Positions 1 through 64,000 of a stretch of DNA of 64,000 nt are shown piece after piece. The notes beneath the pieces were generated by a model. It was not told where the DNA came from. It worked only from the letters and a program-made list of their open reading frames with translations, and ran no database searches. This DNA is from an uncultured Pseudomonadota bacterium. Its GTDB lineage: Bacteria; Myxococcota_A; Polyangia; Fen-1088. Position 1 is the stretch's first letter. Every line of letters begins with the position of its first letter. Location of the stretch: contig CAVTSM010000003.1 in assembly GCA_963737345.1 (NCBI GenBank), positions 1,369,616 through 1,433,615 of the forward strand. Reading direction: 5' to 3'. Both the position numbers and the translations under genes were made by a program.

Positions 1-1
1 G

Positions 2-379
2 GGGTGCGGCGCCCTGGGCGTCATGGGCCAGGGATACATGGCCATCAGTGGAGCCAGCTTCTCGACCGCCGGCCTGAACCCCACCGCCGCTCTCAGCGTC
101 GACCTGTTCGTGCCGCCCAGCCAGCCCAATCCATTCTGGACCGGCGCCTTGCAGATGTACCTGACTTGCCCGTCGGGAAACGTCTTCAACCAGTACATCG
201 GGCAGGTCGAGCTGACGGGTAGGCCGCAGAACCGGTATTCCACGCTGCGTTTCCCGCTGCCGGCGGCCACCCAGAGCACGCTCCGGCAATCGCTGAACGA
301 CTGCGCGTTCGCCTTTGCGCTGAACGTCAATCAGACCAGTCAGACCTGGATTCTCGACAACCTGCGCTTCACGCCCTGA
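2..379 (+). CDS. 3' end of a gene that starts upstream of the window; C-terminal ~125 aa of a probable secreted protein, function unknown
   Basis: Frame 2 is open from the window edge to the stop at 377-379. Track ORF 23..379 is the part after the first Met. A new signal-peptide gene follows after ~100 nt. No family recognised. Confidence 0.4.
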   Translation, partial: GCGALGVMGQGYMAISGASFSTAGLNPTAALSVDLFVPPSQPNPFWTGALQMYLTCPSGNVFNQYIGQVELTGRPQNRYSTLRFPLPAATQSTLRQSLNDCAFAFALNVNQTSQTWILDNLRFTP

Positions 380-479
380 TCGGCAGCAGCGTTCCGTTAC
401 ACCCACGGCACCGTCACCTCGTTCCAGAGAAGGCCGCGAACCCCGCCGCCTGCTCTGGAACGGGTTATGGTGACAGGCC

Positions 480-1106
480 TTGATCGCGCGCTCTTGCTGG
501 CCACTGATCGGTCTGGCCGCCCTGCTACTGCCGGCGACCGCCCGCGCCGACCAAGGGTTGGCACCCGAGCACAAGCTGTCGCTCCGGCTGGCGATCGGGG
601 CCGCTTACGTGCGCGAAAGCTGGAGTCCCAACGACGGCAACCCAGGGTCGGTCAGGACGGGCTGGGCGCCGGTTCTAGAGATCGCCATCGGCCGAGTCGT
701 GGCGCCTGATCTGATCGTGGGCGGCATCTTGGAGACCGCGCCTCTCTTCGACCCCACGGAGTCGTTCGCCGGAACCACCTACGACCTGACCGATGCTGTC
801 GAACTCTTGACCCTCGCGGGCGCCTTCATCGAAGATCCGCAACTGCCGCACGTCCCGGTTCGCGCCGGGATCGCCCTCGGCGCGGTTGCCTCGTTGCTGT
901 TCGACCAAGCGCAGCAACAGCTCCAGCCCCGGCTGGGCATCGGCATCTCTCCTTACCTGGGCTACGACCGACGCGTTTCAGGACGATGGCGGATGGGCCT
1001 GCTGGGGCGAATGACCTTTTTCCGAAACGTCGCCGGCGACATGCCGTCGTCCGCGACGGCTGGCGGCCTCATGACGTCATTGCTGCTGACGTTCACCTTC
1101 AGGTGA
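480..1106 (+). CDS. exported, outer-membrane beta-barrel-like hypothetical protein
   Basis: TTG start. Signal peptide IARSCWPLIGLAALLLPATARA/DQG. Alternating hydrophobic pattern and an aromatic C-terminus ...LLLTFTFR. Confidence 0.55.
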   Translation: MIARSCWPLIGLAALLLPATARADQGLAPEHKLSLRLAIGAAYVRESWSPNDGNPGSVRTGWAPVLEIAIGRVVAPDLIVGGILETAPLFDPTESFAGTTYDLTDAVELLTLAGAFIEDPQLPHVPVRAGIALGAVASLLFDQAQQQLQPRLGIGISPYLGYDRRVSGRWRMGLLGRMTFFRNVAGDMPSSATAGGLMTSLLLTFTFR

Positions 1107-1357
1107 GCTGGCGCGCCGACGGACATCTTCAGGAGAGCCGCCATGACCTCCAGGTGCGAACGGCATCCGGTTTTCCGGTAGATGCGTGTCCAGTAGACAT
1201 CGACCGTCGGAGGCCGGCATCCCAACTGAAACGCGATTTCCTTGCATCCGTGACCCAACGACGCCAGTTCGACCACGTCGGTTTCCCGGGCACTGAGCAG
1301 AAATGCGCTCTGAAATCGTCCCAGGAGCTCAGGCCATCGAGAACCATCCCGCCGCAT
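962..1357 (-). CDS. small LuxR/GerE-type HTH regulator
   Basis: Lies within track ORF 962..1762. From the internal ATG (1355-1357) the sequence reads ...ARETDVVELASLGHGCKEIAFQLGCRPPTVDVYWTRIYRKTGCRSHLEVMAALL, a GerE HTH pattern. The 3' tail overlaps convergent gene 480..1106 by ~145 nt, so the extent is uncertain. Confidence 0.45.
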   Translation of the reverse strand: MRRDGSRWPELLGRFQSAFLLSARETDVVELASLGHGCKEIAFQLGCRPPTVDVYWTRIYRKTGCRSHLEVMAALLKMSVGAPAHLKVNVSSNDVMRPPAVADDGMSPATFRKKVIRPSRPIRHRPETRRS

Positions 1358-1712
1358 GCTATCCCCCCGCCCCTGCGGCGAACAGGTTGCGCCGCACGGC
1401 TGTAACGGCCTCCGGTGAACATGTTTCACCCCGACCGTTATCGGTGCCGCGGCATCACCTCCGCCGGCGCTCGATACCCGAACATCTTTTCGGGGAATAA
1501 TTGCACATGTACCCGTTTGGGCCTGGCTAACGAAACAGCGAGCGTCGTTCGGGGGGGGGATTGCCGCGCGCGTAAGGAGGGTCCGTGTGGCGGGTGAGAC
1601 AGCTGACAACGGCGATTTGCGGATTTCTGGTTTCCCGAGCGCGACAGCTCCATACGCTGGCAGCCCAGCACGCATCGTTGCCTGACGTCGCTTAAGTACT
1701 CCCGGAGTCACG

Positions 1713-2543
1713 ATGACGACGGTTACGGCTCCTTCGCCGCCAGGCGATGCGGCGGGCGTCAACCCGGCGCGGGCTCACCTGGACGCAGAGATTCTGCGAC
1801 CACCTGTTTCGTCCACCGCCCGACCGATTCCCGAGCTCACGGGCGAGTGTGACAATGGTGACCCGGAATCCCGTCTTTCAGCACGACTACGCCAACTGCG
1901 CGCGTTGTCTCGGACGGTAGACGACGGCTCTGGCTATCCGGACGGTTACGCCCTCCAGTCCCCCTTCGGCCGGTGGGTGGCTTTCGATCGCTTTCGCCAC
2001 GAGATGAACGAATACGTCGTCATGCAACTGCGTGTGACGTCCAAGGGAAAGGGCCGCAGCCGCGACCTCACCGAGCGCGAACGAATGGTGGCCCGCTGCG
2101 CCGCGACGGGAATGCCGTTCAAGCTCATCGCCGATGCGTGCTCGATCTCCGTGCAGGCGGCATCCACCTATCTCTTGCGGGCGAAGCGCAAGCTCGGCGC
2201 GAGCTCGAAGGCCGATCTCGTGCGCGCCATCATGCACGAGGAGGGACACGGTCCCATTCGAATCCCCTGCCTCGAGCTGCTCATGCAGGTTCGGTTGGAG
2301 TCGGAATGGTTTCGGATCTTCAGGGCCCACGGCCCGCCGCACCACCAACGTACAGAGACGCTGACGCCCGCTGAAAGGGAGATCCTGGCCGCCATCCTGG
2401 CCGGCCTTCCGACCGCGGGCATAGCGCGGCAGCGCGGCACGGCGGTCGGAACCGTAGCGACGCAAATTTCGGCAATCATGCGCAAGCTCGAAGTGCAATC
2501 GCGCGCCGCGTTGGTCGCGTCCGTCCTGGGGATGCATTTGTAG
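1713..2543 (+). CDS. regulator with two LuxR/GerE HTH domains in one chain
   Basis: ATG with GGAG 6 nt upstream. Two GerE-like segments: LTERERMVARCAATGMPFKLIADACSISVQAASTYLLRAKRKLG and LTPAEREILAAILAGLPTAGIARQRGTAVGTVATQISAIMRKLEV. Confidence 0.7.
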   Translation: MTTVTAPSPPGDAAGVNPARAHLDAEILRPPVSSTARPIPELTGECDNGDPESRLSARLRQLRALSRTVDDGSGYPDGYALQSPFGRWVAFDRFRHEMNEYVVMQLRVTSKGKGRSRDLTERERMVARCAATGMPFKLIADACSISVQAASTYLLRAKRKLGASSKADLVRAIMHEEGHGPIRIPCLELLMQVRLESEWFRIFRAHGPPHHQRTETLTPAEREILAAILAGLPTAGIARQRGTAVGTVATQISAIMRKLEVQSRAALVASVLGMHL

Positions 2544-2585
2544 GAAAACTGCCCACGAGACAGGCGCAGTTGTAGGAAAAGCTGC
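2538..2585 (+). promoter_or_regulatory. direct repeat TTGTAGGAAAA(A)CTGC / TTGTAGGAAAAGCTGC, 32 nt apart, immediately upstream of the exported-protein operon
   Basis: The exact 11-mer TTGTAGGAAAA occurs at 2538-2548 and 2570-2580. It is an AT-rich motif in a GC-rich context. The first copy overlaps the stop of the LuxR gene. Confidence 0.4.
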
Positions 2586-2703
2586 GATGGATCGCGACGA
2601 CGTCGCGTTGCTATACGAACTCCGTTGCGATCATCGTTGCCCGCCGGCGCCCCGCCCGCGGTTGGTGAGCGGTCGCGCCAAGAGCCGGAGGGAGGGAGCG
2701 AGC

Positions 2704-3249
2704 ATGACTATTCGACGCATCATGGTTCCATTGGTGGTTGTCGGTGTGGTGACGGGCGCGTTCGCGTTGATACACCGCGCGCAGCAGCCGCGGCCCAAGG
2801 TGGCCATAAGTCTCTCCCAGTCTGGAAGCGACCAGCGCGCCGTCGGCGATCTCCTTCGCCGCCTCGAGACCCTGCCCCGCATCGACCTCCCCGGTACCGT
2901 TGGGACGACGGAAAGGCCGGCACCTTCGCGCACGGCCCCCGGAGGGGACCCGTCGGCCGATCCTGCGGAAGTGTTCGACGGCCGGCAATTCCTCTCCCGT
3001 TTGGAAGGCGGCGGTTCGCTAACAGCCATGCGCCGCAAGGACCTGGAGTCCATGTTGGCGGCCGTGTCGGCCATGCAAGAGGAGATCATGCGCTTTCCGG
3101 AACCCGCCAAGCGTGCGCACTTGCAGGAGAACCTGATTCACCAATTGGTCGTTCGCCTTCGTTTGGCGCTGGGAGACAAAGAGTCCGAAGCCATCGCGAC
3201 GCTTCTAACCGAGAAACGCCCTTACATCCTCTTCGACAAGGACGAGTGA
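2704..3249 (+). CDS. membrane-anchored hypothetical protein
   Basis: ATG 2704 is preceded by GGAGGGAGGGAG. N-terminal TM/signal anchor MTIRRIMVPLVVVGVVTGAFALI. The stop lies 1 nt before the next start. Confidence 0.55.
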   Translation: MTIRRIMVPLVVVGVVTGAFALIHRAQQPRPKVAISLSQSGSDQRAVGDLLRRLETLPRIDLPGTVGTTERPAPSRTAPGGDPSADPAEVFDGRQFLSRLEGGGSLTAMRRKDLESMLAAVSAMQEEIMRFPEPAKRAHLQENLIHQLVVRLRLALGDKESEAIATLLTEKRPYILFDKDE

Positions 3250-3250
3250 C

Positions 3251-3913
3251 ATGAGACGCCTCCTTTTCATGGCCATGCTGGTGTCACCCTCGTTCTTCGA
3301 CGGCTGTAGCTGCAGCGACAACGTATCGGTGTCGGCACCTATTCCCCCTCAGGGTGGCACCAACCCCACCCGTGACACTGTCACCAATGAGAATCCCCCA
3401 CCGTCGGTGTGGACGGCTCTGGACCCGCAGACCTGCAACGACGACGTCACGGCACCGGTCGTGAAGCCGCCGATCTTCGTCTCTCCCATCATCAACCCGG
3501 TCGGCGGCCGAGCGTATGCGGTGCTGGTCTGGTCATTCTGCAATCCGGGGCGGAACGATCTCCCGGCTCAGCCCAACTACCGCCTCCTGATCTCGCCCCA
3601 CGACCTGGTCGTCCAGCAGTCCCAGAACGATCCAGATTGCCGCACGCGCCCACCCGGTGCGGCCGGTTTTCCCAGTAAGTGTTTCCCGCCCGCTCCTGGA
3701 GGAGACCTCTCGGTGGATACCGATCTGCCGGCGCTCCCATCCTGCAAGTGCACGGGAGAGATCGCCTTCATCAACGTCCCCGCTGGCCAGGAGTCGACGG
3801 TGGCCAACCGGCCCCCGACCCTGAGAACCAACATCCCGCCGGGTAACTATCACTTCACGCTTTCCAACCCATGGGACGTCTCGATTCAAGACGTAGAGGT
3901 GGTGCTCCGATGA
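3251..3913 (+). CDS. hypothetical lipoprotein
   Basis: MRRLLFMAMLVSPSFFDGC has a lipobox-like signal. The stop overlaps the next start (ATGA at 3910-3913). Confidence 0.6.
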   Translation: MRRLLFMAMLVSPSFFDGCSCSDNVSVSAPIPPQGGTNPTRDTVTNENPPPSVWTALDPQTCNDDVTAPVVKPPIFVSPIINPVGGRAYAVLVWSFCNPGRNDLPAQPNYRLLISPHDLVVQQSQNDPDCRTRPPGAAGFPSKCFPPAPGGDLSVDTDLPALPSCKCTGEIAFINVPAGQESTVANRPPTLRTNIPPGNYHFTLSNPWDVSIQDVEVVLR

Positions 3914-5772
3914 AAACCTTCACACCGTCGCAACGGATTGTCACCGCGATCGGCGCGACTTTGCTCGCCCTGGCACCAGCACCGGCTCGCGCGCAGCGGA
4001 TCGTGCGGCATGACGTACTCGTCCAGTTCAACGACCCGCGCGGAATCATCACCGTTGCAGTCGAGGGGCTTCCCTCCGACCTGCGCGTGTTGCAGTCGAC
4101 CCTGTCGCTGTCCTCCCCGAACGTGGGCTGCACCGCTGACGTCTGTCCCTTCACGCTGAACTCGCTGGCGGTCTCCTTCCAGGACTTCACTCAGCCCCTG
4201 ACAATTGGTGGCGATCCGGCCAATTTCAACGTCCGGACCCCCTGGCTCGTCATCCACGGCCCGATCGCGGTGAACAAGATCGGTAACCAGATCGTCGTGC
4301 CGCAGGGGACACCTGCCGAGCTCAGCGCCAACCTGAGCGGGGGCACCAGCAGCCGAAGCATCACGCCCGGATTCCGCACTCAGACGTCCGGAACGCTGAG
4401 CCCGATCCTCATCGGGCTCGATGCGACTCGCCAGATCGCCTCGATCGACGGTGCGTTCGACTTCACCTTCCCGGTGTTCAACACCCAGGTCGACGCCTCG
4501 GCGCGGTTCACGTCCTCGAACGTGGGGGCGTTCGACAATTTGCCACCGGTCGCGAACGCAGGCCCCGATCTGACGCTCACCTGCCCGCAAGTGGTGACGC
4601 TGAACGCCTCGGCCTCGACCGACCCCGAAAACAACATCGCCTTCTACTCGTGGGACGCGGGAATCAGCGGTCGCGTCAGCTCACCGGGGCCAACCGCGCA
4701 GCTCTTCTTCGGAGCGGGAACGCACCCCGTCACCTTGACCGTGACCGACGTTTACGATTCGGTCGCGACCGACGCGATGACGGTGACGGTCATAAATCCG
4801 CCGCCCACCTTCACGTTCGTGCCGCCCGCAGTCGAGAGCGCGACGTGCGGCGCGGTCAACATCGGTCAAGCCCGCGCCGCATCGCCATGCGAGAGCGTGC
4901 GGGTCACGAACGACGCCCCCGCGCGCTTTCCCGCCGGGCTGACGATCGTCACCTGGACGGCGACAACAGCCTCCGGCAAGCGGATCACCGCCACCCAGCG
5001 GGTCGTGGTGACCCCCGGCGATGACCCGGCGTGCTGTCCACCCGGCAGCAACATCATCGTCGGAACCTCCAACAACGACACCCTGAACGGGACACCAGGA
5101 CGAGATTGCATCCTCGGCCTCGGCGGACAGGACGTGATCAATGGCGGCGGTGGAGACGACGTCATCAGTGGCGGCGAAGGGGACGACGTCATCCACGGTG
5201 GCCCTGGAAACGACGTCGTCTCGGGCGGCGGAGGCCAGGATCAGCTCTTTGGCGAAGACGGCCTGGACATCCTGTTCGGCGGGACGGGAGACGATCTCCT
5301 CGACGGAGGCGCGGCCGCCGACGAGCTGCACGGCGGAGATGGGCAGGATCGTCTGGTCTGCGGCGCCGGCAATGACCGGGCCTTCGGAGATGCTGGTGAC
5401 GACACGCTGCTCGGGCAGGACGGCGACGACTTCCTCGATGGAGGCCTGAACAACAATCACTGCACGGGCGGCCTCGGGACCGACGTCCTGATGTTCTGCA
5501 TCGCCGATGACGGGGTCGATCAGATTCCCGGCGGCACCGGGGCTGACAACTTCAACGTCTGCCAGTGCGCCCCCGCCAACAAGTGCGTCGATTGCAGCGC
5601 GGTGGTCCAGGCATGCACGGCGACCGCCGGGTGCCGGGCGATCGTTCGCTGCGTGAACAGTCTGCCGGAATGCCGGCAGCCGAACGAGTGCGCCAGCACC
5701 TGTCTGAACGGGTTCGCGCAGGATGCCATCCAGCAAGCCGGCATCACCGTGTCGTGTCTCGGTGGCTGCTGA
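3910..5772 (+). CDS. secreted PKD + HYR + RTX-repeat protein with a 12-Cys C-terminal domain
   Basis: Signal peptide MKTFTPSQRIVTAIGATLLALAPAPARA. PKD-like segment (ANAGPD...LNASASTDPENNIAFYSWD...VTLTVTD). HYR-like segment (VTNDAPARFPAGLTIVTWTATTASG). A run of GGxGxDxUx nonapeptides (GGGGDDVISGGEGDDVIHGGPGNDVVSGG...). The C-terminal ~75 aa carry 12 Cys. Confidence 0.8.
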   Translation: MKTFTPSQRIVTAIGATLLALAPAPARAQRIVRHDVLVQFNDPRGIITVAVEGLPSDLRVLQSTLSLSSPNVGCTADVCPFTLNSLAVSFQDFTQPLTIGGDPANFNVRTPWLVIHGPIAVNKIGNQIVVPQGTPAELSANLSGGTSSRSITPGFRTQTSGTLSPILIGLDATRQIASIDGAFDFTFPVFNTQVDASARFTSSNVGAFDNLPPVANAGPDLTLTCPQVVTLNASASTDPENNIAFYSWDAGISGRVSSPGPTAQLFFGAGTHPVTLTVTDVYDSVATDAMTVTVINPPPTFTFVPPAVESATCGAVNIGQARAASPCESVRVTNDAPARFPAGLTIVTWTATTASGKRITATQRVVVTPGDDPACCPPGSNIIVGTSNNDTLNGTPGRDCILGLGGQDVINGGGGDDVISGGEGDDVIHGGPGNDVVSGGGGQDQLFGEDGLDILFGGTGDDLLDGGAAADELHGGDGQDRLVCGAGNDRAFGDAGDDTLLGQDGDDFLDGGLNNNHCTGGLGTDVLMFCIADDGVDQIPGGTGADNFNVCQCAPANKCVDCSAVVQACTATAGCRAIVRCVNSLPECRQPNECASTCLNGFAQDAIQQAGITVSCLGGC

Positions 5773-5830
5773 CAGCGGCCGATCGAGCGGATCTGAATCA
5801 TCAGGCAGCTCACAACGCAAGGAGACAGCC

Positions 5831-7615
5831 ATGAAATCGGCACAACGACTCACGGCCCTGGCGGCCCTGGTCCTCAGCGGAGGGATCGCCCAGGCCCAAT
5901 CGGTCACGCAGAGCAACATCGTGGTCGGGATCGATCCGGCTCAGACCCTCGCCTTCTTGACCACGGGGGGCAATACGCCGCGGCAGTTCGACATCAAGCG
6001 CGGTAGCAACATGATCTTTCGACTCGACAACCCGTTCTGCACGGGTAGTTGCACCGGGGATCTCAATTATCTCCGCGTCACCATGGGGCAGTTCTCGCAG
6101 GACCTGACCATCGCCGGCGGGCCGGGCGGCACGGCTCATCTCATCTTCGACAACCCGACGCTGGTCATCGTGGGTCCGGTTCCGATGCAAACGGATGGCC
6201 TTCAGTTCATCGTGCCCACCGGCACGACCGTCTCCTTCTCGGCGACGATGTCCGGCACCGCGAACATCGGCTCGGACCACATCACCATTCCCTCGCAGAT
6301 CGCCGGCAGCCAGCTCACGACGACCAGCCCGCTGCTGCTCCGGCTGGACGCGAATCGGCAGCTCATGACGTTCCAGGGAATATTCCCATTCCAGTTCCAG
6401 ACATCCGGCACGGTCGATGGCGTCGACATCAGCATCAACGTGTCGGGGTCGGTGCAGGTGCTGGGAAGCGCCCTGTCGCCCTTTGCCGACCTTCCGCCAA
6501 CGGCGCGCGCCAGCGTGTCGGGCGGGGCGAGCTGCGGCAGGCCGGTCACCCTCGATGCTTCGGCGAGCACTGACCCGAATGGGCCGGCAGACATCGCCGC
6601 CTATCGCTGGACCAGGCCGGACGGAACCCTGCTGGCCACGGGCAAGGTCGTCTCTCTCACACTTCCGGCCGGCAACCAGGCGATCGTTCTCCACGTCATC
6701 GACACCCAAGGAGTGGAGGCGACGACGCAAGTCACCGTCAACGTGACCGAGCCCGCGCCGATGTTCGCCGCGAACCCGGCGCCGGCGTTCGCCAACACCT
6801 GTGGAGCCGTCTCGTTGACGCCGCCGCAGGCCATCTCGGCGTGCGGGTTCCCGGTGACCGTGACCAGCAACGCGCCGTCGTTCTTCCCCGCGGGCCGGAC
6901 GGTCGTCACCTGGACGGCTCGTACCTCGAGTGGCCTGACGGCGACGGTGACCCAGCAGGTCATCGTATTCCTGGGGGACAACCCAGCCTGTTGCCCGCCG
7001 GGTAGCAACATCATCGTCGGAACCTCCAACAACGACACCCTGAACGGCACGCCGGGCCGCGACTGCATCCTGGGCCTCGGGGCGCAAGACGTCATCAATG
7101 GAAACGGGGGCGACGACATCATCAGCGGCGGCGAGGGTGACGATCGCATCTCCGGTGGCGCCGGCGACGACGTCATCAGTGGCGGTGGTGGCCAAGACCG
7201 CATCACGGGCGACGACGGAAACGACGCCATCAGCGGTGGTTTTGGTGATGACACGCTCGAGGGCAACAACGGCGACGACATCCTCAACGGCGGCGGCAAC
7301 AACGATCGCTGCACGGGTGGCGTTGGTGTCGATGTGTTCGTGGCCTGCATGGTCCAGGACGCGGTGGACGTTCCGACGACGACCACCGACGCCTTCAACG
7401 TGTGTGACTGCCGACAGAACAAGTGCATGGACTGCACGACGCAGGCGCAGGCGTGCACGGCGACTGCCGGCTGCCCCACCATCATCGGCTGTGTCGCGGC
7501 GACGCCGAGCTGCAACCTGCCGCACGAATGTTCCGCGACTTGTGAGAGTGGTCTCAGCTCGCTTGCGATCTCGCGGGCGCGTGACCTGGCCTCTTGTCTC
7601 GGTGGCTGTCTGTGA
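5831..7615 (+). CDS. paralogue of 3910..5772 (PKD + HYR + RTX repeats + 12-Cys C-terminal domain)
   Basis: AAGGAG lies upstream of ATG 5831. Signal peptide MKSAQRLTALAALVLSGGIAQA. Same domain order as the upstream gene, and the 12 C-terminal Cys align one to one. Confidence 0.8.
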   Translation: MKSAQRLTALAALVLSGGIAQAQSVTQSNIVVGIDPAQTLAFLTTGGNTPRQFDIKRGSNMIFRLDNPFCTGSCTGDLNYLRVTMGQFSQDLTIAGGPGGTAHLIFDNPTLVIVGPVPMQTDGLQFIVPTGTTVSFSATMSGTANIGSDHITIPSQIAGSQLTTTSPLLLRLDANRQLMTFQGIFPFQFQTSGTVDGVDISINVSGSVQVLGSALSPFADLPPTARASVSGGASCGRPVTLDASASTDPNGPADIAAYRWTRPDGTLLATGKVVSLTLPAGNQAIVLHVIDTQGVEATTQVTVNVTEPAPMFAANPAPAFANTCGAVSLTPPQAISACGFPVTVTSNAPSFFPAGRTVVTWTARTSSGLTATVTQQVIVFLGDNPACCPPGSNIIVGTSNNDTLNGTPGRDCILGLGAQDVINGNGGDDIISGGEGDDRISGGAGDDVISGGGGQDRITGDDGNDAISGGFGDDTLEGNNGDDILNGGGNNDRCTGGVGVDVFVACMVQDAVDVPTTTTDAFNVCDCRQNKCMDCTTQAQACTATAGCPTIIGCVAATPSCNLPHECSATCESGLSSLAISRARDLASCLGGCL

Positions 7616-7629
7616 GAGGGAGAACGACC

Positions 7630-7929
7630 ATGAAAATGATGCTGAAGAAGCTGGCGCTCGTGGCGGTGCTGGTGTTCGCCACGATGACCAATGACGGGTG
7701 CGCGACGCTCAAGCGGATCGGTGCAGGCATACAGCACCTTTTCGATTGCGAGTGCCTCTGCCAATGCGCCGAGACGTTTCGGGGCGGCGGCGATGGGACC
7801 GACACGGGGGGAGGCACGTCGTTCCGCTGCATCAACAAGGGCTCTCTGTCGAGCTGTGGCGAGGCGTGTGGCTTCCAGGCTCTGCCGGGGGCGGCCGGCG
7901 GAAACCTGGTGGTTTGCATCTCGATCTGA
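7630..7929 (+). CDS. small Cys-rich lipoprotein (99 aa)
   Basis: MKMMLKKLALVAVLVFATMTNDGC lipobox. Cys cluster FDCECLCQCAE...FRCINKGSLSSCGEACG. Starts 15 nt after the upstream stop. Confidence 0.6.
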   Translation: MKMMLKKLALVAVLVFATMTNDGCATLKRIGAGIQHLFDCECLCQCAETFRGGGDGTDTGGGTSFRCINKGSLSSCGEACGFQALPGAAGGNLVVCISI

Positions 7930-8008
7930 CCCAACGGCAGCGGCTGGCCCGGCGCTCCCCTCGAAGCGTCGGGCCGCTGCCGACCGTGCCCAACCGGATC
8001 GGAGGACG

Positions 8009-8971
8009 ATGTCGTCGACAGTGAGCTATGCGGTATCCCCCTATCGGCCGTCCGGGAGAGTCACGGCCGGCGGCGTCGCCTTCGTGCTGGCCACATCCCT
8101 GGTGGCAGGAATCCTGGTCGGGTTGTGCGGCGGGCCCGTGAGCGACCACTTTTATCTGGTGTTCGTCTTCCCCGTGATCGGTGGTGCGGCGGCCGGCGTG
8201 CTCGTGGCCGCCGCGATCCGGATCGGCCGAGTGCAAAACCCCAAGGTCGCCTCGGTCTGCGCGGCCCTGGGGGCTTTGCTCATCATGCCGAGCCTCCATC
8301 TTTACGGGTACCGGCGATTGGAGAGCACGTTGGACGGCATCGGTGAGGCGCGATTGGCGGAGGTGTTGCGTGCTGGACCGGACGAGTTGCGCGCCGCCGG
8401 TGTCGATCCCGAGCTGGAGGGGGCCGTGCGCGTCACGAACCTAGCCGGCTATCTCGACTGGCAGGCTCGCCGGGGCGTCCTCATCAGCCGGTATGGCGGG
8501 GAAGGCGGCATTCGTCTGGGGTACGCCGGTTCGTACGGCTATTGGGGGCTCGAAATCGTTCTGGCGGCCATCGCGGCAGCGCTGCTGGCCGCGCGCGCGG
8601 CGGCCGCCCCCGCCTGCTCAAGGTGTCGGTCGTGGATGACCGACCGCCTTCGTGCGGACGTGCAGGTCTCCGCGACAACGGCGCTCCTGGCCGTCTCGAC
8701 CGGTGACATCGAGCGACTCGGCCTGAAAGACGAGCGAAAGATTGATCCGGGCCAGACGCTGAGGATCACGGTATGCTGCTGCCCTCGTTGTGCGGCCGCT
8801 TCGTATGCAACGGTTCGGCTGGAGCGCGTTCTTCTCGGGCGTGACGGCACCCCCCGAGCAGCGCCAAAGTTGCTGGCGCAGACCAGCTACCCCGGCGCCG
8901 CCGTGGCGGCGCTCGAGACCATGTTCGCGAAAGATCGAACGGGGTCTCTCAGCTTGCATGCCGCACGGTAG
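8009..8971 (+). CDS. polytopic membrane protein with a C-terminal CxxC...CxxC region
   Basis: GGAGGA lies upstream of ATG 8009. About four hydrophobic helices. CSRC...CPRC pairs in the C-terminal third. No family recognised. Confidence 0.6.
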   Translation: MSSTVSYAVSPYRPSGRVTAGGVAFVLATSLVAGILVGLCGGPVSDHFYLVFVFPVIGGAAAGVLVAAAIRIGRVQNPKVASVCAALGALLIMPSLHLYGYRRLESTLDGIGEARLAEVLRAGPDELRAAGVDPELEGAVRVTNLAGYLDWQARRGVLISRYGGEGGIRLGYAGSYGYWGLEIVLAAIAAALLAARAAAAPACSRCRSWMTDRLRADVQVSATTALLAVSTGDIERLGLKDERKIDPGQTLRITVCCCPRCAAASYATVRLERVLLGRDGTPRAAPKLLAQTSYPGAAVAALETMFAKDRTGSLSLHAAR

Positions 8972-10331
8972 CGCCGCTCGCTCCTGGCCCGGTCGCAGGG
9001 GGGTGATGGCCAGCCTCGCCTCGATGGCCGCGGCGACGATGCTGCTCGCCTCCTGCGGCAGGCCCTTGGCCTTTCTGCCGGGCCCGTCGCTCCCGCCCAA
9101 CGTTCGTGCGACCTTGCCGCTCCTCGATCCGTTCACCGTGGATAGGTTGGCCGTCAACGTCCGCGTGGCGGGGGCCGACGGGACGCCGCTCGAAGAGGTG
9201 TTCACGGTCGACAGCGGCGCCTCGGTGACGGTCATCCGGGAGCCCCTCGCGCGCCGGCTCCGACTGAGTCCCCGGTCGAACGGACAGCTCGTCTTGATCG
9301 ATGCCGTCGGTGAGACGCAGGAGCTCAGAAGCGTCACCGTCCCCGAGGTGCAGCTCGGAACCCTGTCGTTGCGCGACCTCAACGCCGCGGCCATCGGTCC
9401 GGAGAACATTGTCGGCCAAGATCTGCTCGGCCAGCTTCCGTGGGAGGTCGATCTCGATCGGGCCACGCTCACCTTGGGCGCGGCCCCGTGGCCGGCCGGG
9501 ACGGCCATCGCGGACCTGCCGCTGCAACCTGTGCCCGATCCGAACGGGAACGCCAGCGGGGCAGCGAACGTCTCGTTCGGGCAAGAGCTCGCCGTGGCGA
9601 TGGATGGTCGACCGGTGATGATGACGCTCGACACGGGCGCTTGGAGATCGGCACTGCCGGAGGCGCTCGCCAAGGCACTGGGGCTGTCGGTTGAAGACGG
9701 CCCCGGCGAGCTCGTCGGGTCGGTGGGAATGGTTCGCCACCAGGCCTCGCTCGTGTCGGTCGATCTGGCCATGGGCGGGATTCGGCTCGATCGCAGCCGC
9801 TTGATGGTCCTGACCGGACGCCACGCCGATCGCGGGTTGCTGGGGTTGGACCTGCTCCGGCGATTCGTCTTTCGCGTCGAGCCGGGGCGGCGGCTGCAGC
9901 TGCGGGAGCGACGAGACGAGCCGTCGGCCGCGGCGGCCCGCATTGCGCGCTGGCCCTGGTCGCCGCACTGCGGATCCGGAACCTGCGTGAGCGCCCGTTT
10001 GGAAGGGAACGGGGCCCAGACGGCGATCGTGATGTCGTTGGCGGCCACCTACCAGGCCTCGCCCACGTCCTTCTTGTGGCGATGCGCCACTCCGCCGCCG
10101 GCCGGCGAGCGCGCGGCCGCTCGGAGCTCGGGCGGGGCGGTGCCTGGAATCGTGGTCTACGTTCCGACCGCTGTGGCCGGGCTCGAGCTCCGACTGATCC
10201 CGCGAGGGACGGGCTGGCCGGAGTCACTCGGCGCCGATTGCGCGGAGCTCACCCTCGTCGACGTCGATCCGGCGGGAGCCGCCGTGGCGTCGATAGGGCC
10301 GGTGGCCCTGCTGACCTCCGTGCGACCGTGA
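8958..10331 (+). CDS. lipoprotein with two retropepsin-like aspartic protease domains
   Basis: Lipobox ...AAATMLLASCG. Two Asp-protease signatures, FTVDSGASVTVI and MMTLDTGAWRSAL. An alternative start is ATG 9006. Confidence 0.6.
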   Translation: MPHGSAARSWPGRRGVMASLASMAAATMLLASCGRPLAFLPGPSLPPNVRATLPLLDPFTVDRLAVNVRVAGADGTPLEEVFTVDSGASVTVIREPLARRLRLSPRSNGQLVLIDAVGETQELRSVTVPEVQLGTLSLRDLNAAAIGPENIVGQDLLGQLPWEVDLDRATLTLGAAPWPAGTAIADLPLQPVPDPNGNASGAANVSFGQELAVAMDGRPVMMTLDTGAWRSALPEALAKALGLSVEDGPGELVGSVGMVRHQASLVSVDLAMGGIRLDRSRLMVLTGRHADRGLLGLDLLRRFVFRVEPGRRLQLRERRDEPSAAAARIARWPWSPHCGSGTCVSARLEGNGAQTAIVMSLAATYQASPTSFLWRCATPPPAGERAAARSSGGAVPGIVVYVPTAVAGLELRLIPRGTGWPESLGADCAELTLVDVDPAGAAVASIGPVALLTSVRP

Positions 10332-11830
10332 TGCAATCCCCAGCGCCGTCTCTCCACGCCGGTGCCCACCCCCGACGAAGGATAAGAAGGCGCGGTTCCC
10401 GCCGTCCGGTCGTGGCCGCCATCCGCGTGGCAGGCGGCCTGATTGCCGTCGTCTTGGCCGCCTGCGGTTCGCCGTCGGTGGCGCCCACGAAATGGACCGG
10501 CGAGGTCACCTGGTCATCCGCGCACTTCGTTTATCACGCTCGCCCCGACGACGGCACCGTGGGCCCCGAGGTGATCGACGATCTCGAGAGCAACGCCGCT
10601 CTGGTGGCGTCGGGTTGGCTCCAGCTGCCGGAGCACACCTCAGGTCCCATCCACTACTTCAAGTACCGGAGCTTCGACGAACTGGTGGCGGCCCGCTCGG
10701 TATGTGAGGACAGAGCCTGCACGCACCTGTTCGCCGATGGTCGCGTCGAGGTTCACTCCTCGCTCCCTGTCGAGTTGCACGAACTGGTGCACGCCTACAC
10801 GTTGCCTGCCTTCTGCGCGACAGAGATGTTTCGCGAGGGGCTGGCGGTCAGCCTTACCTGCGATCCCCCGACGGAGCCCGGTCCCTACGCGACGACATCG
10901 CCGGCCGCGCTTCCCTCCTCGTGGCGGGATTTGACGAGCTTCGGGGGGGCGAACCCGACTTCGTATCAACCGGCGGGGTTGCTGGTCACCTGGCTCGTCG
11001 ACACATGGGGCCGCGACGCGTTTCTTCGATTCTACCGGCAGGTTGGCTGCGGGGTCGGTCCCGACGCCATCGCCAGCACCTTCATCGCGGCTTATGGCGA
11101 AACGCTGGACGATGTGTGGGCTGCGATGGTGGCAGCGCCGCGAAGACGAGGCTGCCTGTCTTTGAGTGCCTGCGCGGCTGGCGCCGCGTCGGGAGCCGTG
11201 ACACTGACCAATCGCTCGTCGGGATTTCGCCTCGCGGTCCCGGTCGCCGATCCTGGCGCGGCGGGAGCGGTCATCCGGGCCGAGTACGCCGCGGGCGCTG
11301 AGCCGCCCGTGATCCGTCCTTGCAAGGCCGCGGGCGCCTTCCCCGACGGTGGCGGCCAATGGCCAGCCGACCCCGCCAGCTGGTCGCCTGTGGTGCTCTT
11401 GAGCTTCGAGCAGCCGGTGGCGGTCGCCTTGAGGACCTTCGATGGAAGCACGAGCGATCCAGCTGTCGACCTCGCTCTGGACGTCACCCCAGTGCCGCTG
11501 GCGGGCGTGCCGGCGCCGGGCGGAGGCGACTGCGCCGGGACCACGCCAATCGTGGTGAGCGACACCCGAGCCACCGTCCTGCTGTGGCCACGCAACCAAT
11601 CGTTCGTGCTCGGCTTGCAATCCTCCGCGGCCGAACCGTCGCAAACGACCCGGATCCGCCACGACGGCGGAGGGGAGGCGCGCCTCGAGGCGTGCAGCGC
11701 GTGCGCCGACGGGACCTTGCAGGGTTGCGCCGACGCATCGACCACCGACGGCGTCAACGCGCCTTGGCTCCGGGTGACCTGGGCGCCAGCCGTTCCGCGC
11801 CCTCTCAAGATCGCCATCGAGTGGTTGTAG
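10331..11830 (+). CDS. lipoprotein, putative zinc metallopeptidase (HExxH)
   Basis: The start overlaps the upstream stop by 1 nt (TGATG). Lipobox IAVVLAACGS. Contains VELHELVHAY...EMFREGLA (HExxH plus a downstream Glu). Confidence 0.6.
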   Translation: MQSPAPSLHAGAHPRRRIRRRGSRRPVVAAIRVAGGLIAVVLAACGSPSVAPTKWTGEVTWSSAHFVYHARPDDGTVGPEVIDDLESNAALVASGWLQLPEHTSGPIHYFKYRSFDELVAARSVCEDRACTHLFADGRVEVHSSLPVELHELVHAYTLPAFCATEMFREGLAVSLTCDPPTEPGPYATTSPAALPSSWRDLTSFGGANPTSYQPAGLLVTWLVDTWGRDAFLRFYRQVGCGVGPDAIASTFIAAYGETLDDVWAAMVAAPRRRGCLSLSACAAGAASGAVTLTNRSSGFRLAVPVADPGAAGAVIRAEYAAGAEPPVIRPCKAAGAFPDGGGQWPADPASWSPVVLLSFEQPVAVALRTFDGSTSDPAVDLALDVTPVPLAGVPAPGGGDCAGTTPIVVSDTRATVLLWPRNQSFVLGLQSSAAEPSQTTRIRHDGGGEARLEACSACADGTLQGCADASTTDGVNAPWLRVTWAPAVPRPLKIAIEWL

Positions 11831-11884
11831 TCCGGCGAGCAGCCCCGCGCGCGCTGGCCCGGGTTGTCAGGCCCACGGCTCCGA

Positions 11885-12583
11885 TCAATCGGAAGCGATT
11901 CCCAGCTCACGGATCATGTCGCACAGAATGCGGTAGGGAACGCCCGCCCGGCGGGCGGCCTCTTGCCGGCTGGCGCAAAGACCGAGGAGGTAGCGGATAT
12001 ACCTCTCCCGGAACTGCCTCTCGGCGGAGGGAAGTGGCTGCCCGGTGGCGAGCTGAGTCGGGGCGGTCAACCGTGGAGGCGGAGGCACGGCCTCGATGGC
12101 GGCTGCCGCCAGTCGGCGCAGCCGCGCCCCGCGCGCGAGCGGACCGCCGGCCCGCGCCAGCCAGGCGGCCATGTCGCGCGCCGGAACGATGCGCGTGATG
12201 CCGAGGACGGAGGCGGCGGCCGCTTCTGGGACGTCGGCGTCGTCGCCATAAAGGACGATCTCGGTGAAGGGATTCGCTCGACGGGCGAGCGCGCCGTCGT
12301 CGAGCCCGATCGGCCGCCGTCCGCCCAAAGCCAGGAGGGCGAGGTCGGCCACAAGCAGCTCCCTCGCCAGCGCCGGAGATTCCGAGGCGCAAAGGAGGAC
12401 GGCAATCTCGCGCTCCCCGTCGAGTGCCGATGCGACCTGCCGTGCGCGCGACGGATTGTCATCGACGACCAGCACGCGCGCCGCCTCACGGCGCTGTTCC
12501 AACGGTGCCTGCGCATCTCCGCCCCGCTCTGCGTTCGCGTCCATCGCCACCCTCCCCTCGGAAACGTCAGCCCGGTCGGCCAA
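11885..12583 (-). CDS. receiver-like domain + Fis-type HTH regulator (degenerate receiver)
   Basis: RVLVVDDNPS... receiver start. C-terminal SRQEAARRAGVPYRILCDMIRELGI is a Fis-family HTH pattern. The expected phospho-Asp position reads ADLALLALG. Confidence 0.7.
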   Translation of the reverse strand: MADRADVSEGRVAMDANAERGGDAQAPLEQRREAARVLVVDDNPSRARQVASALDGEREIAVLLCASESPALARELLVADLALLALGGRRPIGLDDGALARRANPFTEIVLYGDDADVPEAAAASVLGITRIVPARDMAAWLARAGGPLARGARLRRLAAAAIEAVPPPPRLTAPTQLATGQPLPSAERQFRERYIRYLLGLCASRQEAARRAGVPYRILCDMIRELGIASD

Positions 12584-12792
12584 CGAAAGCTTTCAAGCAA
12601 GCCAACCGTCTTCGCGAGCGAGCATAGCGCCATCACGAAAGGCGAGCAAACAAAGGGTGCCACCCGAATTGCGTGGCCGTTCGACGATGGTGGTTGCCGT
12701 CTTCGTCCCACAGCCGCGCACACCCAGACTCGCGCCAATATTAGCTTTCTCGGGCTTGTCGCCAGCGCGGGCGAGGCCAGATTCCCGAAGCG

Positions 12793-15543
12793 ATGAGCCC
12801 CAGAGGTCTGGCAGCGCAAGCTGCGGCGATTGCGCTGGCGACATCATGCTGGCTGTCGGGTTGCGGCAAAGTCACGACGGCAACAGGGGCAGACGCGATC
12901 GCGATCCACCGCGACGCCGGAGTCCCCGTGGCGTGCAGTGCCGCAGGCGCGCCGAAGAAGACCGACGGGCAGGCCTGCGGCTGCGGGGGCGACTGCCACA
13001 GCGGCTTTTGCGTCGACGGTGTCTGCTGCGACACCGCGTGCACCGACACTTGCAAGGCCTGCAACGTGCCTGGCGCCCCCGGGATCTGCACGTTCGTGCC
13101 GGCGGGGAGCCCGCCATCATCGGCGGCGATGTGCCCAAAATCGAACGTCGCCACCTGTGGCCTCGACGGCACGTGTGATGGGCAGGGGAGCTGCCGGCGG
13201 TACCCGGCGGGGACCACCTGTAAACCGGGCACGTGCCAGGGCGCGGCCGTGACGGGCACCGAAGTTTGCGACGGAATGGGAAGCTGCGAACCCGGCGCCC
13301 AAATCGTCTGTGCGCCATTCGGCTGCGACGCTACGACCGGGGCCTGCTTTCCGGAGTGCCGTTCGGATGCGGACTGCGCCTCGGGCGTCAAATGCGTCTC
13401 CGGAAGTTGTGGTCCCAAGCCGGAAGGCGCGGTGTGCACGAAAGCCAGCGAATGCGGGTCGGGCTTCTGCGCCGATGGCGTCTGCTGCAACGTGGCCTGC
13501 AGCGGCGCTTGCGTCAGCTGCAATCAGCCCTCTCGAACCGGCGTCTGCTGGCCGATCGCCGCGGGTGTCGGGGACCCGCACACGGTCTGCCACGACCGCG
13601 GGGCGGCCTCCTGCGGACAGACCGGCGCCTGCGACGGACTGGGCGGCTGCGCGCTCTACAAGGTCGAGACTGTCTGCACCGCGCCCTCGTGCACCGGCGA
13701 CGTGTTGAGCACGGCGGGGACCTGCGACGGTCTCGGGACCTGCCGGACGCCCGAACTGGAAAAGTGCGCCCCCTATCGTTGTTCGGCCGGCGCATGCAAC
13801 GATCGGTGCGCGACGGACGCTGACTGCGTCAGCGGACAGGCTTGCGACAACGGCAGTTGCGGCCCGAAGCCCAACGGCCAGTCCTGCCGTGCCGCCGGGG
13901 AATGCGCCAGCGGCTTCTGCGCCGGCGGTGTCTGCTGCGACAGCGCCTGTACGGGAAGTTGCCGGAGCTGCGGCTTACCTTCAGCAATGGGCACCTGTAC
14001 GCCCGTTCCGGCAGGCGCGTCCGACCCGGCTGGCGTGTGCAAGGACCAGGGGGCAGCCTCCTGCGGCGCCGACGGCAAATGCGACGGCGCCGGAGGTTGT
14101 CGAAAGTACCAAGCGGGAACAGTCTGCGCGTCGGAGCGCTGCACCGCCGGCGCTTACAGCGCCGCGTCCAAGTGCGACTCCGCCGGTCACTGCCTGTCGC
14201 CGGCGCCCACGACCTGCGCGCCCTTCACCTGCAATGGCAACCGGTGCTTCGCGGCGTGCACGAGCGACGCGAATTGTTCCTCGGGGAACAGCTGCGTCGG
14301 GAATTCCTGCGGCAAGTCGTCGAATGGCGCTGCCTGCTCGAGCGGCGGGCAGTGTGCTTCAGGTGTGTGCGCCCAAGGCATCTGCTGCGCGACCGCTTGC
14401 GGCGGCGCGTGCAAGTCGTGCGCGCTCCCGGGTTCGGTCGGGCAGTGCCACAGCGTGCCGGCCGGCAGCCCTGATCCGGCAGGTTCTTGCGTCGATCAAG
14501 GCGCTGCTTCTTGCGGCACCAACGGCAAGTGCGACGGCACGGGCGCCTGCCAGCTGTACGCGGCGGGAACCGCCTGCAAAGGGGCCAGCTGTCCGACGGG
14601 CACGAACACGTTCACCCCCGCCTCGACCTGTAACGGCAGCGGAATTTGCGCCACCCCGGCCCCCAGCACGTGCGGTCCATTTCAGTGCGGCGGCTCAGCG
14701 TGCAAGTCGACGTGCGCGTCCAACGCGGACTGCGTGGCGCCCGCTGCCTGCGTGAATGGCTCCTGCGGTCTCAAGGCCAACGGCGCCGGCTGCGCGACCG
14801 CCACCGAGTGCACCAGCGGCGCGTGCGCCCAGGGCGTCTGCTGCGCCACCGCCTGCACCGGGAGCTGCCTGTCTTGTAACCTCGCCGGGCAGGTCGGCAC
14901 CTGCTCGCCAGTGCCTGCCGGCAAAGCCGATCCCACCGGAACCTGCAAGGATCAGGGGGCCGCCAGCTGCGGCACGAACGGCAAGTGTGACGGCGCGGGC
15001 GCCTGCCAGACCTACCCCACCGGGTCAGGCTGCGGCGGAGGCGGCACCTGCCAGGCGGGCGTGTGCCAGGGCCCGGCGCCGAACGGAACGTCGTGTACCG
15101 CCGATGCCGACTGTGCCAGCCACCACTGCACCGACGGCTTTTGCTGCGGCATGGACCGCTGTGGCGCCTGTAAGAGCTGCGGCGTGAAGGGAAGCGAGGG
15201 GACCTGCGCCGCCGTCCCGGCCGGAACGGCCGATATGGGCTGCGCGGCGATGGCGGCCAGTAGCTGCGGTAAGAACGGGACCTGCGACGGTGCCGGCAGC
15301 TGCGCCCTCTATCCCGACGGCACAGCGTGCGGCGCGCCCCGCTGCTCGACGAAGCAGGCCGCCATCGTGAACCGACAATGCAGCAAAGGCACGTGCGTCG
15401 ATGGCGCCGTGATGACCAGCTGCGCGCCATTCAACTGCGACGCGATGACGGACCTATGCAACGTCGCTTGCACGACCATGGCCGATTGCGCGGCCGGATC
15501 CATGTGCCAGGACGGCGCCGCCGGCATGAAGACCTGCAACTGA
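12793..15543 (+). CDS. 916-aa extremely Cys-rich repeat lipoprotein
   Basis: Lipobox CWLSGCGK. About 140 Cys by hand count. Recurring unit C.SG.C..G(V/I/F)CC..AC.G.C.SC...G..G.C..VPAG..DP...C.D.GAASCG..G.CDG.G.C. Confidence 0.8.
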   Translation: MSPRGLAAQAAAIALATSCWLSGCGKVTTATGADAIAIHRDAGVPVACSAAGAPKKTDGQACGCGGDCHSGFCVDGVCCDTACTDTCKACNVPGAPGICTFVPAGSPPSSAAMCPKSNVATCGLDGTCDGQGSCRRYPAGTTCKPGTCQGAAVTGTEVCDGMGSCEPGAQIVCAPFGCDATTGACFPECRSDADCASGVKCVSGSCGPKPEGAVCTKASECGSGFCADGVCCNVACSGACVSCNQPSRTGVCWPIAAGVGDPHTVCHDRGAASCGQTGACDGLGGCALYKVETVCTAPSCTGDVLSTAGTCDGLGTCRTPELEKCAPYRCSAGACNDRCATDADCVSGQACDNGSCGPKPNGQSCRAAGECASGFCAGGVCCDSACTGSCRSCGLPSAMGTCTPVPAGASDPAGVCKDQGAASCGADGKCDGAGGCRKYQAGTVCASERCTAGAYSAASKCDSAGHCLSPAPTTCAPFTCNGNRCFAACTSDANCSSGNSCVGNSCGKSSNGAACSSGGQCASGVCAQGICCATACGGACKSCALPGSVGQCHSVPAGSPDPAGSCVDQGAASCGTNGKCDGTGACQLYAAGTACKGASCPTGTNTFTPASTCNGSGICATPAPSTCGPFQCGGSACKSTCASNADCVAPAACVNGSCGLKANGAGCATATECTSGACAQGVCCATACTGSCLSCNLAGQVGTCSPVPAGKADPTGTCKDQGAASCGTNGKCDGAGACQTYPTGSGCGGGGTCQAGVCQGPAPNGTSCTADADCASHHCTDGFCCGMDRCGACKSCGVKGSEGTCAAVPAGTADMGCAAMAASSCGKNGTCDGAGSCALYPDGTACGAPRCSTKQAAIVNRQCSKGTCVDGAVMTSCAPFNCDAMTDLCNVACTTMADCAAGSMCQDGAAGMKTCN
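12964..15540 (+). repeat. six in-frame coding repeats (~150 aa / ~450 nt period; the fifth is shortened)
   Basis: The G(V/I/F)CC motif occurs at residues 76-79, 229-232, 379-382, 529-532, 681-684 and 782-785 of the 12793..15543 product. Confidence 0.75.
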
Positions 15544-15620
15544 GCTGGCGCGGCCGGCGCTCCCGGCGTTCGAGTTGCCGGTCGTTGACCTCGGGCCACA
15601 CGGCCGCGCTGGCCGGCGGG

Positions 15621-16007
15621 CTACTCCAGCTGCAGTCCGCAATCGGTGCAGGCACCGCTGACGAGCGGTGCGGCGGTGCCGCACGCCGGACAGGCGGCCT
15701 CGCCCCCCTCGGGGCTGGCGACCGCCGTGTGCCCCTCGTCGATGGTGCCCTCGCGCAGCGCCATCTGCCGCCACCGATTCTGCGCCAGACGGGCCACCCG
15801 TGGGACATCCTCCGCGCGCGCGTGCAGCGCGATCTTGGGGGCGCAGCCGCAGCCGGACGACCCGCAGCACGCACCCCGCGCCAGCAGCACGGGAATCTCC
15901 GCGGCCAAGCAGGCCTCGCGCAGCTCCTTTGCCTCTTGCAAGGAAGCTTGCAGGCAGGCCACCGTCTCGGCCACGGCCAGCATCGCCTCCGCCTGGTCTA
16001 GGTCCAT
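15621..16007 (-). CDS. hypothetical protein with a C-terminal zinc-ribbon-like CPAC...CTDC
   Basis: ATG lies 9 nt downstream of the stop of 16017..16763. Cys cluster GACCGSSGCGC and C-terminal CPACG...CTDCG. Confidence 0.5.
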   Translation of the reverse strand: MDLDQAEAMLAVAETVACLQASLQEAKELREACLAAEIPVLLARGACCGSSGCGCAPKIALHARAEDVPRVARLAQNRWRQMALREGTIDEGHTAVASPEGGEAACPACGTAAPLVSGACTDCGLQLE

Positions 16008-16016
16008 GCCGTCATC

Positions 16017-16763
16017 TTAAACGATGGGCTGGGGTCGGTCCCCCGGAGGCGACGCCAGGAGGCGAACCTCAATCGACGCGCGGCGGGTACGCTGCCCCTC
16101 GCGATGAATGCGCAGCCACGGACGAATCGTATCGATGGCCGCCTCCAGGGTCGGCACCTGCACGACCATGTAACCGCCTATCAGTTCCTTGGATTCGATG
16201 AACGGACCGTCGTGCAAGAAACGCTGCGCCGCCGATCGACGGACGCGCGTCCCCTTGGCGCTCGGTTTGAGCCCTTCGCCGCCGATCATGGTGTTGGCCT
16301 CGACGAGAGGAGCGCAGTACGTGTCCATTCGTGCCAGTGATTCGGGCGTCGGCACCTCGACGCCTTCGAGACTGTTCCGAATCATCGCGATGTAGCGACG
16401 CGTTCCGGGCTTTCGGACCGAAGGCGGGGCCGCCCCGGGGGGATTCGGATCCGGTGGCGCGCCGAAGTCTTGGGGCGTGAACGACTCGCGCACTTCGAGC
16501 GTGCCGTCGCCGCCGGGAGCATTCTTTGCGAGCTCGACCGCCGCAGCACGCGACGGCAGGTCGACGATCCAGAGCGCACGCAGCGCGGAGACATCTCGCG
16601 CGAGAACCGCTGGTGAGTCGCCGTCCTCTGAAATCGTGGCGCCTTCGTCGAGGAGCTGCTCGGTTCCGAGCACGTGTACCCCCTGCCGCTCGAGGTACTC
16701 CGTGATTGCCTCGATCTCTGTCTCTTGCCGCGCCTCCGCGCTCAGCGTCATCATGAGCCTCAT
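16017..16763 (-). CDS. tandem YciI-like (DGPF) domain protein
   Basis: Two YCII-type halves. The second contains FLHDGPFIESKELIGGYMVVQVPTLEAAI. Confidence 0.65.
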   Translation of the reverse strand: MRLMMTLSAEARQETEIEAITEYLERQGVHVLGTEQLLDEGATISEDGDSPAVLARDVSALRALWIVDLPSRAAAVELAKNAPGGDGTLEVRESFTPQDFGAPPDPNPPGAAPPSVRKPGTRRYIAMIRNSLEGVEVPTPESLARMDTYCAPLVEANTMIGGEGLKPSAKGTRVRRSAAQRFLHDGPFIESKELIGGYMVVQVPTLEAAIDTIRPWLRIHREGQRTRRASIEVRLLASPPGDRPQPIV

Positions 16764-16793
16764 CCCGTTCCTCCGTCGTCGACAATACTCGCG

Positions 16794-17363
16794 TCAGCGC
16801 TTCGTCAGGTAGTGAAGCGCGATGACACCCGTGCTGAACGCCTTCGACGAGATGAGCTCGAGCCGCGCGCGGTTCTCGCGCTTGCCAAAAAGCGGCAGCC
16901 CATCACCGAGGATCGTCGGCTGCAACGTGAGGCGCCATTCGTCGATCAGGTCGGCCGCAGCAAGCGCGCGCGTGAGAGTCGGGCTGCCGAAGATCATGAT
17001 GTCCCCACCCGCCTTCTGCTTCTCGGCGCCCAGCGCGCCGAGGATGTCCTCGCCGACCACGCGCACGTTCGGGCTCGGCGGCGCCGCGAGCGTACGAGAT
17101 GCGACCACTTTTTTCACGGCGCCGTACCAGCGCGCATGACTCTTCGTGTGCGCGTCCGCGTCGGGCGCCTGCCCCGCCCTGGGCCAGTAGCTTTCCATCA
17201 TGTCGTAGGTGACCCGTCCGTAGACGGCCAGGTCGACGTTGTCGATGAGTGGATAGGTGTGGTCGGCCAGCTGGTCGTCGAAGACGATGAAGTTCATGTC
17301 CCCGCCGGGACCCGCCATGAAGCCGTCGAGAGAAATGTGAGCGAGCGAGATGATGTTCCGCAT
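16794..17363 (-). CDS. dihydrofolate reductase family protein (RibD C-terminal domain type)
   Basis: ISLDGFMAGPGGDMNF...VYGRVTYDMM...IMIFGSPTLTRALAAADLIDEWRLTLQPTILGDGLPLF. Confidence 0.85.
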   Translation of the reverse strand: MRNIISLAHISLDGFMAGPGGDMNFIVFDDQLADHTYPLIDNVDLAVYGRVTYDMMESYWPRAGQAPDADAHTKSHARWYGAVKKVVASRTLAAPPSPNVRVVGEDILGALGAEKQKAGGDIMIFGSPTLTRALAAADLIDEWRLTLQPTILGDGLPLFGKRENRARLELISSKAFSTGVIALHYLTKR

Positions 17364-17576
17364 GTTCGGTCCGTCCTTTCACTCATGCGACGAATCCGGC
17401 CCCGCGGAATCGACTAAAAGTTGCAGGAAAAGGCGAGGGCCACAAGTGGCTGTAATCATTGATCCCTGCCCCGACCGCGGCGTCCGCATGGGTGGGTGCC
17501 GGCACCGGGTGGAGTATCACCGGGTGCATCGGCGCTGACGAGGTCCAGGTAGGCCCGGACGAATGAAGAGCGGCCG

Positions 17577-17792
17577 TCAGCGGGTCGGGTGTTCCGCAGC
17601 CATGGCCCGCTCCGAGATGGCCATCTCGTCGGCCAGAATGACCGGCTTGAACTGGTTCCGCGCGCTCAGGGTGACAAACAGGACCGCAAACGCCCCGCCC
17701 ACCCAGAGGCACCCGATTGCAATGCCCAGCAGCGAGATGTTCGATCCGCGCGTTGGCAGGTCTGCTCGGTAGGTCCGGTCACTCGCGCTCAT
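17577..17792 (-). CDS. small single-TM membrane protein (71 aa)
   Basis: AGGTGA lies 7-8 nt upstream of the ATG. Central hydrophobic helix ISLLGIAIGCLWVGGAFAVLFV. Confidence 0.45.
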   Translation of the reverse strand: MSASDRTYRADLPTRGSNISLLGIAIGCLWVGGAFAVLFVTLSARNQFKPVILADEMAISERAMAAEHPTR

Positions 17793-17934
17793 CTGGTTTC
17801 ACCTAATACTGCAGAGCCACCGCAGCCAGATGGGGCGAGACCCTAGACTTAGACTACACGGCGGCGCAGAAAGGGCGTGAGTGGAGGCCATTTTCGCCGG
17901 GGGCCGTGCTGGCGCGCCGCGCGCGGCGCGACGA

Positions 17935-19059
17935 CTAAGGCAGCGAAAACCGCTTGAAGAACGGCCAGGCGTTGTCTGGGACCAAGTAGTTGTCGGGGTT
18001 GGTCGCGTAGAAGAAGTTGTGATTTCCACGCGGCCGACAGTCAACGACCTCGGTTCCCCCGGCGCAACCCGGGTGGGTCTTGCACACGCCACTGGTGACG
18101 ACAGGCGTGTTCGGGCAGCTGTCGTTCGCGAGCCACTCGCTGATGTCCGCGTCGGCGGTGTCGATGGTGACCGTCGTGTCGTTCAATCCACGAATTGCCA
18201 AGACCGGGACCGGCCGGACCGGACTGCACGGAAGGGCACTGACCCGTCCACAGACCGGCGCCACCGCGGCGAAGATGTCGGCGGCCTCGCAAGCCAACCT
18301 GTACGTCATTCCGCCACCGTTCGAGTGCCCGCTCACATAGACACGCTTGCTGTCGATACAAAGCTCCGCGGTAGACTTCTGCACCATCGCGCGGAAGAAG
18401 CCCACGTCGTCCACCAGATTGGTGGTGCTGCTGCCAGAATTCCAGGCCTTATCAATACCGTCGGGATCGATGAGGACGAACCCTTCCTTGTCGGCCATCT
18501 TGTCCCATTTGCTGCGCTGCAATTGTTCCGCCGCCCACGAGGAATGCCCGTGGACGTCAAACACGAGCGCCATTGGTTTGGTGCCGTCGTAGCCGGGGGG
18601 AACGTGCAAGAGGTAGCTCCGCATCGTTCCGCCAGACTGAATCATGACCGTCGTCGTTCCGCTGGCGTGCGAGCGTGCCGGGGTACACGCGGCAAAGGAG
18701 CCACCGCTCCCCGCCGTCGTGGTCCCGCCCGCGCCGGCGACGCCTGCGTTACCGCCATTGCCGGCCGTAGCGGGACCGCCGCCGGCGGTTCCGCCAGCAC
18801 CACCGGTGGCAGCGCCACCCGTCGCGCTGTTGCCACCCGTCGCGCTGCCGGCACCCATCGCGCTGCCGCCGCCGCTCGCGCTGCTGCCGCCGGTCGCTGG
18901 GGCGCCGCCGGTGCTTGTCTCGGGCGAACCGCCCGATCCGCTGGTGCCACCGGAATCATGGGAGCCACCGGAGCCGCCGCCTCCGTCATTTGATGTCGAA
19001 CATCCCACCGCGCCGATCAGGGCCGTGGCCGCGATCAGAGTCAACGTCGCTTTGGCCAT
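17935..19059 (-). CDS. lipoprotein esterase of the PHB-depolymerase/feruloyl-esterase (alpha/beta hydrolase) type
   Basis: Lipobox LIGAVGCS, then a long Gly/Ser/Thr/Ala linker. LLHVPPGYDG...PMALVFDVHG... and the nucleophile elbow VSGHSNGG. Confidence 0.75.
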   Translation of the reverse strand: MAKATLTLIAATALIGAVGCSTSNDGGGGSGGSHDSGGTSGSGGSPETSTGGAPATGGSSASGGGSAMGAGSATGGNSATGGAATGGAGGTAGGGPATAGNGGNAGVAGAGGTTTAGSGGSFAACTPARSHASGTTTVMIQSGGTMRSYLLHVPPGYDGTKPMALVFDVHGHSSWAAEQLQRSKWDKMADKEGFVLIDPDGIDKAWNSGSSTTNLVDDVGFFRAMVQKSTAELCIDSKRVYVSGHSNGGGMTYRLACEAADIFAAVAPVCGRVSALPCSPVRPVPVLAIRGLNDTTVTIDTADADISEWLANDSCPNTPVVTSGVCKTHPGCAGGTEVVDCRPRGNHNFFYATNPDNYLVPDNAWPFFKRFSLP

Positions 19060-19237
19060 GGTGCCGCATCATACCCCTCCCCGCGCGACTGTCCGAGCAC
19101 GACAGCACCGTCCCCGGGGCTGGTGGGAATTCATCGGAGGGCGATCCGTCGTTGCCAATCCACCCGCTCATCGATGTCGGTCGCGCTCGGGTTCACCGGC
19201 GGTCTCAGCGGCAGTCGCCTCTGCCGAACGCTGACGG

Positions 19238-19615
19238 CTACTGCGGCTTGGCGTACTGCTCAGCGCTCATGACCTCGATGCAGGCAAACGGCTCTTTGCC
19301 GTCGACCCACGCGTCGTGGCCAGGCGGGATGGTGTACGAATCGCCGGGGCCGATGGTCTTCTTCGAGCCATCTTTGCCGACTACCGTGAGCCGACCCGAT
19401 ATCGCGTAACCCACGTGCGAGTTCTGACAGGATTCGGTGTGAACCACGGGCTTGATGCATTCCGACCAGCGCCAGCCCGGCTGAAAACTGAAGCGGCCCA
19501 GCGTGTAGCCGTCTAGCCGCACGACCTCGACACGCGTCTTGTCTGGCGTGCGGACCTCATCGGGCTGATCATGGGATTTCACCTCGAACTTCGTGACGCT
19601 CACGGGAGTAGCCAT
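19238..19615 (-). CDS. cupin domain protein
   Basis: AAGGAGG lies upstream of ATG 19613-19615. Contains ...HVGYAISGRLTVVGKDGSKKTIGPGDSYTIPPGHDAW. Confidence 0.75.
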   Translation of the reverse strand: MATPVSVTKFEVKSHDQPDEVRTPDKTRVEVVRLDGYTLGRFSFQPGWRWSECIKPVVHTESCQNSHVGYAISGRLTVVGKDGSKKTIGPGDSYTIPPGHDAWVDGKEPFACIEVMSAEQYAKPQ

Positions 19616-19913
19616 GGAAACCTCCTTGTCGATGTGCACCGCGACTGCGGTGTCTGCGAAGAGTACGCCCAAGCCTGCCTATGGTTACGCAGGTGTAACC
19701 ACCGCGCTGGTTCCGGCCTGTCCGTTCTGGATGACCGCACACTGAATCAGGCAGGTGCTTAATGCCGGATCAGTGCACGGAAAGCCGTTCGGATTGGAAG
19801 CCGTTCAGCCGGTCTATTGTCATCCCCTGGATGGTGGCCTTTCTGGCCGCCTAACCTCCCCGAGCGATGCCGGCGCCGGATACTGCTCGAGCTCGTTTGG
19901 ACTGTCGCTGCAA

Positions 19914-21971
19914 TTACCAGAGTTGGCAGAGGTCGGTCCTGCCGGTGGGCAGTGCGATTGCGGGAGCGGGTCCGGGGCAGCGGAATGCCTCCGCGAACTC
20001 GGGGACGTTCACGAGCGTTCCGTTGACACGAAACCGGCCTGGCGAGTGCGGATCGGTCATCACGAGCTCGCTCAGGTATTCGGGCCGGTCGTTCTCGCAG
20101 TAGAGCTGGGCGAACGACAGAAAGAACTGCTGGCGACTGTCGTACCCATCGCGTGAAGGCTCGTTGGGGTGCGCCGCGCCGAGTGCATCCAGCGCAAGGC
20201 GAACCCCGCCCAGATCGGCCGTGTTCTCGCCGAGCGTGAGCCGCCCATTGAGCTCCAACCCCGCGAGAGGCTGGTACCCAGCGAACTGATCCACCAGGCA
20301 CTGCGCGCGCGTCTGAAACCCAGCGGCCGTGTCGGGTGTCCACCAGTCGCGCAGGCGCCCCATTCCGTCGAGCGCGCGGCCACTGTCGTCGAACCCATGC
20401 GTGATCTCGTGCCCCATGACGGTACCGATGCCCCCGTAGTTCGACGCCGGCGAGTTGCCGGTCTTGAAGAACGGGAGCTGCAGGATCCCGGCCGGTATCT
20501 GCAGGCCGTTCGTCTGCAGGTAGCTGGCGTTCACCGTGATTGGCGCCATGTTCCAGGCGTGGCGATCGTACGGCTGGCCGAGCAACGCGATGCTCTGGCT
20601 ATACCCGAAGCTCCGGAGAGCGTTGTGATTCGCGAGGTAAGAGCCCGGATCGAAGGTGAGGCCGTCGTAGGCAGGCCACGCGTCCGGATAGGCGACCAGC
20701 TCGACGAGGTTGTCGAGCTTGGAAAGGGCCTCGGCGCGCGTCGAGTCGTCGAGCCAGCTCGCATCCATCAGGTGACGCGCCATCGACGCGCGTATCTCGC
20801 CGAGCAGCGCGGTCGCCTCGCTTCGAACCGCCGGCAACACGTACCGGCTGACGTAACGCTGCGACACCACCATACCGAGCGCGCCCAAGGTGGCATTGAG
20901 GCAGGTCCAATCGCGCGACGGAGCGCTCTCTACCCCGGTGAAGTCCTTCGCCCAGAACGCGAAGTCCGTGTCCAGAACCTGCTGATCCATCCACGGCGCC
21001 GTGTCCTGCACCAGCTGCCATTCGGCGTACGACTTCAGAGCCGCGATCGGCGTGGCGCTCCAAAGCGCGTCCAGCATCTTGAAGTAGGCGGGGTCTGCGA
21101 CGACGACTCTGGTGACCTCGCCCAGGCCGAGCGCCTGGAAATATCCCTCCCAGGGGAAGCTGGGCGCGAGCGCCTCGAGATCGCTCAGGGACATCGGGTT
21201 GTAGAGCGCGCGGCGATCGCGCAACTGGTCCGGCGCGCGGGCTGCCGTACCGAGCGCGGTCTCGACAGCCATCACCGCCGTGGGGTCTATGGGAGCCGGG
21301 GTCGCATAGAAGGCCGAGAGGTCCGCGATGTGCCGCTGGTAATCGGCGCGCATATCGGCGCGCGTCGGGTCCAGGTAGTCGTCCCGCTCGGGTAGCTCGA
21401 GGCCGCCCTGGCCCAGATGGATCGCCCATTGCGCGGGCATGCCCTCGTCGAAGCTGAAGCCCAGCGAGAACAAGGTGCCCGAGCCGAGGAGGCGTTGTCC
21501 GGCCAACGCCGTCGCGAGGTCGGCCAGCGACGTTGCTGATGCGATGGACTTCATCATCTTCTCGACGAGGGCGCGCGAGCCCATCTGCGTCGGGGCAACC
21601 AAGCAGCTCGCGTAGTAGGGTCCAATCATCCCGGGATTGGCATCGCCCGCGCCGCCTTTGCCAGCGGCTTCGTCTCGGATGATGCCCTGAAGCTTCGGCA
21701 CCATCGCGTAGAAGGCGTCGTCGAAGCGCCGTCGGTAGGCGCCGTCGGGCTGCAGCGGATTCGCGGCCAGCCACTTGCCGCAGGCATATTGGTAGAAGTC
21801 GTGGCAGGGGTCCGCGCCGGTGTCGATCGACATGAAGTCGATCCCGCTCGCCGGCGCCGGCGCCGGCGCCGGGGACGATGACGAGCAGGCGAAGGAGGGG
21901 AGCAGCGCGACGAAGGCGGCTGCTCGCGCTCGCGCGCCGACCTGGACATTCCGGCTCCGTTGCGCAGTCAC
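19914..21971 (-). CDS. pepO: M13 family zinc metallopeptidase (PepO/neprilysin-like) lipoprotein
   Basis: VMGHEITHGFDDSGR (HExxH), TVNASY, LGENTADLGG. Lipobox LLPSFACS. Confidence 0.9.
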   Translation of the reverse strand: MTAQRSRNVQVGARARAAAFVALLPSFACSSSSPAPAPAPASGIDFMSIDTGADPCHDFYQYACGKWLAANPLQPDGAYRRRFDDAFYAMVPKLQGIIRDEAAGKGGAGDANPGMIGPYYASCLVAPTQMGSRALVEKMMKSIASATSLADLATALAGQRLLGSGTLFSLGFSFDEGMPAQWAIHLGQGGLELPERDDYLDPTRADMRADYQRHIADLSAFYATPAPIDPTAVMAVETALGTAARAPDQLRDRRALYNPMSLSDLEALAPSFPWEGYFQALGLGEVTRVVVADPAYFKMLDALWSATPIAALKSYAEWQLVQDTAPWMDQQVLDTDFAFWAKDFTGVESAPSRDWTCLNATLGALGMVVSQRYVSRYVLPAVRSEATALLGEIRASMARHLMDASWLDDSTRAEALSKLDNLVELVAYPDAWPAYDGLTFDPGSYLANHNALRSFGYSQSIALLGQPYDRHAWNMAPITVNASYLQTNGLQIPAGILQLPFFKTGNSPASNYGGIGTVMGHEITHGFDDSGRALDGMGRLRDWWTPDTAAGFQTRAQCLVDQFAGYQPLAGLELNGRLTLGENTADLGGVRLALDALGAAHPNEPSRDGYDSRQQFFLSFAQLYCENDRPEYLSELVMTDPHSPGRFRVNGTLVNVPEFAEAFRCPGPAPAIALPTGRTDLCQLW

Positions 21972-22059
21972 GGGGGCATGGTATCAGCGCGCACGCCAGA
22001 GCGCTCGGCATCGAGGCGAGCCGCTCGGCATCTGGGCGGCCTCGGGGAATGTTCCGACG

Positions 22060-22397
22060 GCGCCGCACCTGCTGGTGTCTCCGCCGCCCGGGGCCCTTGG
22101 GGCCGCCGCCCTCCTTTAGGGGTTCGTGCTCGACCGTGATGGTCGTGCGGGCCGGCGGAGATCAGACGCCCCTGCTGAACGCCTCGGTGGACGCCTCCGG
22201 ATCAGGAACCGAACGGACTGGACGCCAGATGCGTTCGCGAATACGCCGGCGTCGGCGACCAAATCTACGTTGATGCCGGGTTCACGAAGGGCAGTGCGCT
22301 CGAGCGAGTCGCCGAGAAGTCGTGTACGCCGGGTGAGTTCGTCGTTCGGTTCGACTCCGAGCGCAATCCGCAGAGTCTCGCACGCACGAAGCACTGA
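22060..22397 (+). pseudogene. decayed copy of the exported Cys-protein family (paralogue of 30506..31060)
   Basis: Positions 22197-22377 align without gaps to 30662-30842, with about 22 mismatches in 181 nt by hand. The segment translates to PDQEPNGLDARCVREYAGVGDQIYVDAGFTKGSALERVAEKSCTPGEFVVRFDSERNPQS. Upstream homology (LLNASVDA vs ILRAAIKA) is in another frame (extra C near 22195), with an in-frame TAG at 22117-22119. A premature stop at 22395-22397 removes the C-terminal ~75 aa. Confidence 0.6.
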
Positions 22398-22427
22398 CCA
22401 CCGTAGCGGCGAGCCGGAAGGTCGCAG

Positions 22428-24041
22428 TCACGCAGCCGCCCGGCCGACCCGGGCCAGTCTTTCCACGTCGGCGAGATACTCCGAGTAGCTCATGCGGAGA
22501 TCATAGGAGGTCTTGCCGGACAACTCGATGACCCGGGTGGCCAGCGACTCCACGAACTGCACGTCGTGGCAGGCGAAGATCATCGAGGCGTCACTCTTCA
22601 AGAGGCCATTGTTGAGCGCCGTGATCGATTCGAGATCGAGATGGTTGGTGGGCTGATTCAGCAGCAGGGTGTTCGGGTTCTTCAGCATCAGCTGGGAGAG
22701 CATGCAACGCACCCGTTCGCCTCCCGAAAGGACCTCGACCTTCTTGTGAACCTCGTCGGAGGTGAAGAGCATGCGACCGAGAAACGAGCGGATGGACGTC
22801 TCGTCCTTGGTGTCGGGCGCGTACTGGCGCAGCCACTCGAGGACGCTCTTGTCAGTGACGAAGTAGGTGTTGTTGTCCTTGGGAAAGTAGGCGACCTGAG
22901 TCGAGCGTCCCCAGGTGACGGTGCCGGCCTCGGGCTTGGATTCTCCGGCCAGGACCTCGAGGAGGGACGAAACCGCCCGGTCGTCGCCGACGAGCGCGAC
23001 GCGCTCGCCACGGCCGATCGAGAAGGTCAACCCGTCGAACAGCACCTCACCGCCGACGGTCTTGCGTAGGCCCTCCACGTTCACGACCTCCTTGCCGAGG
23101 GCGCGCTCCGCGTTGAACTGAATGAACGGGTACTTGCGAGACGACGGCCGGATGTCGTCCAGCGTGATCTTGTCGAGCAGCTTCTTTCGCGAGGAGGCCT
23201 GTCTCGATTTGGAGGCGTTGGCGCTGAACCGCCTGATGAACTCCTTCAGATCCTCGATCTGTTCAGACTTCTTCTTGTTCGAAGTCGATCGCTGCGTGAG
23301 CGCCATCTGGCTGGTCTCGTACCAGAAGGTGTAGTTCCCGGAGTAGAGCGTCACCTTGCCGAAATCGATGTCGGCGATGTGCGTACAGACTTTGTCCAGG
23401 AAATGCCGGTCGTGGGAGACGACCACCACGGTGTTCGGGAAGTCGAGCAGGAACTCCTCGAGCCAGAGGATCGAATCGACGTCCAGGTGGTTCGTGGGCT
23501 CGTCGAGGAGGAGGATGTCCGGATTGCCGAAAAGCGCCTGCGCCATGAGGACGCGGACCTTTTCGCTATCAGCCAGGTCCTTCATGAGCAAAGAGTGCTT
23601 GGCCGCCGGGACCCCCAGCTCACTCAGCAGCTTGGCAGCCTCGGCTTCAGCGTCCCAGCCGTTCAGGTCGACGAACGCAGCCTCCAGCTCACCGGCCCGC
23701 ACACCGTCGGCCTCACTGAAGTCGGCCTTCGCATACAGCGCGTCCTTCTCCACCATCAGCGCGTGCAGGACCTTGTGGCCCATGATGACGGCCGTCAGGG
23801 CCGGCACCTCGTTGAAGGCGAAGTGATCCTGGGAAAGCATGCTGAGCCGCTTGTTCGGCTCGATGCTCACCGAGCCGGAGGTCGACTGGATCTTGCCTGC
23901 CAGGCACTTCAGGAATGTCGACTTTCCGGCGCCGTTGGCGCCGATGAGCCCATAGCAGTTGCCGGGCGTGAACTTGACGTCCACGTCTTCGAACAAGGTC
24001 TGGCTGCCGAACGCGACGGAGAGGTTCTGAACGGTGATCAT
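22428..24041 (-). CDS. ABC-F family ATPase (two ABC domains, no TM domain)
   Basis: Two Walker A / signature sets (GANGAGKST ... LSGGE...), 537 aa, a YbiT/EttA-like ABC-F architecture. Confidence 0.9.
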   Translation of the reverse strand: MITVQNLSVAFGSQTLFEDVDVKFTPGNCYGLIGANGAGKSTFLKCLAGKIQSTSGSVSIEPNKRLSMLSQDHFAFNEVPALTAVIMGHKVLHALMVEKDALYAKADFSEADGVRAGELEAAFVDLNGWDAEAEAAKLLSELGVPAAKHSLLMKDLADSEKVRVLMAQALFGNPDILLLDEPTNHLDVDSILWLEEFLLDFPNTVVVVSHDRHFLDKVCTHIADIDFGKVTLYSGNYTFWYETSQMALTQRSTSNKKKSEQIEDLKEFIRRFSANASKSRQASSRKKLLDKITLDDIRPSSRKYPFIQFNAERALGKEVVNVEGLRKTVGGEVLFDGLTFSIGRGERVALVGDDRAVSSLLEVLAGESKPEAGTVTWGRSTQVAYFPKDNNTYFVTDKSVLEWLRQYAPDTKDETSIRSFLGRMLFTSDEVHKKVEVLSGGERVRCMLSQLMLKNPNTLLLNQPTNHLDLESITALNNGLLKSDASMIFACHDVQFVESLATRVIELSGKTSYDLRMSYSEYLADVERLARVGRAAA

Positions 24042-24482
24042 GCTGGACCGGGCGTCTTACGCCAGCGATGCGCGGGGTTCAAGCGGAACCAGGAGCGGCC
24101 TGGTCGTCGGTCGTCGAATGGCCGGAGATTTCATCCGTAAGTAAAGTGAGCAGAAGAACTTCGAGACGATGATGACCGGCGTCAACGCGTCCCTTGGTGG
24201 CCGTGATAAGCCCTGATCGGGTCCGCGCGTCGGCGCATTCGGCCGCTGCCCATCCGCGCGGTACCCTAGCGTCGTGGGTCGGATGATTGACATCTATGGC
24301 GGGAAAGACCCCCGTGACCTTCCGCGGTACTCGACCGCGGAAGCCGCGCACTATGCGTGCGGCGGGCCTGCTTCGTTTCCTGCTTCGACATGTGGCACCT
24401 TTTCTACGCTCGTTTCTCTGAGCGTGGGTGTCCACCAGGCCGGGTCAACTCCACCCGGCGGCACAAGAGTTGAACGAACGTG

Positions 24483-24914
24483 TCACGGAGTCTTCTGCGG
24501 AATCGTCTTGACTACCCACCGGTCCGCCTTGCGCTTGACGACTCCCTTCACCGGGCCGCATCCGGACGCCCGAGGAGCCCGTATGCGCCCCTTCGCGGAA
24601 TCGTCACGCCAGTTCGAATACAGCAGCTGCGCCCAACACTTTCTGGCTCCATGGCGCTCACGCTCGAACCCAAACTGGATGACGTACGTTGTTGGAGCCT
24701 TCGGGGGGCTTCGCCCGATTTGCACCACCCACCCATTCCCCTCGCACGTAACCGTTTGCACGGGCATCGGATCGAATCCGATCGCTTCAGCGTGCGTGAC
24801 TCCGCCGGCCGAGGCTGTCTCCTGGACACACTTCCTTTCCAGAGCCGTGTCGTCATCCGTCAATGGCCCGAGTATGCGCGTCGCGGTCTCGAGGACCATC
24901 GGACAGTAGTCCAC
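24483..24914 (-). CDS. exported Cys-protein family member (module copy 2, partner gene); start unresolved
   Basis: Shares DYC(P/E)M, (R/K)CV(Q/R)E and (T/S)C..G..VV motifs with 30506..31060. The frame stays open upstream of the first GTG (24912-24914) and encodes ...EKTVWILITLAIGLPGGGKTARTTN, which is signal-like. No ATG/GTG/TTG lies there, and that part overlaps the 3' end of 24953..25528. Confidence 0.5.
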   Translation of the reverse strand: MDYCPMVLETATRILGPLTDDDTALERKCVQETASAGGVTHAEAIGFDPMPVQTVTCEGNGWVVQIGRSPPKAPTTYVIQFGFERERHGARKCWAQLLYSNWRDDSAKGRIRAPRASGCGPVKGVVKRKADRWVVKTIPQKTP

Positions 24915-24952
24915 GTTGGTCGTACGCGCGGTCTTCCCCCCTCCCGGCAGGC

Positions 24953-25528
24953 CTATCGCGAGTGTGATGAGAATCCAGACCGTCTTTTCCCGCCGAGTGG
25001 GAACATCTTCTGCGGCACGATCGTGAAGTCGAGAAGCTTCATCGTCCGCATGTCGATTTCGACGTCATCGAAGATGCGACCGCGAAGAGTGCCGACCGTC
25101 ATTCCGGGAACCAGCGTCGCAATCAGGCCACCGATCGCAGAGCTGTTGCATCCCAGGATGTCAAAGCGCTGGACGCCGGAGTTCTTCAGGGCGTGGGCCA
25201 GTTGGGGCGCCGCGATTCTGTGAAGCGGGGCCAGCGTAACACCGTCGGACAGCGCGTGCCCGTAATAGACGAGGCGAGAGTATCGACGTGTCGCTAATGC
25301 AGCGCTGATGGTCCTCAGGTCGGGGACGAAATCGGCCTGCGCCAGGTCCGGCACCTCCGAACCGAAAGATTGCTGGAGGGATCGGCGGAACAGTCGTTCA
25401 AAGTTGGCGCGCGTTTCCCCCTTGAATTCCTTCGGATCAAGCTGCCACGTCTTGTGGAGATCGCGATGTGTAGCGCTGAACAGCTTGATCTTGTTGGGCG
25501 GTACGCCATACGCGACGAGCGTGGCCAT
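24953..25528 (-). CDS. small cytoplasmic protein with conserved YYGHA / ILGC motifs (module copy 2)
   Basis: 191 aa. Paralogue of 29960..30505: AYGVPP / IYGVPP; NFERLFRRSL / SFERALRTAL; RLVYYGHALSDG / QVVYYGHADQNA; RFDILGCNSS / HVDILGCKSV. No signal peptide. Confidence 0.6.
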   Translation of the reverse strand: MATLVAYGVPPNKIKLFSATHRDLHKTWQLDPKEFKGETRANFERLFRRSLQQSFGSEVPDLAQADFVPDLRTISAALATRRYSRLVYYGHALSDGVTLAPLHRIAAPQLAHALKNSGVQRFDILGCNSSAIGGLIATLVPGMTVGTLRGRIFDDVEIDMRTMKLLDFTIVPQKMFPLGGKRRSGFSSHSR

Positions 25529-25535
25529 GACCTAT

Positions 25536-25703
25536 TTACCGTCCCCGATCCGGGCCAACCCCGGCCGGAATCTGTGCGATGATGATCGCCCCGGGGTACC
25601 GGCCCTGGTCGACGAACATGCAGTACGAGCCGGCGCACCCTCTCAGGCGAACCAACTCGAGCAGATCGCCGAGGTCGTAAGGGTTCATCACCATGTGACT
25701 CAT
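25536..25703 (-). CDS. possible 55-aa ORF upstream of module copy 2
   Basis: Below the track length cut-off. My translation: MSHMVMNPYDLGDLLELVRLRGCAGSYCMFVDQGRYPGAIIIAQIPAGVGPDRGR. TAA lies 7 nt before the ATG of 24953..25528. No clear RBS and no counterpart upstream of copy 1. Confidence 0.25.
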   Translation of the reverse strand: MSHMVMNPYDLGDLLELVRLRGCAGSYCMFVDQGRYPGAIIIAQIPAGVGPDRGR

Positions 25704-25886
25704 GGTGGACTTCGGCTAAGCACGCTAAATGGTTGCGGCCCCTCTGGCTACATCCATCTGGGGGACCGCCATCGCCCAAGTGCTGTATCGTCGGGCAGGA
25801 TCCGTGTGACCGAAGAGGCGCTGCACGCGCTCTTCACGCGTCGCCGGCCGGACGGATGACCCGCGTCCGGCCCCCCCGGGGGGGGG

Positions 25887-25924
25887 GGTGTTATACGCTG
25901 TGATAAGCTTTGGCGTATAACACC
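25887..25924. promoter_or_regulatory. perfect 12-bp inverted repeat GGTGTTATACGC-N14-GCGTATAACACC abutting the ATG of the nucleotidyltransferase gene
   Basis: Arms at 25887-25898 and 25913-25924, with the ATG at 25925. Preceded by a C7 G11 homopolymer pair (25871-25888). Confidence 0.5.
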
Positions 25925-26959
25925 ATGGCCGCGCCCGACTTCGTCAAGCTCCCGCTCCTCGCGCAGACGGCGTACGCCCGCCTCCTCGACCTCCTCCTGA
26001 CGACCGAGATTGGGGATCCACTTGCCGGCGACTCCCTGGTTTCCAAGTCGATCCGCGGTCGCAGGTACTGGTACGCCCAGCGGCAAGAGGATGGCAGGAA
26101 GGTTCAGAACTACCTCGGGCCGGAGACTCCCGAGATCCTGGCGCTGCTCGAACGCTGGCGACGCGGAAAGACCGAGGCGTCCACGCGGGCAGAGCTGATT
26201 GCGATGGCGCGTGCCGGCGGTGCGCACGCGATCGGCGCCGCGGAGGCCAGCGTCATCGAACGGCTGGCTCCGGTCTTTCGAGTGGGCGGCGTACTCGTCG
26301 GCTCACATGCGTTCGTGGTTCTTGGCAACATGCTTGGCGTGCGGTGGCAAGAGGCTATCGTGCGAACCGAAGATGTCGACATCGCTCACGATCACACGAT
26401 CGCCGTAGCTCTGGCTCGCGGCGGCCCACGCGCGAATATCAAAGACGCGCTGGGCAATCCTATCCCGCGATTCTCGGCCCTCGACCCTGACGATCCTGCG
26501 ACCACGTTTCGCGTCCGGGGCACCGAGGTAGAGGTGGAGATCCTCACCCCGTTGGTTGGACGCGAGCGAGCGAGGACAATTTCGATCCCGACGTTGGGGA
26601 CCTCAGCGACGCCTTTGCGGTTCCTGGACTACCTCATCGAAGAGACACAACCCGGCGCCATCCTGGGCGGCACGGGCGCCCTGGTCAACGTCCCCCGACC
26701 CGGCCGCTTTGCGTTGCACAAGCTCATTGTGGCGGCGCGACGTGGAACCCGCACCGTCAGCATCACCAAGGCGGCCAAAGACCGTGCCCAATCCAGCGCG
26801 CTTCTGCAGGTCCTTCTCACGGAGTCGCCAGGGGAAATCACGCTCGCCTGGAAATCGCTCGCGCGCCGCGGACGTGCCTGGACCCAGGCTGCCTTAAGCT
26901 CGCTCGCCACCCTCCCCCCGACCATTACGACGGCGATCGAACAGTTGGGAGTCCGTTGA
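25925..26959 (+). CDS. nucleotidyltransferase-fold protein (GSU2403-like / AbiEii-like architecture)
   Basis: N-terminal ...SKSIRGRRYWYAQRQEDGRKVQNYLGPE... followed by a Pol-beta-type motif VGSHAF...(x17)...TEDVDIAHD (GS...DxD). The track ORF starts at TTG 25910, but ATG 25925 is more likely. Confidence 0.65.
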   Translation: MAAPDFVKLPLLAQTAYARLLDLLLTTEIGDPLAGDSLVSKSIRGRRYWYAQRQEDGRKVQNYLGPETPEILALLERWRRGKTEASTRAELIAMARAGGAHAIGAAEASVIERLAPVFRVGGVLVGSHAFVVLGNMLGVRWQEAIVRTEDVDIAHDHTIAVALARGGPRANIKDALGNPIPRFSALDPDDPATTFRVRGTEVEVEILTPLVGRERARTISIPTLGTSATPLRFLDYLIEETQPGAILGGTGALVNVPRPGRFALHKLIVAARRGTRTVSITKAAKDRAQSSALLQVLLTESPGEITLAWKSLARRGRAWTQAALSSLATLPPTITTAIEQLGVR

Positions 26960-27047
26960 ACCGCGATCGTCGCCCGCTACGTCAACACACGTCGCTTGCC
27001 CCGGGCCCTCCGAGCCCGCTGCAGTTTCTGAGGCCGCGAAGCGGTCG

Positions 27048-27368
27048 TTGTGGAACTCCAAACCGGTCTTGAGGGCCTACAACGGCGTTCTTCTCGTCGA
27101 GTTGAAGCACATCGTCCCCGACTTTGACCATCCGACCAAGGCGAAGGACGGCACCGACATTCCGGGCGCCAAGAACGAAATCGTGCGCGTCTTCGTCGAG
27201 TGCGCCGACGCCGTTGGGGGCGACGCCAAGAGTGGCAGCGATCAGGTCTTGGCGGGTCTTGGCTTCCCTGTATTGAGATTCACCTCAGAGGCGATCTTCT
27301 CCGATCCGATTGCCTCGGCTCTCGAGGTCTTCTGGTACCTAGAGCGCGGCGATCACAGTTCCGGGTAG
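27048..27368 (+). CDS. DUF559/Vsr-like endonuclease-fold remnant (degenerate)
   Basis: TTG start. VPDFD...VRVFVECAD...DQVLAGLGFPVLRFTSEAIFSDP resembles the PD-(D/E)xK core and C-terminal ...VLRF... of DUF559 proteins, but catalytic positions are not all present. Confidence 0.35.
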   Translation: MWNSKPVLRAYNGVLLVELKHIVPDFDHPTKAKDGTDIPGAKNEIVRVFVECADAVGGDAKSGSDQVLAGLGFPVLRFTSEAIFSDPIASALEVFWYLERGDHSSG

Positions 27369-27463
27369 AGCAAGTCCCCGCTCACGCTATTCTCGTTCCT
27401 TCGGCGAGCCATGAAGGAAGAGGTCTTGACGCTGCCTCACCCGAATCTCCGGGCCGAAGTCTG

Positions 27464-27958
27464 TCAGGGCATTTTCTTGCCTCGCTCGGCCCGCGCGCTG
27501 ACCACGCGAGCGAGGTCGAGGAGGACTTCTTGCACCTCACCGGCACGCGCTCTCAATTCGTCGGGGCTCATCTGCAAGAAGCCCGCGAGGTTCGAGTTGA
27601 TCTGGCGAAGCAACGCTTCGTCCTTTTGGAGAGCCCCCATGCGACGCCGGGCAGCCTTGACTTGATTGGCATGGACCGATCCCGCGTAGAGCGCTTTCGC
27701 TCCCTCGGCGGTCCACTCCTTCAGCACCGGCAGAGCGTCTCGGCAGATCGCCCCGTTCTGGTAAACGGATACATGCGCGGCCGCCTCGATGATGGGGCGG
27801 TCCGCTCGAAGGTCGTGAATGCTTATGCGCTTTCGATCCTTCAGGAACCGCCTGATCTCGTATTCCGGCCAACAGAATCGCTCACCGACGTTGCCGACAC
27901 TGCGCCCAGCATTCGCCGCATCTTGACGGCGAAGCTCCTCCGCCTCGTGTTGAGCGTC
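27464..27958 (-). pseudogene. open reading frame without a start codon, abutting the truncated transposase (gene remnant, unknown family)
   Basis: Track ORF 27464..27727 begins at a GTG. The same frame is open up to ~27958 (…RFCWPEYEIRRFLKDRKRISIHDL…VLKEWTAEGAKALYAG…) with no ATG/GTG/TTG. Confidence 0.3.
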
Positions 27959-27959
27959 C

Positions 27960-28825
27960 CTATCGGCATGCCGGGGTTCCAGGGTAATCGCCGCTGCCCA
28001 TCATCTTCCACCACTGACGGATCGAAGCGACGGCGAATTGGGGAGTGTCGTGGTCGCGGCCGACGTTCACCCATGCCTCATTGCGGGCCATGTCGTAGAC
28101 GCCGTACGGGATCGCCTTGCCGATCGCATCGCCCGGGAAATCGTGCACCAGTGCCTCTTCGGGCGTGGCCCGCGGTTGCCATTCCCGCCCGGCGTTTTTG
28201 AAATCACCGACCAGTTCCTTCTTTTTCGTGTCGACGGAGATCACCGGCTGCTTCCGGCGCAGGAACGACGTGGTGGTCGCGTTGATGTGCTCGAACTGTT
28301 CGTTGCGGTCTGGATGCGAGTCCCCTTCGCGGGTCTTGCGCACCGATTGCAGGCTGTATCCGAGTTCGTGGAGCAGACGTCCGACCGTCGTGGAGCTCAC
28401 ACGCCATCCGTCGTTCGCCAGCGTCGACGCGAGCTTCGCTCTGCTCTTGCAGGTCCATCGAAGCGGCGACATGGGGTCGCCACGGGTGAGCGGATCGACC
28501 AGCTGCTCGAGCGCCTGTTTCACTCCCGGGTTCGTCTTCTCGATGCCCGGGCGTCCCGCACCGACTCGGCGCACCCGTGTCGTGGCCTCGACTCCGCCTT
28601 CGATCTCGCGGCGGCCGCTCCGGATCGTTACCCGCGAAATCCCTGTCGCCGCAGAAACAACGGAGTCACCTCCGTACCCGATGGATCTCGACTCCGCCGC
28701 CGCCCACAGACGACGCGCACGCTCGTTGAGAACCGGCGCGACCACCGCGTACTTCGCCACGATGGCCGCTTCCAACTCTTCGTCTCGGCTCACAACCGCA
28801 GGAGATCACGCTTCCTTGCGATTGA
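27960..28825 (-). mobile_element. truncated ISAzo13-family IS; the transposase retains only the N-terminal 277 aa
   Basis: ORF 27960..28793: ...LNERARRLWAAAESRSIGYGG...PLRWTCKS...HPDRNEQFEHIN...PVISVDTKKKELVGDFKNAGREW...AIPYGVYD...IRQWWKMMG..YPG, then a stop. The canonical continuation (LLITADGGGSN... DDE core) is missing. Confidence 0.8.
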
Positions 28826-29293
28826 ATAGTTAATTTACGCGCGCCGCCTAAGTGTCGCCGCCCGGATTGTGGCCACCGAGAGGAGGCGGCCGACGGAGAC
28901 CTGCGTCGCTGCCCCAAGTGCAACTTCAAACTCTGGCCGATCGGCCAGGTGCCGCCCATCCGGTTCCACGACACGCGCCACACCACTGCGTCGCTGCTGA
29001 TGATGTTCGGCGCCAGCCCGATCGCGGTGCAGCGGATCCTCCGCCACTCCGACGTCCGCACCACGACCGACGTCTACAGCCACCTCGCTCCTGACTACCT
29101 GCGGGCGGAGATCAACAAGCTGTCGTTCCGGCCGAAGCCGCAGCCGGAGACCCTCACCCTGGCCCTCTCCTGCGGCGCGGCGCAGCGGGAGAGGGGATCA
29201 AAGGGCACCGGAGGCGGATGGATTTACTTCACCGGTACTTCAGAGCGAGAAAGAGGCGGGTTCGGCGGTTCCCCCCCCCCTCCGAATCCGTGA
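28826..29293 (+). pseudogene. tyrosine recombinase (integrase) C-terminal fragment
   Basis: The frame opens just after a stop at 28823-28825. It encodes a CxxC...CxxC insert and then IRFHDTRHTTASLLMMFGASPIAVQRILRHSDVRTTTDVYSHL (box II with the catalytic Tyr). The N-terminal two thirds are absent. Ends 20 nt before the att repeat. Contains a C10 tract at 29271-29280. Confidence 0.8.
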
Positions 29294-29312
29294 ACCATTC
29301 CGTCGAGTTAAC

Positions 29313-29358
29313 TCGGTCGGGGCGAGAGGATTCGAACCTCCGACATTCTGCTCCCAAA
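29313..29358 (-). repeat. 46-bp direct repeat = 3' half of tRNA-Pro (anticodon loop to 3' end + 4 nt); internal att site
   Basis: Identical to 34728-34773: TCGGTCGGGGCGAGAGGATTCGAACCTCCGACATTCTGCTCCCAAA. The flanking bases differ on both sides. Confidence 0.9.
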
Positions 29359-29384
29359 TTTACGAGGACGGCGTTCCAGACGGT

Positions 29385-29837
29385 ATGAAGGCGTCGCAAC
29401 CATCGGAGATGATTACAGAGTCGGATCCGCCCGGAGTCCAGCCGTCCCAGCCGGTAGCAGGAAGTACCAAGGATTTTGTTACCCGGTTGCTACCCGAATC
29501 TGGAAAGGCGTGGCCGCGGGCGCGGGTGCAGCCCGCCGAGGTCCACCCTGGGTGGCCCAACAACCCCGGGACGGCGGCGCCTGGCCCGACCACCCCCACC
29601 CCGAACGACCTCGGGGTTCTGTACGGCGGACGTAACCGGCTGCTCACGGTCAGGGAGGTCGCGGCCCAGCTCGGCGTGTGCACCGCGACCGTGTACCGCC
29701 TCTGCGAAATCGGCGAACTGCCGCATGTCCGGATTTCCGATGCGATCCGCGTGAGGCCCGCGGACCTGGAGGCGCTCGTGGCGTCCACCCTGACCGTCCC
29801 CGACAGGAAGCGTCCGCATCGACGGAAGGCCCCATGA
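29385..29837 (+). CDS. excisionase-family/MerR-like HTH DNA-binding protein (only the C-terminal ~60 aa are recognisable)
   Basis: LLTVREVAAQLGVCTATVYRLCEIGELPHVRISDAIRVRPADLEALV. The true start is uncertain (alternative GTG at 29526). Confidence 0.55.
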   Translation: MKASQPSEMITESDPPGVQPSQPVAGSTKDFVTRLLPESGKAWPRARVQPAEVHPGWPNNPGTAAPGPTTPTPNDLGVLYGGRNRLLTVREVAAQLGVCTATVYRLCEIGELPHVRISDAIRVRPADLEALVASTLTVPDRKRPHRRKAP

Positions 29838-29959
29838 GTCCCCCTGCGAATCGCCAAATTCATGTAGCAAGAGCGCCCGCAACTATCTAGCCTGGCCGCC
29901 GATAGTTCACCATGGCAGCGGGGTGTGCGAATGGCGATGTCTCGGAGGAGGGCTGAAAC

Positions 29960-30505
29960 GTGAGCGACGTGTCAGTGCTTTGCATCTATGGCGTGCCTCC
30001 GACAATGAGGCTGAAAACTGCTGGCGGACAGAGCACCGGCCAGACGTTCACCCTGACGAGCACGAACAAGGGGTCTTTCGAGCGGGCGCTCCGAACTGCA
30101 CTCGACGCCTTCGTCGGCAGCGACGCCAGCATCATGGGCGCTCGGTTCGCCTTCGTGCGCAACATCTCCGAGATTTCTACGGCGATTCGCTCCGGCGCCT
30201 ACACACAGGTCGTCTACTACGGTCACGCCGATCAAAATGCGAATGCGCTGATCACCTCCCATGGAGTGAGGATCACCCCGGCACAGCTGGCGTCGGCTCT
30301 GCAAGGGACTAGTGTTGCGCACGTCGACATCTTGGGCTGCAAGAGCGTCAGTTTCGCGGGGGAGCTTGCGACACTCGCACCAAAGTTGCGGGTGGGCTAC
30401 CTAACAGCGAAGAGATTCGACAACATCGAGGTCAATCTCCACACCCAGCAGGTCATCGATGTCGCGATCGATCGTCAGCCGCTGCTTCACTTCGGGCCGA
30501 AGTAG
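29960..30505 (+). CDS. small cytoplasmic protein with conserved YYGHA / ILGC motifs (module copy 1)
   Basis: GTG start with GGAGGAGGG 8 nt upstream. 181 aa, no signal peptide. His89 in VVYYGHAD and Cys127 in VDILGCKS, each following a hydrophobic strand-like run. Confidence 0.65.
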   Translation: MSDVSVLCIYGVPPTMRLKTAGGQSTGQTFTLTSTNKGSFERALRTALDAFVGSDASIMGARFAFVRNISEISTAIRSGAYTQVVYYGHADQNANALITSHGVRITPAQLASALQGTSVAHVDILGCKSVSFAGELATLAPKLRVGYLTAKRFDNIEVNLHTQQVIDVAIDRQPLLHFGPK

Positions 30506-31060
30506 ATGGGGGCGGTTCGCCAGGTTTGGTGCGTGCTTGGGGTCGCTGTCGCGCTCACCTCCTGCGCCCACCGTCATGGACGGGAGCGGCGCTCCGGGAA
30601 TCCGGTGACGTCGGACTATTGCGAGATGTCGGCGACGATTCTGCGGGCTGCGATCAAGGCTCCGGATCAGGAACCGAACGGACTCGACGCCCGGTGCGTT
30701 CGCGAATACGCCGGGGTTGGCGACCAGGTTTACGTTGATGCCCGGTTCACGAAGGGCGGTATGCTGGAGAGGGTTGCTGACAAGTCGTGTACGACGGGTG
30801 AGTTCGTGGTTCGGTTCGACTCGGAGCGCAATCCCCAGAGTCCCGCACCGGGAGTCATCTTCTTGAGCGTCGATGAACCAACGCCGACCGGCCGGCCTTT
30901 TTTCATCACCGTCGAGGAATCGCGATGGGCCAAGCGGCCCTCCAACGTCCTTGCGATGCCACCTTGCGATCCGGCCTTTGGCATCCTGAATGGCCGTACT
31001 GAAAGCACCGGCTGGACAGCCAAGGTTGTTCCGCCGCCTCGCGGACCTGACGACCTGTAG
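30506..31060 (+). CDS. lipoprotein of unknown function (module copy 1, partner gene)
   Basis: The ATG directly abuts the upstream TAG (30503-30505). Lipobox GVAVALTSC. Further conserved Cys in DYCEM, ARCVRE, KSCTTG, PPCDP. Confidence 0.65.
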   Translation: MGAVRQVWCVLGVAVALTSCAHRHGRERRSGNPVTSDYCEMSATILRAAIKAPDQEPNGLDARCVREYAGVGDQVYVDARFTKGGMLERVADKSCTTGEFVVRFDSERNPQSPAPGVIFLSVDEPTPTGRPFFITVEESRWAKRPSNVLAMPPCDPAFGILNGRTESTGWTAKVVPPPRGPDDL

Positions 31061-31067
31061 AGGTTGT

Positions 31068-32768
31068 TCACCGGGCCAGTCGAACACCGATTCCGACTGG
31101 AGGAGGGATGACTTCGCTGAAGCCGGAGCGGTCTTCGGAAATCCATGCCACGTCCGAACGATCGAGATCCCGGTTGAACTCGTAGTGCACCGCGAGCGGC
31201 CGGCCAGCCTCGTCGACTTTCAGGACGGCTGCTCTGAGAGTCGCGGTTTCAACGACATCACCAACCCTGAACGGACTGGTTCGAACGATTCCGTTCCGTC
31301 CAAGTGGAAAAAGCGGTGTGCTCTCCTGGACGACGTCGAGCGAGGTCGCGGATGTGCGGATGGCCGCGGTCTGTTCGAATGTGTGGCTCAGGACCAGCCA
31401 GTGCTTTGGCGCGTCCTCGCGTAAGACGAAGGGCGCAGAGAGGGCTGTCAACCCCTGAGTGGCACGGACGACCAAGGCCGTGTCGGCTGCGCGAGCGCGC
31501 TGCGGCACGGTCGCAAACCGCGCGAGGCTTTGCCTCGCTTCCTCGACGTTATCGACCGAGATTCGGCGCGTCTGGAATGGAGCGACGACGAGATGGATGA
31601 GTGTCGCCAGCGCCGCCACGCCGAGCACCAGCGAAGCGCGAAACGGCCGGCGAATCTGGCGCGTCCCCTGCTCAACCAGCACACCGACTACGCCGCTTAT
31701 GCCGAGCGCGGCGATGCCAAGAACGCGAAGTGCAGGCTCGGTCGCCGCGAGCGGGAACAGCGCGATGACGGAGCCGCAGGCGAGCCATGAGATGGGTAGC
31801 GGCAAGACCCCAGACGTTTGTCGACGGGCCGTCCAGACAGTCCGTATCACCAGAACACCGGCACCGAAGATCAACGCCGCTCCAACGGCTTCGGATGCGG
31901 GCAACCGCGCAGTCACGCCAGGGCCGAGCCAGGCCGACGCCAGCAGGGCAGAAACCGTCCCGGGAAGCGCATGCAAGAAGGTCCCAAGATCGGTTGTCGG
32001 ATCGCGATAGAAGCCTGTTCCTGCGGTGCCGTACCCGAGCGCGCCAGAGGTAGAGCAACAGCGGTCCCATTGCCGGCAGCGCACCGACGAGACGGCGCCG
32101 TACGGTCTCTCCGCGATGGCACAACTCGAAGGCGATCAGGTACCCAATCAGGCACAAGGCGTATTCGCCTGTCAGAGCGGCTGCACCGAACGCGCCGGCG
32201 GTCGCCAGTCCCAGGCCGCGACCCCGCTCAGCCCGCCAGCGCACGTAGAGCGCGAGTGCCAACGCGCCGAAGGTCACACTCACGAGGATGCTGCGGTTCG
32301 CCAGCCACACGACCGGTATGGCGAGAGTCGGAGAGACGGCGAACACAACCGTGGCGATCCATGCCGCGCGCTTTCCAACGACGGTCCGGTAGAGAACGTG
32401 AGCGGCGAGCACCGCTGCCGCCCACCACAGGAACGACAGTACGTGCGGCCCAAAGGGCTCATTGCCGAACAGCCGATGGTCGACCCAGATGAGCAGGCTG
32501 GGCAGCGGCCGCAGGAATCGGATCGTCAGGTTAGGCTCGGACCACCAGGGGATCACGCCGCGATCCAGAAGTGCTGACCGATTGTCGTCCGCGATGAGAT
32601 CGTAGAGGTGAAAGGCCCCCGTGGTGGCGTCAGCGTCCCCTCGATCATCGCCCGCTGCCCGAAATCGTCCATGCCGAACGTTGCATGCATGGCAGCACGG
32701 TTCAGGGCTCCCCCTGCCGCCAGGGTGCCGACAAGCACCACGCCCGCGATCCACGACCGACGCGTCAT
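31068..32768 (-). pseudogene. polytopic membrane protein interrupted by two frameshifts
   Basis: Three overlapping track ORFs (32553..32768, 31672..32829, 31068..32084) join into one sensible protein. The joins are ...TLTPPRG/AFHLYDLIADD... (at a G5 run near 32617-32621) and ...GPLLLYL/..GALGYGTAGTGFY... (near 32045-32060). Confidence 0.55.
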
Positions 32769-32777
32769 GTTCCGCCG

Positions 32778-33920
32778 TTACGGCGGAAGGAACCGGCCAA
32801 TTTTTCCCGCCTGCTGTTCCGTGAACCACAGATTTCCATCCGGCCCGCGCGCGATCCCATAGGGGCTTGCGGGCACGGGAAATTCGGTCACCTGGCCGGA
32901 GCTATTGATGCGACCAAGACTCGATGCTGATTGTTCCGTGAACCAGACGTTCATATCGGCACCGAGGGCCAGCGTGTAGGGATAGGCGTTCGGGGTCGGG
33001 ACGTTGAACTCGGAAACCGTTCCTGTCGTCGTGACTCGGCCGATCTTGTTGGCGTTTGCTTCCGTGAACCACAGTGCGCCGTCCCCGCCCACGATGATGT
33101 TGACGAGGTTGGGGTCAGGTGTCGGGACGCCGAATTCCGTGACCGTTCCTGCCGCCGTCATACGCGCAATCGAGACGCTCTCCACGAACCAGAGGTTGCC
33201 GTCTGGCCCCTGCGTGATCCCCTCAGGCGATGCGTTCGACGTCGGCAGCGGCTTGTAGGATATCGCTCCAGCAGGTGTCGAGATTCCGATGTGATTTTGA
33301 GTCGCGTCGGTGAACCAGATGTTACCACCCGGCCCCGCCGTGATCCCGCTGGGTATCGCGAGACCTCCGGTCGAGGCCGCGTATTCGGCCACCACACCGC
33401 TGGGAGTGATCCGTCCGATGTTCCCGATGCTCTCTTCGACGAACCAGAGATTGCCGTCCGGGCCTGGCGCCATCCTTCCCAAGCCGCTGGCCTGCGACAG
33501 GACCTGAAACTCAGTGATGGAACCGGTGGTGCTGATTCGGCGAACCTTGTCGTAGGCGCTGTCCGTGAACCAAAGATTTCCGTCTCCTCCGGCCGCGATG
33601 TATCGAGGCTTGGCGCCGATGTCCTGCAGGGCGAACTCCGTCACCCTGCTCCGGCACGTGGCGTTGTCGCAGTAGGCGCTGGCCGAGCAACCAGGCGTGC
33701 AGGTGACGCCGCTGCCTGCAGTTCCCCCCGACGATCCCACTGCACCAGCCGCCCCGTTCCCCCCAGCAGCGCCGCCTACGCCCGCCGCGCCACCTCCGCT
33801 TCCGCCGCGCCCACCAGATCCGCCTGTCGCGTCGGTCGTGGACGCACCAGCGCCCGCGGCACCGCCGGAGCCCTGAATTCCCGCATTTCCACCAGTCGAG
33901 GCGTGAGTGTCACCGCCCAT
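32778..33920 (-). CDS. Vgb (streptogramin lyase)-like beta-propeller repeat protein; the N-terminus is probably truncated
   Basis: Repeated GPDGNLWFTE..(x)..IGRIT..G.(V/I)TEF units. Gly/Ser/Thr-rich N-terminal linker. The frame upstream of the ATG reads GAQLLIIAPA preceded by TGA, so no complete signal peptide is present. Confidence 0.7.
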   Translation of the reverse strand: MGGDTHASTGGNAGIQGSGGAAGAGASTTDATGGSGGRGGSGGGAAGVGGAAGGNGAAGAVGSSGGTAGSGVTCTPGCSASAYCDNATCRSRVTEFALQDIGAKPRYIAAGGDGNLWFTDSAYDKVRRISTTGSITEFQVLSQASGLGRMAPGPDGNLWFVEESIGNIGRITPSGVVAEYAASTGGLAIPSGITAGPGGNIWFTDATQNHIGISTPAGAISYKPLPTSNASPEGITQGPDGNLWFVESVSIARMTAAGTVTEFGVPTPDPNLVNIIVGGDGALWFTEANANKIGRVTTTGTVSEFNVPTPNAYPYTLALGADMNVWFTEQSASSLGRINSSGQVTEFPVPASPYGIARGPDGNLWFTEQQAGKIGRFLPP

Positions 33921-34083
33921 AGCGGGCGCGATGATAAGCAGTTGCGCCCCTCAGTCGCAATCGGAGCGAGGATAACCTGGCCCAGCACGGTTTGGCCCAC
34001 CTGACAGTTGCGGCCAAGCAAGCGCGAAAGGTCGAGCTTCACGTCAGTAGCCTTTCGACGGCACGTCACCGGCTTCAGTGCAG

Positions 34084-34383
34084 TCACCGGTTATCCCACG
34101 ACCCCGGATCAAGCCGATGGTGAGCGACAGCGATGATCAGGACCTGGGCGGCCGTAAACCGATAAGCGATCGTATAGGGAAAGCGGCGGAGGACGTAACG
34201 ATGCGTGCCGTGCCGGACCGGCCAGCGATGCGGCGCCTGCACGATGAGATCGATCGCCCGCTGTACCTCGGTGGCAAACCGCGCTCCCAAGCCTTCGCGC
34301 TTCTCTTCGTACCAGAAAACGCCATGGCGAAGGTCAGCTCGCGCCGAACGTTCGAACCGATAGGTCCTCCTACCCTCGACCAC
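34084..34383 (-). CDS. ParE/RelE-family type II toxin
   Basis: ...FWYEEKREGLGARFATEVQRAIDLIVQAPHRWPVRHGTHRYVLRRFPYTIAYRFTAAQVLIIAVAHHRLDPGSW. Overlaps the upstream antitoxin gene by 14 nt. Confidence 0.8.
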   Translation of the reverse strand: MVEGRRTYRFERSARADLRHGVFWYEEKREGLGARFATEVQRAIDLIVQAPHRWPVRHGTHRYVLRRFPYTIAYRFTAAQVLIIAVAHHRLDPGSWDNR

Positions 34384-34618
34384 GGCGGGCCCGCAGTTCC
34401 GCTTCGATCTCCGTGAAGACGTCTTCCCCCGGAATCAGCTCGGCGCTGCCATCCTCGATGGCCCGAACCCGACGCTGAATCTCGTCTTCCCAGGCCGGGC
34501 TCAGCTCCCCATACGCCGTGACGTCGAGGCTCCTGAGCGCGTCCTCCGCTACCTCGGCGCGTTCCGCCGGCTCGAGATCGAGCAGCTCCTTCTTGACGGC
34601 TTCCTTCGCGCGTCCCAT
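34370..34618 (-). CDS. addiction-module antitoxin component
   Basis: ...LSPAWEDEIQRRVRAIEDGSAELIPGEDVF... is typical of the putative addiction-module component family. ATG at 34616-34618 (the track ORF starts at an upstream GTG). Confidence 0.7.
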   Translation of the reverse strand: MGRAKEAVKKELLDLEPAERAEVAEDALRSLDVTAYGELSPAWEDEIQRRVRAIEDGSAELIPGEDVFTEIEAELRARRGRG

Positions 34619-34727
34619 CTCCACAAGTGTAGCTCGGCTTGTCACCCGGCTGCTACGGGACGCTGCGAGCCGCTCAGCTTCGTCGACCCGGCGTGTGGCG
34701 GTTGGAAAGGATCCGCGCGGACTTAAG

Positions 34728-34773
34728 TCGGTCGGGGCGAGAGGATTCGAACCTCCGACATTCTGCTCCCAAA
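34728..34773 (-). repeat. 46-bp att repeat copy within and just beyond the 3' half of the intact tRNA-Pro
   Basis: Identical to 29313-29358. Confidence 0.9.
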
Positions 34774-34805
34774 GCAGACGCGCTACCAGGCTGCGCCACG
34801 CCCCG
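34732..34805 (-). tRNA. tRNA-Pro (anticodon UGG)
   Basis: The 74-nt cloverleaf folds by hand: acceptor CGGGGCG/CGCCCCG, D stem GCGC/GCGC, anticodon stem TCTGC/GCAGA with loop TTTGGGA, variable loop ATGTC, T arm GGAGG-TTCGAAT-CCTCT, discriminator A. CCA is not encoded. Confidence 0.9.
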
Positions 34806-34834
34806 TCGGGGCAGGAATATACACCGGCGCGGGG

Positions 34835-35515
34835 CTAGGGGCTGCGGTAGAGCGCGGGGAAAAGATCGTGGAGGTGGGCCACCTTCGGCGCGTCGTTGTA
34901 GACGATGTAGGGGTTGTCGGGGTGGCGGGCGGCGTAGTTCTGGTGGTAGGCCTCGGCGGGGTAGAAGGCCTGCAGGGGGGCGAGCTGGGTGACGATCGGG
35001 GCGGGGAATGACTTCGTTTGGGTCAGTTGGGCGATGTAACCGGCGGTCACGCGCTGCTGGTCGGGGGTGGTGAAGAAGACGGCTGACCGGTATTGGGTCC
35101 CCTCGTCGGGACCCTGGCGATTCAGCTCGGTTGGGTTGTGCGCCACGGAAAAGAACACCTGCAGCAGCTGGCCGTAGGTCACCTTCGAGGGGTCGTAGGT
35201 CACGCGCACGGACTCGGCGTGGCCGGTGGTGCCGGTGCTGACCAGCTCGTACTGGGCGGTCTTGGCCTGGCCGCCGGCGTAACCCGAAGTCGCGTCGATG
35301 ACGCCCCTCACGTGTTGGAACACGGCCTGCACGCCCCAGAAGCACCCGCCCGAGAACACGACGCTCTCCTTCGCCGGCGTGGCGGCGCGGGGGACGTCGG
35401 CGGCGGGCGCGGGGAGCACGGTGGCGCCCCGGTCGCCGGCGCGCGCGCAGTTACCCGCCAGGCTGACGGCCAGCGCGGCGGCGGGGACCAGCAAGAACCT
35501 AGAGAAACGCGCCAT
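34835..35515 (-). CDS. msrA: peptide methionine-S-sulfoxide reductase MsrA with an N-terminal signal peptide
   Basis: MARFSRFLLVPAAALAVSLAG..., then VFSGGCFWGVQAVF...GYAGG... Confidence 0.9.
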   Translation of the reverse strand: MARFSRFLLVPAAALAVSLAGNCARAGDRGATVLPAPAADVPRAATPAKESVVFSGGCFWGVQAVFQHVRGVIDATSGYAGGQAKTAQYELVSTGTTGHAESVRVTYDPSKVTYGQLLQVFFSVAHNPTELNRQGPDEGTQYRSAVFFTTPDQQRVTAGYIAQLTQTKSFPAPIVTQLAPLQAFYPAEAYHQNYAARHPDNPYIVYNDAPKVAHLHDLFPALYRSP

Positions 35516-35592
35516 TTGAAGCCTCCTGCCTCTACATACGCGGCAGAAGCCCGCCGGTCACGGTCGCCTCGCCCCTGCCCCGCCTCAGCCGC

Positions 35593-36357
35593 TCAGACGC
35601 CGCCGTACCATTCGTATCCTTGATCGCTCCAATAGCCGCCATTGCGCTCGGGCAGGAAAAGAATCCGCGTCAGGTACTTGGTGTTCTTGTAGCCGAGCTT
35701 CACTGGCGAATAGACGCGCGCCGGCGCGCCGTACGCGGGGCTCAGCAGCGCACCGTCCTGGCCGTACACGACCATGGTCTGGGGGTGCAGCGCGCTGTCG
35801 AGGTCCCAGCTCTCGTGATAATCGTCGTCGAACGACTGGAAGTCGACGTAGCGCGCGTCGGGCAAGAGGCCTGCGCGTCGCGCGATCTCGCTCAACAGAA
35901 CGCCGGTCCGCACCGACACGGCCGACCAGCCCTCGACGCAAAAGTGCTCGAGGCGCAGCGCAACCCGCGGCAAATTCTTCAGCTCGGCCAGCGTCAGGCG
36001 CACCGGGTTCTTGACGAGCCCGCCAACCTCCAGGCGCCACGCACCGCGTTCCTTCTCGTCCCACACCGGCAAATCGTCGGCCACGAAGTACGACGGGAAC
36101 TTCTGTCCCGCCAGCGCCGCGCCCGCCGGGGCGCTGTTCATGGCGTTGTGCCTGAAGAGCGCGCGCTCGACCTTCTCGTTCCAGCGCGTGGCCGCGGCCA
36201 GGATCGGCTCGGCGGCTTTCGGCCCGTTCGAATTGCAGCCGCCCAGCGCCAGCGCGGTCACGCCGCCGGCGCCCGCAGCCAGAAAGGCGCGCCGGTCGAC
36301 GCCCAGCTTTTCGGCCGAATGCCGCACCCGCGCGCCGGGCAGCCAGAGCTTGCTCAT
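35593..36357 (-). CDS. Tat-exported molybdopterin-dependent oxidoreductase (sulfite-oxidase fold, YedY/MsrP-like)
   Basis: Twin-arginine DRRAFLAAGAGG. LEHFCVEGWS with the Mo-ligand Cys. ...YSPVKLGYKNTKYL... Confidence 0.8.
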   Translation of the reverse strand: MSKLWLPGARVRHSAEKLGVDRRAFLAAGAGGVTALALGGCNSNGPKAAEPILAAATRWNEKVERALFRHNAMNSAPAGAALAGQKFPSYFVADDLPVWDEKERGAWRLEVGGLVKNPVRLTLAELKNLPRVALRLEHFCVEGWSAVSVRTGVLLSEIARRAGLLPDARYVDFQSFDDDYHESWDLDSALHPQTMVVYGQDGALLSPAYGAPARVYSPVKLGYKNTKYLTRILFLPERNGGYWSDQGYEWYGGV

Positions 36358-37217
36358 ACCTTCTCGGGGTCAGGCGGCGGCTTGGGCGGCTCGCCCACGG
36401 GCGGCTGCGCCGGTGGCGGGTCGGACTCCGGCGCCTGTGGCTTCGGCGGGTCGCCCGCCGGCGGCTGCGGATTCGGCGCGGGCCGCGGGCTCGGCACCGT
36501 GAACAGGTGAATGAACGGGCGCGCGTTGCGCGCTTCCGGCGAGCGTCCCTCGTCGTAGCCCCCGGTCACCATCGATCGCAGCGAATAAGGATCCACGGCA
36601 AACACCATGAACACGTGACCAAGGGTCAGGAAGACCAGCAACAGCATGGCGACGAAATGCCAGTAGCGCGCCCACACGAATCCGCCCAGGAGGTGCGTCA
36701 GCGGCGCGAGCTGCACCGGCTTCCAGATCGCCAACCCCGAGATCACCGCGACGATGCCGACGTACGGCATCGTGAAGTACGCCATCCGCTGAAGCGCGTT
36801 GTGCTTGCCCTGGCGCGGGTGCTCCTTGCGCAACGCCAGGTAGAACTTCACCATCTCGACGCTGTCGCGCGCGACGCCGCGGCGCGGGACCAGGTCGCGC
36901 CATTCGCCGTGCAGGTAAATGAACCCCAGGTACAGCAGGCCATTGGCGACCAGCATCCACATGGCGGCGAAGTGCCAGTGGCGCGCGCCGGCCAGCCAAC
37001 CCCCGAAGGTCAACCACGTCGGGATCTTGTGTCCCGCGAAGGGATAGCAACAGAAGCTCTCGCCCTTGCGCGCGAACGCCGGATAGCTGTTGAAGATGCG
37101 CAGCCCGCTGCCAATCATGATGAACAGCGCCAGCGCGTTCACCCAGTGGGTGACCCGCACGATCCAGTGATGCCGGATCGGAGGGGCCGAGGCGCTGATG
37201 GCGGGCTGCGCTTCCAA
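36354..37217 (-). CDS. membrane b-type cytochrome (cytochrome b561 / PhsC-like) with a Pro-rich C-terminal tail
   Basis: RVTHWVNALALFIMIGSGL..., ARHWHFAAMW..., RYWHFVAMLLL. The stop overlaps the downstream start by 4 nt. Tail PSPRPAPNPQPPAGDPPKPQAPESDPPPAQPPVGEPPKPPPDPEKV. Confidence 0.8.
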   Translation of the reverse strand: MEAQPAISASAPPIRHHWIVRVTHWVNALALFIMIGSGLRIFNSYPAFARKGESFCCYPFAGHKIPTWLTFGGWLAGARHWHFAAMWMLVANGLLYLGFIYLHGEWRDLVPRRGVARDSVEMVKFYLALRKEHPRQGKHNALQRMAYFTMPYVGIVAVISGLAIWKPVQLAPLTHLLGGFVWARYWHFVAMLLLVFLTLGHVFMVFAVDPYSLRSMVTGGYDEGRSPEARNARPFIHLFTVPSPRPAPNPQPPAGDPPKPQAPESDPPPAQPPVGEPPKPPPDPEKV

Positions 37218-37226
37218 GAGCGCGGG

Positions 37227-37418
37227 CTACTTCTTGTCGCCGCCCATGTCGCCGCCGCCCATGTCGCCGCCCTTGTCCTTCTTCTTCGACTTCTTCTTGC
37301 CGCTCTTCTTCATGTCGCCGCCAGCGCTGTCACCAGCCGGGTCCGCGGCGTGGGCGATCGTCCAGGTGGTCGGCATCAGGACGGCCAGGAAAAGAAAACA
37401 GGCGCGAATCAGGTTCAT
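37227..37418 (-). CDS. small secreted Lys/Gly/Asp-rich peptide (63 aa)
   Basis: AAGGAGA lies 7 nt upstream of the ATG. Signal peptide MNLIRACFLFLAVLMPTTWTIAHA. Tail ...KKSGKKKSKKKDKGGDMGGGDMGGDKK. Confidence 0.55.
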   Translation of the reverse strand: MNLIRACFLFLAVLMPTTWTIAHAADPAGDSAGGDMKKSGKKKSKKKDKGGDMGGGDMGGDKK

Positions 37419-37499
37419 ATCGGTCTCCTTGTGCGGGAACGCGCCCTAACCAGCCGGCGCGCGGCGCCGATGATAGCGCGTTTGCGCTTGGGCTACGTG

Positions 37500-40130
37500 C
37501 TATCGCAGCTCCAATTCGTAGGGCAAACGCGCCTCGATGCCCGTATTTCCGGCACGTAACAGGTAGGGTGCCAACAGGCGAACAGCTGCACGCACATCGC
37601 CGGTCAACAGATGCGCGGGCTGCGCGGCCGCCGCCTCCCCGTCGGTCGCGGCCAGCGCGGACGCGGCGCTCGCCACCTTGTGCAAGAGGCCTTTGTTCTC
37701 CGCCGGCAGCAGCGCCAGCTCCGGGAGCTGGTCGTTGCCGAGGGGCACGGCCCCCAACCGCGCGGCCTCGTCAATCGCCGCCGAGATCCCGCCCATCCGA
37801 TCGACGAGCCCGATCGGGCCCGCCAACGCGCCGGTCCAGACGTGCCCCTCGCCGATGGCGTCGACGCGCGCGACGGTCAGGCCTTGCCGCTTCCTTCCGT
37901 CGGCGACCGTCTGAAGGAACAGGCCGTAAAGGTGGTGAATCTCGTTCTCGACGATGGAACGCTCGGCCTCGGTCCAGGGGCGATAGGCCGACAACATGTC
38001 GGCGTGCGCGCCGCGCCGGTAGGTCTCGACGCTGACCCCCAGCGACTCCATCAGCTTCTGCCCGTCGACCTTGTAGCCGAAGACGCCGATCGAGCCGGTC
38101 AGCGTCGACGGCTCGGCGTAGATGACGTCCGCCGGGGCCGCGACGTAGTAGCCGCCCGAGGCGGCCAAATCGCCCATGGACACGACGACTGGCTTGCCGG
38201 CGGCGCGCACATGCTGGATCTCTCGCGCCACCACGTCGGACGCGAACGCCGAACCGCCCGGGCTGTTCACGCGCAGGACCACGGCGCCCACGCTCGGCTC
38301 GCGCCGGCACAGCTCCAGCGCCGCCACCAGCGGATCGGACCCGGCCAGGCCACCGACGCCGAACGGCAACTCGGCGCCGGGCCCGTCCACGATCGTCCCG
38401 TCCACGAAGACCACCGCCACCCGCCGTCCCGGCCAGGCCACCGGCGCCTCGGGCGAGCCGTCCGGATCGCGCACCTCGATCTGCGGGCGGCCCAGCGTGC
38501 GGCGCAGCGCCGCCTCGAGATCACCCTCCGCGATCTGGGCGTCGACCAGACCCGCCAGCGCGGCCGCGCCCGCGTCGAAGACGCCGCGATCGACCAACCC
38601 GCGGACGGCGGCGGCATCCATGGGGTGGCCGGCGCGCGTGCGGTCGGCGGCGATGGCGGCCGTCACCCGCCCAAAGACGTCGTCCAGCAGCTGGTTCTTG
38701 TTGGCGCGAACGGCAGGCGACTGCTCGGTCATCACGAACGGTTCCATCGCGCCTTTGTAGGCGCCGGCCCGCACCAGCTCCAGACGGATGCCCAGCCGGT
38801 CCATCGCGCCCTTGTAGAAGGTGACGTTCTGCGCGACGCCGTTGACGCCCAGCGTGCCGGCGGGGTGAATGACGATCGTATCGCACGCCGCGGCCAGGTA
38901 GTACTCGCGGGTGGACGGGAACGTCAGATACGCGAAGGTCCGCTTGCCCCGCGCGCGCAGAGCGGCGATGAGGTCCCGCACCTCCTCGATGCGCGCGTAA
39001 CCAAGGTCGACGCCTTCCAGCTTGAACAGCACGGCGACGGCGCCAGGGTCGGCGGCCAGCGCGCGCAGGCGCCGCACCACCTGGAAGAACGCGCGGTCGT
39101 CGTGGATTGCCTCCAGGCTCACCCGCGCGACGTACGGCGGGCTGAGCACGGCCGGCTGGCGTGCGCCATTGACGCGCAGGCGGGCCGCAAACCCCACCGC
39201 TTCCGCTGGCGCGACCGGCACGGCGGCCGGCTCGGGTGCCTTGGCGCGGCTCCCTTCGAAGTAGCCGTGCGCCGCCGCCATCAGACCCAGGTGTTCGAGA
39301 TCCACCGTTAGACCAACCCCGGCGTTGGTGTACGCGTAAGAGCCGAACGGCCCCTGCCCGTAGGCGGGCACGCGCTCGGCCTGCGCGTAAAGGCCGAAGC
39401 CGCCGGTCACCTGAACCAGCACGCGCAACCACGGCACGACGCCGGACCAGCGATCGCCCTCGGCGTGCCCGGCCCCCAGCGCGAGCTCCAGCCGCCTCGT
39501 CCCCAGCGGGCGCAGCGCCAGCTCGCCCGTCCACAGGCGCGCCAGCTGCGTCGCGCGCGAGCTGGGGTGGGGCTGGCCGACGTCCTCGACGGTGAACGCC
39601 AGCGCCAGATGGCGGCCGGCCAGCAGCGACAGACCCAGGTCGAAGGTGTCGGTGGCCGCGAACGTGCCGTCCCAGATGTGCGCCCAGGCGGCGCCGATGG
39701 CCGCGTGTCGCCCCAGCCGCAGGGCGTACGCCAGGCGCAGCGTCGTGTGCCCGTCGATGGGCGCGTCCCCCGTCCCGCTGACGCGCGTCAGGCCGAATCC
39801 AACCGCGCTGGACCAGAACGGCGCCGCCAGGTAGAGGCCCGCGCCCCGCCGCGGGATCGTGCCGCCCTGCCCGGCCGCCGCCCCCACGATCTCGGCGTCG
39901 CCGGCCGGCATCAACGCCAGGGCCGCCGGGTTCAGCTCTGTGTCGGTGGCGTCGCCGGTCCCGGCGCGCGTGGCGCCGGTGATGAAGGGGCCGCGCGTGG
40001 GACGCAGGTCGGGGTCGCTGGCCTGCCCGAACGCGCGCCCGGCCCACAGAATCGCCATCACCGCCGCCCGAACCGCGGCGCCGGCCCATCTGCCCCAGGG
40101 ACGCATGTGGTCGGGGCGGAGTATAGTCAT
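37500..40130 (-). CDS. sppA: signal peptide peptidase SppA (tandem S49 domains) with a ~340-aa N-terminal extension
   Basis: LRVNSPGGSAFASD...PVVVSMGDLAASGGYYVAAPAD...TGSIGVFG. An alternative start is ATG at 40104-40106 (MRPWGRWAGAAVRAAVMAILWAGRAFG). Confidence 0.8.
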   Translation of the reverse strand: MTILRPDHMRPWGRWAGAAVRAAVMAILWAGRAFGQASDPDLRPTRGPFITGATRAGTGDATDTELNPAALALMPAGDAEIVGAAAGQGGTIPRRGAGLYLAAPFWSSAVGFGLTRVSGTGDAPIDGHTTLRLAYALRLGRHAAIGAAWAHIWDGTFAATDTFDLGLSLLAGRHLALAFTVEDVGQPHPSSRATQLARLWTGELALRPLGTRRLELALGAGHAEGDRWSGVVPWLRVLVQVTGGFGLYAQAERVPAYGQGPFGSYAYTNAGVGLTVDLEHLGLMAAAHGYFEGSRAKAPEPAAVPVAPAEAVGFAARLRVNGARQPAVLSPPYVARVSLEAIHDDRAFFQVVRRLRALAADPGAVAVLFKLEGVDLGYARIEEVRDLIAALRARGKRTFAYLTFPSTREYYLAAACDTIVIHPAGTLGVNGVAQNVTFYKGAMDRLGIRLELVRAGAYKGAMEPFVMTEQSPAVRANKNQLLDDVFGRVTAAIAADRTRAGHPMDAAAVRGLVDRGVFDAGAAALAGLVDAQIAEGDLEAALRRTLGRPQIEVRDPDGSPEAPVAWPGRRVAVVFVDGTIVDGPGAELPFGVGGLAGSDPLVAALELCRREPSVGAVVLRVNSPGGSAFASDVVAREIQHVRAAGKPVVVSMGDLAASGGYYVAAPADVIYAEPSTLTGSIGVFGYKVDGQKLMESLGVSVETYRRGAHADMLSAYRPWTEAERSIVENEIHHLYGLFLQTVADGRKRQGLTVARVDAIGEGHVWTGALAGPIGLVDRMGGISAAIDEAARLGAVPLGNDQLPELALLPAENKGLLHKVASAASALAATDGEAAAAQPAHLLTGDVRAAVRLLAPYLLRAGNTGIEARLPYELELR

Positions 40131-40141
40131 ACGTCGCGCGC

Positions 40142-40759
40142 ATGACCGACAGCTGGGACCGGCCGCCACCCGACATCACCCCCGCCGATCTTTTCGAGCG
40201 GTGGTTGCCGCAGGCGTTCGCCGCGGCCGGCTGGCGTGCCCCCGCGGGCATCCCGCGGTTGCGTGTGAGCGTCGCGGGCACCACCGGCGGACCGTGGGAC
40301 CTGTCCGTCGCGGGGGAGACGTTGACCGTGGCGACCGGCAGCCGCGAGGCACCGGACATCTGGATGCGCCTGTCCCTGCCGGACTTGCGCGCCGTTCTGG
40401 GCGTCGAAGATCCCGACCTGCCGCCGATTGCGCCGCCCGGCTGGTCGATGCGCGACCTTCTGATCGTCCAGCCCGCCGACGTCGATCTGGTGCGGCAGAT
40501 TTCCGGCCGCGTTGCCGTGGAGATCGAAGGCCGCCGCCGGCGACGCTGGACGCTGGACGTCGGCTTCGGCGCGGCCGGCGTCAGCGCGGGGCGCCCGCGC
40601 ACGACCCTGCGGCTGGACGCACCGACCTTCGAGGGGCTGCGCAGCGGCGCCTTGCCGCCGATGCAGCCCCTGCTCGACGGACGCCTCAAGATCGAGGGCG
40701 ACCGGGCGCTGGCGATGCAGCTGCTACTGCTGATCGGCAGCCGGCTGAGCCGGCGCTGA
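40142..40759 (+). CDS. SCP2 sterol-carrier-like domain protein
   Basis: C-terminal ...LRSGALPPMQPLLDGRLKIEGDRALAMQLLLLIG is an SCP2 pattern. The 3' end overlaps the convergent kinase gene by 36 nt. Confidence 0.6.
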   Translation: MTDSWDRPPPDITPADLFERWLPQAFAAAGWRAPAGIPRLRVSVAGTTGGPWDLSVAGETLTVATGSREAPDIWMRLSLPDLRAVLGVEDPDLPPIAPPGWSMRDLLIVQPADVDLVRQISGRVAVEIEGRRRRRWTLDVGFGAAGVSAGRPRTTLRLDAPTFEGLRSGALPPMQPLLDGRLKIEGDRALAMQLLLLIGSRLSRR

Positions 40760-43700
40760 CGGCGACGCCTCCGCCGCTTCGTGGGGCCGCTTGCCCGAAC
40801 TGCGCGCGGGCGGCTCCCGGGTGGGGGCTTCCTTCGACGGCTCGGGCTCGCTCTTGTCTTCGGGCTGCTTGGCCGTGGCGGGCTCTGGCGGTTTTGCCTC
40901 GACGGGCGCCTCCGCCGGGGCTTTCGCCTCGGGGGCCGACGCGGCGCCGGGCTGGGCCGAATCGTCGGGTGGCGTTTGCTCGGACTCTGCCGCCGGCTCC
41001 GCCGGGGGTACGGCCGCATGTGACGGGGCGGCGGGCGACTCGGTTGATGGCGCCCTTTGGGCCGTGGCGGCCCGATTGATCGCGCGCCTGCGCGCCCCCG
41101 CCGGCGGCGTCGAAGCGGCCATCGCGTGGCGGACCTGCTGCAAATCGCGGGTCAGCACCGGATCGTCCGGCCGTATGACCAGCGCCTTTTGGTACTCGCT
41201 CGCGGCCGCCGGGTAGTCGCGGGCACCGGCCAGGCTTTCCGCGACCAGGGCGTGCGCCGACGGATCCGCGGGGGTCAGCGTCAGCGCCTCCCGCGCCCAG
41301 CGAATCGCTTCCGCCGGCTTCTGCGCGGTCAGCGCCGACTGCGCGCGCGTCCTCAGTGCCGCCGCCACCTCCGCCTCGCCGCCGGCGTGCGCGTCCAGCG
41401 CCAGCGCCACCCGATAGTGCGCCACCCCATCGTCGATCTGGCCGCGATCCAGCTCTGCCTCGGCCTTTTGCACCAGCTGCTGCTTCGCACGCACCGACAG
41501 CCGGTCGGCGATTGCACCACCACCGTCGGCCCGCAAGCTCGCCAGGTGCTCTTTCAACGCCGGGACGTCCGCGAAGCCGAACTTGTCGGCCAGCATCGAC
41601 TCGACCTCGGCGACGCCCAGCCGCAGGCGTTCGGCACGCCGTTCGAGATCGCTGTTCCGCGCGGGCACCGCGGCTGCCGGCGCGGTGGCGGAATCTTCCT
41701 CGGCGTCGCGCGCGGCCGTGCTCCAGGGCAGCCGCCGGTAGATCGGCACGGCGACGGCGGCGGCCACACCCAGAACGGCCAGCGCCCCGGCCCACTTTCG
41801 CGCCGGCGGCCGCACCGGCGGGGCTTGGGGCGACATCGTGCGCGCCCGGCTCCGGGGCCGCTCTTCGCTCCATCCAGGCGACACCGCCGATGGCCCTTCC
41901 GTCGGGTAGTCGATCGCCGGCGGCCCTTGCACCGGCTGCTGCGCCGGCTCCTGTGCGTCGGACTGGGCCACCGCGTCCAGCACCAGCGGCGTTCCGCGCG
42001 ACTCGGGGTCGCGCAACCCGAGCAGCTCGGCCACCGCGCGCGGGCGGCCGAACAGCGACTTCACGAGGTCGTACTCGAGCTGGCCCATCGACTGGTACCG
42101 GCGCTCGGGGTCGGGCTCCAGCGCGCGCATGATGATGCGGTCCAGCTCCTCGGGAACGTCGGCCTTCACGCCGCGCGGCGAAATCAGATCTTTGTCGCGA
42201 TTGAGCTGGGGCGGCGAACCGGAGACCATCTCGTAGATCAGCGCGCCCACCGAGTAGATGTCGGTTCGGTGGTCGACGGCGCCGCCCTCCGCCTGCTCGG
42301 GGGCCATGTATTCCGGCGTCCCCATTGCGACGCCCGGGTTGGTCAGTCGCCGCGCCCGCCCCATGCTGCGCGCGATGCCGAAGTCCAGCACCTTCACGAA
42401 ATCGGCCTGGCCGTCGCGGGCGACCAAGAAGATGTTCTCGGGCTTGAGATCGCGGTGAATGACGCCCGCCGCGTGCGCCGCCGCCAGCGCCCGGCAGATC
42501 TGGATCGCGATGTTGCACGAGCGCGAGGCGTCCAGCCGCCGCTCGTGCGAAAGCACGTCGGCCAGATCGATGCCGTCGAGGTGCTCCATCACGAAGTAGG
42601 CGCAGCCGTCCTCGGTCGAGCCGAAGTCCGTGACGTCCACGATGTTGGGATGACCGATGCGCGAGGCGGCCCGCGCTTCCCGCCGGAAGCGCTCGACCAG
42701 ATCCTGCTGGGTCGAATAGGCCGGGTGCAGGATCTTGATGGCGACGCCCTTGCCGATCTCGACGTGCTCGGCGGCGTAGACGGTGCCCATGCCGCCCTCG
42801 CCGATCTTGCGAATGACGCGGTATCGGTTGTTGATGACCCGACCGGTGAAGTTCAGCCCCAGCGACTCGTCGTCTTCCTTCGGGAATTGCAGCCTGGTGC
42901 TGGACTGCTCCAGCGTGGCGAGTGACACCGCCATCGTTTTGGACGTCCGCCCGTTCGCCGGCACGAACAACGGAGCCGCCGACGCCAACAGCTGATCTCT
43001 GTCGACGCGCTCTTCCTTCATCTGCTGGTCGTAGAGGCTGCGCAGGAACTCGGCCGCGCGCTCGGCGTCCGCCCGCGGCGAGATCTGCGTGATGATCTCC
43101 GACAGCGCCTTGCGCAGCTCCTCGGCGGACTGAAACCGGTTTTCGCGGGCCGGGGCCAGCGCCTTCAGCAACAGCGCGTCCAAGTTCGGCGTGATCCAGG
43201 GCGCCTTCGACGAGGCCGGTTGTACGCGCGGGTGGCGCACCAGCGACATCGCGGTCGCGGCATCCAGATTCGCCAGCTGCAGGTACTGGTTGCCCGTGAC
43301 CAGCTCCCACAGGACGACGCCCAGGCTGTAGATGTCGCTGCGCGCGTCGGCCGGCTCACCGCGCGCCTGCTCGGGCGACAGATAAGAGGCGCGGCCGAAC
43401 ACCACCCCCGGCGCGGTGTTCTCTTGCTTCAGCACACTGCGCGCCAGCCCGAAGTCCGTCAGCTTCACCTCGCCGAAGTAGCTGAGCAATATGTTGGGGG
43501 GCGCGACGTCCCGGTGCACGAGGCGCAGATCCGCATGGCTGTGGACGTAGGCCAGCGCGCGCGCGATCTCGCGGCCGATGTGCAGGGCGACGTCCAGGGG
43601 GATGCGCGTGCGGGTCCGCACGCAGCGGTTCCAGATCTCGCGCAGGTCCTTGCCTTCGACCAACTCCATGGCGATGAAGAACTCGCCGTCCACCTCGCCC

Positions 43701-43936
43701 GCGTCCAGCGTCGGGACCAGGTTGGCGTGGGACAGCCGAAGCACGACCTTGGCTTCGTCCAGGAACCGGTTGGCCTTCGTGTGGTCGGTCTTCTCGGCGA
43801 TGACCTTCTTCACCACGCAAAACTTTTGGAAGCCGATCTCACCAGCCGCAGCAAGGTAGATCGCCCCCATGCCGCCGCGCGCCAGCGGCTTCAGGAGCAC
43901 GTACTTTCCAAATTTGAGAGGAAACGTTTCGGCCAT
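40724..43936 (-). CDS. dual-kinase-domain Hanks-type Ser/Thr kinase with TM segment and TPR-like C-terminus
   Basis: Domain 1: LARGGMGAIY, CVVKKV, HRDVAPPN, DFGLA, SPEQ. Domain 2: GEGGMGTVY, VAIKIL, HRDLKPEN, DFGIA, APEQ. TM WAGALAVLGVAAAVAVPIY. TPR-like repeats at the end. Confidence 0.9.
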   Translation of the reverse strand: MAETFPLKFGKYVLLKPLARGGMGAIYLAAAGEIGFQKFCVVKKVIAEKTDHTKANRFLDEAKVVLRLSHANLVPTLDAGEVDGEFFIAMELVEGKDLREIWNRCVRTRTRIPLDVALHIGREIARALAYVHSHADLRLVHRDVAPPNILLSYFGEVKLTDFGLARSVLKQENTAPGVVFGRASYLSPEQARGEPADARSDIYSLGVVLWELVTGNQYLQLANLDAATAMSLVRHPRVQPASSKAPWITPNLDALLLKALAPARENRFQSAEELRKALSEIITQISPRADAERAAEFLRSLYDQQMKEERVDRDQLLASAAPLFVPANGRTSKTMAVSLATLEQSSTRLQFPKEDDESLGLNFTGRVINNRYRVIRKIGEGGMGTVYAAEHVEIGKGVAIKILHPAYSTQQDLVERFRREARAASRIGHPNIVDVTDFGSTEDGCAYFVMEHLDGIDLADVLSHERRLDASRSCNIAIQICRALAAAHAAGVIHRDLKPENIFLVARDGQADFVKVLDFGIARSMGRARRLTNPGVAMGTPEYMAPEQAEGGAVDHRTDIYSVGALIYEMVSGSPPQLNRDKDLISPRGVKADVPEELDRIIMRALEPDPERRYQSMGQLEYDLVKSLFGRPRAVAELLGLRDPESRGTPLVLDAVAQSDAQEPAQQPVQGPPAIDYPTEGPSAVSPGWSEERPRSRARTMSPQAPPVRPPARKWAGALAVLGVAAAVAVPIYRRLPWSTAARDAEEDSATAPAAAVPARNSDLERRAERLRLGVAEVESMLADKFGFADVPALKEHLASLRADGGGAIADRLSVRAKQQLVQKAEAELDRGQIDDGVAHYRVALALDAHAGGEAEVAAALRTRAQSALTAQKPAEAIRWAREALTLTPADPSAHALVAESLAGARDYPAAASEYQKALVIRPDDPVLTRDLQQVRHAMAASTPPAGARRRAINRAATAQRAPSTESPAAPSHAAVPPAEPAAESEQTPPDDSAQPGAASAPEAKAPAEAPVEAKPPEPATAKQPEDKSEPEPSKEAPTREPPARSSGKRPHEAAEASPSAPAQPAADQQ

Positions 43937-44026
43937 TACAGCTGCCGGCCCCGGATCGTAGGCGATTGGGGGCGCGGACGCGAGACGATTAGACCATTCA
44001 CGGAGCCGGCTTTCCCGTAAGGGCCT

Positions 44027-45862
44027 TCACTCGCCGATTTCAAGGTCTCGGTCCGCCTCCGCGCGGCCCGGGGCCATCGAAGCGCGCTGCACCGCGGCGG
44101 GGGCCCCCCCGAGGGCGTCCTCGAGCGCCGCCACCGACCGGCCCCGGGCCTCTGCGGCTGCCGCGGGGTCGTACCCGATGCCCTGCAGCAGCTCAGCCGT
44201 GGGGTTTCCGGCGACCATGCGGCGCACACCCCGCCAGGCGATCTCCCGAACCGCTGGGTACGAGTCATTCTTCATCAACTGCAGTAAGAGCCCGAGCCGG
44301 CCGGTTTTCGTCGGATTGTCGAGAGGTTGGGGAGCGCGCCCGATCGCGTCGGCGGCGATCAGCCGGGCCAGCGGTCCCCCGCCGCGGATTGCCTCGGCCG
44401 GGGCCGTACCGGCCGCAACCGCGTCGCCGGGCGGATAGCGGGCGGCGCCCCAAAACCGCCGGCTGGCGGCCTGGGCCCAGGCGACCGTCCGGTCGACGTG
44501 GCACCCAGTGCAGGCGTCCGGCCGCCCGGCGCGTGCCGCCCGGGCGGGATCGGGAACCTCGATCCGGTGGCTGCGGTGGACGTCCAGAACGCCGTAAACG
44601 ATCCGCGGCATGTGGCAGGACACGCAGCGAGCCCCCGCCCCGCCCGGTTCGTGGTGCGCGTGCGCCGCCAGCGCCGGGGCGGCGACCAGCGCCTGGTGAC
44701 ACCCGGTGCACATGGCATCCACCTGAGACGCAAAGCGCGCCCGGATCTGGCCGCGCGGATCCCCCTCGTGCATGCCGTGACAGCTGGTGCAGGTCAATGG
44801 CCCGCGCATCGCGCACGGCGACTGCAACAACCCCTGGTATTCGTAGGCGGTCAGGCGGGCGGTGCCGTCGGTCCAAAACCGCGCGGAAAAAGCGGTTGGG
44901 TCGCCGTGCAAACGGGTGTCGCGCCACAGCGGTTCGCTCTCGAGGGCAAGGTCGTCGCCAGGGACGAACGGGTCGCCGTGGGCCAGGAACGGCGCCACGT
45001 CATTGGCGAGGCGCTGCCCGTGGCAACGGCCGCACAGATCGGCCGACCGTCCGGGCGACAGGCGCGACGGATTGACAATTGTCGGATCAGCCGCCCCCGT
45101 GTCGAACAGTCGTCCGCGTCGGGCCGCGTCCGCGTTGCGGGCCACGTGCTCGGCCGCCGGCCCATGGCAGGCCTCGCAGGCGACGCCCAGCTCGGCGACC
45201 GTGGTCGCAAAGTGGCCGGTCTCCGGATCGCGGGCCGGGTCGGGGGCGACGTTGTGGCAAAAGACGCAGTTGTCGTTCCAGCGCGTGACGTGGCGGTCGA
45301 AGTCACCCCCGCCGAAAATCGGCCCTCCGTCGGTCGTGTGGCCCGCGGCCGCCGGATCCGGATCGCGAAACAGAAAGGCGCTGGTCATCGGGAACCAGCG
45401 CCGGTCGACGACACTCCAGGCGATGGGCAGGCGCCAGTACGTGTCGCCGATCTTCGTCAGGTACTGCTGATAGCGGCGCGAGCCCACGGTGCGGTCGACG
45501 GTGGCGGCGCGATCGGCTTGCCCGGCGCGGCGAAAGGTCATCCGAAATCGGCCGTCTGGCGCGCGGTCCATGCGGGCCGTCACGCCCGCCGAAGTCATCG
45601 TCGCGCCGGCAAAGTCCCCCGTGACGAACGCCGCCGTCGCCTCGGCCGTCATCGTCCGGTGGAACGTTGCCTTCCAGGTCGCCAGGTGGTCCAGGTGGCA
45701 ATCGCGGCAAGCCGCCGAACCCACGTATTTCACGCGGTGCAGATCCCGCGGTGTCGCGAGGTCGACGGTCAGCCGGTGCCGCTGGACGGCGGCCGCCGCG
45801 CCCAGGGCGCTTGCGCCCACGACCAGCGTGCCCAGGGCCAGCTTCCAGCGCCGAACGCGCAC
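44027..45862 (-). CDS. exported octahaem c-type cytochrome with a HEAT-like C-terminal region
   Basis: Signal/anchor MRVRRWKLALGTLVVGASALGAAAA. Eight CxxCH motifs: CRDCH, CVFCH, CEACH, CGRCH, CTSCH, CTGCH, CVSCH, CTGCH. Confidence 0.85.
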   Translation of the reverse strand: MRVRRWKLALGTLVVGASALGAAAAVQRHRLTVDLATPRDLHRVKYVGSAACRDCHLDHLATWKATFHRTMTAEATAAFVTGDFAGATMTSAGVTARMDRAPDGRFRMTFRRAGQADRAATVDRTVGSRRYQQYLTKIGDTYWRLPIAWSVVDRRWFPMTSAFLFRDPDPAAAGHTTDGGPIFGGGDFDRHVTRWNDNCVFCHNVAPDPARDPETGHFATTVAELGVACEACHGPAAEHVARNADAARRGRLFDTGAADPTIVNPSRLSPGRSADLCGRCHGQRLANDVAPFLAHGDPFVPGDDLALESEPLWRDTRLHGDPTAFSARFWTDGTARLTAYEYQGLLQSPCAMRGPLTCTSCHGMHEGDPRGQIRARFASQVDAMCTGCHQALVAAPALAAHAHHEPGGAGARCVSCHMPRIVYGVLDVHRSHRIEVPDPARAARAGRPDACTGCHVDRTVAWAQAASRRFWGAARYPPGDAVAAGTAPAEAIRGGGPLARLIAADAIGRAPQPLDNPTKTGRLGLLLQLMKNDSYPAVREIAWRGVRRMVAGNPTAELLQGIGYDPAAAAEARGRSVAALEDALGGAPAAVQRASMAPGRAEADRDLEIGE

Positions 45863-45900
45863 GCGCGCATCTTACGCGAGCGATGCCGGCGTGCCGGTCC

Positions 45901-48810
45901 TCACATTCTTTTTTGAGCCAGGGCCAACCCCGTTTTCGCGCTGGCGTTCTCGGGGTCGAGCTTCAGCGCGTCGGCGTAGGCTTGGGCGGCTTCTTTGTAC
46001 TGGCCCAGTCGGAAATGGGCGTCGCCCAGCAGCACGTGCGCCTTGACCCCGCCGCCGCGGTCGGCGGCTCGCTCGGCGGACTGGACCGCCAGCGCGTAGT
46101 TCTTCTCTTGGAACGCGATCTCGGCCAGGCCCAGCAGCGCCGCGCGCCGGTCGCGCTTCGACTTGGCAGCCTTTTCGAACAGCGCCTGCGCCTCGGCGAA
46201 GCGCTCCGCGTGCAGCAAGCGCTCGGCGTCCTGCAGGAGGTGGCGGTTGTCGGCCGGGACCGGCGTGGCGGCGGCCGTCGGGCGGGTCTTCGCCTTCGTG
46301 CCCGTGTCGCTGTCGCTGTCGCGATCGGTGTCAGCCTTGGCGGGTTCCGCCTCCTCGGGCTCGGCGGTCGCGGAAGGCGGCGGTGGCGCGGGAGGCGGCG
46401 GCGCCGCGACCGGCAGGGCTGGTGCGGCGGGCACCGCGGTCGCGACCGGGTGGTGCGGGTGACGCCGGTGCAGGGCTGCGCTCGTGACCAGGTAGGCGAC
46501 GAAGAGCACCAGCGCGCCGCCACCGCCCGCCGCCAGCCAGGTGTACCGCCACCGCTGCCGCATCCGCTCGTAAAGTCCGCTGGCCTGCGCCGCCCCGCCC
46601 CGCAACGCGCCCAGCACACCGGCCCGCGGGAACTTGTCGGACTCGACGAACGGCGCCATCCCGAACCCGGGGAACAACGTGTTCGCGAGGTTCGCGAGCT
46701 CGCGCCCCATCTCGTCCATCGACCGCGGCCGGTTCGCTGGGTCGAGGGACAGCGCGCGCACGATCAGCGCCTCCAGCTCGGGCGGCACGTCGTTGCGGAA
46801 CGTTGACAGCGCGGCCGGCAAGGTGTTCGCCTTCTTGTGAAGGATCTCCATGAAATTGGAGCCCTCGTAAGGTGCCTTGCCGCTCAGCATCTCGTAAAGG
46901 AGGCCGCCCACCGCGTAGATGTCCGACCGCGGGTCGGCCGGCTTGCCGGCTGCCTGCTCGGGCGCCATGTACTCGGGCGTTCCCATGGTCATCCCCGGGT
47001 GCGTCAGGCGCCGGCGGATGTCGCCGTTGGTGTCCTTCTCGTTCTCGAAGTCGCCGTCGCTGCCGCTCTTGGCGATGCCGAAGTCCAGCACCTTGACGAA
47101 GTCGGGCTGGCCGTCCCGGTTCAGGATCAGCACGTTTTCGGGCTTGAGGTCGCGGTGGATGACGTTGACCTCGTGGGCCGCCTGCAGCGCGCGGCAAATC
47201 TGGGCGCCCACGTGCAGCGTCCGCGCCACGTCCAGCTTGCCCTGCCGGTAGATGAGCTCACCGAGCTCGATCCCCTCCAGGTATTCCATCACGAAGAAGA
47301 ACGCACCGTCGGGCGTGGTCCCCGAATCGGTGACGTCGACGACGTTGGGGTGCGAGATCTTCGAGGCCGCCCGCGCCTCGCGCCGCAGTCGCTCGACGAG
47401 ATCCGGCGTCTGGCTGTAGGCCGGGTGCAAGATCTTCAGCGCCACCCGCCGACCGATGTCGATGTGCTCGGCCTCGTAAACGCGGCCCATCCCGCCTTCG
47501 CCGCAAAGCCGCCGGACGTAATAGCGCCCGCCGACCACGCTGCCGATGACCGCGTTCGACAGCGACCCGCCGCTCGGGTCCAGCGCCCGCTCGGCGGTGG
47601 TCGGCTGGTGCGGCATCTTGGGCGGAGCCGCTGCGGCGGGACTGCCCAGCGCGGCGCGTGCCTTGTCGAACCGGATCGGAATCGAGAGCACCGTCTCGCG
47701 CATCGGCCGCTCTTCGGTGTCCGCCTCGAACTTGTCGGCTCCCGCCTTTTTGTCGGTCGCGATGGGCGCGGTGTTGGCCGACGACGACTTGGCCGACGGC
47801 CGCGGGAACGTGACGGCGTACCACTCCCGCGCCCGAACGATCAGCTGCTCGCGCTCGGCCTGCTCGGCGGCGATGTCCTCCTCGTAGAGCTCGCCCAAGA
47901 ATCTGGCCACCCGGGTGGCGTCCGTCGCCGGCGAGGTCTGGGCCAGGAACTTGGCCAGGTCGTGGCGCAGCTCCTCGCAGGTCGTGTAACGGTCCCTCAG
48001 ATCGGGCGCCAGCGCCCGCAGCGCGATGCGGTCCAGCTCGGCCGGGACCCGGCTGGCGCGCTTGGACGGCGCCGTGATCTCCGGGTTGCGGACGCGGCGC
48101 AACAGCTCGTCGGAGGTGAGCTGATCTTTGGGCGCTCCCGCCGGCCGCGTCGAAGGGAACAGCTGGCGGCCCGTCAGCAGCTCCCAAAGGATGATCCCAG
48201 AGGCGTAAAGGTCGGTCCGGCCGTCGATGACCTCGCCCCGGGCCTGCTCGGGCGACATGTAGCTGACCTTGCCGTAGATGATGCCCGGCGCGGTCTTTTC
48301 AATCTTCAAGGTGGACGACGCCAAGCCGAAGTCGGTGAGCCTCACCTCGCCGCTGTACGACAGCAGCACGTTGGGCGGCGAGACGTCCCGGTGAACCAGC
48401 TTGATGTCGCCGAAGGTGTGCGCGTAGTAAAGGCCGCGCGCCATCTCGCGCACGATGTGCGCCGCGACGTCGACCGGGAACGCGATTCCTTTCTTGGCGC
48501 AGCGGTTCCAGGTGGCGCGGAGATCGCGCCCGTCGATGTAGTCCATGGCCAGGTAGATCTCGCCGCCGGCCTGGCCAGAGTCGAAGACCGGGACCAGATT
48601 GCCGTGCGACAGCCGGACGACCACCTTGGCCTCGTCCCGGAATCGCTGCAGGTACTCCTTGTCGGCCAGGTGCGGCAGCACCGTCTTGATGACGCAAAGC
48701 TTGGCCGTCTCTTCGGGTCCCGACAGCGCCAGATACAGAGCCCCCATGCCCCCCCGCGCCAGCGGCTTGAGCAGCACGTATGGTCCGAACTTCCGGGGGA
48801 AATCGTTCAT
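45901..48810 (-). CDS. dual-kinase-domain Hanks-type Ser/Thr kinase with TM segment and TPR C-terminus (paralogue of 40724..43936)
   Basis: The start was chosen by homology (MNDFPRKFGPYVLLKPLARGGMG vs MAETFPLKFGKYVLLKPLARGGMG); the track ORF extends to 48936. Domain 1 has HRDVSPPN/DFGLA and domain 2 has HRDLKPEN/DFGIA. TPR repeats at the C-terminus. Confidence 0.9.
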   Translation of the reverse strand: MNDFPRKFGPYVLLKPLARGGMGALYLALSGPEETAKLCVIKTVLPHLADKEYLQRFRDEAKVVVRLSHGNLVPVFDSGQAGGEIYLAMDYIDGRDLRATWNRCAKKGIAFPVDVAAHIVREMARGLYYAHTFGDIKLVHRDVSPPNVLLSYSGEVRLTDFGLASSTLKIEKTAPGIIYGKVSYMSPEQARGEVIDGRTDLYASGIILWELLTGRQLFPSTRPAGAPKDQLTSDELLRRVRNPEITAPSKRASRVPAELDRIALRALAPDLRDRYTTCEELRHDLAKFLAQTSPATDATRVARFLGELYEEDIAAEQAEREQLIVRAREWYAVTFPRPSAKSSSANTAPIATDKKAGADKFEADTEERPMRETVLSIPIRFDKARAALGSPAAAAPPKMPHQPTTAERALDPSGGSLSNAVIGSVVGGRYYVRRLCGEGGMGRVYEAEHIDIGRRVALKILHPAYSQTPDLVERLRREARAASKISHPNVVDVTDSGTTPDGAFFFVMEYLEGIELGELIYRQGKLDVARTLHVGAQICRALQAAHEVNVIHRDLKPENVLILNRDGQPDFVKVLDFGIAKSGSDGDFENEKDTNGDIRRRLTHPGMTMGTPEYMAPEQAAGKPADPRSDIYAVGGLLYEMLSGKAPYEGSNFMEILHKKANTLPAALSTFRNDVPPELEALIVRALSLDPANRPRSMDEMGRELANLANTLFPGFGMAPFVESDKFPRAGVLGALRGGAAQASGLYERMRQRWRYTWLAAGGGGALVLFVAYLVTSAALHRRHPHHPVATAVPAAPALPVAAPPPPAPPPPSATAEPEEAEPAKADTDRDSDSDTGTKAKTRPTAAATPVPADNRHLLQDAERLLHAERFAEAQALFEKAAKSKRDRRAALLGLAEIAFQEKNYALAVQSAERAADRGGGVKAHVLLGDAHFRLGQYKEAAQAYADALKLDPENASAKTGLALAQKRM

Positions 48811-49107
48811 TTCACGCGGGCGTTTACCCGGCGGTCCGGCGGGAGGCGAACTGCCGCGCGCCGCGGCTTTGATCGCGTCTTCTTGGGTGGTGGGAGATCG
48901 GATCAGGGGGCCGCTCCTGGTGAGACTTTCCAGCATCGGACCACGTTCAAGTGCTCGCTAATATTGACAGGGCGGGACAGTACCCGGTCGTCATCGACGC
49001 ATTCCGCCCACTTCTGAAGCGAGAGCCCCGTTACGTTCCCGCCGGCTTTCGTCCGGGCACCTGTAGGTGTTGCCCCGACGTCCCCGCCACGATGGTGCGC
49101 AGCGACG

Positions 49108-49135
49108 AAATCGGTGCAATCGGTGGAAATCGGCG
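49108..49135. promoter_or_regulatory. three tandem 9-10-nt repeats AAATCGGTG CAATCGGTG GAAATCGGCG in a divergent intergenic region
   Basis: Read directly. Lies between the kinase operon start (48810/48936, minus) and the response-regulator start (49258, plus). Confidence 0.3.
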
Positions 49136-49257
49136 GGCGCCTCCCGCCCCTTCGGGCGCGCGCACCTCTGGCCGGGTTCCCTCAAAAGGCGCACAATGCC
49201 CGCACCCTGCGGCTGCCCGAGCGCAGGCTTGCGGCGCCGGGCGCACGGAACGCGATC

Positions 49258-50481
49258 ATGTCTGACTACGTCCTGGCGATCGACGACAGCCCGACCATCC
49301 TGAAAGTGATCGAGACAGCGCTGGCCGAGATTGGCCACCGCACCGTGACCGACCGGGACCATGGACCGGCGCTGGCGCGCCTGCGCGAGGCGGGGGCGCC
49401 GCCCCGACTGATCCTGCTGGATGACGCGATCCCGGGGCGCGACGCGGCTGATCTCTGCCGGCGGCTCTCAGCCGACGCGGCGCTGGCGCGGGTCCCCGTC
49501 GTGCTGATGACGACGCGCGGCCAGACCGGCGATCTCGAGGCGCGCCTCGCCAAGCTGCCCAACGTGGCCGACAGCATCGGCAAACCGTTCTCGCCCGATG
49601 CGCTGCAGGCCGTGGTCGGGCGCCTCGTCGGCTCCGGCGGGCCCGCGCCGGTCAGTCCGGCGTTGCGGGATGCGCTGGCCCAATCGACCGACCCGGAGCT
49701 GGCCGAGGCGCGCGCCTTCGCGTCGCTGGGGTTCGCCCTGGCCGGGGATCTGGATGCCATCGGCATGGGGCAAGTCTTCGAGCTCCTGGCCGAGCAGCGT
49801 CAGACGGGCGTGCTGCGCGTCGTGAACACCGCCACCCAGGCCCGCGTCGAGCTGGCGCTCCAGGACGGGCGCATCGACTTCGCGACCGCGGTGGGCGTCG
49901 CCGAGGACCTGATGCTGGGGCGCTTCGTTGTCGAGACGGGCGAGGCCGGTCCGGACCGTCTGGCGGCCATCCTGCAAGAGCGCGCCCGCGCGCGCCCTCC
50001 GCTGCCGCTCTTTGGCGCCGATCTGGTCGCGCGACGGATCATCTCGCCCGAAGCGCTGGGCCGCGCGTTGCTGCGCCAGACGTCCGAGCTGGCGTACGAG
50101 ACGCTGCGCTGGTCCTCGGGGTTCTTCCACTTTCGGCGCAATGCTGATCCCGGTCCGGCGGCGCGCGAGGCGGCGCTGCAGATCCAGGTCGATCGAATGC
50201 TGCTCGAAGCGTATCGCCGCATCGACGAATGGCGAGTCATCGAGCGCGAGATCGCCACCTTCGACGAGGTGTTCGTACGCAACGAGGTCAAGATCGACGA
50301 GCTGCCGAGGGGGACCCTCACCCGCGAAGAGCTGGCGGTGCTCGACGAGATCGACGGCCGGCGCACGGTGCGCGATGTGGTCCGCCGGCTGCGGATGGGA
50401 TCGTTCGACGTTTCCAGGATCTTCTTCCGCCTGCGCCGCGCGCGCATGATCCGCCCGCGGCTGCCACCGACGGCCAGCTGA
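49258..50481 (+). CDS. response regulator receiver + DUF4388 (PATAN-associated) domains
   Basis: MSDYVLAIDDSPTILKVI...LILLDDAIPGRD...VVLMTTRG...IGKPF. Followed by LAGDLDAIGMGQVFELLAEQRQTGVLRV... (DUF4388-like) and a second similar region. Confidence 0.75.
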   Translation: MSDYVLAIDDSPTILKVIETALAEIGHRTVTDRDHGPALARLREAGAPPRLILLDDAIPGRDAADLCRRLSADAALARVPVVLMTTRGQTGDLEARLAKLPNVADSIGKPFSPDALQAVVGRLVGSGGPAPVSPALRDALAQSTDPELAEARAFASLGFALAGDLDAIGMGQVFELLAEQRQTGVLRVVNTATQARVELALQDGRIDFATAVGVAEDLMLGRFVVETGEAGPDRLAAILQERARARPPLPLFGADLVARRIISPEALGRALLRQTSELAYETLRWSSGFFHFRRNADPGPAAREAALQIQVDRMLLEAYRRIDEWRVIEREIATFDEVFVRNEVKIDELPRGTLTREELAVLDEIDGRRTVRDVVRRLRMGSFDVSRIFFRLRRARMIRPRLPPTAS

Positions 50482-50503
50482 ATCCGGTACACTGGCGGGC
50501 CTG

Positions 50504-51619
50504 ATGCCGAAGGCGCAACTTCAATCGCTGCTGGATCGAGGCGTGCGGGTCGTGGACGCCGGGCAGGTCTTCGTCGACGACGACGTGGACCCCGCCCGGA
50601 TCCACCCGACCGCCGTGCTGTTTCCCGGCACGCGATTGCACGGCAAGCGGACCTGGCTGGGCCCGGGCGCTCAGGTCGGGACCGAAGGGCCAGCGACGCT
50701 GGTCGACGCGGTGTTCGGCGAAGGCGCCTCGATTGCCGGCGGGTATGCCAAGGGTGTGGTGCTGCTGCGGGGCGCGTCCCTGGGGTTCGCCGGTCACGCG
50801 CGCGAAGGGACCATCCTCGAGGAAGAAGCCTCCACCGCGCATGCCGTGGGGCTGAAGCAGACAATCCTGCTCAGCTTCGCGACGCTGGGGAGCCTCATCA
50901 ATTTTTGCGACGTGCTGATGGCCGGCGGGACCTCGCGCAAGGACCATTCGGAGGTGGGCAGCGGGTTCATCCACTTCAATTTCACCCCCTGGGGCAAGGC
51001 CGGCGACAAGGCGACGCCGTCGCTGGTCGGGGACGCCGTCGACGGCGTGCTGCTGCGCCAAAAACGGATCTTTTTAGGCGGAGCCTCGGGCCTGGTCGGT
51101 CCGCGCGCCGTCGGTTACGGCAGCATCACGGGCGCCGGCCAGGTCGTGCGCCGCGACGTCGGCGCGGGCCGCCTGGTGGTTCACACCAGCACCGCCGTCG
51201 ACGAGCCGTTGGACAGCCCGCGCGACGAACGGATCGACAAGGTCGTCAGCAAGAATGTCGCCTACATCGGCAACCTCCACGCGCTCCGCGCCTGGTATGA
51301 AAAGGTCCGCGCCGCCCGAGCCCGCCGGGCGAACGCGGCCGACCTGGTGGTCGTCTACGAGGAGGCCATTTCCAACCTGGACCTCTGTCTGGCCGAACGC
51401 CTGACGCGGCTCGAGAGCTACCTGGCCGAGCGCGGGCGCAAGCTGCCCCGGCTGACACCGGCCGCGATCGCCGCCTTTCCTGTGGCCATTGACGACGGCG
51501 CCGCAGTCGAGCACGTCAAGTGGGTGCAGTCTCTATCCGCCGCTGACGCCGACAAAGCGCGCACCTGGCTGGCGGCGATCGCCAGCGAGATTCAGCGCGC
51601 ACTGGGTCCTCAGGGCTAG
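50504..51619 (+). CDS. left-handed beta-helix (hexapeptide-repeat) protein, GlmU C-terminal-like
   Basis: Imperfect hexapeptide periodicity and ...GSGFIHFNFTPWGKAGDKATPSLVGD...IFLGGASGLVGPRAVGYGSITGAGQVV. A catalytic assignment cannot be made from the sequence alone. Confidence 0.55.
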   Translation: MPKAQLQSLLDRGVRVVDAGQVFVDDDVDPARIHPTAVLFPGTRLHGKRTWLGPGAQVGTEGPATLVDAVFGEGASIAGGYAKGVVLLRGASLGFAGHAREGTILEEEASTAHAVGLKQTILLSFATLGSLINFCDVLMAGGTSRKDHSEVGSGFIHFNFTPWGKAGDKATPSLVGDAVDGVLLRQKRIFLGGASGLVGPRAVGYGSITGAGQVVRRDVGAGRLVVHTSTAVDEPLDSPRDERIDKVVSKNVAYIGNLHALRAWYEKVRAARARRANAADLVVVYEEAISNLDLCLAERLTRLESYLAERGRKLPRLTPAAIAAFPVAIDDGAAVEHVKWVQSLSAADADKARTWLAAIASEIQRALGPQG

Positions 51620-51651
51620 AAATTCATCCCTAAACCCCAGAATGTAAAAAG

Positions 51652-51729
51652 CGCCAGGACGCCGGGACGCCAGGAACCCGGAGGATCAGGAGGGTTCAGA
51701 TCTTGCCCTGGCGTCCCGGCGTCCTGGCG
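51652..51729. terminator. 23-bp perfect inverted repeat (32-nt spacer) between convergent genes
   Basis: CGCCAGGACGCCGGGACGCCAGG (51652-51674) pairs with CCTGGCGTCCCGGCGTCCTGGCG (51707-51729). Confidence 0.45.
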
Positions 51730-51741
51730 TTTCGATCCCGC

Positions 51742-52491
51742 TTAGATCGCGTTGGCGGCGGGACCGTCGGCGGGGGCGTCGGCGCGCTGGAGCTTGTAGC
51801 CCATGCCGCGCACCGACTGCAGGCGGTCGCCGAGCTCTCCCAGCTTGGCGCGCAGGTTGAGGACGTGCGTGTCGACGGTGCGTACGCGGCCCACATGCCG
51901 GTACCCCCACACGCGCGACAGCAGCTCTTGCCGTGTGAAGACGCGTCCGACCCGGTCGGCCAGAAAGCGCAACAGCTGGAACTCATAGGGCGTCAGGCCC
52001 AGCGACTTGCCCCCTTCGTAGGCCTGCCGCATCTCGCAGTCGAGCACCACGTGCCCGTACCGGATCTGCAACGGCGCTCCGGGGCGCTTGTCGCGCGCCT
52101 GCAGCTGGCGCAAGCGGGCGGACAGCTCGTCCGAGCTGATCGGGATCAGGATGAAGTCGTCGGCGCCCATCTCGGGATCGAGGCCCGAGACGCGCGCCAC
52201 ATCCAGGCACAGCAAGATGCGAGTCGCCACCATGTCGGGGCGCTGCCGCAGGCGCTTGATGGCGTGGCGGCCGATCTCGAGGTGCTCGCCCGCTTCGACC
52301 ACCGCCACGTCCGCGCCCAAGGGCCGCACGTCCAGCTCCGCCAGGTCGTAGCCGATGGTCGTCACTTCGTGCCCCAGCGCCCGCAGCAGCGTGGCGGGGG
52401 ATTCCGAGCGCGCCTCGGTACGCCCTGGATCCAGGGTGACCACGATGGCGCGCAAGCCAGAACCGGCGATTCGCATGTCAGAAGACTTCAC
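51742..52491 (-). CDS. OmpR/PhoB-type winged-helix regulator with a degenerate receiver domain
   Basis: C-terminal LTPYEFQLLRFLADRVGRVFTRQELLSRVWGY...VDTHVLNLRAKLG...VRGMGYKL. The receiver has VVEAG at the phospho-Asp position and FILIP instead of the conserved Lys. Confidence 0.75.
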   Translation of the reverse strand: MKSSDMRIAGSGLRAIVVTLDPGRTEARSESPATLLRALGHEVTTIGYDLAELDVRPLGADVAVVEAGEHLEIGRHAIKRLRQRPDMVATRILLCLDVARVSGLDPEMGADDFILIPISSDELSARLRQLQARDKRPGAPLQIRYGHVVLDCEMRQAYEGGKSLGLTPYEFQLLRFLADRVGRVFTRQELLSRVWGYRHVGRVRTVDTHVLNLRAKLGELGDRLQSVRGMGYKLQRADAPADGPAANAI

Positions 52492-52613
52492 CGACGGTCG
52501 GTGAGCAGCCTCAGACTACGCCGCAGTCCGTAAACGGGGGGTTTCGCCGACGCATATCGTATGTAACTTTTGAGGCATCGAATTCGAAACGTCGACGAAA
52601 CGAGACCGTCGCG

Positions 52614-53660
52614 TCAGTACACCTCCCAGCGACGGGGGAGAAAGTATTCCTCGTACACCCGTAGGGCGTAGCGGTCGGTCATCCCCGTGATGAAGTCGCC
52701 CACGGCCCGCGACAGGCCGTCGGATTCCGGAATCCCCTTGGGCCAATGACGCGCCCGGAACTCGTCCGGATGGTCGTGGAAGTAGGCCCACAGCTCGCTG
52801 ATGATTCGCTGGGCCTTCTCGAATTCCCCCCGGATCATCGGACGCTCGTACACCGTCTCGTAGAGGAAGTCGCGCAGCGCGATCAGCGCGTCGAGCACCT
52901 GGTCCGTCATCCGGATCTGGCGCTTTTCTTCCAAGTTCGAGGCGCTGACGATGTCGTTCACCATCCGCGAGATTCGCTCGCTGTGCGTGCGCCCGAGCGT
53001 CGCCAGGATCGCGTCCGGAACGGCGGCCGGGTCGACGACCTTGCCCCTGACGGCGTCGTCGAGATCGTGATTCACATAAGCGACGATGTCGGCGATGCGG
53101 ACAATCTGCCCCTCGAGCGTCATCGCCATGAGGTTGGGGTTGTCCGAGATGACGTGCCCCTTGCCCTTCGAGTGCTTGAGGATGCCGTCCCGCACCTCGA
53201 CGGAGAGGTTCAGCCCCTGCCCTTCGTTCTCCAGCACCTCGACGACGCGCAGTGACTGCTTGACGTGGTGAAAACCGCCCGGCATCAGCTTGGCCAGCAC
53301 CTTTTCGCCGGCGTGGCCGAAGGGCGTGTGTCCCAGATCGTGACCCATGACGATGGCCTCGGTCAGCGTCTCGTTCAGCCCCAGGGCGCGGGTCACCGTG
53401 CGCGCGATCTGCGCCACCTCCAGCGTGTGCGTGATGCGGGTGCGGTAGTGGTCGCCCTCGGGCGCCAGGAACACCTGGGTCTTGCCCGCCAGGCGCCGGA
53501 AGGCCTTGGAATGGATGACGCGATCCCGATCGTGCTGGAAGATTGGCCGGACCGGGTCGGGGGGCTCGGCGCGGTCACGCCCCTTGCTGTCCCGGCTCTT
53601 CTGAGCAAAGCGCGATAGGACGCGCTCTTCGTCTTGTTCCAGCTTTTCGCGGATCGTCAT
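52614..53660 (-). CDS. dGTP triphosphohydrolase-like HD-domain protein
   Basis: FQHDRDRVIHSKAFRRLAGKTQVF...DHYRTRITHTLEVAQIAR...GHDLGHTPFGHAGE. Confidence 0.85.
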   Translation of the reverse strand: MTIREKLEQDEERVLSRFAQKSRDSKGRDRAEPPDPVRPIFQHDRDRVIHSKAFRRLAGKTQVFLAPEGDHYRTRITHTLEVAQIARTVTRALGLNETLTEAIVMGHDLGHTPFGHAGEKVLAKLMPGGFHHVKQSLRVVEVLENEGQGLNLSVEVRDGILKHSKGKGHVISDNPNLMAMTLEGQIVRIADIVAYVNHDLDDAVRGKVVDPAAVPDAILATLGRTHSERISRMVNDIVSASNLEEKRQIRMTDQVLDALIALRDFLYETVYERPMIRGEFEKAQRIISELWAYFHDHPDEFRARHWPKGIPESDGLSRAVGDFITGMTDRYALRVYEEYFLPRRWEVY

Positions 53661-55846
53661 CAGCGTCCTTTTCTTTTCGGACTGCCACGGCCGCGGTTGC
53701 TTCGTGCCGGGCCAGCGTCCTGGCGACCCGGTCGGGCGCCCGGGCGACTGCCGCGAGAGCCCGCGGCCGCCGGTTTGCCGCGCTCGCGCGTCCGATCCCG
53801 CTTGCCGCGTTCGCCGCGCGCGCCGTCACGAGCCCGGTGGCGCGGCACGTGGTCCGCCAGCGCGAAGTCGATCTTCCGGCGGACCACACTGACCGACTGC
53901 ACCTCGACCCGGACGCTGTCGCCCAGCGCGAAGGCCTTGCCCGACCGGCGGCCGACCAGCCGCGCGCCCGTCTCGTCGTAATTGTAGTAGTCGTCCGACA
54001 GCGCGTCGATCCGGACCAGCCCTTCGACGAACGGGTCGTCGACCGTGACGAACACGCCGAACCCGGTCACGCCCGAGATCACGCCGTCGAACACGTCGCC
54101 GATCCGATCGCGCAGGAAGAAGGCCCGATAAAGGTCGATCACTTCTCGCTCGACCTCCATGGCCTGCCGCTCGGCGAACGAAGAGTCGGCGGCCATCTTC
54201 TGCAACGCCAACCGCTCGGTGGTGGTTGCCCCCGGCTTGAAGCCCCCGGCGGGCCGGTTCATCGAGGCCAACCGGGCCTTGAGCAGACGGTGAACGACCA
54301 GGTCCGGGTAGCGCCGGATGGGTGAGGTGAAGTGCAGGTAGTCAGCCGACGCCAACCCGAAGTGGCCGATGTTCACGACGTCGTAAGTCGCCTGTTTCAG
54401 CGACCGCAAGAGCTGAAACGACAGGGCCTTCTCGGCTGGGTGCCCTTTGAGTCGGTCCAGCACGCGCTTCAAACCCTTGGGGGTGCGGGCCTCGTCGACG
54501 TCGATGGCGATGCCGTAGTGCTCGGCCAGCACGGCGAACTCTTCGAGCCGCGCGCGATCGGGCGCGTCGTGGATGCGCCACAGGGCGTCCTCGGCCCGTT
54601 CCTGAAAACTGCTGGCCACCGCCTCGTTGGCGGCCAGCATGAACTCCTCGATCATCGAATAGGCCTGCCGCTCGCCCGGATCGCGGCGCGATTTGCGGAT
54701 GGCGCGCACCAGACGCGGGTCGTCGTGATCCAGCTCGACGAAGGGCTCGGGCAGATCGAAGTCCAAGGCCCCGCGCGCCAGACGCGCCACCCGCAGTTGG
54801 CGGGCCAGCGAATCCATGGCCCGCAAGGCGGGCAGGAAGGGCTCGTACTTCTTGCGCTTGCCGCGCGTGTCGCCGCCCAGCGCGGCCGCCACCCCGGGGT
54901 AGTCGAGCCGCGCCTGCGAATGGATCACGGCCGCGCAGTAGTCGCGCGGGCCGATGTTCCCCTGGCGATCGATGTCGATGCGCACCACCATCGCCAGCCG
55001 GTCCTCGTTCGGGACCAGCGAGCACATGCGCGCCGAAAGCGGCTCCGGAAGCATGGGGATCGCGCGGTTCGGCAGATAGATGCTGCAGCCGCGCCGGCGG
55101 GCCTCGACGTCGATGGGCGAGCCCTCGCGGACGTAGTGCGAAACATCGGCCACCGCCACCCACAGGCGGGAGCCACCGTGGGGCAGCTTCTCGATCGCGA
55201 CCGCGTCGTCGAAGTCGCGCGCGGTCTCGGGATCGATGGTCGTGAACGGAATGTGGCGAAGGTCGGTGCGGTCGTCGCGATCGCGGTCGGTCAGCGCCTC
55301 GCCGATGCCGGCGGCGATCCGCTCGACGTCGTCGGGGAATCCCTCGTCGACGTCGGCGATGGCCAGGACCTTTTCGACCTCGGTGCGCGGGTCGTCGGGA
55401 TCGCCCAGCACCTTCAGGACCGCGGCTTCCATCGGCCCATCCGGGACGTCGGGGTAGCGGGTAATCTCGGCGACCACGGCCACGCCGTCCTTGGCTGCCG
55501 CGATGGTCGACGAGAGGCCGACCAGGCCCGAGATGCGTGGGTCGTCGGGCTGCAGCATCTGGTGGCGGCCGCGCCGCACCAGCTGGCCGGTGATCTTGGC
55601 GCGGCCGCGCTCGACGACGCGCAGGACGCGCCCCTCGACGCCGCGGGCCCCCATCCAGGCCTCGATCTCGACTGTGTCGGCGTCCATGGCGGCGCCCCGG
55701 TTGGGGGGTGAGATGTGGACGTCCTCGGACTTGTCGTCGGGGACGACGAAGCCGTAGCCAACGGGGTGGATCTTGATTCGGCCGGTCAGAGTTCGGACCG
55801 GCAGGCCAGCCGAGGGCGGCCCGATGTGTGGATTCGGAAGAGTCAT
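53660..55846 (-). CDS. rnr: ribonuclease R
   Basis: Cold-shock-like N-terminus, RNB core (...DFDDAV...CSIYLPNRAIPMLPE...), S1 domain and a basic Arg/Gly-rich tail. The stop overlaps the downstream start by 1 nt. Confidence 0.9.
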   Translation of the reverse strand: MTLPNPHIGPPSAGLPVRTLTGRIKIHPVGYGFVVPDDKSEDVHISPPNRGAAMDADTVEIEAWMGARGVEGRVLRVVERGRAKITGQLVRRGRHQMLQPDDPRISGLVGLSSTIAAAKDGVAVVAEITRYPDVPDGPMEAAVLKVLGDPDDPRTEVEKVLAIADVDEGFPDDVERIAAGIGEALTDRDRDDRTDLRHIPFTTIDPETARDFDDAVAIEKLPHGGSRLWVAVADVSHYVREGSPIDVEARRRGCSIYLPNRAIPMLPEPLSARMCSLVPNEDRLAMVVRIDIDRQGNIGPRDYCAAVIHSQARLDYPGVAAALGGDTRGKRKKYEPFLPALRAMDSLARQLRVARLARGALDFDLPEPFVELDHDDPRLVRAIRKSRRDPGERQAYSMIEEFMLAANEAVASSFQERAEDALWRIHDAPDRARLEEFAVLAEHYGIAIDVDEARTPKGLKRVLDRLKGHPAEKALSFQLLRSLKQATYDVVNIGHFGLASADYLHFTSPIRRYPDLVVHRLLKARLASMNRPAGGFKPGATTTERLALQKMAADSSFAERQAMEVEREVIDLYRAFFLRDRIGDVFDGVISGVTGFGVFVTVDDPFVEGLVRIDALSDDYYNYDETGARLVGRRSGKAFALGDSVRVEVQSVSVVRRKIDFALADHVPRHRARDGARGERGKRDRTRERGKPAAAGSRGSRPGARPGRQDAGPARSNRGRGSPKRKGR

Positions 55847-55854
55847 GGTTCCTT

Positions 55855-57138
55855 TTAGGGTTTGCCCATCGCGGAGGGGACCGAGCTGGGCGCGCGCAGC
55901 GCGTAGAGCTTGTGGTCGTCGGACCCCACGAAGATGGTGCCATCCGCCGCCAGCGCCGGCGAGCTGTCGACGTCGCCGCCCAGCTCGACGGACCAGCGGA
56001 GGTGGCCGTCTGGCTCGAGACAGTAGACGCGATCATCCTGCGAGCCGAACAGGACCGCGCCCCGTGCGTCGACCAAAGGCGACGACACGATGCGATCGCC
56101 AGCCCGGAACGACCAGGCCAGCGTGCCGTCCAGATGGACGGCGTACAGTTGTGCGTCGAACGAGCCGACGTAAATGATGCCGTTGCCGATGGCGGCCGAC
56201 GATCGCACGTCGCCGCCGGTCGTGAACGCCCAGCGCAAAAGCCCGTCGGGCCCCAGCGCGTACAGCTTGCCATCGTCGGACCCGACGTAGATGGTGCCGT
56301 CGTCGCCGATCGCGGGGGCGGCCTCGATGTCGCCGCCCGCGTGGAAGTCCCACTTCTTCTGACCGGTGGGCGTCAGCCCGTAGAGCACGTTGTCCTGGCT
56401 GCCGGCGACCACCGTCCCGTCCGGCAGCAGCGCGGGCGCCGACGAGACGTGGCCGTTGGTCGTGAACCGCCACCGCAAGCTGCCGTCCGGGTTGATGGCG
56501 TAGATACCGTCGCCGCCGGTGTAGATGACGCCGTCAGGACCGATGGTCGGGCCCGCGTCGATGTCACAGCGGCTGGCTTCGGGGCCGATGCCGACCCGCT
56601 GGGGGCAGGCCCCCAGCTGCATCGCCCAGCGGGGTTTCCCGTCGGTGGGAGCAATTGCGTAAAGGTGATCGTCGTCGGAGCCGATATAGATCGTGCCGTC
56701 GTGCGCCACGGCAGGCGAGCTGAAAATGATGTCACCCGTCGCGTACGACCATCTGAGCGTTCCGTCGCGCGCGATCGCGTATACCCGGGTGTCCTGGGAA
56801 CCGATCAGCACCGACCCGTCGCTGGCGACGGCCGGAGACGAGACGATCGGTCCCGCCGTCGAGAAGGTCCACCAGACCGTCGGCCTGTTGGCCGGCAGCG
56901 CGAAGGGCGACCGTCCGCGGTGGGTGGCGCCGAACCGGAACATGGCCTGCGCCGGCTCGATCGCATATTGCGGCAGCGGAAGCGCCGTCCCGTTCTGCAC
57001 CAGCGTGGAGCCAGGTGTGCGGGCCGCGCTCTCGGCGGGCCACGTGCAGCGGCCTGCATCGCAGAGTCGGTTCAGCTTGCAGTCGCGGTCGCTTGCGCAA
57101 GGTGACGGCTCGACATGCGCACAGCCGACCAGGACCAC
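55855..57138 (-). CDS. PQQ-like/BamB-like beta-propeller repeat lipoprotein; the real start is probably upstream of the annotated GTG
   Basis: Repeated ...G.(L/V)(Y/F)(V/I)GS.D..(L/V)YA(L/I)..DG...W units. The open frame upstream of GTG 57136-57138 encodes IRTFRLRLALLRAAHFSVAVGLALCVVLVGC, a complete lipoprotein signal, with no ATG/GTG/TTG. Confidence 0.75.
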   Translation of the reverse strand: MVLVGCAHVEPSPCASDRDCKLNRLCDAGRCTWPAESAARTPGSTLVQNGTALPLPQYAIEPAQAMFRFGATHRGRSPFALPANRPTVWWTFSTAGPIVSSPAVASDGSVLIGSQDTRVYAIARDGTLRWSYATGDIIFSSPAVAHDGTIYIGSDDDHLYAIAPTDGKPRWAMQLGACPQRVGIGPEASRCDIDAGPTIGPDGVIYTGGDGIYAINPDGSLRWRFTTNGHVSSAPALLPDGTVVAGSQDNVLYGLTPTGQKKWDFHAGGDIEAAPAIGDDGTIYVGSDDGKLYALGPDGLLRWAFTTGGDVRSSAAIGNGIIYVGSFDAQLYAVHLDGTLAWSFRAGDRIVSSPLVDARGAVLFGSQDDRVYCLEPDGHLRWSVELGGDVDSSPALAADGTIFVGSDDHKLYALRAPSSVPSAMGKP

Positions 57139-57232
57139 ACACAGCGCGAGACCAACGGCGACGGAGAAATGGGCGGCGCGGAGGAGCGCCAGCCGGAGAC
57201 GGAACGTTCTGATGGGGGAAGGTTAAGGCAAA

Positions 57233-58240
57233 TTGAAAAACACGCAAGCCAAACGGGTGATCGCCCGCGCGGCGCTGGTGACGCTGGCGCTGCTGGCCGG
57301 CTGCAAGCGGCACCCGGCCGCCGAGAGCCCCTCGCCTCCCGTTCCGCCCGCCCCGCCCGCCCCAGCGGCCGCCGCAGACAAGCCGATGCCGGCACCCCCG
57401 CCGGCCCAACACCCGCCCTACAAGCACGTCGTCATCATTAGCGAAGACGGCCTGCGCCCGGACGCGCTCATGAGCGTGCTGCCGCCCGTGCATCAACAGA
57501 TCATGAAGAACGCCGCCTATTCGCTGACGGCGCGGACGATCCGGCACGCGTCGACGCTGCCGTCGCACGCGGCGATGCTCTCCGGATTCGACGTGAAGGA
57601 TCACGGCCTGTGGTGGAACTCGTGGAAGCCGGAGCGTGGCTGGATCCTCGTGCCGACGATCTTCGACGCCGCTGAAAAGAACGGCGGCAGCGCGGCGGCC
57701 TTCGTCGGCAAGAAGAAGTTGGAGCACATCGCCCACCCCGGCTCCGTCGACATGTTTTCCCGACCCGGCTACTTCTGTAAGAAGGTCGTCGACCAGGCGA
57801 GCAAGTACCTGGTCGAGAAGCGACCGGCCATCGAGTTCATCCACTTCTCGGACCCCGACGATCTGGGACATCTGGACGGCTGGATGTCGACCCCGCAGCT
57901 CGAGGCCGTGCGCCACACCGACAAGTGCCTGCAGACGTTGCTGGACGCCGTCGCCGCTTCGGGCCTGGACAAGGACACCCTGTTCATTCTTTCCGCGGAC
58001 CATGGCGGCCACGGCCACAACCACGACGGCAGGATCCCCGTGGATCGGCTGATCCCCTGGATCGCCTGGGGGCCCGGCGTTCGCCCCGGCCACAAGATCA
58101 CGACCCCCATCAGCACCGTCGACACGGCCGCCACCGCGTTGTGGGCCCTCGGCTACCCGCCGACGCCCGGCGCCATCGGCCACCCAGTCCTGGAAGCCTT
58201 CGACCCCGCCACCGTCAACATCCACGGCCCCCAGCTGTAG
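57233..58240 (+). CDS. alkaline-phosphatase-superfamily lipoprotein (nucleotide pyrophosphatase/phosphodiesterase type)
   Basis: TTG start. Lipobox VTLALLAGC. VVIISEDGLRPD, TLPSHAAMLSG, IHFSDPDDLGH, LSADHGGHGHNH. Confidence 0.8.
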   Translation: MKNTQAKRVIARAALVTLALLAGCKRHPAAESPSPPVPPAPPAPAAAADKPMPAPPPAQHPPYKHVVIISEDGLRPDALMSVLPPVHQQIMKNAAYSLTARTIRHASTLPSHAAMLSGFDVKDHGLWWNSWKPERGWILVPTIFDAAEKNGGSAAAFVGKKKLEHIAHPGSVDMFSRPGYFCKKVVDQASKYLVEKRPAIEFIHFSDPDDLGHLDGWMSTPQLEAVRHTDKCLQTLLDAVAASGLDKDTLFILSADHGGHGHNHDGRIPVDRLIPWIAWGPGVRPGHKITTPISTVDTAATALWALGYPPTPGAIGHPVLEAFDPATVNIHGPQL

Positions 58241-58253
58241 CCGGCCGCCCCCC

Positions 58254-58994
58254 TTAGAAGAAGTTCAGCGCGAAGTTCACCAGCGACCAGTTGGTCCAGT
58301 TCTGATCGGTGCCGCTGTCCCGATACCTGGCGCCGGTGATCGTCGCTTCGATGTCGAACGACCAGTTCCAGCCCTGCACCAGCTCATAGCCGACGCCCCC
58401 CATCGCGGCGGCGCCCCATTGGGTCGGCAGGTCGTCTTCGATGGCGTCGGCGATGCCGAAGCCGCCCTTGATGAACAGGCGGCGCGTCACGAAGAGCTGC
58501 AATGCGAGCAGGTTGGCGGTCTGCGACACGGTGGATGGGCCGGATTGGGCGACGGCGCCCTCGACGTCCCAAAGCAGCAGCAGCCCCGGACTCAACCCGA
58601 ACCCAAGCCGGAAGGTGTAGGACAGCCCCCCTTGGTGCACGTGGTCGCCGTTGTACAGATCGTCGAAGACCAGGCCGCCGAAACCGATCCCACCACCCAG
58701 CGTGAAAGGGCGGTAAAGGACGTCGCGCGGCGGGGGCGGCGGCGGCAGGGCGTAGTAGCTGGGCGGCGCGTAACGGTAGGCCGGCGCGTAGCGATACGCG
58801 GGAGGCGGCGGCGCGTACACGGGCGGCGGCCCATAGGGCGGCGGTGCGCCGTAGGTGGGCGGCGGGACGTAGCCCGGCGGCGGTGCGTAGGCCGGCGGGT
58901 ACTCCTGCGGCGGCGCGGCGCCCTGTTGCGCGCGCGCCGCGGTGTGAAGCAAGAGAACAGTCAGTCCAGCGATTCCCGTGAGGAGCTTGTTCAT
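58254..58994 (-). CDS. outer-membrane beta-barrel-like protein with a Pro/Tyr-rich N-terminal region
   Basis: Signal peptide MNKLLTGIAGLTVLLLHTAARA. PPxY-rich stretch. C-terminal ...WSLVNFALNFF. Confidence 0.65.
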   Translation of the reverse strand: MNKLLTGIAGLTVLLLHTAARAQQGAAPPQEYPPAYAPPPGYVPPPTYGAPPPYGPPPVYAPPPPAYRYAPAYRYAPPSYYALPPPPPPRDVLYRPFTLGGGIGFGGLVFDDLYNGDHVHQGGLSYTFRLGFGLSPGLLLLWDVEGAVAQSGPSTVSQTANLLALQLFVTRRLFIKGGFGIADAIEDDLPTQWGAAAMGGVGYELVQGWNWSFDIEATITGARYRDSGTDQNWTNWSLVNFALNFF

Positions 58995-59080
58995 ATGCGA
59001 CCCCGGCGCGCTGATTCAGCCGCCATGAGGCGACATGGTTGCAAAGCGGACGCCAAATCGCTACAGGGTCCGGGCGCGTC

Positions 59081-60136
59081 TCAAAATTTGCGCAGCGGCG
59101 GCTCGCCCGGCGTCAGCGCGGGGGGATCGTGAGCAAGGACACGACGCACGCGCGCCAGCGCCGGATCGTGTCCCTTCAGCTTGCGGATGAGCACGGGCAC
59201 GCGCATCCCTGACTGCAGGGTGCGACGGTGCGCCGGCTCGCGCCCCGACGACGACCGCGCCGTGGGATCCAGGCGCCGCGACAACCGGCCGACGACCTCG
59301 ATCGTGTCGCCCGGCTGAATGTCGATCTCCGACGCCCACAGCTCGCGCTGATCCAGGCGCAGGCGCGTCAGCACCGGGTGATCGATCTCCAGCAACGTGG
59401 TGTTGTGGAACTGCACGCGTTGCTCGTCGGGAAACGGGTCCAGCAACATCCCGCCCGCCACCTCGACCCACACGGGCTCGTCCGAACCATCGTCCAGCAG
59501 GAAATCGAACGCCGTCTCGTGGAAAAAATTGCGCGACAACCAGCTGCCCCGGCGAAAGCGCGTGAGCGACCAGACCGCCGCGCGCCCTTCCAGTGCGGTC
59601 ACGGCCGTGCGCCGCGCGATCACGACGCCCCGCACCGCCACGGCGCGCGCGTCGGGGACGCCGCGCAGCTCGAAAATTCGGTGCAGCCTGTGCCGCGTGA
59701 CCAGCCGATGAATCCGGTTCGCCATCCGAACGCCCAGCGGCCCCCAGGCAGCCGAAAGCGCCGTTGCGGCGCCCGCCGCCGCCGCCGCGATACCGAGGTC
59801 GTTGGCGGCCATGGCAAGCATTCCCCAGGCCGCCAGCGCGGCGGCCGCGGACGACGTCGCCGCCGTCGCGACGCGCACGCCGCGTGGAAACGAGATCCAG
59901 CGCGCGACGGCGCCGCCCGTCCGTGCCAGCGCCACCTCGCCGTCGCCAGTCTTCGTGCTGGTCGGGCGGGCGTACAGATCGACGACGCGCGCGACGGCGC
60001 CTTCGATGCGAGCGCCGACCCAGGCCGCGACCCCTCCCCGCGGCGGGTCCCCCGGACGGTCGGCTCGGTGGACGCTGGCGCCGTCCCATTCGGAGACGCG
60101 GTCCCGGTCTATCGCAGTCAAATCGCGCTCCGACAT
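59081..60136 (-). CDS. hypothetical membrane protein
   Basis: ATG at 60134-60136 with GGGAG upstream. Ala-rich hydrophobic helices (AAAALAAWGMLAMAANDLGIAAAAAGAATAL). No family recognised. Confidence 0.5.
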   Translation of the reverse strand: MSERDLTAIDRDRVSEWDGASVHRADRPGDPPRGGVAAWVGARIEGAVARVVDLYARPTSTKTGDGEVALARTGGAVARWISFPRGVRVATAATSSAAAALAAWGMLAMAANDLGIAAAAAGAATALSAAWGPLGVRMANRIHRLVTRHRLHRIFELRGVPDARAVAVRGVVIARRTAVTALEGRAAVWSLTRFRRGSWLSRNFFHETAFDFLLDDGSDEPVWVEVAGGMLLDPFPDEQRVQFHNTTLLEIDHPVLTRLRLDQRELWASEIDIQPGDTIEVVGRLSRRLDPTARSSSGREPAHRRTLQSGMRVPVLIRKLKGHDPALARVRRVLAHDPPALTPGEPPLRKF

Positions 60137-60246
60137 CCCGCTCCCTTCTGGAGTACCTAAGGTCAATTTTCTCACGGAGAAACCCCCGATGCACCCCGAT
60201 CTCCGCGCGTTTGATCGTCGTTCCTAAGGTAGAATCCTGTTGCTCG

Positions 60247-62076
60247 ATGGCTGACGCCGATGGTCCGCACGGGCCGCTCGAGGCCCTCCGGAACGCTGCG
60301 CGTGGCGGGCAGGAGCGGTTTTTGGTCGCGCTCGCCGACAGGGACGAGCGCGAGCGCATCGCCACGGCCTTGACGACCGAGGGCTTCGTGCTGGAGGCGA
60401 CCTCGCTGTCAGACGCGCTGGGCCGTCTGGCGGACGAATCGTTCGATCTCGCCATCATGGACCTGCCCGCCTCCGGGCAAACCCCCGCTCCCTCGGCGCG
60501 GACGGACGCGCCCTACGAGCCGCGCCGCGGTCGGGATCCGCTGGCGGCTTCGCGCGAGCTGCGCCCGTTCAGCGACGTCGTCCTCATCGGGGAAAGCGAT
60601 CCGGTGGGCGTCGGCCAGGCGTTCGCCCGTGAGGTCGCGGCGGTGCTCCCCCGCCCCCTGCCGGAGCTGGAGGTTTTGCTGCGGGCCCACATCAAGAGGC
60701 TGGCTGGTTTCCGGCGCTCGCGCACCCGCGGTCAGCTCGTCCTGAACGCCTTCGGGGGGATTCAGGATGAGCTGCGCCGGTCGCACCCGGCCCTCACGGC
60801 CGCCCTGGAAGAGCTGGCCTATCACGCGCGTCAGGATCCCGCGATCGCCATCCTGGGAGACGACGAGTTGGCGCGCGCGGCCGGGGCCCACAGCGACGCC
60901 GCCGTTCCGGACGCGGTGGTGGTGGACGTCAAAGCCAGCGACGAGATCGAGCCGCGCCTCGGCGAGGCGCGCAGCCGGGGTGCCGGCGCCGCGCTGATCG
61001 TCATCGACGCCCGGCCGTCGTCCGACCGTCTGGCGACCGCGATCTACGCGGGTGCGCGGGCCTACCTGCCGCGCAGCGCTTTCGATCTGGTCGGGCGCGT
61101 CGCGGCATCGGCCGCCGCCCGCCGGCACGGCGAGGCAGCCGGCGTGCGCATCATCGAGCTTCTGGCCCGACACGGCGTGCTGGTGGGCGTCGAACGCTCG
61201 CGCGCCCCTGCAGCCTCCCACGACGTCGACGCCCGCCTGATCGCCGACGCGACTGTCTCGCGGCCCCACGCCGCCGTGGTCCCGACCGGGCACGAGGTGC
61301 TGGTCGTCGACGACGAAGCCGTCGTGCTGACGGTTCTGCGCGAGGCGCTGCGACGGGGCGGTTACCGGGTGACGACGGCGGCCTCGGCCGAAGAGGCCAT
61401 CGACCTGATGCGCAAGCGGCGGTTCGATCTGGTGCTGACCGACAAGAACCTGCCCGGCGCCTCCGGGCTGGACGTGCTGCGCGCCGCGCGCACCTTGACG
61501 CCCGCGCCGGCCATCGTCCTCATCACCGGCTACAGCTCTTACGATTCGGCGATCGAAGCCATGGACGTCGGGGCGCTGGACTACATCGAAAAGCCGATTC
61601 GCGACGTCGACGACCTGCGGTTTCGCATTCGGCGGGCGCTTTCGCGACGTGACGAACAGCTGGCCCGCCGCAAGCCCCTGGCGACCGCGGGCAAGGGCGG
61701 CCGGGTCCTGCTGGTCGAGGTCGAAGGCCAGCGGCGGCAACTGCTGGCCGAGTACCTCGGCAAGGCCCATCACGTGACGGCGGCCAAGGACGGCGACGAG
61801 GCGCTGACGCTGCTGAAGAGCAACCTTTTCGACCTGGTGCTGGCTGACCGGCACCTTCCCGGCGTTTCGGGCCTGCGCGTGATCGAACACGCGCAGCAGA
61901 TCCTGCCACACTGCGCGTCCGTGCTGTACACCGCCTACCCCTCTTACGAGTCGGTACAAGAGGCGTTCGCGGCGGGCGTCGACGCATATCTGGTTCGGCC
62001 CAGCGACGATCTCAAAAAGTTGGGCGAGAAGGTCGCAGAAGCGCTCGGCGGGCGCGGCGGAATCCTGTTAGGGTGA
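60247..62076 (+). CDS. multi-receiver-domain protein (two degenerate + two recognisable REC domains), no output domain
   Basis: Canonical REC: EVLVVDDEAV...FDLVLTDKNLPGASG...IVLITGY...DYIEKP. A following REC has LLVEVEG...DLVLADRHLPGVSG...VLYTAY...YLVRP. The N-terminal half has weaker REC-like segments. Confidence 0.7.
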   Translation: MADADGPHGPLEALRNAARGGQERFLVALADRDERERIATALTTEGFVLEATSLSDALGRLADESFDLAIMDLPASGQTPAPSARTDAPYEPRRGRDPLAASRELRPFSDVVLIGESDPVGVGQAFAREVAAVLPRPLPELEVLLRAHIKRLAGFRRSRTRGQLVLNAFGGIQDELRRSHPALTAALEELAYHARQDPAIAILGDDELARAAGAHSDAAVPDAVVVDVKASDEIEPRLGEARSRGAGAALIVIDARPSSDRLATAIYAGARAYLPRSAFDLVGRVAASAAARRHGEAAGVRIIELLARHGVLVGVERSRAPAASHDVDARLIADATVSRPHAAVVPTGHEVLVVDDEAVVLTVLREALRRGGYRVTTAASAEEAIDLMRKRRFDLVLTDKNLPGASGLDVLRAARTLTPAPAIVLITGYSSYDSAIEAMDVGALDYIEKPIRDVDDLRFRIRRALSRRDEQLARRKPLATAGKGGRVLLVEVEGQRRQLLAEYLGKAHHVTAAKDGDEALTLLKSNLFDLVLADRHLPGVSGLRVIEHAQQILPHCASVLYTAYPSYESVQEAFAAGVDAYLVRPSDDLKKLGEKVAEALGGRGGILLG

Positions 62077-62098
62077 CCGCCAGCACTGAAGGACTCAC

Positions 62099-64000
62099 AT
62101 GCGAATTGCCTTCACGCACAATCTGAGGCTGACCGACAGCGAGGACGAGGCCGAGTTCGACACGGTCGAGACCGTCGACGCCATCGCCGCGGGCCTGCGC
62201 GCCGGCGGCCATGAAGTCGAGAAGATCGAGGTCACGGGGCCGGCATCGCGGCTGGCTGCGCGCATCGAATCGTACGGACCCGATCTGATCTTCAACAGCG
62301 CCGAGGGGCGGCGCGGGCGCGCGCGGGAAGCCTTCTACCCCGCGCTGTTCGAAGAGCTGGGATTCCCCTACACGAACTCCGACGCCTACGTCCTGACCGT
62401 CACGCTGGACAAGTGGCTGACCAAGCTGGTCTTGGGCAAGCGCGGCATCGACACGCCGCGCGCGCAGCTGCTGACGCCTGACGAATACCGGCGGATGCGC
62501 GACCCGGGGACGCTGGGGCTAGCCCTGCCGGTCATCGTCAAACCGAACTACGAGGGATCGTCGAAGGGCATCGCCGACGACGCCGTCGTGCGCGACGCGC
62601 GCGTGCTGGGCGAGGTGCTGCCGCGCGCGCTGCGGGCCTACCCGAGCGGCGTGCTGGTCGAGGAGTTCGTGGCCGGCACCGACGTGACCGTTCCGTTTCT
62701 GGAAGGGCGCGGCGACGAGGGGATCCTGCTGCCGGTCGACTACGTGGTCGACCCGCTGGCCCGCAGCCGCTTCAACCTCTACGATTACCGGCTCAAATCG
62801 GCCGACGCCAGCAAGGTGGCGGTGCGCTGCCCGCCTGACCTGCCGCGCGACGTCGTGTCGCGCTTGCGCGCCATCTCGAAGATGGCGGTGCGGGCGCTGG
62901 GCATCCGCGACGTCGGCCGCATCGACTTTCGCATCGGCGAAGACGGGCGGATCTACTTGCTCGAGGTCAACGCGCTGCCGTCGCTGGAGCCGGGGGCCAG
63001 CCTGTTCGCGGCCGCGGCGCGGGAGGGGCTGGATTACGGCGAAACCCTGCACGCGATCGTCGAGAGCGCCGCCCGCCGCCAGGGACTGGTCGTCAAACCC
63101 GGCGTTCGCAAGCGGCGCCCGGCCGATCCGCTGCGCATCGGGTTCACCTTCAACGTCAAGCGCGTCGACACCAAGGCCGGCAACGACACCGAGGCCGAGT
63201 ACGACGCGCCCGAGACCATCGACGCCATCCGCGAGGCGCTGGAGAGCTACGGCCAGGTCATGCTGTTCGAGGCCAACGCCGATCTGCCGCGGCAGCTCAT
63301 GCAGACGCCCGTCGACCTGGTGTTCAACATCGCCGAGGGGGTGGCGGGCCGCAACCGCGAGGCCGCCGTCCCGGCGCTGTGCGAGCTGATGGGCATCCCC
63401 TATACGGGCTCCGACGCGGCCACGCTGTCGATCGCGCTCGACAAGGCGCTGTCGAAGCGCGTCCTCTTGCAGCACGGGATCCTGACCGCCGAGTTCCAGG
63501 TCATGGAGACCGGCCGCGAGCGGCTGTCGTCGAAGCTGAAGTTCCCGCTCATCGTCAAACCGAACCAGGAAGGCTCGTCGAAGGGCGTCAGCGCGTCGGC
63601 TTCCGTCGTCGACGGCGAAGAGAGCCTGCGCGCGGTGGTGCGCGAGCTCATCGACCGCTATCGCCAGCCGGCGCTGATCGAGGTCTACATCCCGGGCCGC
63701 GAGTTCACGGTGGGACTGCTCGGCGACCGCCGGCCGCGCGTGCTGCCGCCGATGGAGATCCTGTTCAAAGACAAGTCCAACCCGCGGCCGGTCTACGACT
63801 TTCAGATCAAGCAGGAATGGGAGAAGCACGTCGCCTATCAATGCCCGGCGCAGTTGACACCCGTCGAGCTGAAGTCCATCGAAAGGGTGTGCCGTGAGAC
63901 CTTCGCCGCCCTCGACTGCCGCGACGTGGCGCGCGTCGACCTGCGCGTCACCCCCAAAGGTGACATCTACGTGATCGAGGTGAACCCGCTGCCCGGGTTG
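62099..64000 (+). CDS. fused double D-alanine--D-alanine-ligase-like ATP-grasp protein (5' part; continues beyond the window)
   Basis: Not in the ORF track because there is no stop in the window. My translation from ATG 62099 gives 634 codons with no stop: MRIAFTHNLR...LPVIVKPNYEGSSKGI...IDFRIGEDGRIYLLEVNALPSL... and a second unit ...FPLIVKPNQEGSSKGV...VDLRVTPKGDIYVIEVNPLPGL. Confidence 0.8.
   Translation, partial: MRIAFTHNLRLTDSEDEAEFDTVETVDAIAAGLRAGGHEVEKIEVTGPASRLAARIESYGPDLIFNSAEGRRGRAREAFYPALFEELGFPYTNSDAYVLTVTLDKWLTKLVLGKRGIDTPRAQLLTPDEYRRMRDPGTLGLALPVIVKPNYEGSSKGIADDAVVRDARVLGEVLPRALRAYPSGVLVEEFVAGTDVTVPFLEGRGDEGILLPVDYVVDPLARSRFNLYDYRLKSADASKVAVRCPPDLPRDVVSRLRAISKMAVRALGIRDVGRIDFRIGEDGRIYLLEVNALPSLEPGASLFAAAAREGLDYGETLHAIVESAARRQGLVVKPGVRKRRPADPLRIGFTFNVKRVDTKAGNDTEAEYDAPETIDAIREALESYGQVMLFEANADLPRQLMQTPVDLVFNIAEGVAGRNREAAVPALCELMGIPYTGSDAATLSIALDKALSKRVLLQHGILTAEFQVMETGRERLSSKLKFPLIVKPNQEGSSKGVSASASVVDGEESLRAVVRELIDRYRQPALIEVYIPGREFTVGLLGDRRPRVLPPMEILFKDKSNPRPVYDFQIKQEWEKHVAYQCPAQLTPVELKSIERVCRETFAALDCRDVARVDLRVTPKGDIYVIEVNPLPGL

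Follow-up and report, generated by a model that had tools for sequence, protein, structure and literature searches.

The second, inverted copy of a two-gene module in the 64,000-nucleotide stretch of DNA analysed here (the window) is probably a decaying remnant of a horizontally acquired cassette. The cassette comprises gene 1 and a partner gene, which most likely encode a polymorphic toxin and its exported immunity protein that have so far escaped annotation. The copy 1 pair looks intact, whereas copy 2 has most likely ceased to work as a pair. The features of copy 2 are:

24483..24986, minus strand: ancestral 167-codon open reading frame (ORF) of the copy 2 partner, an exported Cys-rich protein and candidate immunity protein, start codon lost
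24930..24983, minus strand: hydrophobic leader of the copy 2 partner, from the sequence
24953..25528, minus strand: gene 1 of copy 2, 191 aa, a stand-alone protein with a putative caspase/CHAT-like His-Cys domain
24983..24986, minus strand: former ATGA stop/start overlap, now AAGA, by comparison with homologous loci
25536..25703, minus strand: 55-aa ORF, 3' stub of a class I SAM methyltransferase gene (last 53 codons), by homology to relatives

Loss of the partner start codon and decay of copy 2

Gene 1 and the partner overlap by an ATGA in all homologous loci examined (L001-L014), the overlap reading AAA TGA in L001-L009 and L012-L014, CCA TGA in L010 and AGA TGA in L011. AAGA is found in the window only. 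A single T>A at 24985 (minus strand) converts the gene 1 TGA to AGA and the partner ATG to AAG (24984..24986), thus leaving the partner without a usable start. A codon scan of the partner frame from the in-frame stop at 25067 to the GTG at 24914 found no ATG, GTG or TTG and only the near-cognates ATT, ATC, ATA and CTG. This confirms the observation of the earlier note that a hydrophobic segment, read in the -1 frame across the 3' end of gene 1, lies 5' of the first GTG with no such codon available. The GTG at 24914 is the first canonical partner start and yields a leaderless ORF of 143 aa. Reinitiation at this GTG after gene 1 ends at 24953 would give a leaderless cytoplasmic partner.

Orthologous loci were inspected for an ATG at the equivalent position, and it is present. 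The intact partner orthologues (P0024-P0026, L013/L014) are 167-168 aa long, 78-90% identical, share the N-terminus MTAWILVALAIGLAGGGK and have M at the codon equivalent to the lost start; the hydrophobic segment is coding and conserved among homologues. The data do not support a designed feature; the start-less state is a one-base lesion (ATG>AAG) in a gene with relaxed constraint. The same 191-aa gene 1 product, 55-aa ORF and junction occur in the Logan assembly of run ERR11718634, and this recurrence in an independent assembly indicates that the start-less state is not a glitch of one assembler.

The lack of a lipobox Cys, also reported as distinguishing copy 2, is real but is not peculiar to it. 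Both the copy 2 partner and its intact orthologues read ...LAIGLAGGGK, with no Cys and no match to the lipobox pattern [LVI][ASTVI][GAS]C. A lipobox is present in the copy 1 partner and in most other family members (ALTSC, LAVGC, LALGC). As the intact orthologues also lack the Cys, its absence is a clade feature and no defect of copy 2.

Substitutions were counted by per-gene parsimony, not with a full codon model, and the counts are small: the window branch carries 9 nonsynonymous and 3 synonymous changes in the partner versus 5 and 24 in gene 1 (Fisher p 0.0008). The intact L013 partner has 7 nonsynonymous and 21 synonymous changes, from which the window partner differs (p 0.005). Two of the partner changes, Y>H at residue 65 and F>C at residue 117, fall at near-invariant columns (at least 90% conserved among 31 family members). 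In L001, the closest relative, the partner leader carries a +1 frameshift that arose independently. When the mature part is pooled over the window and L001, the counts are 6 nonsynonymous and 5 synonymous, and some residual constraint may act on the GTG-initiated 143-aa ORF, the site numbers being small. The window, L001 and L013 branch differently in gene 1 and in the partner, and counts were therefore kept per gene; this mosaic suggests recombination. Judged from the lost start and the relaxed constraint, the copy 2 partner is evolving as a pseudogene.

Gene 1 of copy 2 is also altered. Its orthologues have 183 aa versus 191 aa in the window, where loss of the stop codon has added eight disordered residues (pLDDT is 86 for the predicted structure and below 50 for residues 183-191), and a window-specific 6-nt in-frame deletion near 25331 has removed YL from ADYLF. 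The strong purifying signature of gene 1 may largely predate these lesions, and is thus no proof that gene 1 is still functional.

The 55-aa ORF, described in the earlier note as an extra element ending 7 nt before gene 1, exists at that position but is no extra gene, and the data do not support it as a designed feature. It is 85% identical to residues 212-264 of the L013 methyltransferase, and the full methyltransferase of close relatives has 259-264 aa and lies 5' of gene 1. Homology to the relatives breaks at ~25697, and the ATG AGT at the 5' end of the ORF is junction sequence. Contrary to the outcome that would have counted against the earlier observations, the hydrophobic segment and the 55-aa ORF are both conserved, as parts of larger ancestral genes. 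The operon order in close relatives is a beta-propeller-like protein, the SAM methyltransferase, gene 1 and the partner. The methyltransferase lies 5' of gene 1 only in the L001/L012/L013 clade; it was considered as a conserved module component and rejected, as it does not precede gene 1 in L002-L006. Scanning 24300..26000 for promoter and terminator consensus sequences gave no sites, a result of little weight, as this phylum may use other types of promoter.

It is quite unlikely that the partner is still made and functional, through a near-cognate start (ATT 24974, ATC 24968) or reinitiation at GTG 24914. The 167-codon frame does remain open, the 143-aa GTG ORF is intact in both the window and L001 despite their different leader lesions, the GTG is confined to the window/L001/L013 subclade (the L012 partner has GTC there), and the mature-region counts are not clearly neutral. 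Against this, no Shine-Dalgarno-like sequence lies at a useful distance, the GGGAGGGGGG run ending 21 nt 5' of the GTG, and a leaderless product would keep four conserved cysteines in the cytoplasm. The Y>H and F>C changes and a substitution pattern significantly unlike that of the intact orthologue also argue against a functional product, as does deletion of the 5' part of the operon, presumably including its promoter. A sequencing or assembly error concealing a true ATGA and an intact partner would involve a difference of one base, but is highly improbable in view of the identical 191-aa product and junction in the independent ERR11718634 assembly, the eight further window-specific amino-acid changes in the partner and the truncated operon; substitution errors are, moreover, rarer than indels. 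We give almost no credence to programmed -1 frameshifting at GGGAAAAG to yield a gene 1-partner fusion. The partner frame is indeed -1 to gene 1 and the shift point falls in an A-rich run, but the zero-frame codons GGG AAA AGA provide no X XXY YYZ heptamer and the four-A run is too short for transcriptional slippage. The stop/start overlap in all relatives further indicates that such a fusion is not conserved.

Island setting and origin of the two copies

The decaying cassette and copy 1 both lie within eroded integrative islands at tRNA-Pro. The relevant features are:

22191..22385, plus strand: third relic, 62 codons from the interior of a partner gene of the copy 1 type, by sequence identity
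27960..28793, minus strand: truncated ISAzo13-type DDE transposase gene (PF07592, profile positions 1-180 of 308)
28949..29293, plus strand: tyrosine integrase C-terminal stub beside the att repeat (PF00589, profile positions 126-169 of 172)
29305..29358, no strand: direct repeat of the tRNA-Pro 3' half, an att-type island boundary, 96% identical to 34720..34773
29385..29837, plus strand: HTH_17 (excisionase-type) gene, just inside the att repeat and 5' of copy 1, by profile match
29960..30505, plus strand: gene 1 of copy 1, 181 aa, apparently intact
30506..31060, plus strand: partner of copy 1, a lipoprotein of 184 aa with lipobox ALTSC, apparently intact
34730..34805, minus strand: tRNA-Pro gene (Rfam), with the second repeat (34720..34773) inside and adjoining it

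The hallmarks of a tRNA-targeted integrative island are found together here, namely a tRNA 3'-end repeat, an integrase stub and an HTH_17 gene, and the same repeat pair bounds the L001 island. Within the eroded island, the ISAzo13-type transposase stub separates copy 2 from the att repeat. GC3 is 0.73-0.79 for island genes versus 0.85-0.92 for backbone genes, and identity to L001 is 92-96% for the module versus 82-83% for the backbone. An Rfam scan of the whole window found only the tRNA-Pro.

The kinship of the two modules proposed from their shared motifs was borne out. The gene 1 copies can be aligned over their whole length (24953..25528, minus strand, versus 29960..30505, plus strand; 34% identity, E 2e-32), and the partner copies are related (24483..24992, minus strand, versus 30506..31060, plus strand; 21% identity, E 4e-6), with the latter alignment extending into the hydrophobic segment 5' of the GTG. 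The copy 1 partner has many orthologues of 180-186 aa. The earlier note had left the choice between an old duplication and an independently acquired variant: a second, diverged copy is supported, as is independent acquisition, because the two copies occupy different islands and are each closer to orthologues in other genomes than to one another, whereas a recent duplication is not. The third relic adds to the features listed previously. It is 88% identical at the nucleotide level to 30660..30848, has no start codon and is flanked by stop codons on both sides.

A probable caspase-like domain at the C-terminus of RHS/Tc toxins

Scans of gene 1, the partner and the 55-aa ORF against Pfam and NCBIfam gave no match. 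Neither window copy of gene 1 matches Pfam CHAT (PF12770) or Peptidase_C14 at E<=1, and searching the PDB sequences with a profile of gene 1 returned nothing below E 0.6; the distant family member P0091 has a sub-threshold CHAT match (20.0 bits versus a cut-off of 24). Fold comparison of the gene 1 model with the PDB ranked SAVED-CHAT best, followed by legumain, GPI transamidase, caspase-2 and CED-3, the top matches all belonging to clan CD. Similarity to the clan is moderate: the best match (8tl0) has a TM-score of 0.49 and E 3e-4, and the others E 0.03-0.1. The His of YYGHA and the Cys of ILGC (H91 and C127) are invariant among 20 aligned sequences, follow the His-then-Cys sequence order of the clan CD catalytic residues and are also aligned in the RHS versions described below. 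The partner model (pLDDT 83) found no comparable match in a Foldseek PDB search (best E 0.15, TM ~0.2), and its structure is thus uninformative on its role.

The gene 1 domain occurs at the extreme C-terminus of four RHS-repeat proteins (P0055, P0074, P0084 and P0089); SpvB and TcdB_midN domains are present as well in three of the four. In these proteins it is placed after the RHS core motif ...YDPxxxRFxxxDP...NPxxxxDPxG[FY], and hhalign relates gene 1 to the RHS C-terminal domain with 98.9% probability and E 2e-17, the His and Cys being aligned. The 220-aa product of a gene located 2 nt 3' of P0084 begins with a signal-like segment and is a partner-family member by both profile (E 3e-6) and BLASTP (1e-4). 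P0055 and P0074 also have abutting downstream genes, of 197 and 210 aa; the partner-family match is established for the P0084 neighbour. In L012 a second-type cassette is followed by a 3' stub of window-type gene 1 and an intact orphan partner, an arrangement of cassette displacement. The gene 1 family has a patchy distribution on islands and forms only 73 clusters (50% identity) in a set of 1.84 billion proteins, and most members are stand-alone proteins of ~185 aa, in which no recognisable secretion or trafficking domain was found. For polymorphic toxin systems, Zhang et al. 2012 (PMC3482391) report caspase-like domains that serve as the C-terminal toxin, as well as cassettes that stand alone. 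The likely caspase/CHAT-like fold, the RHS/Tc C-terminal position and the partner-family gene following one such protein together suggest the toxin/immunity reading.

An unlikely alternative is that the module is no toxin/immunity pair at all, gene 1 being a cytoplasmic caspase-like peptidase next to an unrelated exported protein (housekeeping or regulatory), or a 'releasing' peptidase domain. Such a role would fit the predominance of stand-alone members of ~185 aa with no secretion signal, the remark of Zhang et al. (PMC3482391) that the caspase-like domains of polymorphic toxins mostly act as releasing peptidases, and the purifying selection on gene 1 while its partner decays. It fits poorly with the four RHS-repeat proteins, where the domain comes last, behind the RHS core cleavage motif, which is the toxin position, and with the partner family following the domain in both stand-alone and RHS-fused architectures. 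The displacement in L012 with an orphan partner and the patchy, island-borne distribution likewise argue against it.

Read as a toxin and immunity pair, the module can be set beside known systems. It resembles Tox-Caspase polymorphic toxins (PMC3482391) in having a His...Cys alpha/beta domain at the very C-terminus of SpvB/TcdB/RHS proteins, a short gene in close linkage just downstream, and stand-alone cassettes whose displacement leaves orphan immunity genes. It differs in that gene 1 and the partner are matched by no existing Pfam or NCBIfam model, in that most gene 1 members are stand-alone with their own ATG and not silent cassettes, and in that the putative immunity protein is here an exported lipoprotein, a form of immunity protein listed for one family only, Imm65, in PMC3482391. 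CHAT/SAVED-CHAT (8tl0) and the clan CD peptidases (caspases, legumain, GPI transamidase, separase) provide the best structural matches of gene 1 and share with it the order of His then Cys, each following a beta-strand. The gene 1 domain is nevertheless much smaller (~180 aa), lacks a sensor domain, reaches a TM-score of just 0.49 at 12-15% sequence identity, and falls below the Pfam CHAT and Peptidase_C14 thresholds. Among interbacterial effectors that act on the envelope and have periplasmic immunity proteins, such as T6SS pairs of the Tae/Tsi type, an effector without a signal peptide is combined with an exported, often lipidated immunity protein encoded directly downstream. The module would follow the same effector/immunity logic, but no T6SS genes or PAAR/VgrG adaptors were seen beside it, and the gene 1 fold looks caspase-like, not amidase or NlpC/P60. 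Copy 2 is also comparable to degraded toxin-immunity modules in islands with respect to its truncated 5' context, lost start, relaxed selection, and integrase and IS stubs, except that the clearest decay here is in the immunity-like gene, whereas elsewhere the orphan immunity gene is more often retained.

Proposed history and significance

On this reading, the operon was carried on a tRNA-Pro integrative island, acquired horizontally and then eroded. A rearrangement deleted the operon as far as the last 53 codons of the methyltransferase, and the T>A change in the ATGA overlap abolished the partner ATG and gene 1 TGA together. The start-less partner has since gathered mostly amino-acid-changing substitutions, two of them at near-invariant residues, and gene 1 has gained its 8-residue disordered tail and 2-residue deletion. 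In its working form, gene 1 would be a small clan-CD (caspase/CHAT-like) cysteine peptidase domain and putative polymorphic-toxin effector. The partner would be its putative cognate immunity protein, translationally coupled and exported by means of a leader of lipoprotein or signal type, with disulfides among its four conserved cysteines likely to stabilise it. It would shield the cell envelope or periplasm, the presumed site of toxin action.

The start-less gene, the missing lipobox and the small ORF are accordingly ordinary debris of island decay, which clears up an apparent oddity: the copy 2 partner should be annotated as a pseudogene, not as a new gene or a case of non-canonical translation, and the 55-aa ORF as a gene fragment, not as a new gene. 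It is conceivable, if not probable, that selection still maintains the toxin gene after the death of the immunity gene in this genome; if so, this would point to a partner-independent use of the peptidase or to cross-protection by the copy 1 partner.

The analysis links two unannotated families, a compact caspase-like domain also found on RHS/Tc toxins and an exported Cys-rich partner whose fold is confidently predicted and has no PDB match. It is conceivable, although doubtful, that the gene 1/partner family constitutes an undescribed class of interbacterial weapon, in which a ~180-aa caspase-like envelope peptidase, delivered as RHS/Tc cargo or as an effector on its own, is countered by a lipoprotein rich in disulfides. 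Should the pair prove to be a true toxin and immunity system, the known polymorphic toxins of soil Myxococcota-like bacteria would be joined by a peptidase effector whose immunity protein is, unusually, a lipoprotein. Gene 1 and its partner would then also offer a small, tractable pair for identifying the envelope substrates of a minimal clan-CD peptidase in bacteria.

Start/stop junction and leader of copy 2

Features of the two modules:
24953..25528, minus strand, gene 1 of copy 2 (191 aa)
24483..24986, minus strand, ancestral extent of the copy 2 partner gene
25536..25703, minus strand, 55-aa ORF preceding copy 2
29960..30505, plus strand, gene 1 of copy 1
30506..31060, plus strand, lipoprotein partner of copy 1

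The copy 2 ORFs were found at the coordinates reported in an earlier note. The gene 1 products align over their full length (34% identity, E 2e-32). Partner region 24483..24992 aligns with the copy 1 lipoprotein at lower similarity (21% identity, E 4e-6), in an alignment that includes the hydrophobic segment encoded upstream of the first partner GTG. The partner frame lacks any ATG, GTG or TTG from the in-frame stop at 25067 to the GTG at 24914, as had been noticed. Run ERR11718634 was assembled independently by Logan, and the identical 191-aa product and the 55-aa ORF are called there.

A search with the gene 1 protein returned 23 relatives, the full-length ones all 183-193 aa with C-termini ...GGK or ...GPK; the window protein extends 8 residues past this point. 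We compared the relatives' DNA at the gene 1/partner junction (loci L001-L014). An ATG is present at the equivalent position in every locus, where it opens the partner and overlaps the gene 1 TGA (ATGA). The window reads GGGAAAAGACGG, while the nearest relatives L001, L013 and L014 read GGGAAATGAC[G/A]G. Hence, a single T>A at 24985 (minus strand) abolished two signals, converting the partner ATG to AAG and the gene 1 TGA to AGA. The AlphaFold model of window gene 1 has a pLDDT of 86.4, with precisely the read-through residues 183-191 scoring below 50.

Close partner orthologues (P0024, P0025 and P0026, with 90%, 86% and 78% identity respectively) are intact 167-168 aa proteins beginning MTAWILVALAIGLAGGGK. 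This N-terminus indicates that the ancestral partner gene spanned 24483..24986, and the hydrophobic segment is thus a genuine conserved leader. The leader indeed has no lipobox Cys, but this is a trait of the subclade rather than a lesion of copy 2; lipoboxes in copy 1 and other subclades read LAVGC, LALGC, LTSC and ALTSC.

Substitution pattern of the partner

Branch-unique substitutions per gene, with L001 and L013 as references:
Window gene 1: synonymous 24, nonsynonymous 5
Window partner: synonymous 3, nonsynonymous 9
L013 partner (intact): synonymous 21, nonsynonymous 7

The window partner differs both from window gene 1 (Fisher p 0.0008) and from the L013 partner (Fisher p 0.005), although the small counts limit the conclusion. 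Its changes include Y>H (motif ..G.xYAEA..) and F>C (..RKFW..), both in columns at least 90% conserved among 31 family members. Copy 2 gene 1 itself carries a window-specific 6-nt in-frame deletion, removing 'YL' from a conserved ADYLF stretch. In the closest relative, L001 (ENA ERZ25039475 contig_59601, 6549..6683 / 6622..7053; 92-96% nucleotide identity over the module), the ATGA overlap is kept. One additional G in the partner leader shifts the ATG ORF (44 aa) into a different frame from the mature part; either this gene was inactivated independently in L001, or the G is a homopolymer sequencing error.

The GTG-initiated 143-aa partner ORF might retain residual function, as the mature region displays 6 nonsynonymous and 5 synonymous changes when both lineages are summed. 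This is unlikely, given that the ORF lacks the leader, that a ribosome-binding site at a useful distance was not found and that it bears both changes at conserved residues.

The 55-aa ORF and the island setting

Gene 1 of L001, L012 and L013 is preceded, at a distance of 6-8 nt, by a gene for a class I SAM methyltransferase (259-264 aa). The 55-aa ORF, which terminates 7 nt before gene 1 in the window, matches methyltransferase residues 212-264 with 85% identity. The window and L001 are homologous in nucleotide sequence up to ~25697, where the match ends abruptly, leaving only ATG AGT at the ORF 5' end as junction sequence. The ORF is therefore conserved, but as the leftover 3' end of a truncated gene and not as an extra gene. 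The truncating deletion also took away the upstream part of the operon. A consensus scan saw no promoter-like site upstream of copy 2, which is weak evidence as promoters of this phylum may differ. The methyltransferase is absent next to gene 1 in L002-L006, and is thus no universal neighbour. The copy 2 clade operon starts with a 435-599-aa protein followed by the methyltransferase gene (L001 3896..5203; L012 1889..3688); this protein weakly resembles SBBP beta-propeller/LipL53-like lipoproteins (NCBIfam NF047494, E 9e-8, well short of the cut-off). A C7G11 homopolymer palindrome (plus-strand reading, 25871..25888) lies ~170 nt from the truncation point, just upstream of an NTP_transf_8 gene (25910..26959), and may mark a site prone to recombination or misassembly.

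Features of the island region:
34730..34805, minus strand, tRNA-Pro gene
22191..22385, plus strand, third module relic, comprising 62 codons from the interior of a partner gene of copy 1 type (88% identical to 30660..30848 at the nucleotide level)

The tRNA-Pro 3' half is directly repeated at 29305..29358 (96% identity, 5.4 kb apart; window 34720..34805). Copy 1 lies between tRNA and repeat, beside an HTH_17 excisionase-type gene; this island also holds an antitoxin-like gene and a Vgb-lyase-like propeller gene. An intact integrase is lacking, with only a stub outside the repeat (28949..29293). Left of the repeat follow this integrase C-terminal stub, a truncated ISAzo13-type transposase gene, the NTP_transf_8 gene and then the truncated copy 2 operon. 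L001 is syntenic with the window beyond the tRNA (msrPQ, msrA; 82-83% identity), and its copy-2-type module resides inside a 6.9-kb island with the same bounding repeat. Within 18000..40000, GC3 is 0.73-0.79 for island genes (both modules, NTP_transf_8, transposase and integrase stubs) and 0.85-0.92 for backbone genes (ABC-F, msr genes, M13 peptidase). These observations indicate the two copies were independently acquired on mobile elements, in separate island settings, and did not arise by local duplication. The relic, devoid of a start codon and flanked by stops on both sides, lies between the backbone M13 peptidase (19914..21971) and ABC-F (22428..24041) genes. Further diverged internal repeats (66-73% identity: 42227..42803 vs 46888..47503; 43286..43903 vs 48163..48780), and a third such pair (4913..5261 vs 6870..7218), are presumably paralogous genes unrelated to the module.

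We consider with high confidence that copy 2 is an island-borne cassette in decay. Its three defects are a point mutation in the start/stop overlap, a partner evolving as a pseudogene and a neighbouring-gene stub mimicking a small ORF.

Gene 1 domain and the partner as candidate immunity protein

Searches of Pfam, NCBIfam and PDB sequences gave no match for gene 1 or the partner. A complete HMMER run of the gene 1 profile against 1.84 billion cluster representatives yielded only 73 clusters, four of which are giant proteins with the domain at the extreme C-terminus. P0055 (3026 aa), P0074 and P0089 join SpvB, TcdB_midN, FG-GAP and RHS repeats, whereas P0084 contains RHS repeats only; in each, the RHS core motif ...DPxG[FY] precedes the domain. 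Profile comparison of gene 1 with the RHS-borne domain gave 98.9% probability (E 2e-17) and placed YYGHA and GC in register. P0074 and P0084 have long Gly/Ala-rich hydrophobic stretches between core motif and caspase-like domain, absent from stand-alone genes and possibly membrane-inserting segments. In the PDB, the gene 1 model is closest to the CHAT protease of SAVED-CHAT (E 3e-4, TM 0.49); legumain, GPI transamidase, caspase-2, CED-3 and separase rank next. The invariant order His91 then Cys127 agrees with these matches and, together with the RHS C-terminal position, suggests gene 1 is a compact clan-CD-like domain that occupies the place of the toxin in polymorphic toxins. This class was foreseen by Zhang et al. 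2012 (PMC3482391) under the name 'Tox-Caspase'.

The ATGA overlap predicts translational coupling of partner and gene 1 in every locus. In L015, the gene 2 nt downstream of P0084 encodes 220 aa with a signal-like N-terminus. This protein is a match to the profile of the partner (E 3e-6 in that one comparison; 1e-4 by BLASTP), with the same Cys pattern and C-terminal GCG..EG..K.GRWV motif. L012 4487..6090 contains the methyltransferase gene, then a second-type (L006-type) gene 1 and partner cassette. This is followed 3' by the final ~20 codons of a gene 1 of window type (..RTMKLLGFTIVPQKIVPIGGK*), an ATGA overlap and P0025, a partner of window type that is intact. The arrangement is the signature of cassette displacement. 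Coupling, the partner-family gene following P0084 and the L012 displacement make the partner a candidate cognate immunity protein, and the presence of a leader and of four conserved cysteines implies that it acts outside the cytoplasm. No PDB relative was found for its predicted fold (pLDDT 83). From domain architecture, gene linkage and fold, we infer that the module encodes a polymorphic toxin of caspase-like type together with its exported immunity protein, both from families without existing annotation.

Follow-up and report, generated by a model that had tools for sequence, protein, structure and literature searches.

The 64,000-nucleotide stretch of DNA analysed here (the window) carries a pair of abutting genes, A and B, within a small island, and the question raised by this locus is what such a pair does. 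A preliminary description of the sequence had proposed an uncharacterised two-gene module whose first product, A, might share the catalytic layout of the caspase-fold peptidases. Its account of gene A was verified in the sequence: a GTG start preceded by a Shine-Dalgarno sequence opens a reading frame of 181 amino acids, and the product has no N-terminal hydrophobic segment and no signal peptide. The account of gene B was verified likewise, including the stop codon of gene A that abuts its ATG, the length of 184 amino acids, the LTSC lipobox, and the four further conserved cysteines. A scan for promoters and terminators around the pair found none. The positions of all features are given in Table 1.

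Table 1. Features of the A-B pair, its island and the further copies in the window.
Feature	Positions	Strand	Evidence
Gene A: 181-aa predicted stand-alone caspase-fold (clan CD-like) cysteine peptidase domain, predicted toxin	29960-30505	+	ORF, AlphaFold2, Foldseek, homologous toxin domains, dN/dS
Shine-Dalgarno sequence GGAGGAGGG, 7-nt spacer to the gene A GTG start at 29960	29944-29952	+	Read from sequence
His89 codon, predicted catalytic His, motif YYGHA, end of strand 83-87	30224-30226	+	70/73 A-family sequences; invariant in alignment A3
Cys127 codon, predicted nucleophile, motif ILGC, end of strand 121-125	30338-30340	+	71/73 A-family sequences; invariant in alignment A3
Gene B: 184-aa lipoprotein, predicted periplasmic immunity protein; ATG abuts gene A TAG (30503-30505)	30506-31060	+	ORF, linkage, conserved residues
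Gene B signal peptide and lipobox (VALTSC): MGAVRQVWCVLGVAVALTS / C20	30506-30565	+	Strict lipobox pattern
Left att repeat, exact 46-bp copy of the tRNA-Pro 3' part	29313-29358	+	Exact match to 34728-34773
tRNA-Pro(tgg) gene (34730-34805) and right att repeat (34728-34773)	34728-34805	-	ARAGORN; repeat
HTH_17/excisionase-type DNA-binding gene	29385-29837	+	Pfam HTH_17 2.2e-12, TIGR01764 1.8e-8
Tyrosine recombinase remnant (C-terminal end), immediately left of the att repeat	28949-29293	+	Pfam Phage_integrase 1.9e-7, covering only profile positions 126-169 of 172
A2: divergent second A allele, 191 aa, His and Cys kept	24953-25528	-	tblastn E 2.5e-28
B2: divergent second B allele, start codon lost	24483-24986	-	Comparison with L019 orthologue
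189-bp B-gene remnant (residues 53-114), between M13 peptidase and ABC-F genes	22195-22383	+	88% DNA identity to 30660-30848; 89% protein identity

Two blocks of A, VVYYGHAD with His89 and VDILGCKS with Cys127, 38 residues apart, had been singled out as the most conserved, each closing a strand-like run. In the AlphaFold2 model of A (pLDDT 88.8, pTM 0.85) strands are indeed found that end at the two motifs. His89 and Cys127 are kept in nearly all A-family sequences, and in the diverse alignment A3 of 25 relatives they form the sole invariant columns. Values of dN/dS between 0.02 and 0.31 for both A and B indicate purifying selection. The reading frame and the model contain the bare catalytic domain, with no extra sensor or regulatory domain. 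Members of the A family occur in Polyangia, other Myxococcota metagenome-assembled genomes, and soil metagenomes only.

The model of A was compared with known structures by Foldseek. The top match in the PDB was the CHAT protease of the SAVED-CHAT system (8tl0; E = 1.4e-3, probability 1.0, TM-score of 0.48 on the query), and further leading matches were the MARTX CPD structures 3gcd (E = 3e-3) and 3fzy (E = 2.8e-2) as well as separase (5fc2). In the viral library BFVD, the best named matches were mostly caspase, C14, clostripain, and metacaspase proteins. Since these fold matches depend on a predicted structure, their E-values are marginal (1e-3 to 5e-2), and the TM-scores range from 0.25 to 0.51, the assignment holds at the level of the fold class only.

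Sequence searches with A itself yielded no Pfam match at E-values up to 1. When 25 members of the A family were scanned one by one against Pfam at E-values up to 10, only isolated noise was obtained, including a single CHAT match (E = 0.15). Searches of PDB sequences with two family profiles returned no clan CD chain; A3 gave two chance-level matches and A5 none. A distant subgroup of relatives, which hhalign aligns with A at a probability of 99.3% (E = 2e-20) and with the GH and GC motifs in register, matched CHAT (3.3e-4, protein P0080), C50 (0.03), Raptor_N (0.035), C80 (0.083), and C25 (0.086), all of them below the curated cut-offs and accompanied by four weaker matches to unrelated families. 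In A, the His precedes the Cys, each lies at the C-terminal end of a strand, and both are strictly conserved, which is the arrangement characteristic of clan CD. Taken together, the model matches, the weak Pfam matches of the relatives and the conserved dyad support the layout proposed earlier, and A is most likely a clan CD-like (caspase-fold) protein at the fold-class level, an assignment that does not carry high statistical weight. That no named family had been recognised for A is in line with our database searches, in which A, B, A2, and B2 had no match in Pfam, NCBIfam, or PADLOC, and A and B had no match among PDB sequences.

The strict lipobox pattern of B occurs in 21 of the 25 full-length members of the B family, and by eye the remaining four display LFGC or WLC at this position. 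Six residues of the B family are invariant, the cysteines C39, C64, C95, and C154 and the tryptophans W141 and W170. B has no Pfam match and no match to a toxin domain. The best PDB match to its model, TolB, had an E-value of 0.11 and a probability of 0.16, which amounts to no match, and a gasdermin or known inhibitor fold for B was rejected on this basis. Both A and B belong to protein families that are so far uncatalogued.

Wherever the sequence of a related locus extends far enough downstream, B is located directly 3' of A (19 loci found via A, and all loci found via B), and the stop and start codons usually abut or overlap as ATGA. The related loci were gathered with the closer alignment A1, as A3 contains no stretch that is conserved enough, and they are accordingly biased towards stand-alone pairs of the Polyangia type. 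The co-occurrence of the two genes and their island setting were thus confirmed, as would be expected of the obligate module that had been suspected. Pairwise identities of A and B are correlated (Spearman 0.89); in 95% of the pairs, B is the faster-diverging gene. In five lineages (L002/L005/L009, L014, L017, L018, and L027/L028), A is frameshifted and the adjacent B is intact. Frameshifts in the 'contig_N' ENA assemblies (L001 and L031) were excluded from this count as suspected long-read indel errors, because the B gene of L001 contains two compensating indels. Matching ORF lengths had suggested two tandem HTH_17-A-B cassettes in L030; HMM searches revealed only one A-B pair there.

An exhaustive HMMER search located the A domain at the extreme C-terminus of proteins of 2655-3026 amino acids that also contain SpvB, TcdB_toxin_midN, FG-GAP, and RHS repeats. 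The fused relatives comprise P0051, P0065, and P0071 with this full set of domains, P0085 and P0088 with RHS, and P0099 with a Tox-PAAR-like domain, which belongs to type VI secretion. In relatives, the A domain is also found C-terminal to RHS-core and DPxG-type junction motifs and to the Tox-PAAR-like domain. The gene downstream was examined for two fused relatives, and its product is B-like in only one of them: the PAAR-like-A fusion is followed by a gene for a Cys-rich lipoprotein that has all four Cys and both Trp residues of B, and whose match to the B profile (six sequences) was weak before inclusion, at E = 3e-4. For one RHS-A fusion, the product of the next gene has a signal peptide. 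Downstream of the giant relatives lie short ORFs (197-225 amino acids) that are closely spaced or overlap. In the window, A is free-standing and lacks any fused delivery domain. The scanned large ORFs and the island-neighbouring genes of the 64-kb window include no gene for RHS, VgrG, PAAR, or another secretion protein, and no vgrG, hcp, paar, or type VI secretion cluster occurs near the pair in L002, L024, L029, L030, and L031. The preliminary description contained no mention of a link between the A domain and RHS/PAAR polymorphic toxins.

We consider it probable that A and B constitute a stand-alone cassette of the polymorphic-toxin type, with A as the toxin and B as its immunity protein. 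The roles could also be reversed, B being a lipoprotein toxin that is transferred like SitA through myxobacterial outer-membrane exchange and A being a cytoplasmic immunity protein. Such an arrangement would suit B as a lipoprotein that is polymorphic and located on mobile DNA, since the SitA toxins of Myxococcus are likewise lipoproteins, and it would suit the restriction of the family to Polyangia, other Myxococcota assemblies, and soil metagenomes. However, RHS and PAAR toxins end in the A domain and not in B, and A has the invariant His/Cys dyad typical of an enzyme, while the invariant residues of B are structural Cys and Trp only. B has no toxin-domain match, and the gene order is that of toxin followed by immunity, with a signal-less enzyme first and a faster-evolving partner second. 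We regard the reversal as very improbable.

The layout of the giant relatives raises a further alternative. SpvB, TcdB, and RHS regions in this arrangement are shared with the BC components of insecticidal Tc toxins, the best fold matches of A include MARTX CPD structures, and bacterial delivery genes are lacking near A in the window. A could thus be a toxin against eukaryotes such as amoebae or nematodes, similar to a Tc payload or to the InsP6-activated MARTX protease, with B as an unrelated envelope factor or helper. The protease domain of MARTX and TcdA-TcdB toxins (C80, clan CD) does resemble A in its size and in the G-H and G-C motifs at strand ends. In contrast to A, which is terminal or free-standing and has a partner gene, C80 domains are internal, InsP6-activated, self-cleaving modules that mediate release within anti-eukaryotic toxins. 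No Peptidase_C80 match was obtained for A, the fused relatives carry the domain terminally rather than internally, and the C80 signal is limited to the weak match of one relative and to the fold matches with CPD structures, whose TM-scores to the model of A are low (0.25-0.28). Moreover, the strict linkage, translational coupling, and co-divergence of A and B indicate a specific protein-protein relationship, and the closely spaced ORFs behind the giant relatives are as expected of immunity genes. An anti-eukaryotic role is therefore, in our view, quite unlikely.

Reading the pair as toxin and immunity protein places it close to a class that is already predicted. The prediction that polymorphic toxin systems include caspase-like toxin domains dates from 2012, when Zhang, de Souza, Anantharaman, Iyer and Aravind defined 'Tox-Caspase' as a class of C-terminal polymorphic-toxin domains (PMC3482391). 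Like the A family, Tox-Caspase is a caspase-like alpha/beta domain with a conserved His followed by a Cys and is a predicted peptidase toxin; like the homologues of A, it forms the last domain of RHS-repeat toxins (TcdB/TcaC-type, type VI-linked) and is followed by a small immunity gene. Unlike Tox-Caspase, A of the window is free-standing, has its own ribosome-binding site and no delivery region, and is detected by no Pfam model. The immunity family reported for Tox-Caspase, Imm36, is BH3703-like and cytoplasmic (PMC3482391), whereas B is unrelated to it, a lipoprotein that has four conserved Cys and no Pfam match. Thus, a pair of caspase-like toxin and immunity protein is a type already predicted, and the families of both proteins are new to the catalogues. 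In the literature searched, no experimental study of a caspase-like RHS or type VI secretion toxin, or of any Tox-Caspase, was found.

A second point of comparison is provided by the Tae/Tai pairs such as Tse1-Tsi1, in which a Cys/His effector of about 150-180 amino acids without signal peptide is harmless in the cytoplasm of the producer and the gene for a periplasmic immunity protein lies directly downstream. A-B is similar to these pairs in that a small, signal-less Cys/His protein is combined with an exported downstream partner, an arrangement found in cargo pairs of type VI secretion. In contrast, Tae enzymes have a papain-like NlpC/P60 fold in which the Cys precedes the His, whereas A has the clan CD layout with the His first. 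Furthermore, type VI secretion genes are missing near A in the window, and the substrate of A need not be peptidoglycan.

The toxin-immunity reading leads to a mechanism in which A would act as a free-standing caspase-fold cysteine peptidase, using His89 as general base and Cys127 as nucleophile. B would be translated by coupling to A, exported by the Sec pathway, lipidated at Cys20, and probably stabilised by two disulfides, and its function would be to neutralise toxins of the A type. Where a toxin acts is reflected in the location of its immunity protein (Zhang et al. 2012, PMC3482391). Since B functions outside the cytoplasm, the most likely site of toxin action is the periplasm or envelope of the target cell, where A would cut a protein or peptide substrate; in the cytoplasm of the producer A would be harmless. 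We infer the toxicity of A, its neutralisation by B, and the envelope target, and likewise the route of delivery, which might be that of a cargo effector of type VI secretion. The pair itself is cargo of a small tRNA-Pro-integrated island and occurs in several divergent alleles.

A wider proposal, which we put forward as tentative and on balance doubtful, is that A represents the first interbacterial toxin of clan CD whose site of action is the envelope and not the cytoplasm. Its inhibitor would be a novel kind of disulfide-bonded lipoprotein that has no known fold relative, and the toxin would be spread as the main cargo (the only cargo in one related strain) of miniature tRNA-Pro islands, through which soil Polyangia exchange divergent toxin-immunity alleles. 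If the reading as toxin and immunity protein is right, the pair would provide a compact caspase-fold enzyme of 181 amino acids together with its own protein inhibitor, a target in the envelope that is probably new for interbacterial killing, and a new family of lipoprotein immunity proteins, and soil myxobacteria would trade toxin-immunity cassettes on very small integrative islands. For annotation, two families of 'hypothetical proteins' would become nameable, and relatives at RHS C-termini recognisable.

The preliminary description had also suggested that duplication in mobile DNA marks a conflict or defence module. A conflict module in mobile DNA is supported by our data, more likely in the form of interbacterial toxin and immunity. 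As an anti-phage or abortive-infection module, A would be a caspase-like protease activated upon infection, and B would be its substrate or partner acting at the membrane, as in a protease-gasdermin or SAVED-CHAT system. The fold match of A to CHAT, which is its best structural match, points in this direction. Other related loci place A-B next to IS elements, an integrase, and genes of the toxin-antitoxin or defence type (PIN, HicB, Zeta toxin, DarT-Macro, and helicases), and the HTH protein encoded upstream of A weakly resembles MADS Mad1. However, A, B, A2, and B2 had no match in PADLOC-DB at E-values up to 0.01. CHAT defence proteases have a sensor domain and act intracellularly on a partner protease, while A is a catalytic domain alone and its partner is exported: the Sec/lipoprotein signal and the four conserved Cys of B indicate that B sits outside the cytoplasm, beyond the reach of a cytoplasmic A. 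In addition, the model of B matches neither gasdermin nor any other PDB fold, and the A domain is the terminal payload of RHS and PAAR toxins. We consider a defence function unlikely.

The att-bounded island next to an excisionase-like gene that had been described was confirmed by the 46-bp repeat at the tRNA-Pro gene and by the HTH_17 and TIGR01764 matches of the neighbouring gene (Table 1). The same 46-mer repeat is present in the related loci L001, L019, and L030, and the A-B alleles located near this att site differ between strains. In L001 the island consists essentially of the HTH gene, A, and B only. The HTH_17 gene is located directly 5' of A in the window, L001, L013, and L030 only, and is divergently oriented in L027; it was rejected as a third gene of the module, since it adjoins A only in the clade of the window and a few other loci. 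The minimal island of L001 and the occurrence of different alleles near one att site would also fit a module that maintains the small tRNA-Pro island by addiction, or has another function, without attack on other cells. Against this, an antidote located in the periplasm cannot counteract a toxin made in the cytoplasm of the same cell, and the frequent frameshifts of A and the lost start of B2 beside an intact A2 show that cells survive the loss of either gene. A role in island maintenance is thus quite improbable.

The second pair and the decayed third copy that had been noted in the window do exist, but they are not recent duplications. A and A2 are 34-36% identical, and B and B2 20-23%, indicating divergent alleles. 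The second pair is a diverged paralogue in which the B2 reading frame spans 24483-24914, and the B2 region including the lost start reaches 24986. The junction at 24983-24986 reads AAGA; in the orthologue of L019 it reads ATGA, where the stop codon of A2 overlaps the start codon of B2. A2 shares 99% protein identity with its L019 orthologue at a dN/dS of 0.02. The loss of the B2 start next to an apparently intact A2 fits the reading of A as a toxin only if A2 is harmless in its own cell or silent. The G+C content is about 0.62 across A-B compared to 0.67-0.70 in the flanking core genes, which is a mild deviation only.

The preliminary description of the gene pair held up when we re-read the sequence. 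Gene A starts with GTG and encodes 181 aa without a signal peptide, and its TAG directly abuts the ATG of gene B, which encodes a 184-aa lipoprotein with the N-terminal signal MGAVRQVWCVLGVAVALTS-C20. The product of A carries the motifs VVYYGHAD (His89) and VDILGCKS (Cys127) at a spacing of 38 residues. The pair was also correctly placed in an att-bounded segment, as the exact repeat flanking it copies the 3' portion of tRNA-Pro(tgg), and next to an excisionase-like gene. The G+C content is approximately 0.62 over A-B compared to 0.67–0.70 in the adjoining core genes.

Features of the gene pair, its island, and other loci of the window
Feature	Position	Strand	Remarks
M13 peptidase gene	19914-21971		
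B-type gene remnant	22195-22383		189 bp; 88% DNA identity to B
ABC-F ATPase gene	22428-24041		
B2	24483-24914	minus	second pair
A2	24953-25528	minus	second pair
NTP_transf_8 protein gene	25910-26959		349 aa
Truncated ISAzo13-type transposase	27960-28793		left of att repeat
Tyrosine recombinase remnant	28949-29293		left of att repeat
Direct repeat (att)	29313-29358 and 34728-34773		exact, 46 bp
HTH_17/excisionase-type gene	29385-29837		immediately upstream of A
GGAGGAGGG	29944-29952	+	read from DNA, before A
Gene A	29960-30505	+	TAG at 30503-30505; N-terminus not hydrophobic
Gene B	30506-31060	+	
Segment absent from related strain	31244-33953		2.7 kb, inside island
tRNA-Pro(tgg)	34730-34805	minus	
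PKD/RTX paralogues	3871-5772 and 5723-7615		tandem
Kinase-TPR paralogues	40724-43936 and 45901-48936		
Multihaem cytochrome gene	44027-45862		

At tRNA-Pro of a related strain (L001), att, HTH gene, A, and B are arranged as in the window, with 97% identity over the island versus 87% over the flanking core. A 2.7-kb segment of the window is absent from this strain, whose island therefore comprises little beyond the HTH, A, and B genes. This segment encodes a predicted 338-aa membrane protein, of which L001 retains only a 61-residue remnant, a PMT_2-like membrane glycosyltransferase, and a beta-propeller of the Vgb_lyase family whose N-terminus is rich in Gly. The att 46-mer also occurs in two further related loci, L019 and L030, and neighbors of A-B elsewhere are IS elements, PIN, HicB, Zeta toxin, DarT-Macro, and integrase genes. 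At 5969–7009, L030 holds a second HTH_17 gene followed by two short ORFs (122 and 160 aa), neither homologous to A or B and the second beginning lipoprotein-like; this could be an unrelated or damaged cassette, possibly with indel errors in the assembly.

Profile searches of A and B with Pfam, NCBIfam, and PADLOC gave no match for either. A word-seeded search of 5.8 billion protein clusters yielded 9 relatives for A and 16 for B, none of them named, with one adjacent A-B pair from a Polyangia MAG. Named hosts were Polyangia, Myxococcales, and 'delta proteobacterium' MAGs; otherwise the relatives came mostly from soil and rhizosphere metagenomes. Exhaustive HMMER analysis of 1.84 billion representatives yielded 83 A relatives. 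While stand-alone relatives have 175–200 aa, the A domain forms the extreme C-terminus of the giant proteins P0051 (3026 aa, domain at 2855–3007), P0065 (2655 aa), and P0071 (2833 aa), which carry SpvB, TcdB_toxin_midN, FG-GAP, and RHS repeats, arranged as in fused Tc-toxin B-C components. In the shorter relatives P0088, P0077, P0067, P0098, and P0105 it directly follows RHS-core and DPxG-type junction motifs, and in P0099 a Tox-PAAR-like type VI secretion domain (E = 1.6e-23). By these sequence relationships, which were not part of the preliminary description, A is a predicted toxin payload domain. The RHS relatives match exactly the Tox-Caspase class, a caspase-like domain in which H and C are conserved, that is located C-terminally in RHS polymorphic toxins and is probably a toxin (Zhang et al. 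2012, PMC3482391). Literature searches for experimental work on a caspase-like RHS-type toxin found none. We consider it probable that A-B is a free-standing toxin-immunity cassette, in which A would be the toxin, a cysteine peptidase of caspase fold, and B its lipoprotein immunity protein. A defense or abortive-infection module appears improbable given the RHS and PAAR fusions, the missing sensor domain in A, the negative PADLOC search, and the location of B in another compartment than A. Least probable are reversed roles, with B as a SitA-like lipoprotein toxin and A as the immunity protein, since the RHS payload is the A domain and the dyad of A is enzyme-like.

A subgroup of A relatives of 242–268 aa (P0080, P0093, P0097, P0100, P0101, P0103, P0106) begins with a PGPLG-type motif resembling an RHS core end and shares a conserved C-terminal extension (…RPRERGDP…); by sequence, these look like orphan RHS C-terminal cassettes. 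Directly after the RHS-A fusion P0088, locus L003 encodes at 2088–2342 another RHS fragment that starts with a lipoprotein signal (LLAISC) and is not immunity-like.

A clan CD (caspase-type) fold had been guessed for A, and structural comparison pointed the same way. The AlphaFold2 model was confident (pLDDT 88.8, pTM 0.85) and displayed alternating strands and helices, with His89 after strand 83–87 and Cys127 after strand 121–125. Its top PDB matches by Foldseek were clan CD peptidases, namely SAVED-CHAT 8tl0 (E = 1.4e-3, probability 1.0, TM 0.48 on the query), the Vibrio MARTX protease domain 3gcd/3fzy (E = 3e-3/2.8e-2), and separase 5fc2 (E = 1.3e-2), all at marginal E-values. The best named matches in a viral structure library were mostly caspase, peptidase C14, caspase-like, clostripain, and metacaspase proteins. 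Sequence profiles of the A family found no clan CD chain among PDB chains. Independent support from sequence came from a distant A subgroup, which had sub-threshold Pfam matches mostly to clan CD families (CHAT, 3.3e-4; Peptidase_C50, 0.03; Raptor_N caspase-like, 0.035; Peptidase_C80, 0.083; Peptidase_C25, 0.086), and it aligned with the A family at an hhalign probability of 99.3% (E = 2e-20), GH on GH and GC on GC. Among the informative sequences from 94 domain matches, His89 was retained in 70 of 73 and Cys127 in 71 of 73; in an alignment of 25 sequences that are as little as 22% identical, both residues are the sole invariant columns. A caspase-like fold with a conserved His/Cys dyad is supported for the modeled protein, by fold evidence that is consistent although statistically modest. 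In the 175-aa relative P0032, Tyr replaces the conserved Cys (DILGYEG) in an otherwise well conserved sequence; this protein may be inactive.

The co-occurrence of both genes was confirmed across loci. A B homologue directly followed A in all 19 A-found loci with enough downstream DNA, and an A homologue was directly upstream in every B-found locus; stop and start abut or overlap as ATGA in nearly all cases. Pairwise identities of A and B over 13 loci were correlated (Spearman 0.89, pairs not independent), with B more diverged than A in 95% of pairs (mean identity 39% versus 52%). Both genes are under purifying selection (dN/dS 0.02–0.31). In five short-read lineages (L002/L005/L009, L014, L017, L018, L027/L028), A is frameshifted while the adjacent B is intact, a type of decay that is common where the immunity gene persists longer than the toxin gene. 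Between loci L004 and L026, A is 98% and B 85% identical, while between L024 and L026 the values are 95% and 100%, which suggests recombination inside the cassette, between the two genes. With a broad B profile, no more than 29 proteins were retrieved, each 99–191 aa long. In sequence comparisons, B behaves as the cognate partner of A. A eukaryote-directed toxin, which we regard as very improbable, would leave this strict, co-diverging pairing unexplained.

A Cys ends the N-terminal hydrophobic segment in all 25 full-length B family members; 21 fit the strict lipobox pattern and four show LFGC or WLC by eye. Beyond the lipobox, C39, C64, C95, C154, W141, and W170 are invariant, as would fit a disulfide-bonded periplasmic protein. 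The model of mature B (pLDDT > 90 over most) had no fold match among PDB structures. Following the PAAR-like-A fusion, L022 encodes at 998–1675 a Cys-rich lipoprotein aligning with all six invariant residues, and following an RHS-A fusion, the product of L023 6203–6772 is a DUF3455 protein bearing a Sec signal. Behind the giants P0051 and P0065 come ORFs of 197 and 210 aa, closely spaced or overlapping. Zhang et al. point out that where an immunity protein resides reflects where its toxin acts; their survey contained a single lipoprotein family among the immunity proteins, and Imm36, the Tox-Caspase partner, is cytoplasmic (PMC3482391). B, unlike Imm36, is exported, and this location suggests that the toxin works at the envelope. 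We tentatively suggest that A would act in the periplasm or envelope of a target cell and do no harm in the cytoplasm of its producer. A-B is best classified with the predicted Tox-Caspase toxin-immunity type, as an uncatalogued variant whose exported lipoprotein partner is unusual. For delivery, the obvious guess of a type VI secretion cargo effector appears doubtful; no secretion protein genes were found among the scanned large ORFs and island-neighboring genes of the window or in the neighborhoods examined elsewhere.

A second pair and a decayed third piece do occur in the window as reported, but they are not duplicates. A2-B2 has low identity to A-B (34–36% for A2, 20–23% for B2) and is, by sequence, a divergent allele, and the third piece is a fragment of a B-type gene. 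The metagenome contig L019 has only the 1.25-kb A2-B2 cassette in common with the window (93% DNA identity, differing surroundings). There, the A2 stop and the B2 start overlap as ATGA; in the window, AAGA at 24983–24986 (minus strand) abolishes both signals, which extends A2 by 10 codons (to 191 aa, versus 183 in L019, which also has a small indel) and leaves B2 without a start codon. The predicted toxin gene is still open beside a predicted immunity gene that has lost its start. If A were harmless in the cytoplasm of its producer, this would explain the arrangement. An island-maintenance (addiction) module, or another function, is again very improbable, as a periplasmic antidote could not neutralize a cytoplasmic toxin and loss of either gene is frequent.

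The B-type remnant sits between the M13 peptidase and ABC-F ATPase genes, outside any recognizable island. The gene adjoining A2-B2, whose product has an NTP_transf_8 nucleotidyltransferase domain (E = 2e-43), is possibly the 'toxin-antitoxin' gene mentioned previously. Elsewhere in the window, tandem paralogous genes (~80% DNA identity over 215 bp) encode proteins of ~630 aa that combine PKD domains with RTX calcium-binding repeats, and the multihaem cytochrome gene lies between genes for two large paralogous proteins, each of which has two Ser/Thr kinase domains followed by TPR repeats at the C-terminus.

Follow-up and report, generated by a model that had tools for sequence, protein, structure and literature searches.

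The nearest analogue of a redox link between a multihaem cytochrome and a kinase is found in E. coli, where TorS, a sensor kinase, is bound by the apo form of the pentahaem c-type cytochrome TorC (Gon et al. 2001, cited in PMC10845959); TorS/TorC is the only precedent that could be verified for a multihaem c-type cytochrome modulating a membrane sensor kinase. Among multihaem cytochromes, OcwA (the nonahaem cell-surface cytochrome of Thermincola potens, PDB 6I5B), OmhA, MccA and c554 are placed in clade 3 of the NrfA/HAO superfamily (PMC9250108). On the kinase side, an atlas of bacterial serine/threonine kinases (STKs; bioRxiv 10.1101/2025.01.12.632604) includes TPR-bearing Myxococcota families ('Myxo1') and suggests that TPR mediates interactions in several families of bacterial STKs; a search of its text for tandem or two-kinase-domain proteins gave no mention. 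No description of a kinase-cytochrome signalling arrangement of the kind analysed here was found in the literature searched.

The locus lies in a 64,000-nt stretch of DNA (the window, to which all positions refer) from an uncultured soil myxobacterium (Polyangia). An earlier, sequence-only reading had described three closely spaced minus-strand genes, two dual-domain kinases around an octahaem cytochrome, next to a divergently transcribed DUF4388 response regulator, and had proposed that kinase activity is coupled to redox or electron-transfer state. ORF positions bear out the arrangement, with K2, the cytochrome and K1 all on the minus strand and separated by 38 nt (45863-45900) and 90 nt (43937-44026), and Pfam bears out the divergent neighbour. 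The trio and its neighbours are as follows.

45901-48810, minus strand: K2, upstream gene of the trio, a 969-aa receptor-type Hanks kinase (ORF, Pfam) with kinase A at aa ~10-290 (48783-47941), kinase B at aa 432-697 (47517-46720), a transmembrane segment (TM) at aa 759-777 (46536-46480) and TPR at aa 859-968 (46236-45907)
44027-45862, minus strand: octahaem c-type cytochrome, 611 aa with a GTG start (translation), with a signal/anchor helix at aa 8-26 (45841-45785), eight CxxCH motifs at aa 52-455 (45709-44498), a beta-rich insert at aa 72-160 and a helical HEAT-like tail at aa 488-611 (44401-44030)
40724-43936, minus strand: K1, downstream gene of the trio, a paralogous 1070-aa receptor-type Hanks kinase with kinase A at aa 15-267 (43894-43136), kinase B at aa 372-615 (42823-42092), TM at aa 715-733 (41794-41738) and TPR at aa ~820-940 (41479-41117), followed by a Pro/Ala/Glu-rich low-complexity tail
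49114-50481, plus strand: REC + DUF4388/PATAN response regulator, divergent from K2 (Pfam)
40142-40759, plus strand: SCP2-domain gene (Pfam SCP2, E=8e-15), convergent, with a 36-nt overlap with the K1 3' end
37500-40169, minus strand: SppA (peptidase S49; Pfam), conserved downstream of the kinase module whether or not the cytochrome is present

The K2 open frame reaches 48936 (45901-48936), and the ATG at 48810 was favoured as its start by orthologue alignment. A product identical to the 1070-aa K1 is present in a public protein collection.

Pfam placed two Pkinase stretches in each kinase (K1 E=6.6e-88, K2 E=4.3e-84), and the two proteins are collinear paralogues with 46% identity over ~700 residues that fall into two distinct orthologue groups. 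In kinase domain A, K43, E61, D143, N148 and D161 were invariant across 20 aligned orthologues, and the loop reads HRDV(A/S)PPN (invariant) where usual Hanks kinases have HRDLKxxN; the motifs of domain B are canonical (GEGGMG, VAxK, HRDLKPEN, DFG, APE). Both domains keep the Lys, the Glu, the HRD-Asp, the Asn and the DFG-Asp and thus qualify as Hanks-type, and judged by motif content K1 and K2 are bona fide receptor Hanks kinases. They share with PknB-type receptor STKs the layout of cytoplasmic Hanks kinase, one TM and an extracytoplasmic interaction/sensor module, but differ in having two complete kinase domains per chain and TPR instead of PASTA. Two kinase domains per chain are also found in JAKs and plant tandem kinase resistance proteins, and such eukaryotic tandem-kinase proteins usually have a pseudokinase as one of the two domains; in K1 and K2, whose lineage is unrelated to these eukaryotic ones, both domains retain catalytic residues.

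A single hydrophobic segment was found in each kinase (K1 715-733, K2 759-777), with no N-terminal signal peptide. Given the ATP requirement of the N-terminal kinase domains and the lack of a signal peptide, the predicted orientation is N-in, C-out, which would place the TPR regions outside the cytoplasm. The TPR matches exceed Pfam gathering cut-offs in both proteins (K2: TPR_16 44.3 vs 32.7 bits, TPR_2 37.1 vs 27; K1: TPR_2 30.8 vs 27 bits). The flanking genes had been read as paralogues with two Hanks domains, one TM and a C-terminal TPR that should be periplasmic; Pfam and alignment agree with this architecture, and topology prediction concurs with the compartment. A Pfam search of K1 and K2 returned no small-molecule sensor domain, leaving TPR as the sole sensor module, and since this module is protein-binding the kinases would need a protein partner.

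The cytochrome holds exactly eight CxxCH motifs, and an alignment of 22 homologues shows no variation in any of them; when more loci were counted, most complete related genes had eight and a few had seven, and the remainder were contig-truncated. Its export/anchor helix (aa 8-26, by hydrophobicity) is preceded by RVRRWK, and by motifs and N-terminal helix the protein is a multihaem c-type cytochrome that is exported or membrane-anchored, as the sequence-only reading had it. The C-terminus ends in an invariant I-x-I-G-E-COOH, kept with or without adjacent kinases. Pfam gave weak matches to Cytochrome_C554, Paired_CXXCH_1 and Cytochrome_C7, and no NCBIfam cut-off was reached (best 54.9 bits vs 325). 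A search of the PDB with the family profile (hmmsearch) matched OcwA (6i5b) at E=2.6e-18, OmhA (6qvm) at E=9.4e-4 and MccA at E=0.034. The alignment with OcwA covers the haem core in three collinear stretches (haem 1, haems 2-3, haems 5-8), and a conserved H-x-H-H stretch of the cytochrome (H401, H404) aligns with a His-His of OcwA that may, tentatively, correspond to the distal-pocket histidines of PMC9250108. The Polyangia cytochrome differs in haem number (eight, vs nine in OcwA and eleven in OmhA), in its N-terminal TM/signal helix and diderm host (OcwA sits on a Gram-positive surface), and in the extra beta-rich insert (aa 72-160), HEAT-like tail and I-x-I-G-E end. The AF2 model had an overall pLDDT of 56, with the haem region below 50, and Foldseek with this model gave no match at E<=0.001. 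The protein was consequently filed as a distant relative of OcwA and OmhA and not as a member, because of its eight haems and the lack of a structural match; by sequence profile this octahaem protein, predicted to be periplasmic, falls on the OcwA/OmhA/MccA/c554 branch of the NrfA/HAO superfamily. Of the HEAT-like tail proposed earlier, the helical part stood (residues 488-594 helical in AF2, pLDDT 70-90), while its identity as HEAT drew little support: the Pfam HEAT match (E=0.012, 16.2 bits) fell below the cut-off of 23.5, Foldseek gave weak HEAT/ARM matches, none significant (YibA prob 0.94, E=0.42), and PF13646 is annotated in one homologue.

A neighbourhood survey of 80 scanned cytochrome loci, in which presence or absence was judged by gene adjacency, placed the kinase-flanked cytochromes in one monophyletic clade of uncultured Polyangia that branches from within the kinase-less cytochromes; at its sister locus (L027) a kinase is likewise missing. 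About 20 loci with both flanks visible retain the trio. Within the clade the genes of the trio lie on the same strand, and at most loci the two gaps measure roughly 6-120 and 60-200 nt; this spacing holds across cytochrome divergence down to ~52% identity. Synteny there is just as strong over the full ~20-kb neighbourhood: the unrelated neighbours RNase R, HD, OmpR-type, REC-DUF4388, SCP2, SppA and MsrPQ are conserved as well as the trio, and the SCP2 gene, kept in clade loci, forms the closing boundary of the co-directional block. The arrangement is eroded in parts of the clade: in basal members K2 and the cytochrome are separated by genes on the opposite strand, and opposite-strand insertions occur in L003, L019, L021 and L028. 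L003 and L028 have a 184-aa minus-strand ORF, and L021 has a 4.7-kb stretch that holds three minus-strand genes, with K1 missing downstream. Other insertions in the clade are a PIN gene (L001) and a hybrid histidine kinase (L025).

No adjacent K1/K2-type kinase was found at 52 of the 80 loci (Sandaracinaceae, Polyangiales and others), a count that concerns adjacency and leaves K1 or K2 possible elsewhere in those genomes. At 32 of these 52 an AAA_16/TPR gene lies immediately upstream of the cytochrome, and the wider context at many of them runs through ECF sigma, FecR-like, polysaccharide deacetylase, AAA_16/TPR, cytochrome, TrmB-like, REC and class-I aaRS genes. The kinase-less orthologues retain eight haems, the helical tail and the I-x-I-G-E end, and since the haems and the end are kept in both contexts, these features would predate the kinase link. 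Four Kofleriaceae-type contigs (L087, L164, L165, L166) carry a K2-type kinase with neither a cytochrome nor a second kinase, in the order REC-DUF4388 (minus strand), dual kinase with TM and TPR, cNMP-binding (minus strand) and SppA; REC-DUF4388 adjoins K2 orthologues there as it does in the focal clade and is a deeply conserved partner of the K2-type kinase. Association of the genes across independent lineages was not found among the 80 cytochrome loci, which indicates a single origin. Synteny of the trio, offered with the earlier hypothesis as a check, therefore held within one Polyangia sub-clade and broke down outside it, at the 52 kinase-less loci.

Two promoter-like elements were identified in the intergenic gaps.

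45869-45874, minus strand: TAAGAT, a -10-like hexamer ending 6 nt before the cytochrome GTG, candidate leaderless-transcript promoter
43955-43983, minus strand: TCGCGTCC-N15-TACGAT block, candidate K1 promoter/regulatory site (gap alignment)

These promoter calls are sequence footprints. Of 27 clade loci (window included), 20 have TANNNT at this 6-nt distance, whatever the upstream gene, and some kinase-less loci also have it upstream of the cytochrome; two further genes of the window have the same leaderless-type signature. The TACGAT before K1 lies at 43960-43955, 18 nt before the ATG, and across loci CTACGAT sits ~18-25 nt before the ATG and is conserved in the alignment while the remaining cytochrome-to-K1 gap diverges. 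TA(A/C)GAT-like boxes are found upstream of all three trio genes. Terminator-like sites were found in neither intergenic gap, so read-through co-transcription is possible, and the trio is probably expressed from separate, closely spaced promoters with such read-through as a possibility. The trio had been called operon-like, and of this label the shared strand, the short gaps and the lack of terminators stood; an arrangement free of internal promoter-like elements and uninterrupted in relatives did not, given the conserved -10-like boxes and the inserted opposite-strand genes.

I consider it somewhat better supported than all other readings together, at a probability of roughly 0.55, that the trio is a lineage-specific juxtaposition and not a demonstrated sensing machine. 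A redox-sensing machine is possible but not supported, given the single origin of the grouping and what look like separate promoters for the individual genes; in most cytochrome-bearing lineages the gene does not stand beside any K1/K2-type kinase gene. The older and widespread Polyangia module would comprise a REC-DUF4388 gene divergent from a dual-kinase/TM/TPR receptor, followed by SppA, and this module would have gained an own-promoter cytochrome gene and the second paralogous kinase K1 once, in the ancestor of a single uncultured lineage of Polyangia. The small periplasmic TPR modules would sense via protein-protein contacts and signal into the cytoplasm, with the REC-DUF4388 protein as a possible, speculative output of the kinases, while the cytochrome would serve periplasmic electron transfer or small-substrate reduction. 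The gene structures, the domain content, the distribution across the phylogeny and the conservation of the upstream hexamers are direct observations; membrane topology, the function of the promoters, the role of the cytochrome and functional independence are inferred.

Several observations count against juxtaposition, namely the same-strand tight packing within the clade, the gaps free of terminators, the shared periplasmic domains and the TPR-only sensing, and the helical tail with its invariant C-terminal peptide could be a TPR ligand.

The same features speak for a direct co-sensor, in which the TPR of K1 and/or K2 would read the redox/electron-transfer or apo/holo state of the cytochrome, and this state would set the activity of the kinases. 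The 38- and 90-nt gaps on one strand, retention of the trio in those ~20 loci with both flanks visible, the predicted sharing of one compartment by TPR, haem domain and tail, the lack of a small-molecule sensor domain in either kinase, and a repeat tail and C-terminal peptide suited to protein binding are all consistent with it, and apo-TorC-TorS (PMC10845959) provides a precedent. TorS is, however, a histidine kinase and TorC a NapC/NirT family protein, whereas the trio kinases are Hanks-type. In the Tor system the cytochrome acts through autoregulation of its own operon; for the trio, both an interaction and a regulatory loop are hypothetical. Against direct sensing stand the single origin of an association that is conserved no better than unrelated neighbours, a tail and C-terminal motif equally conserved without an adjacent kinase, K2-type kinases that retain TM and TPR without a cytochrome, and the separate promoter-like elements and inserted opposite-strand genes. 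The proposed contact surfaces also evolve fastest: identity is 33-64% in the cytochrome tail and 34-93% in the K1 TPR, vs 74-98% for the kinase domains at most loci. Direct sensing is accordingly judged unlikely, and its specific form, recruitment of the cytochrome as redox co-sensor for a possibly heteromeric K1/K2 with TPR binding the tail or the I-x-I-G-E end, quite unlikely; the redox-coupling hypothesis leaves the comparative analysis weakened.

An indirect link would require no physical contact between TPR and cytochrome: the genes may be co-regulated, or the kinases may control cytochrome expression or turnover via cytoplasmic targets such as REC-DUF4388. Co-directional tight packing without terminators fits this explanation, the similar TA(A/C)GAT boxes before all three genes might reflect a sigma factor or regulator common to them, and in the other, kinase-less group the cytochrome again directly follows genes for signalling (ECF sigma, FecR-like, AAA_16/TPR). 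The association is nevertheless clade-restricted and no shared regulator site was identified beyond the -10-like boxes, which leaves an indirect link improbable. Fused or frameshifted kinases giving false dual-kinase proteins, or a cytochrome pseudogene, would find some encouragement in frameshift-like K2 splits at some MAG loci (L002, L026), but are effectively refuted by the intact window ORFs of the trio (GC3 0.85-0.90), numerous full-length dual-kinase orthologues (2840 proteins at E<=1e-50), more than 1500 cytochrome relatives of which the best 120 are near-full-length, and the invariant haem motifs.

If true, a cytochrome-gated Hanks kinase would be a new bacterial coupling of electron flow, which under co-sensing would be respiratory or extracellular, to Ser/Thr phosphorylation; the comparative evidence points instead to a clade-specific neighbourhood. 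The analysis also brought to light a family of dual-kinase/TM/TPR receptors in Polyangia that is large, uncharacterised and stably paired with REC-DUF4388 and SppA, an uncharacterised and highly conserved octahaem cytochrome family, distantly related to OcwA and ending in the invariant I-x-I-G-E peptide, and a conserved leaderless-type promoter signature, as a sequence footprint, on the cytochrome gene.

Three neighbouring minus-strand genes, transcribed in the order K2, octahaem cytochrome, K1, make up the block under study, with K2 and K1 being paralogous kinases and two plus-strand genes forming its boundaries.

Genes of the trio and its boundaries (window coordinates)
40142-40759, plus strand: SCP2 gene, convergent, overlapping the K1 3' end; downstream boundary
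40724-43936, minus strand: K1, 1070 aa
44027-45862, minus strand: octahaem cytochrome, GTG start, 611 aa
45901-48936, minus strand: K2 ORF, start placed at ATG 48810, giving 969 aa
49114-50481, plus strand: REC + DUF4388 gene, divergent; upstream boundary

The layout proposed in the sequence-only reading was confirmed, with gaps of 38 nt (K2/cytochrome) and 90 nt (cytochrome/K1) and a DUF4388 response regulator transcribed divergently from the trio. All three ORFs were uninterrupted and of coding-type composition (GC3 0.85-0.90); the K2 start was set by aligning nine orthologous stretches of each kinase, 18 in all, and a sequence identical to K1 is on record in a public protein collection. Within its longest ORF the window's regulator has its REC domain from residue 53 onwards, against residue 6 in L087, a related locus from the kinase scan. 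The true start of this gene probably lies ~45 codons downstream of 49114, so that the divergent intergenic region would grow to ~440 nt. Next to it, a gene without Pfam match (50504-51619, plus strand) encodes 371 aa with one hydrophobic segment, and in relatives a conserved 542-aa protein without Pfam match adjoins REC-DUF4388 (L001:4408-6036, minus strand). Beyond SCP2 follow SppA, a cytochrome b561/molybdopterin-oxidoreductase pair (MsrQ/MsrP-like) and MsrA; the latter three, side by side at 34835-37217 (minus strand), are a methionine-sulfoxide repair cluster that is kept in close relatives. G+C was 0.63-0.65 at 22000-34000 vs 0.74 around 38000-42000, and an Rfam scan of 39000-51000 gave no matches.

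Pfam assigned each kinase two Pkinase stretches, and its TPR models exceeded the gathering score in both C-terminal regions. K1 and K2 share 46% identity, collinear across both kinase domains, and have a single hydrophobic segment each (K1 715-733, K2 759-777), which bears out their description as paralogues with two Hanks domains and one TM helix. Because the kinase domains need ATP and an N-terminal signal peptide is absent, the TPR regions are predicted to be extracytoplasmic, in agreement with the topology proposed earlier. The first kinase domain of both proteins carries an invariant HRDV(A/S)PPN catalytic loop, in which another residue takes the place of the Lys in the common HRDLKxxN (43480-43503 in K1 and 48351-48374 in K2, minus strand; approximate, as derived from residue numbers); among Pfam models this domain scored best with the Tyr/Ser-Thr one, and its remaining catalytic residues are all intact. 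K1 and K2 are receptor Hanks kinases and new members of a known family, unusual in combining two intact kinase domains with the HRDV(A/S)PPN loop in the first. Nothing relevant on bacterial tandem-kinase proteins was found in the literature searched. Myxococcota genomes are rich in receptor Hanks-type kinases, and a specialist would therefore not be much surprised by the neighbourhood of the trio. The sequence-only reading had gone further and proposed a link of kinase activity to redox or electron-transfer state; in its direct form, the redox state of the cytochrome would gate K1 and K2 via their TPR domains. In favour of such gating, the protein-binding TPR regions are the only sensors of the kinases, and all three proteins share a predicted periplasmic location.

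The cytochrome was likewise as described, with eight CxxCH motifs, each invariant in 22 homologues, and a single, N-terminal hydrophobic segment (residues 8-26). Its tail (residues 488-594), which had been called HEAT-like, was helical in the AF2 model (pLDDT 70-90), but the likeness to HEAT was weak (Pfam HEAT E=0.012, under the cut-off; HEAT/ARM proteins matched only weakly by Foldseek). The family is large and highly conserved: the search gave more than 1500 relatives, the best 120 being near-full-length and 57-81% identical; those named at source are called only 'cytochrome c3 family', 'CXXCH cytochrome' or hypothetical protein, and the cytochrome reached no NCBIfam model cut-off. Against the PDB, the family profile matched the nonahaem OcwA of Thermincola potens (6i5b) at E=2.6e-18 over three collinear stretches, as well as OmhA and, weakly, MccA; together with cytochrome c554, these form one clade of the NrfA/HAO superfamily (PMC9250108). 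The AF2 model was poor (mean pLDDT 55.8, haem core <50, 22-sequence alignment) and a Foldseek search of the PDB with it gave no match at E<=0.001, so the fold-level assignment to OcwA is drawn from sequence profiles only. The protein is treated here as a putative distant octahaem relative of the OcwA/OmhA/MccA/c554 clade and a new member of known families. It differs from OcwA in having eight haems rather than nine, and from the clade in having a beta-rich insert (aa 72-160), the helical tail and a C-terminal I-x-I-G-E-COOH. This end, encoded by the last five codons (44030-44044, minus strand), is invariant in nearly all orthologues (L004-L083), kinase-adjacent or not; it matches no known tag and resembles a peptide recognised in sorting, by a protease or by a binding partner. 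A tail suggestive of protein interaction, together with the conserved C-terminal peptide, would suit direct gating, but both are conserved equally where kinases are absent beside the cytochrome. Because its invariance is the same there, I-x-I-G-E was rejected as evidence of a kinase-TPR ligand evolved for the trio.

The cytochrome alignment was scanned against one genome per species (GTDB representatives), placing relatives in 150 stretches, and K1, K2 and neighbour proteins were mapped onto the best 80 loci, all from Polyangia/Myxococcota MAGs. As a syntenic arrangement the trio was kept in one clade: a K1/K2-type kinase adjoined the cytochrome in 28/80 loci, where the cytochrome was at least ~52% identical to that of the window, but not in the other 52 within flanks of up to 8 kb (cytochrome identity 43-57%; Sandaracinaceae, Polyangiales and others). 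Tight co-directional packing persisted in ~20 loci with both flanks visible, which speaks for direct gating, although unrelated neighbours were retained just as well as the trio; RNase R, HD, OmpR-type, REC-DUF4388, SCP2, SppA and MsrQP genes were also common to the 28 loci. Directly upstream of the cytochrome in 32 of the 52 kinase-less loci (range L030-L083) was a gene for a cytoplasmic, STAND-like Zn-ribbon + AAA_16 + TPR protein (for example L045:5039-7909), preceded by ECF sigma, FecR-like anti-sigma and polysaccharide deacetylase genes; TrmB-like methyltransferase, REC and class-I aminoacyl-tRNA synthetase genes complete the conserved set around the AAA_16/TPR-cytochrome pair. Here the cytochrome is associated with signalling genes for a second time, independently. 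In a neighbour-joining tree the kinase-flanked cytochromes formed a single clade nested within kinase-less ones, with the kinase-less L027 as sister locus, which argues that the kinase-cytochrome association arose once; a single origin counts against direct gating. Basal members of the clade show erosion of the arrangement: in L001 a PIN gene separates K2 from the cytochrome, L003 and L028 each carry an inserted ORF of 184 aa on the minus strand, the K2-cytochrome gap of L019 spans 1.9 kb and contains an ORF on the minus strand, L021 holds three minus-strand genes within 4.7 kb and lacks a downstream kinase, and a hybrid histidine kinase separates the cytochrome from K1 in L025.

A generic consensus promoter/terminator scan found nothing above shuffles and no site in either gap, while comparative alignment revealed conserved -10-like boxes that it had missed. 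TAAGAT at 45874-45869 (minus strand) ends 6 nt before the cytochrome GTG, and TANNNT recurred at that spacing in 20/27 clade loci (window counted), including L019, L021 and L025, in which a gene other than K2 lies upstream. A binomial P for this count is inflated and was not taken as a probability, because the loci share descent and the TAA/TAG of the hexamer doubles as the in-frame stop by which the start was defined. The same spacing was seen in several kinase-less loci. Promoters of leaderless mRNAs classically have the -10 hexamer at about this distance from the start, and TAAGAT is a candidate promoter for a leaderless cytochrome transcript. Three window genes have TA(A/C)NAT exactly 6 nt before the start codon.

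Window genes with TA(A/C)NAT 6 nt before the start
15621-16007, minus strand: 128-aa ORF
19914-21971, minus strand: M13 peptidase
box at 45869-45874, minus strand: cytochrome

Upstream of K1, the block TCGCGTCC-N15-TACGAT (43983-43955, minus strand) is conserved and the remainder of the gap diverges, CTACGAT being retained in ~22/28 loci; K2 orthologues carry ATAAGAT or ATACGAT ~85 nt upstream. With conserved boxes before all three, each trio gene seems to be served by a -10 element of its own, and such separate promoter-like elements weigh against direct gating, although the genes may also be co-transcribed by read-through. The claim of an operon-like trio was upheld as far as the gaps lack terminator-like sites, and weakened by the putative boxes and by the opposite-strand genes inserted in relatives.

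For the reverse test, metagenomes were scanned with an alignment of the first kinase domain, giving 80 loci, most of them generic STKs; K2-type kinases occurred only in L084-L088, and only L087 was informative. Its K2 orthologue (kinase domains 68% and 59% identical, same TM and TPR layout) stands in the order REC-DUF4388 (minus strand), dual kinase, cNMP-binding gene (minus strand), SppA, with no cytochrome and no second kinase in the module. This kinase had 2840 homologues at E<=1e-50, several named Kofleriaceae, and three long contigs (0.74-3.7 Mb; L164, L165, L166) showed the same cytochrome-less arrangement. L087 and these contigs show that the deeply conserved unit is a REC-DUF4388 regulator divergent from a dual kinase, followed further on by SppA, and that the TPR sensor of the kinase is older than any neighbouring cytochrome. 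In the window's clade, SCP2 stands where Kofleriaceae-type contigs have the cNMP-binding gene.

The literature searched held nothing relevant on multihaem cytochromes with Ser/Thr kinases in Myxococcota and no paper describing a kinase-cytochrome-kinase arrangement, and the trio is not established as a 'system'. An indirect functional or co-regulatory link among its genes is conceivable, though improbable. Direct gating, for which apo-TorC bound to TorS is a precedent (binding as reported in PMC10845959), is if anything a little more doubtful. Against it, sister lineages have the cytochrome without the kinase and the kinase without the cytochrome, and conservation is lowest in the segments that would make contact (identity 33-64% in the cytochrome tail and 34-93% in the K1 TPR, vs 74-98% in most loci for the kinase domains). 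I favour, at a probability of roughly 55%, a juxtaposition without specific coupling; the cytochrome and K1 would have been added later, in one lineage, to the regulator-kinase-SppA unit.
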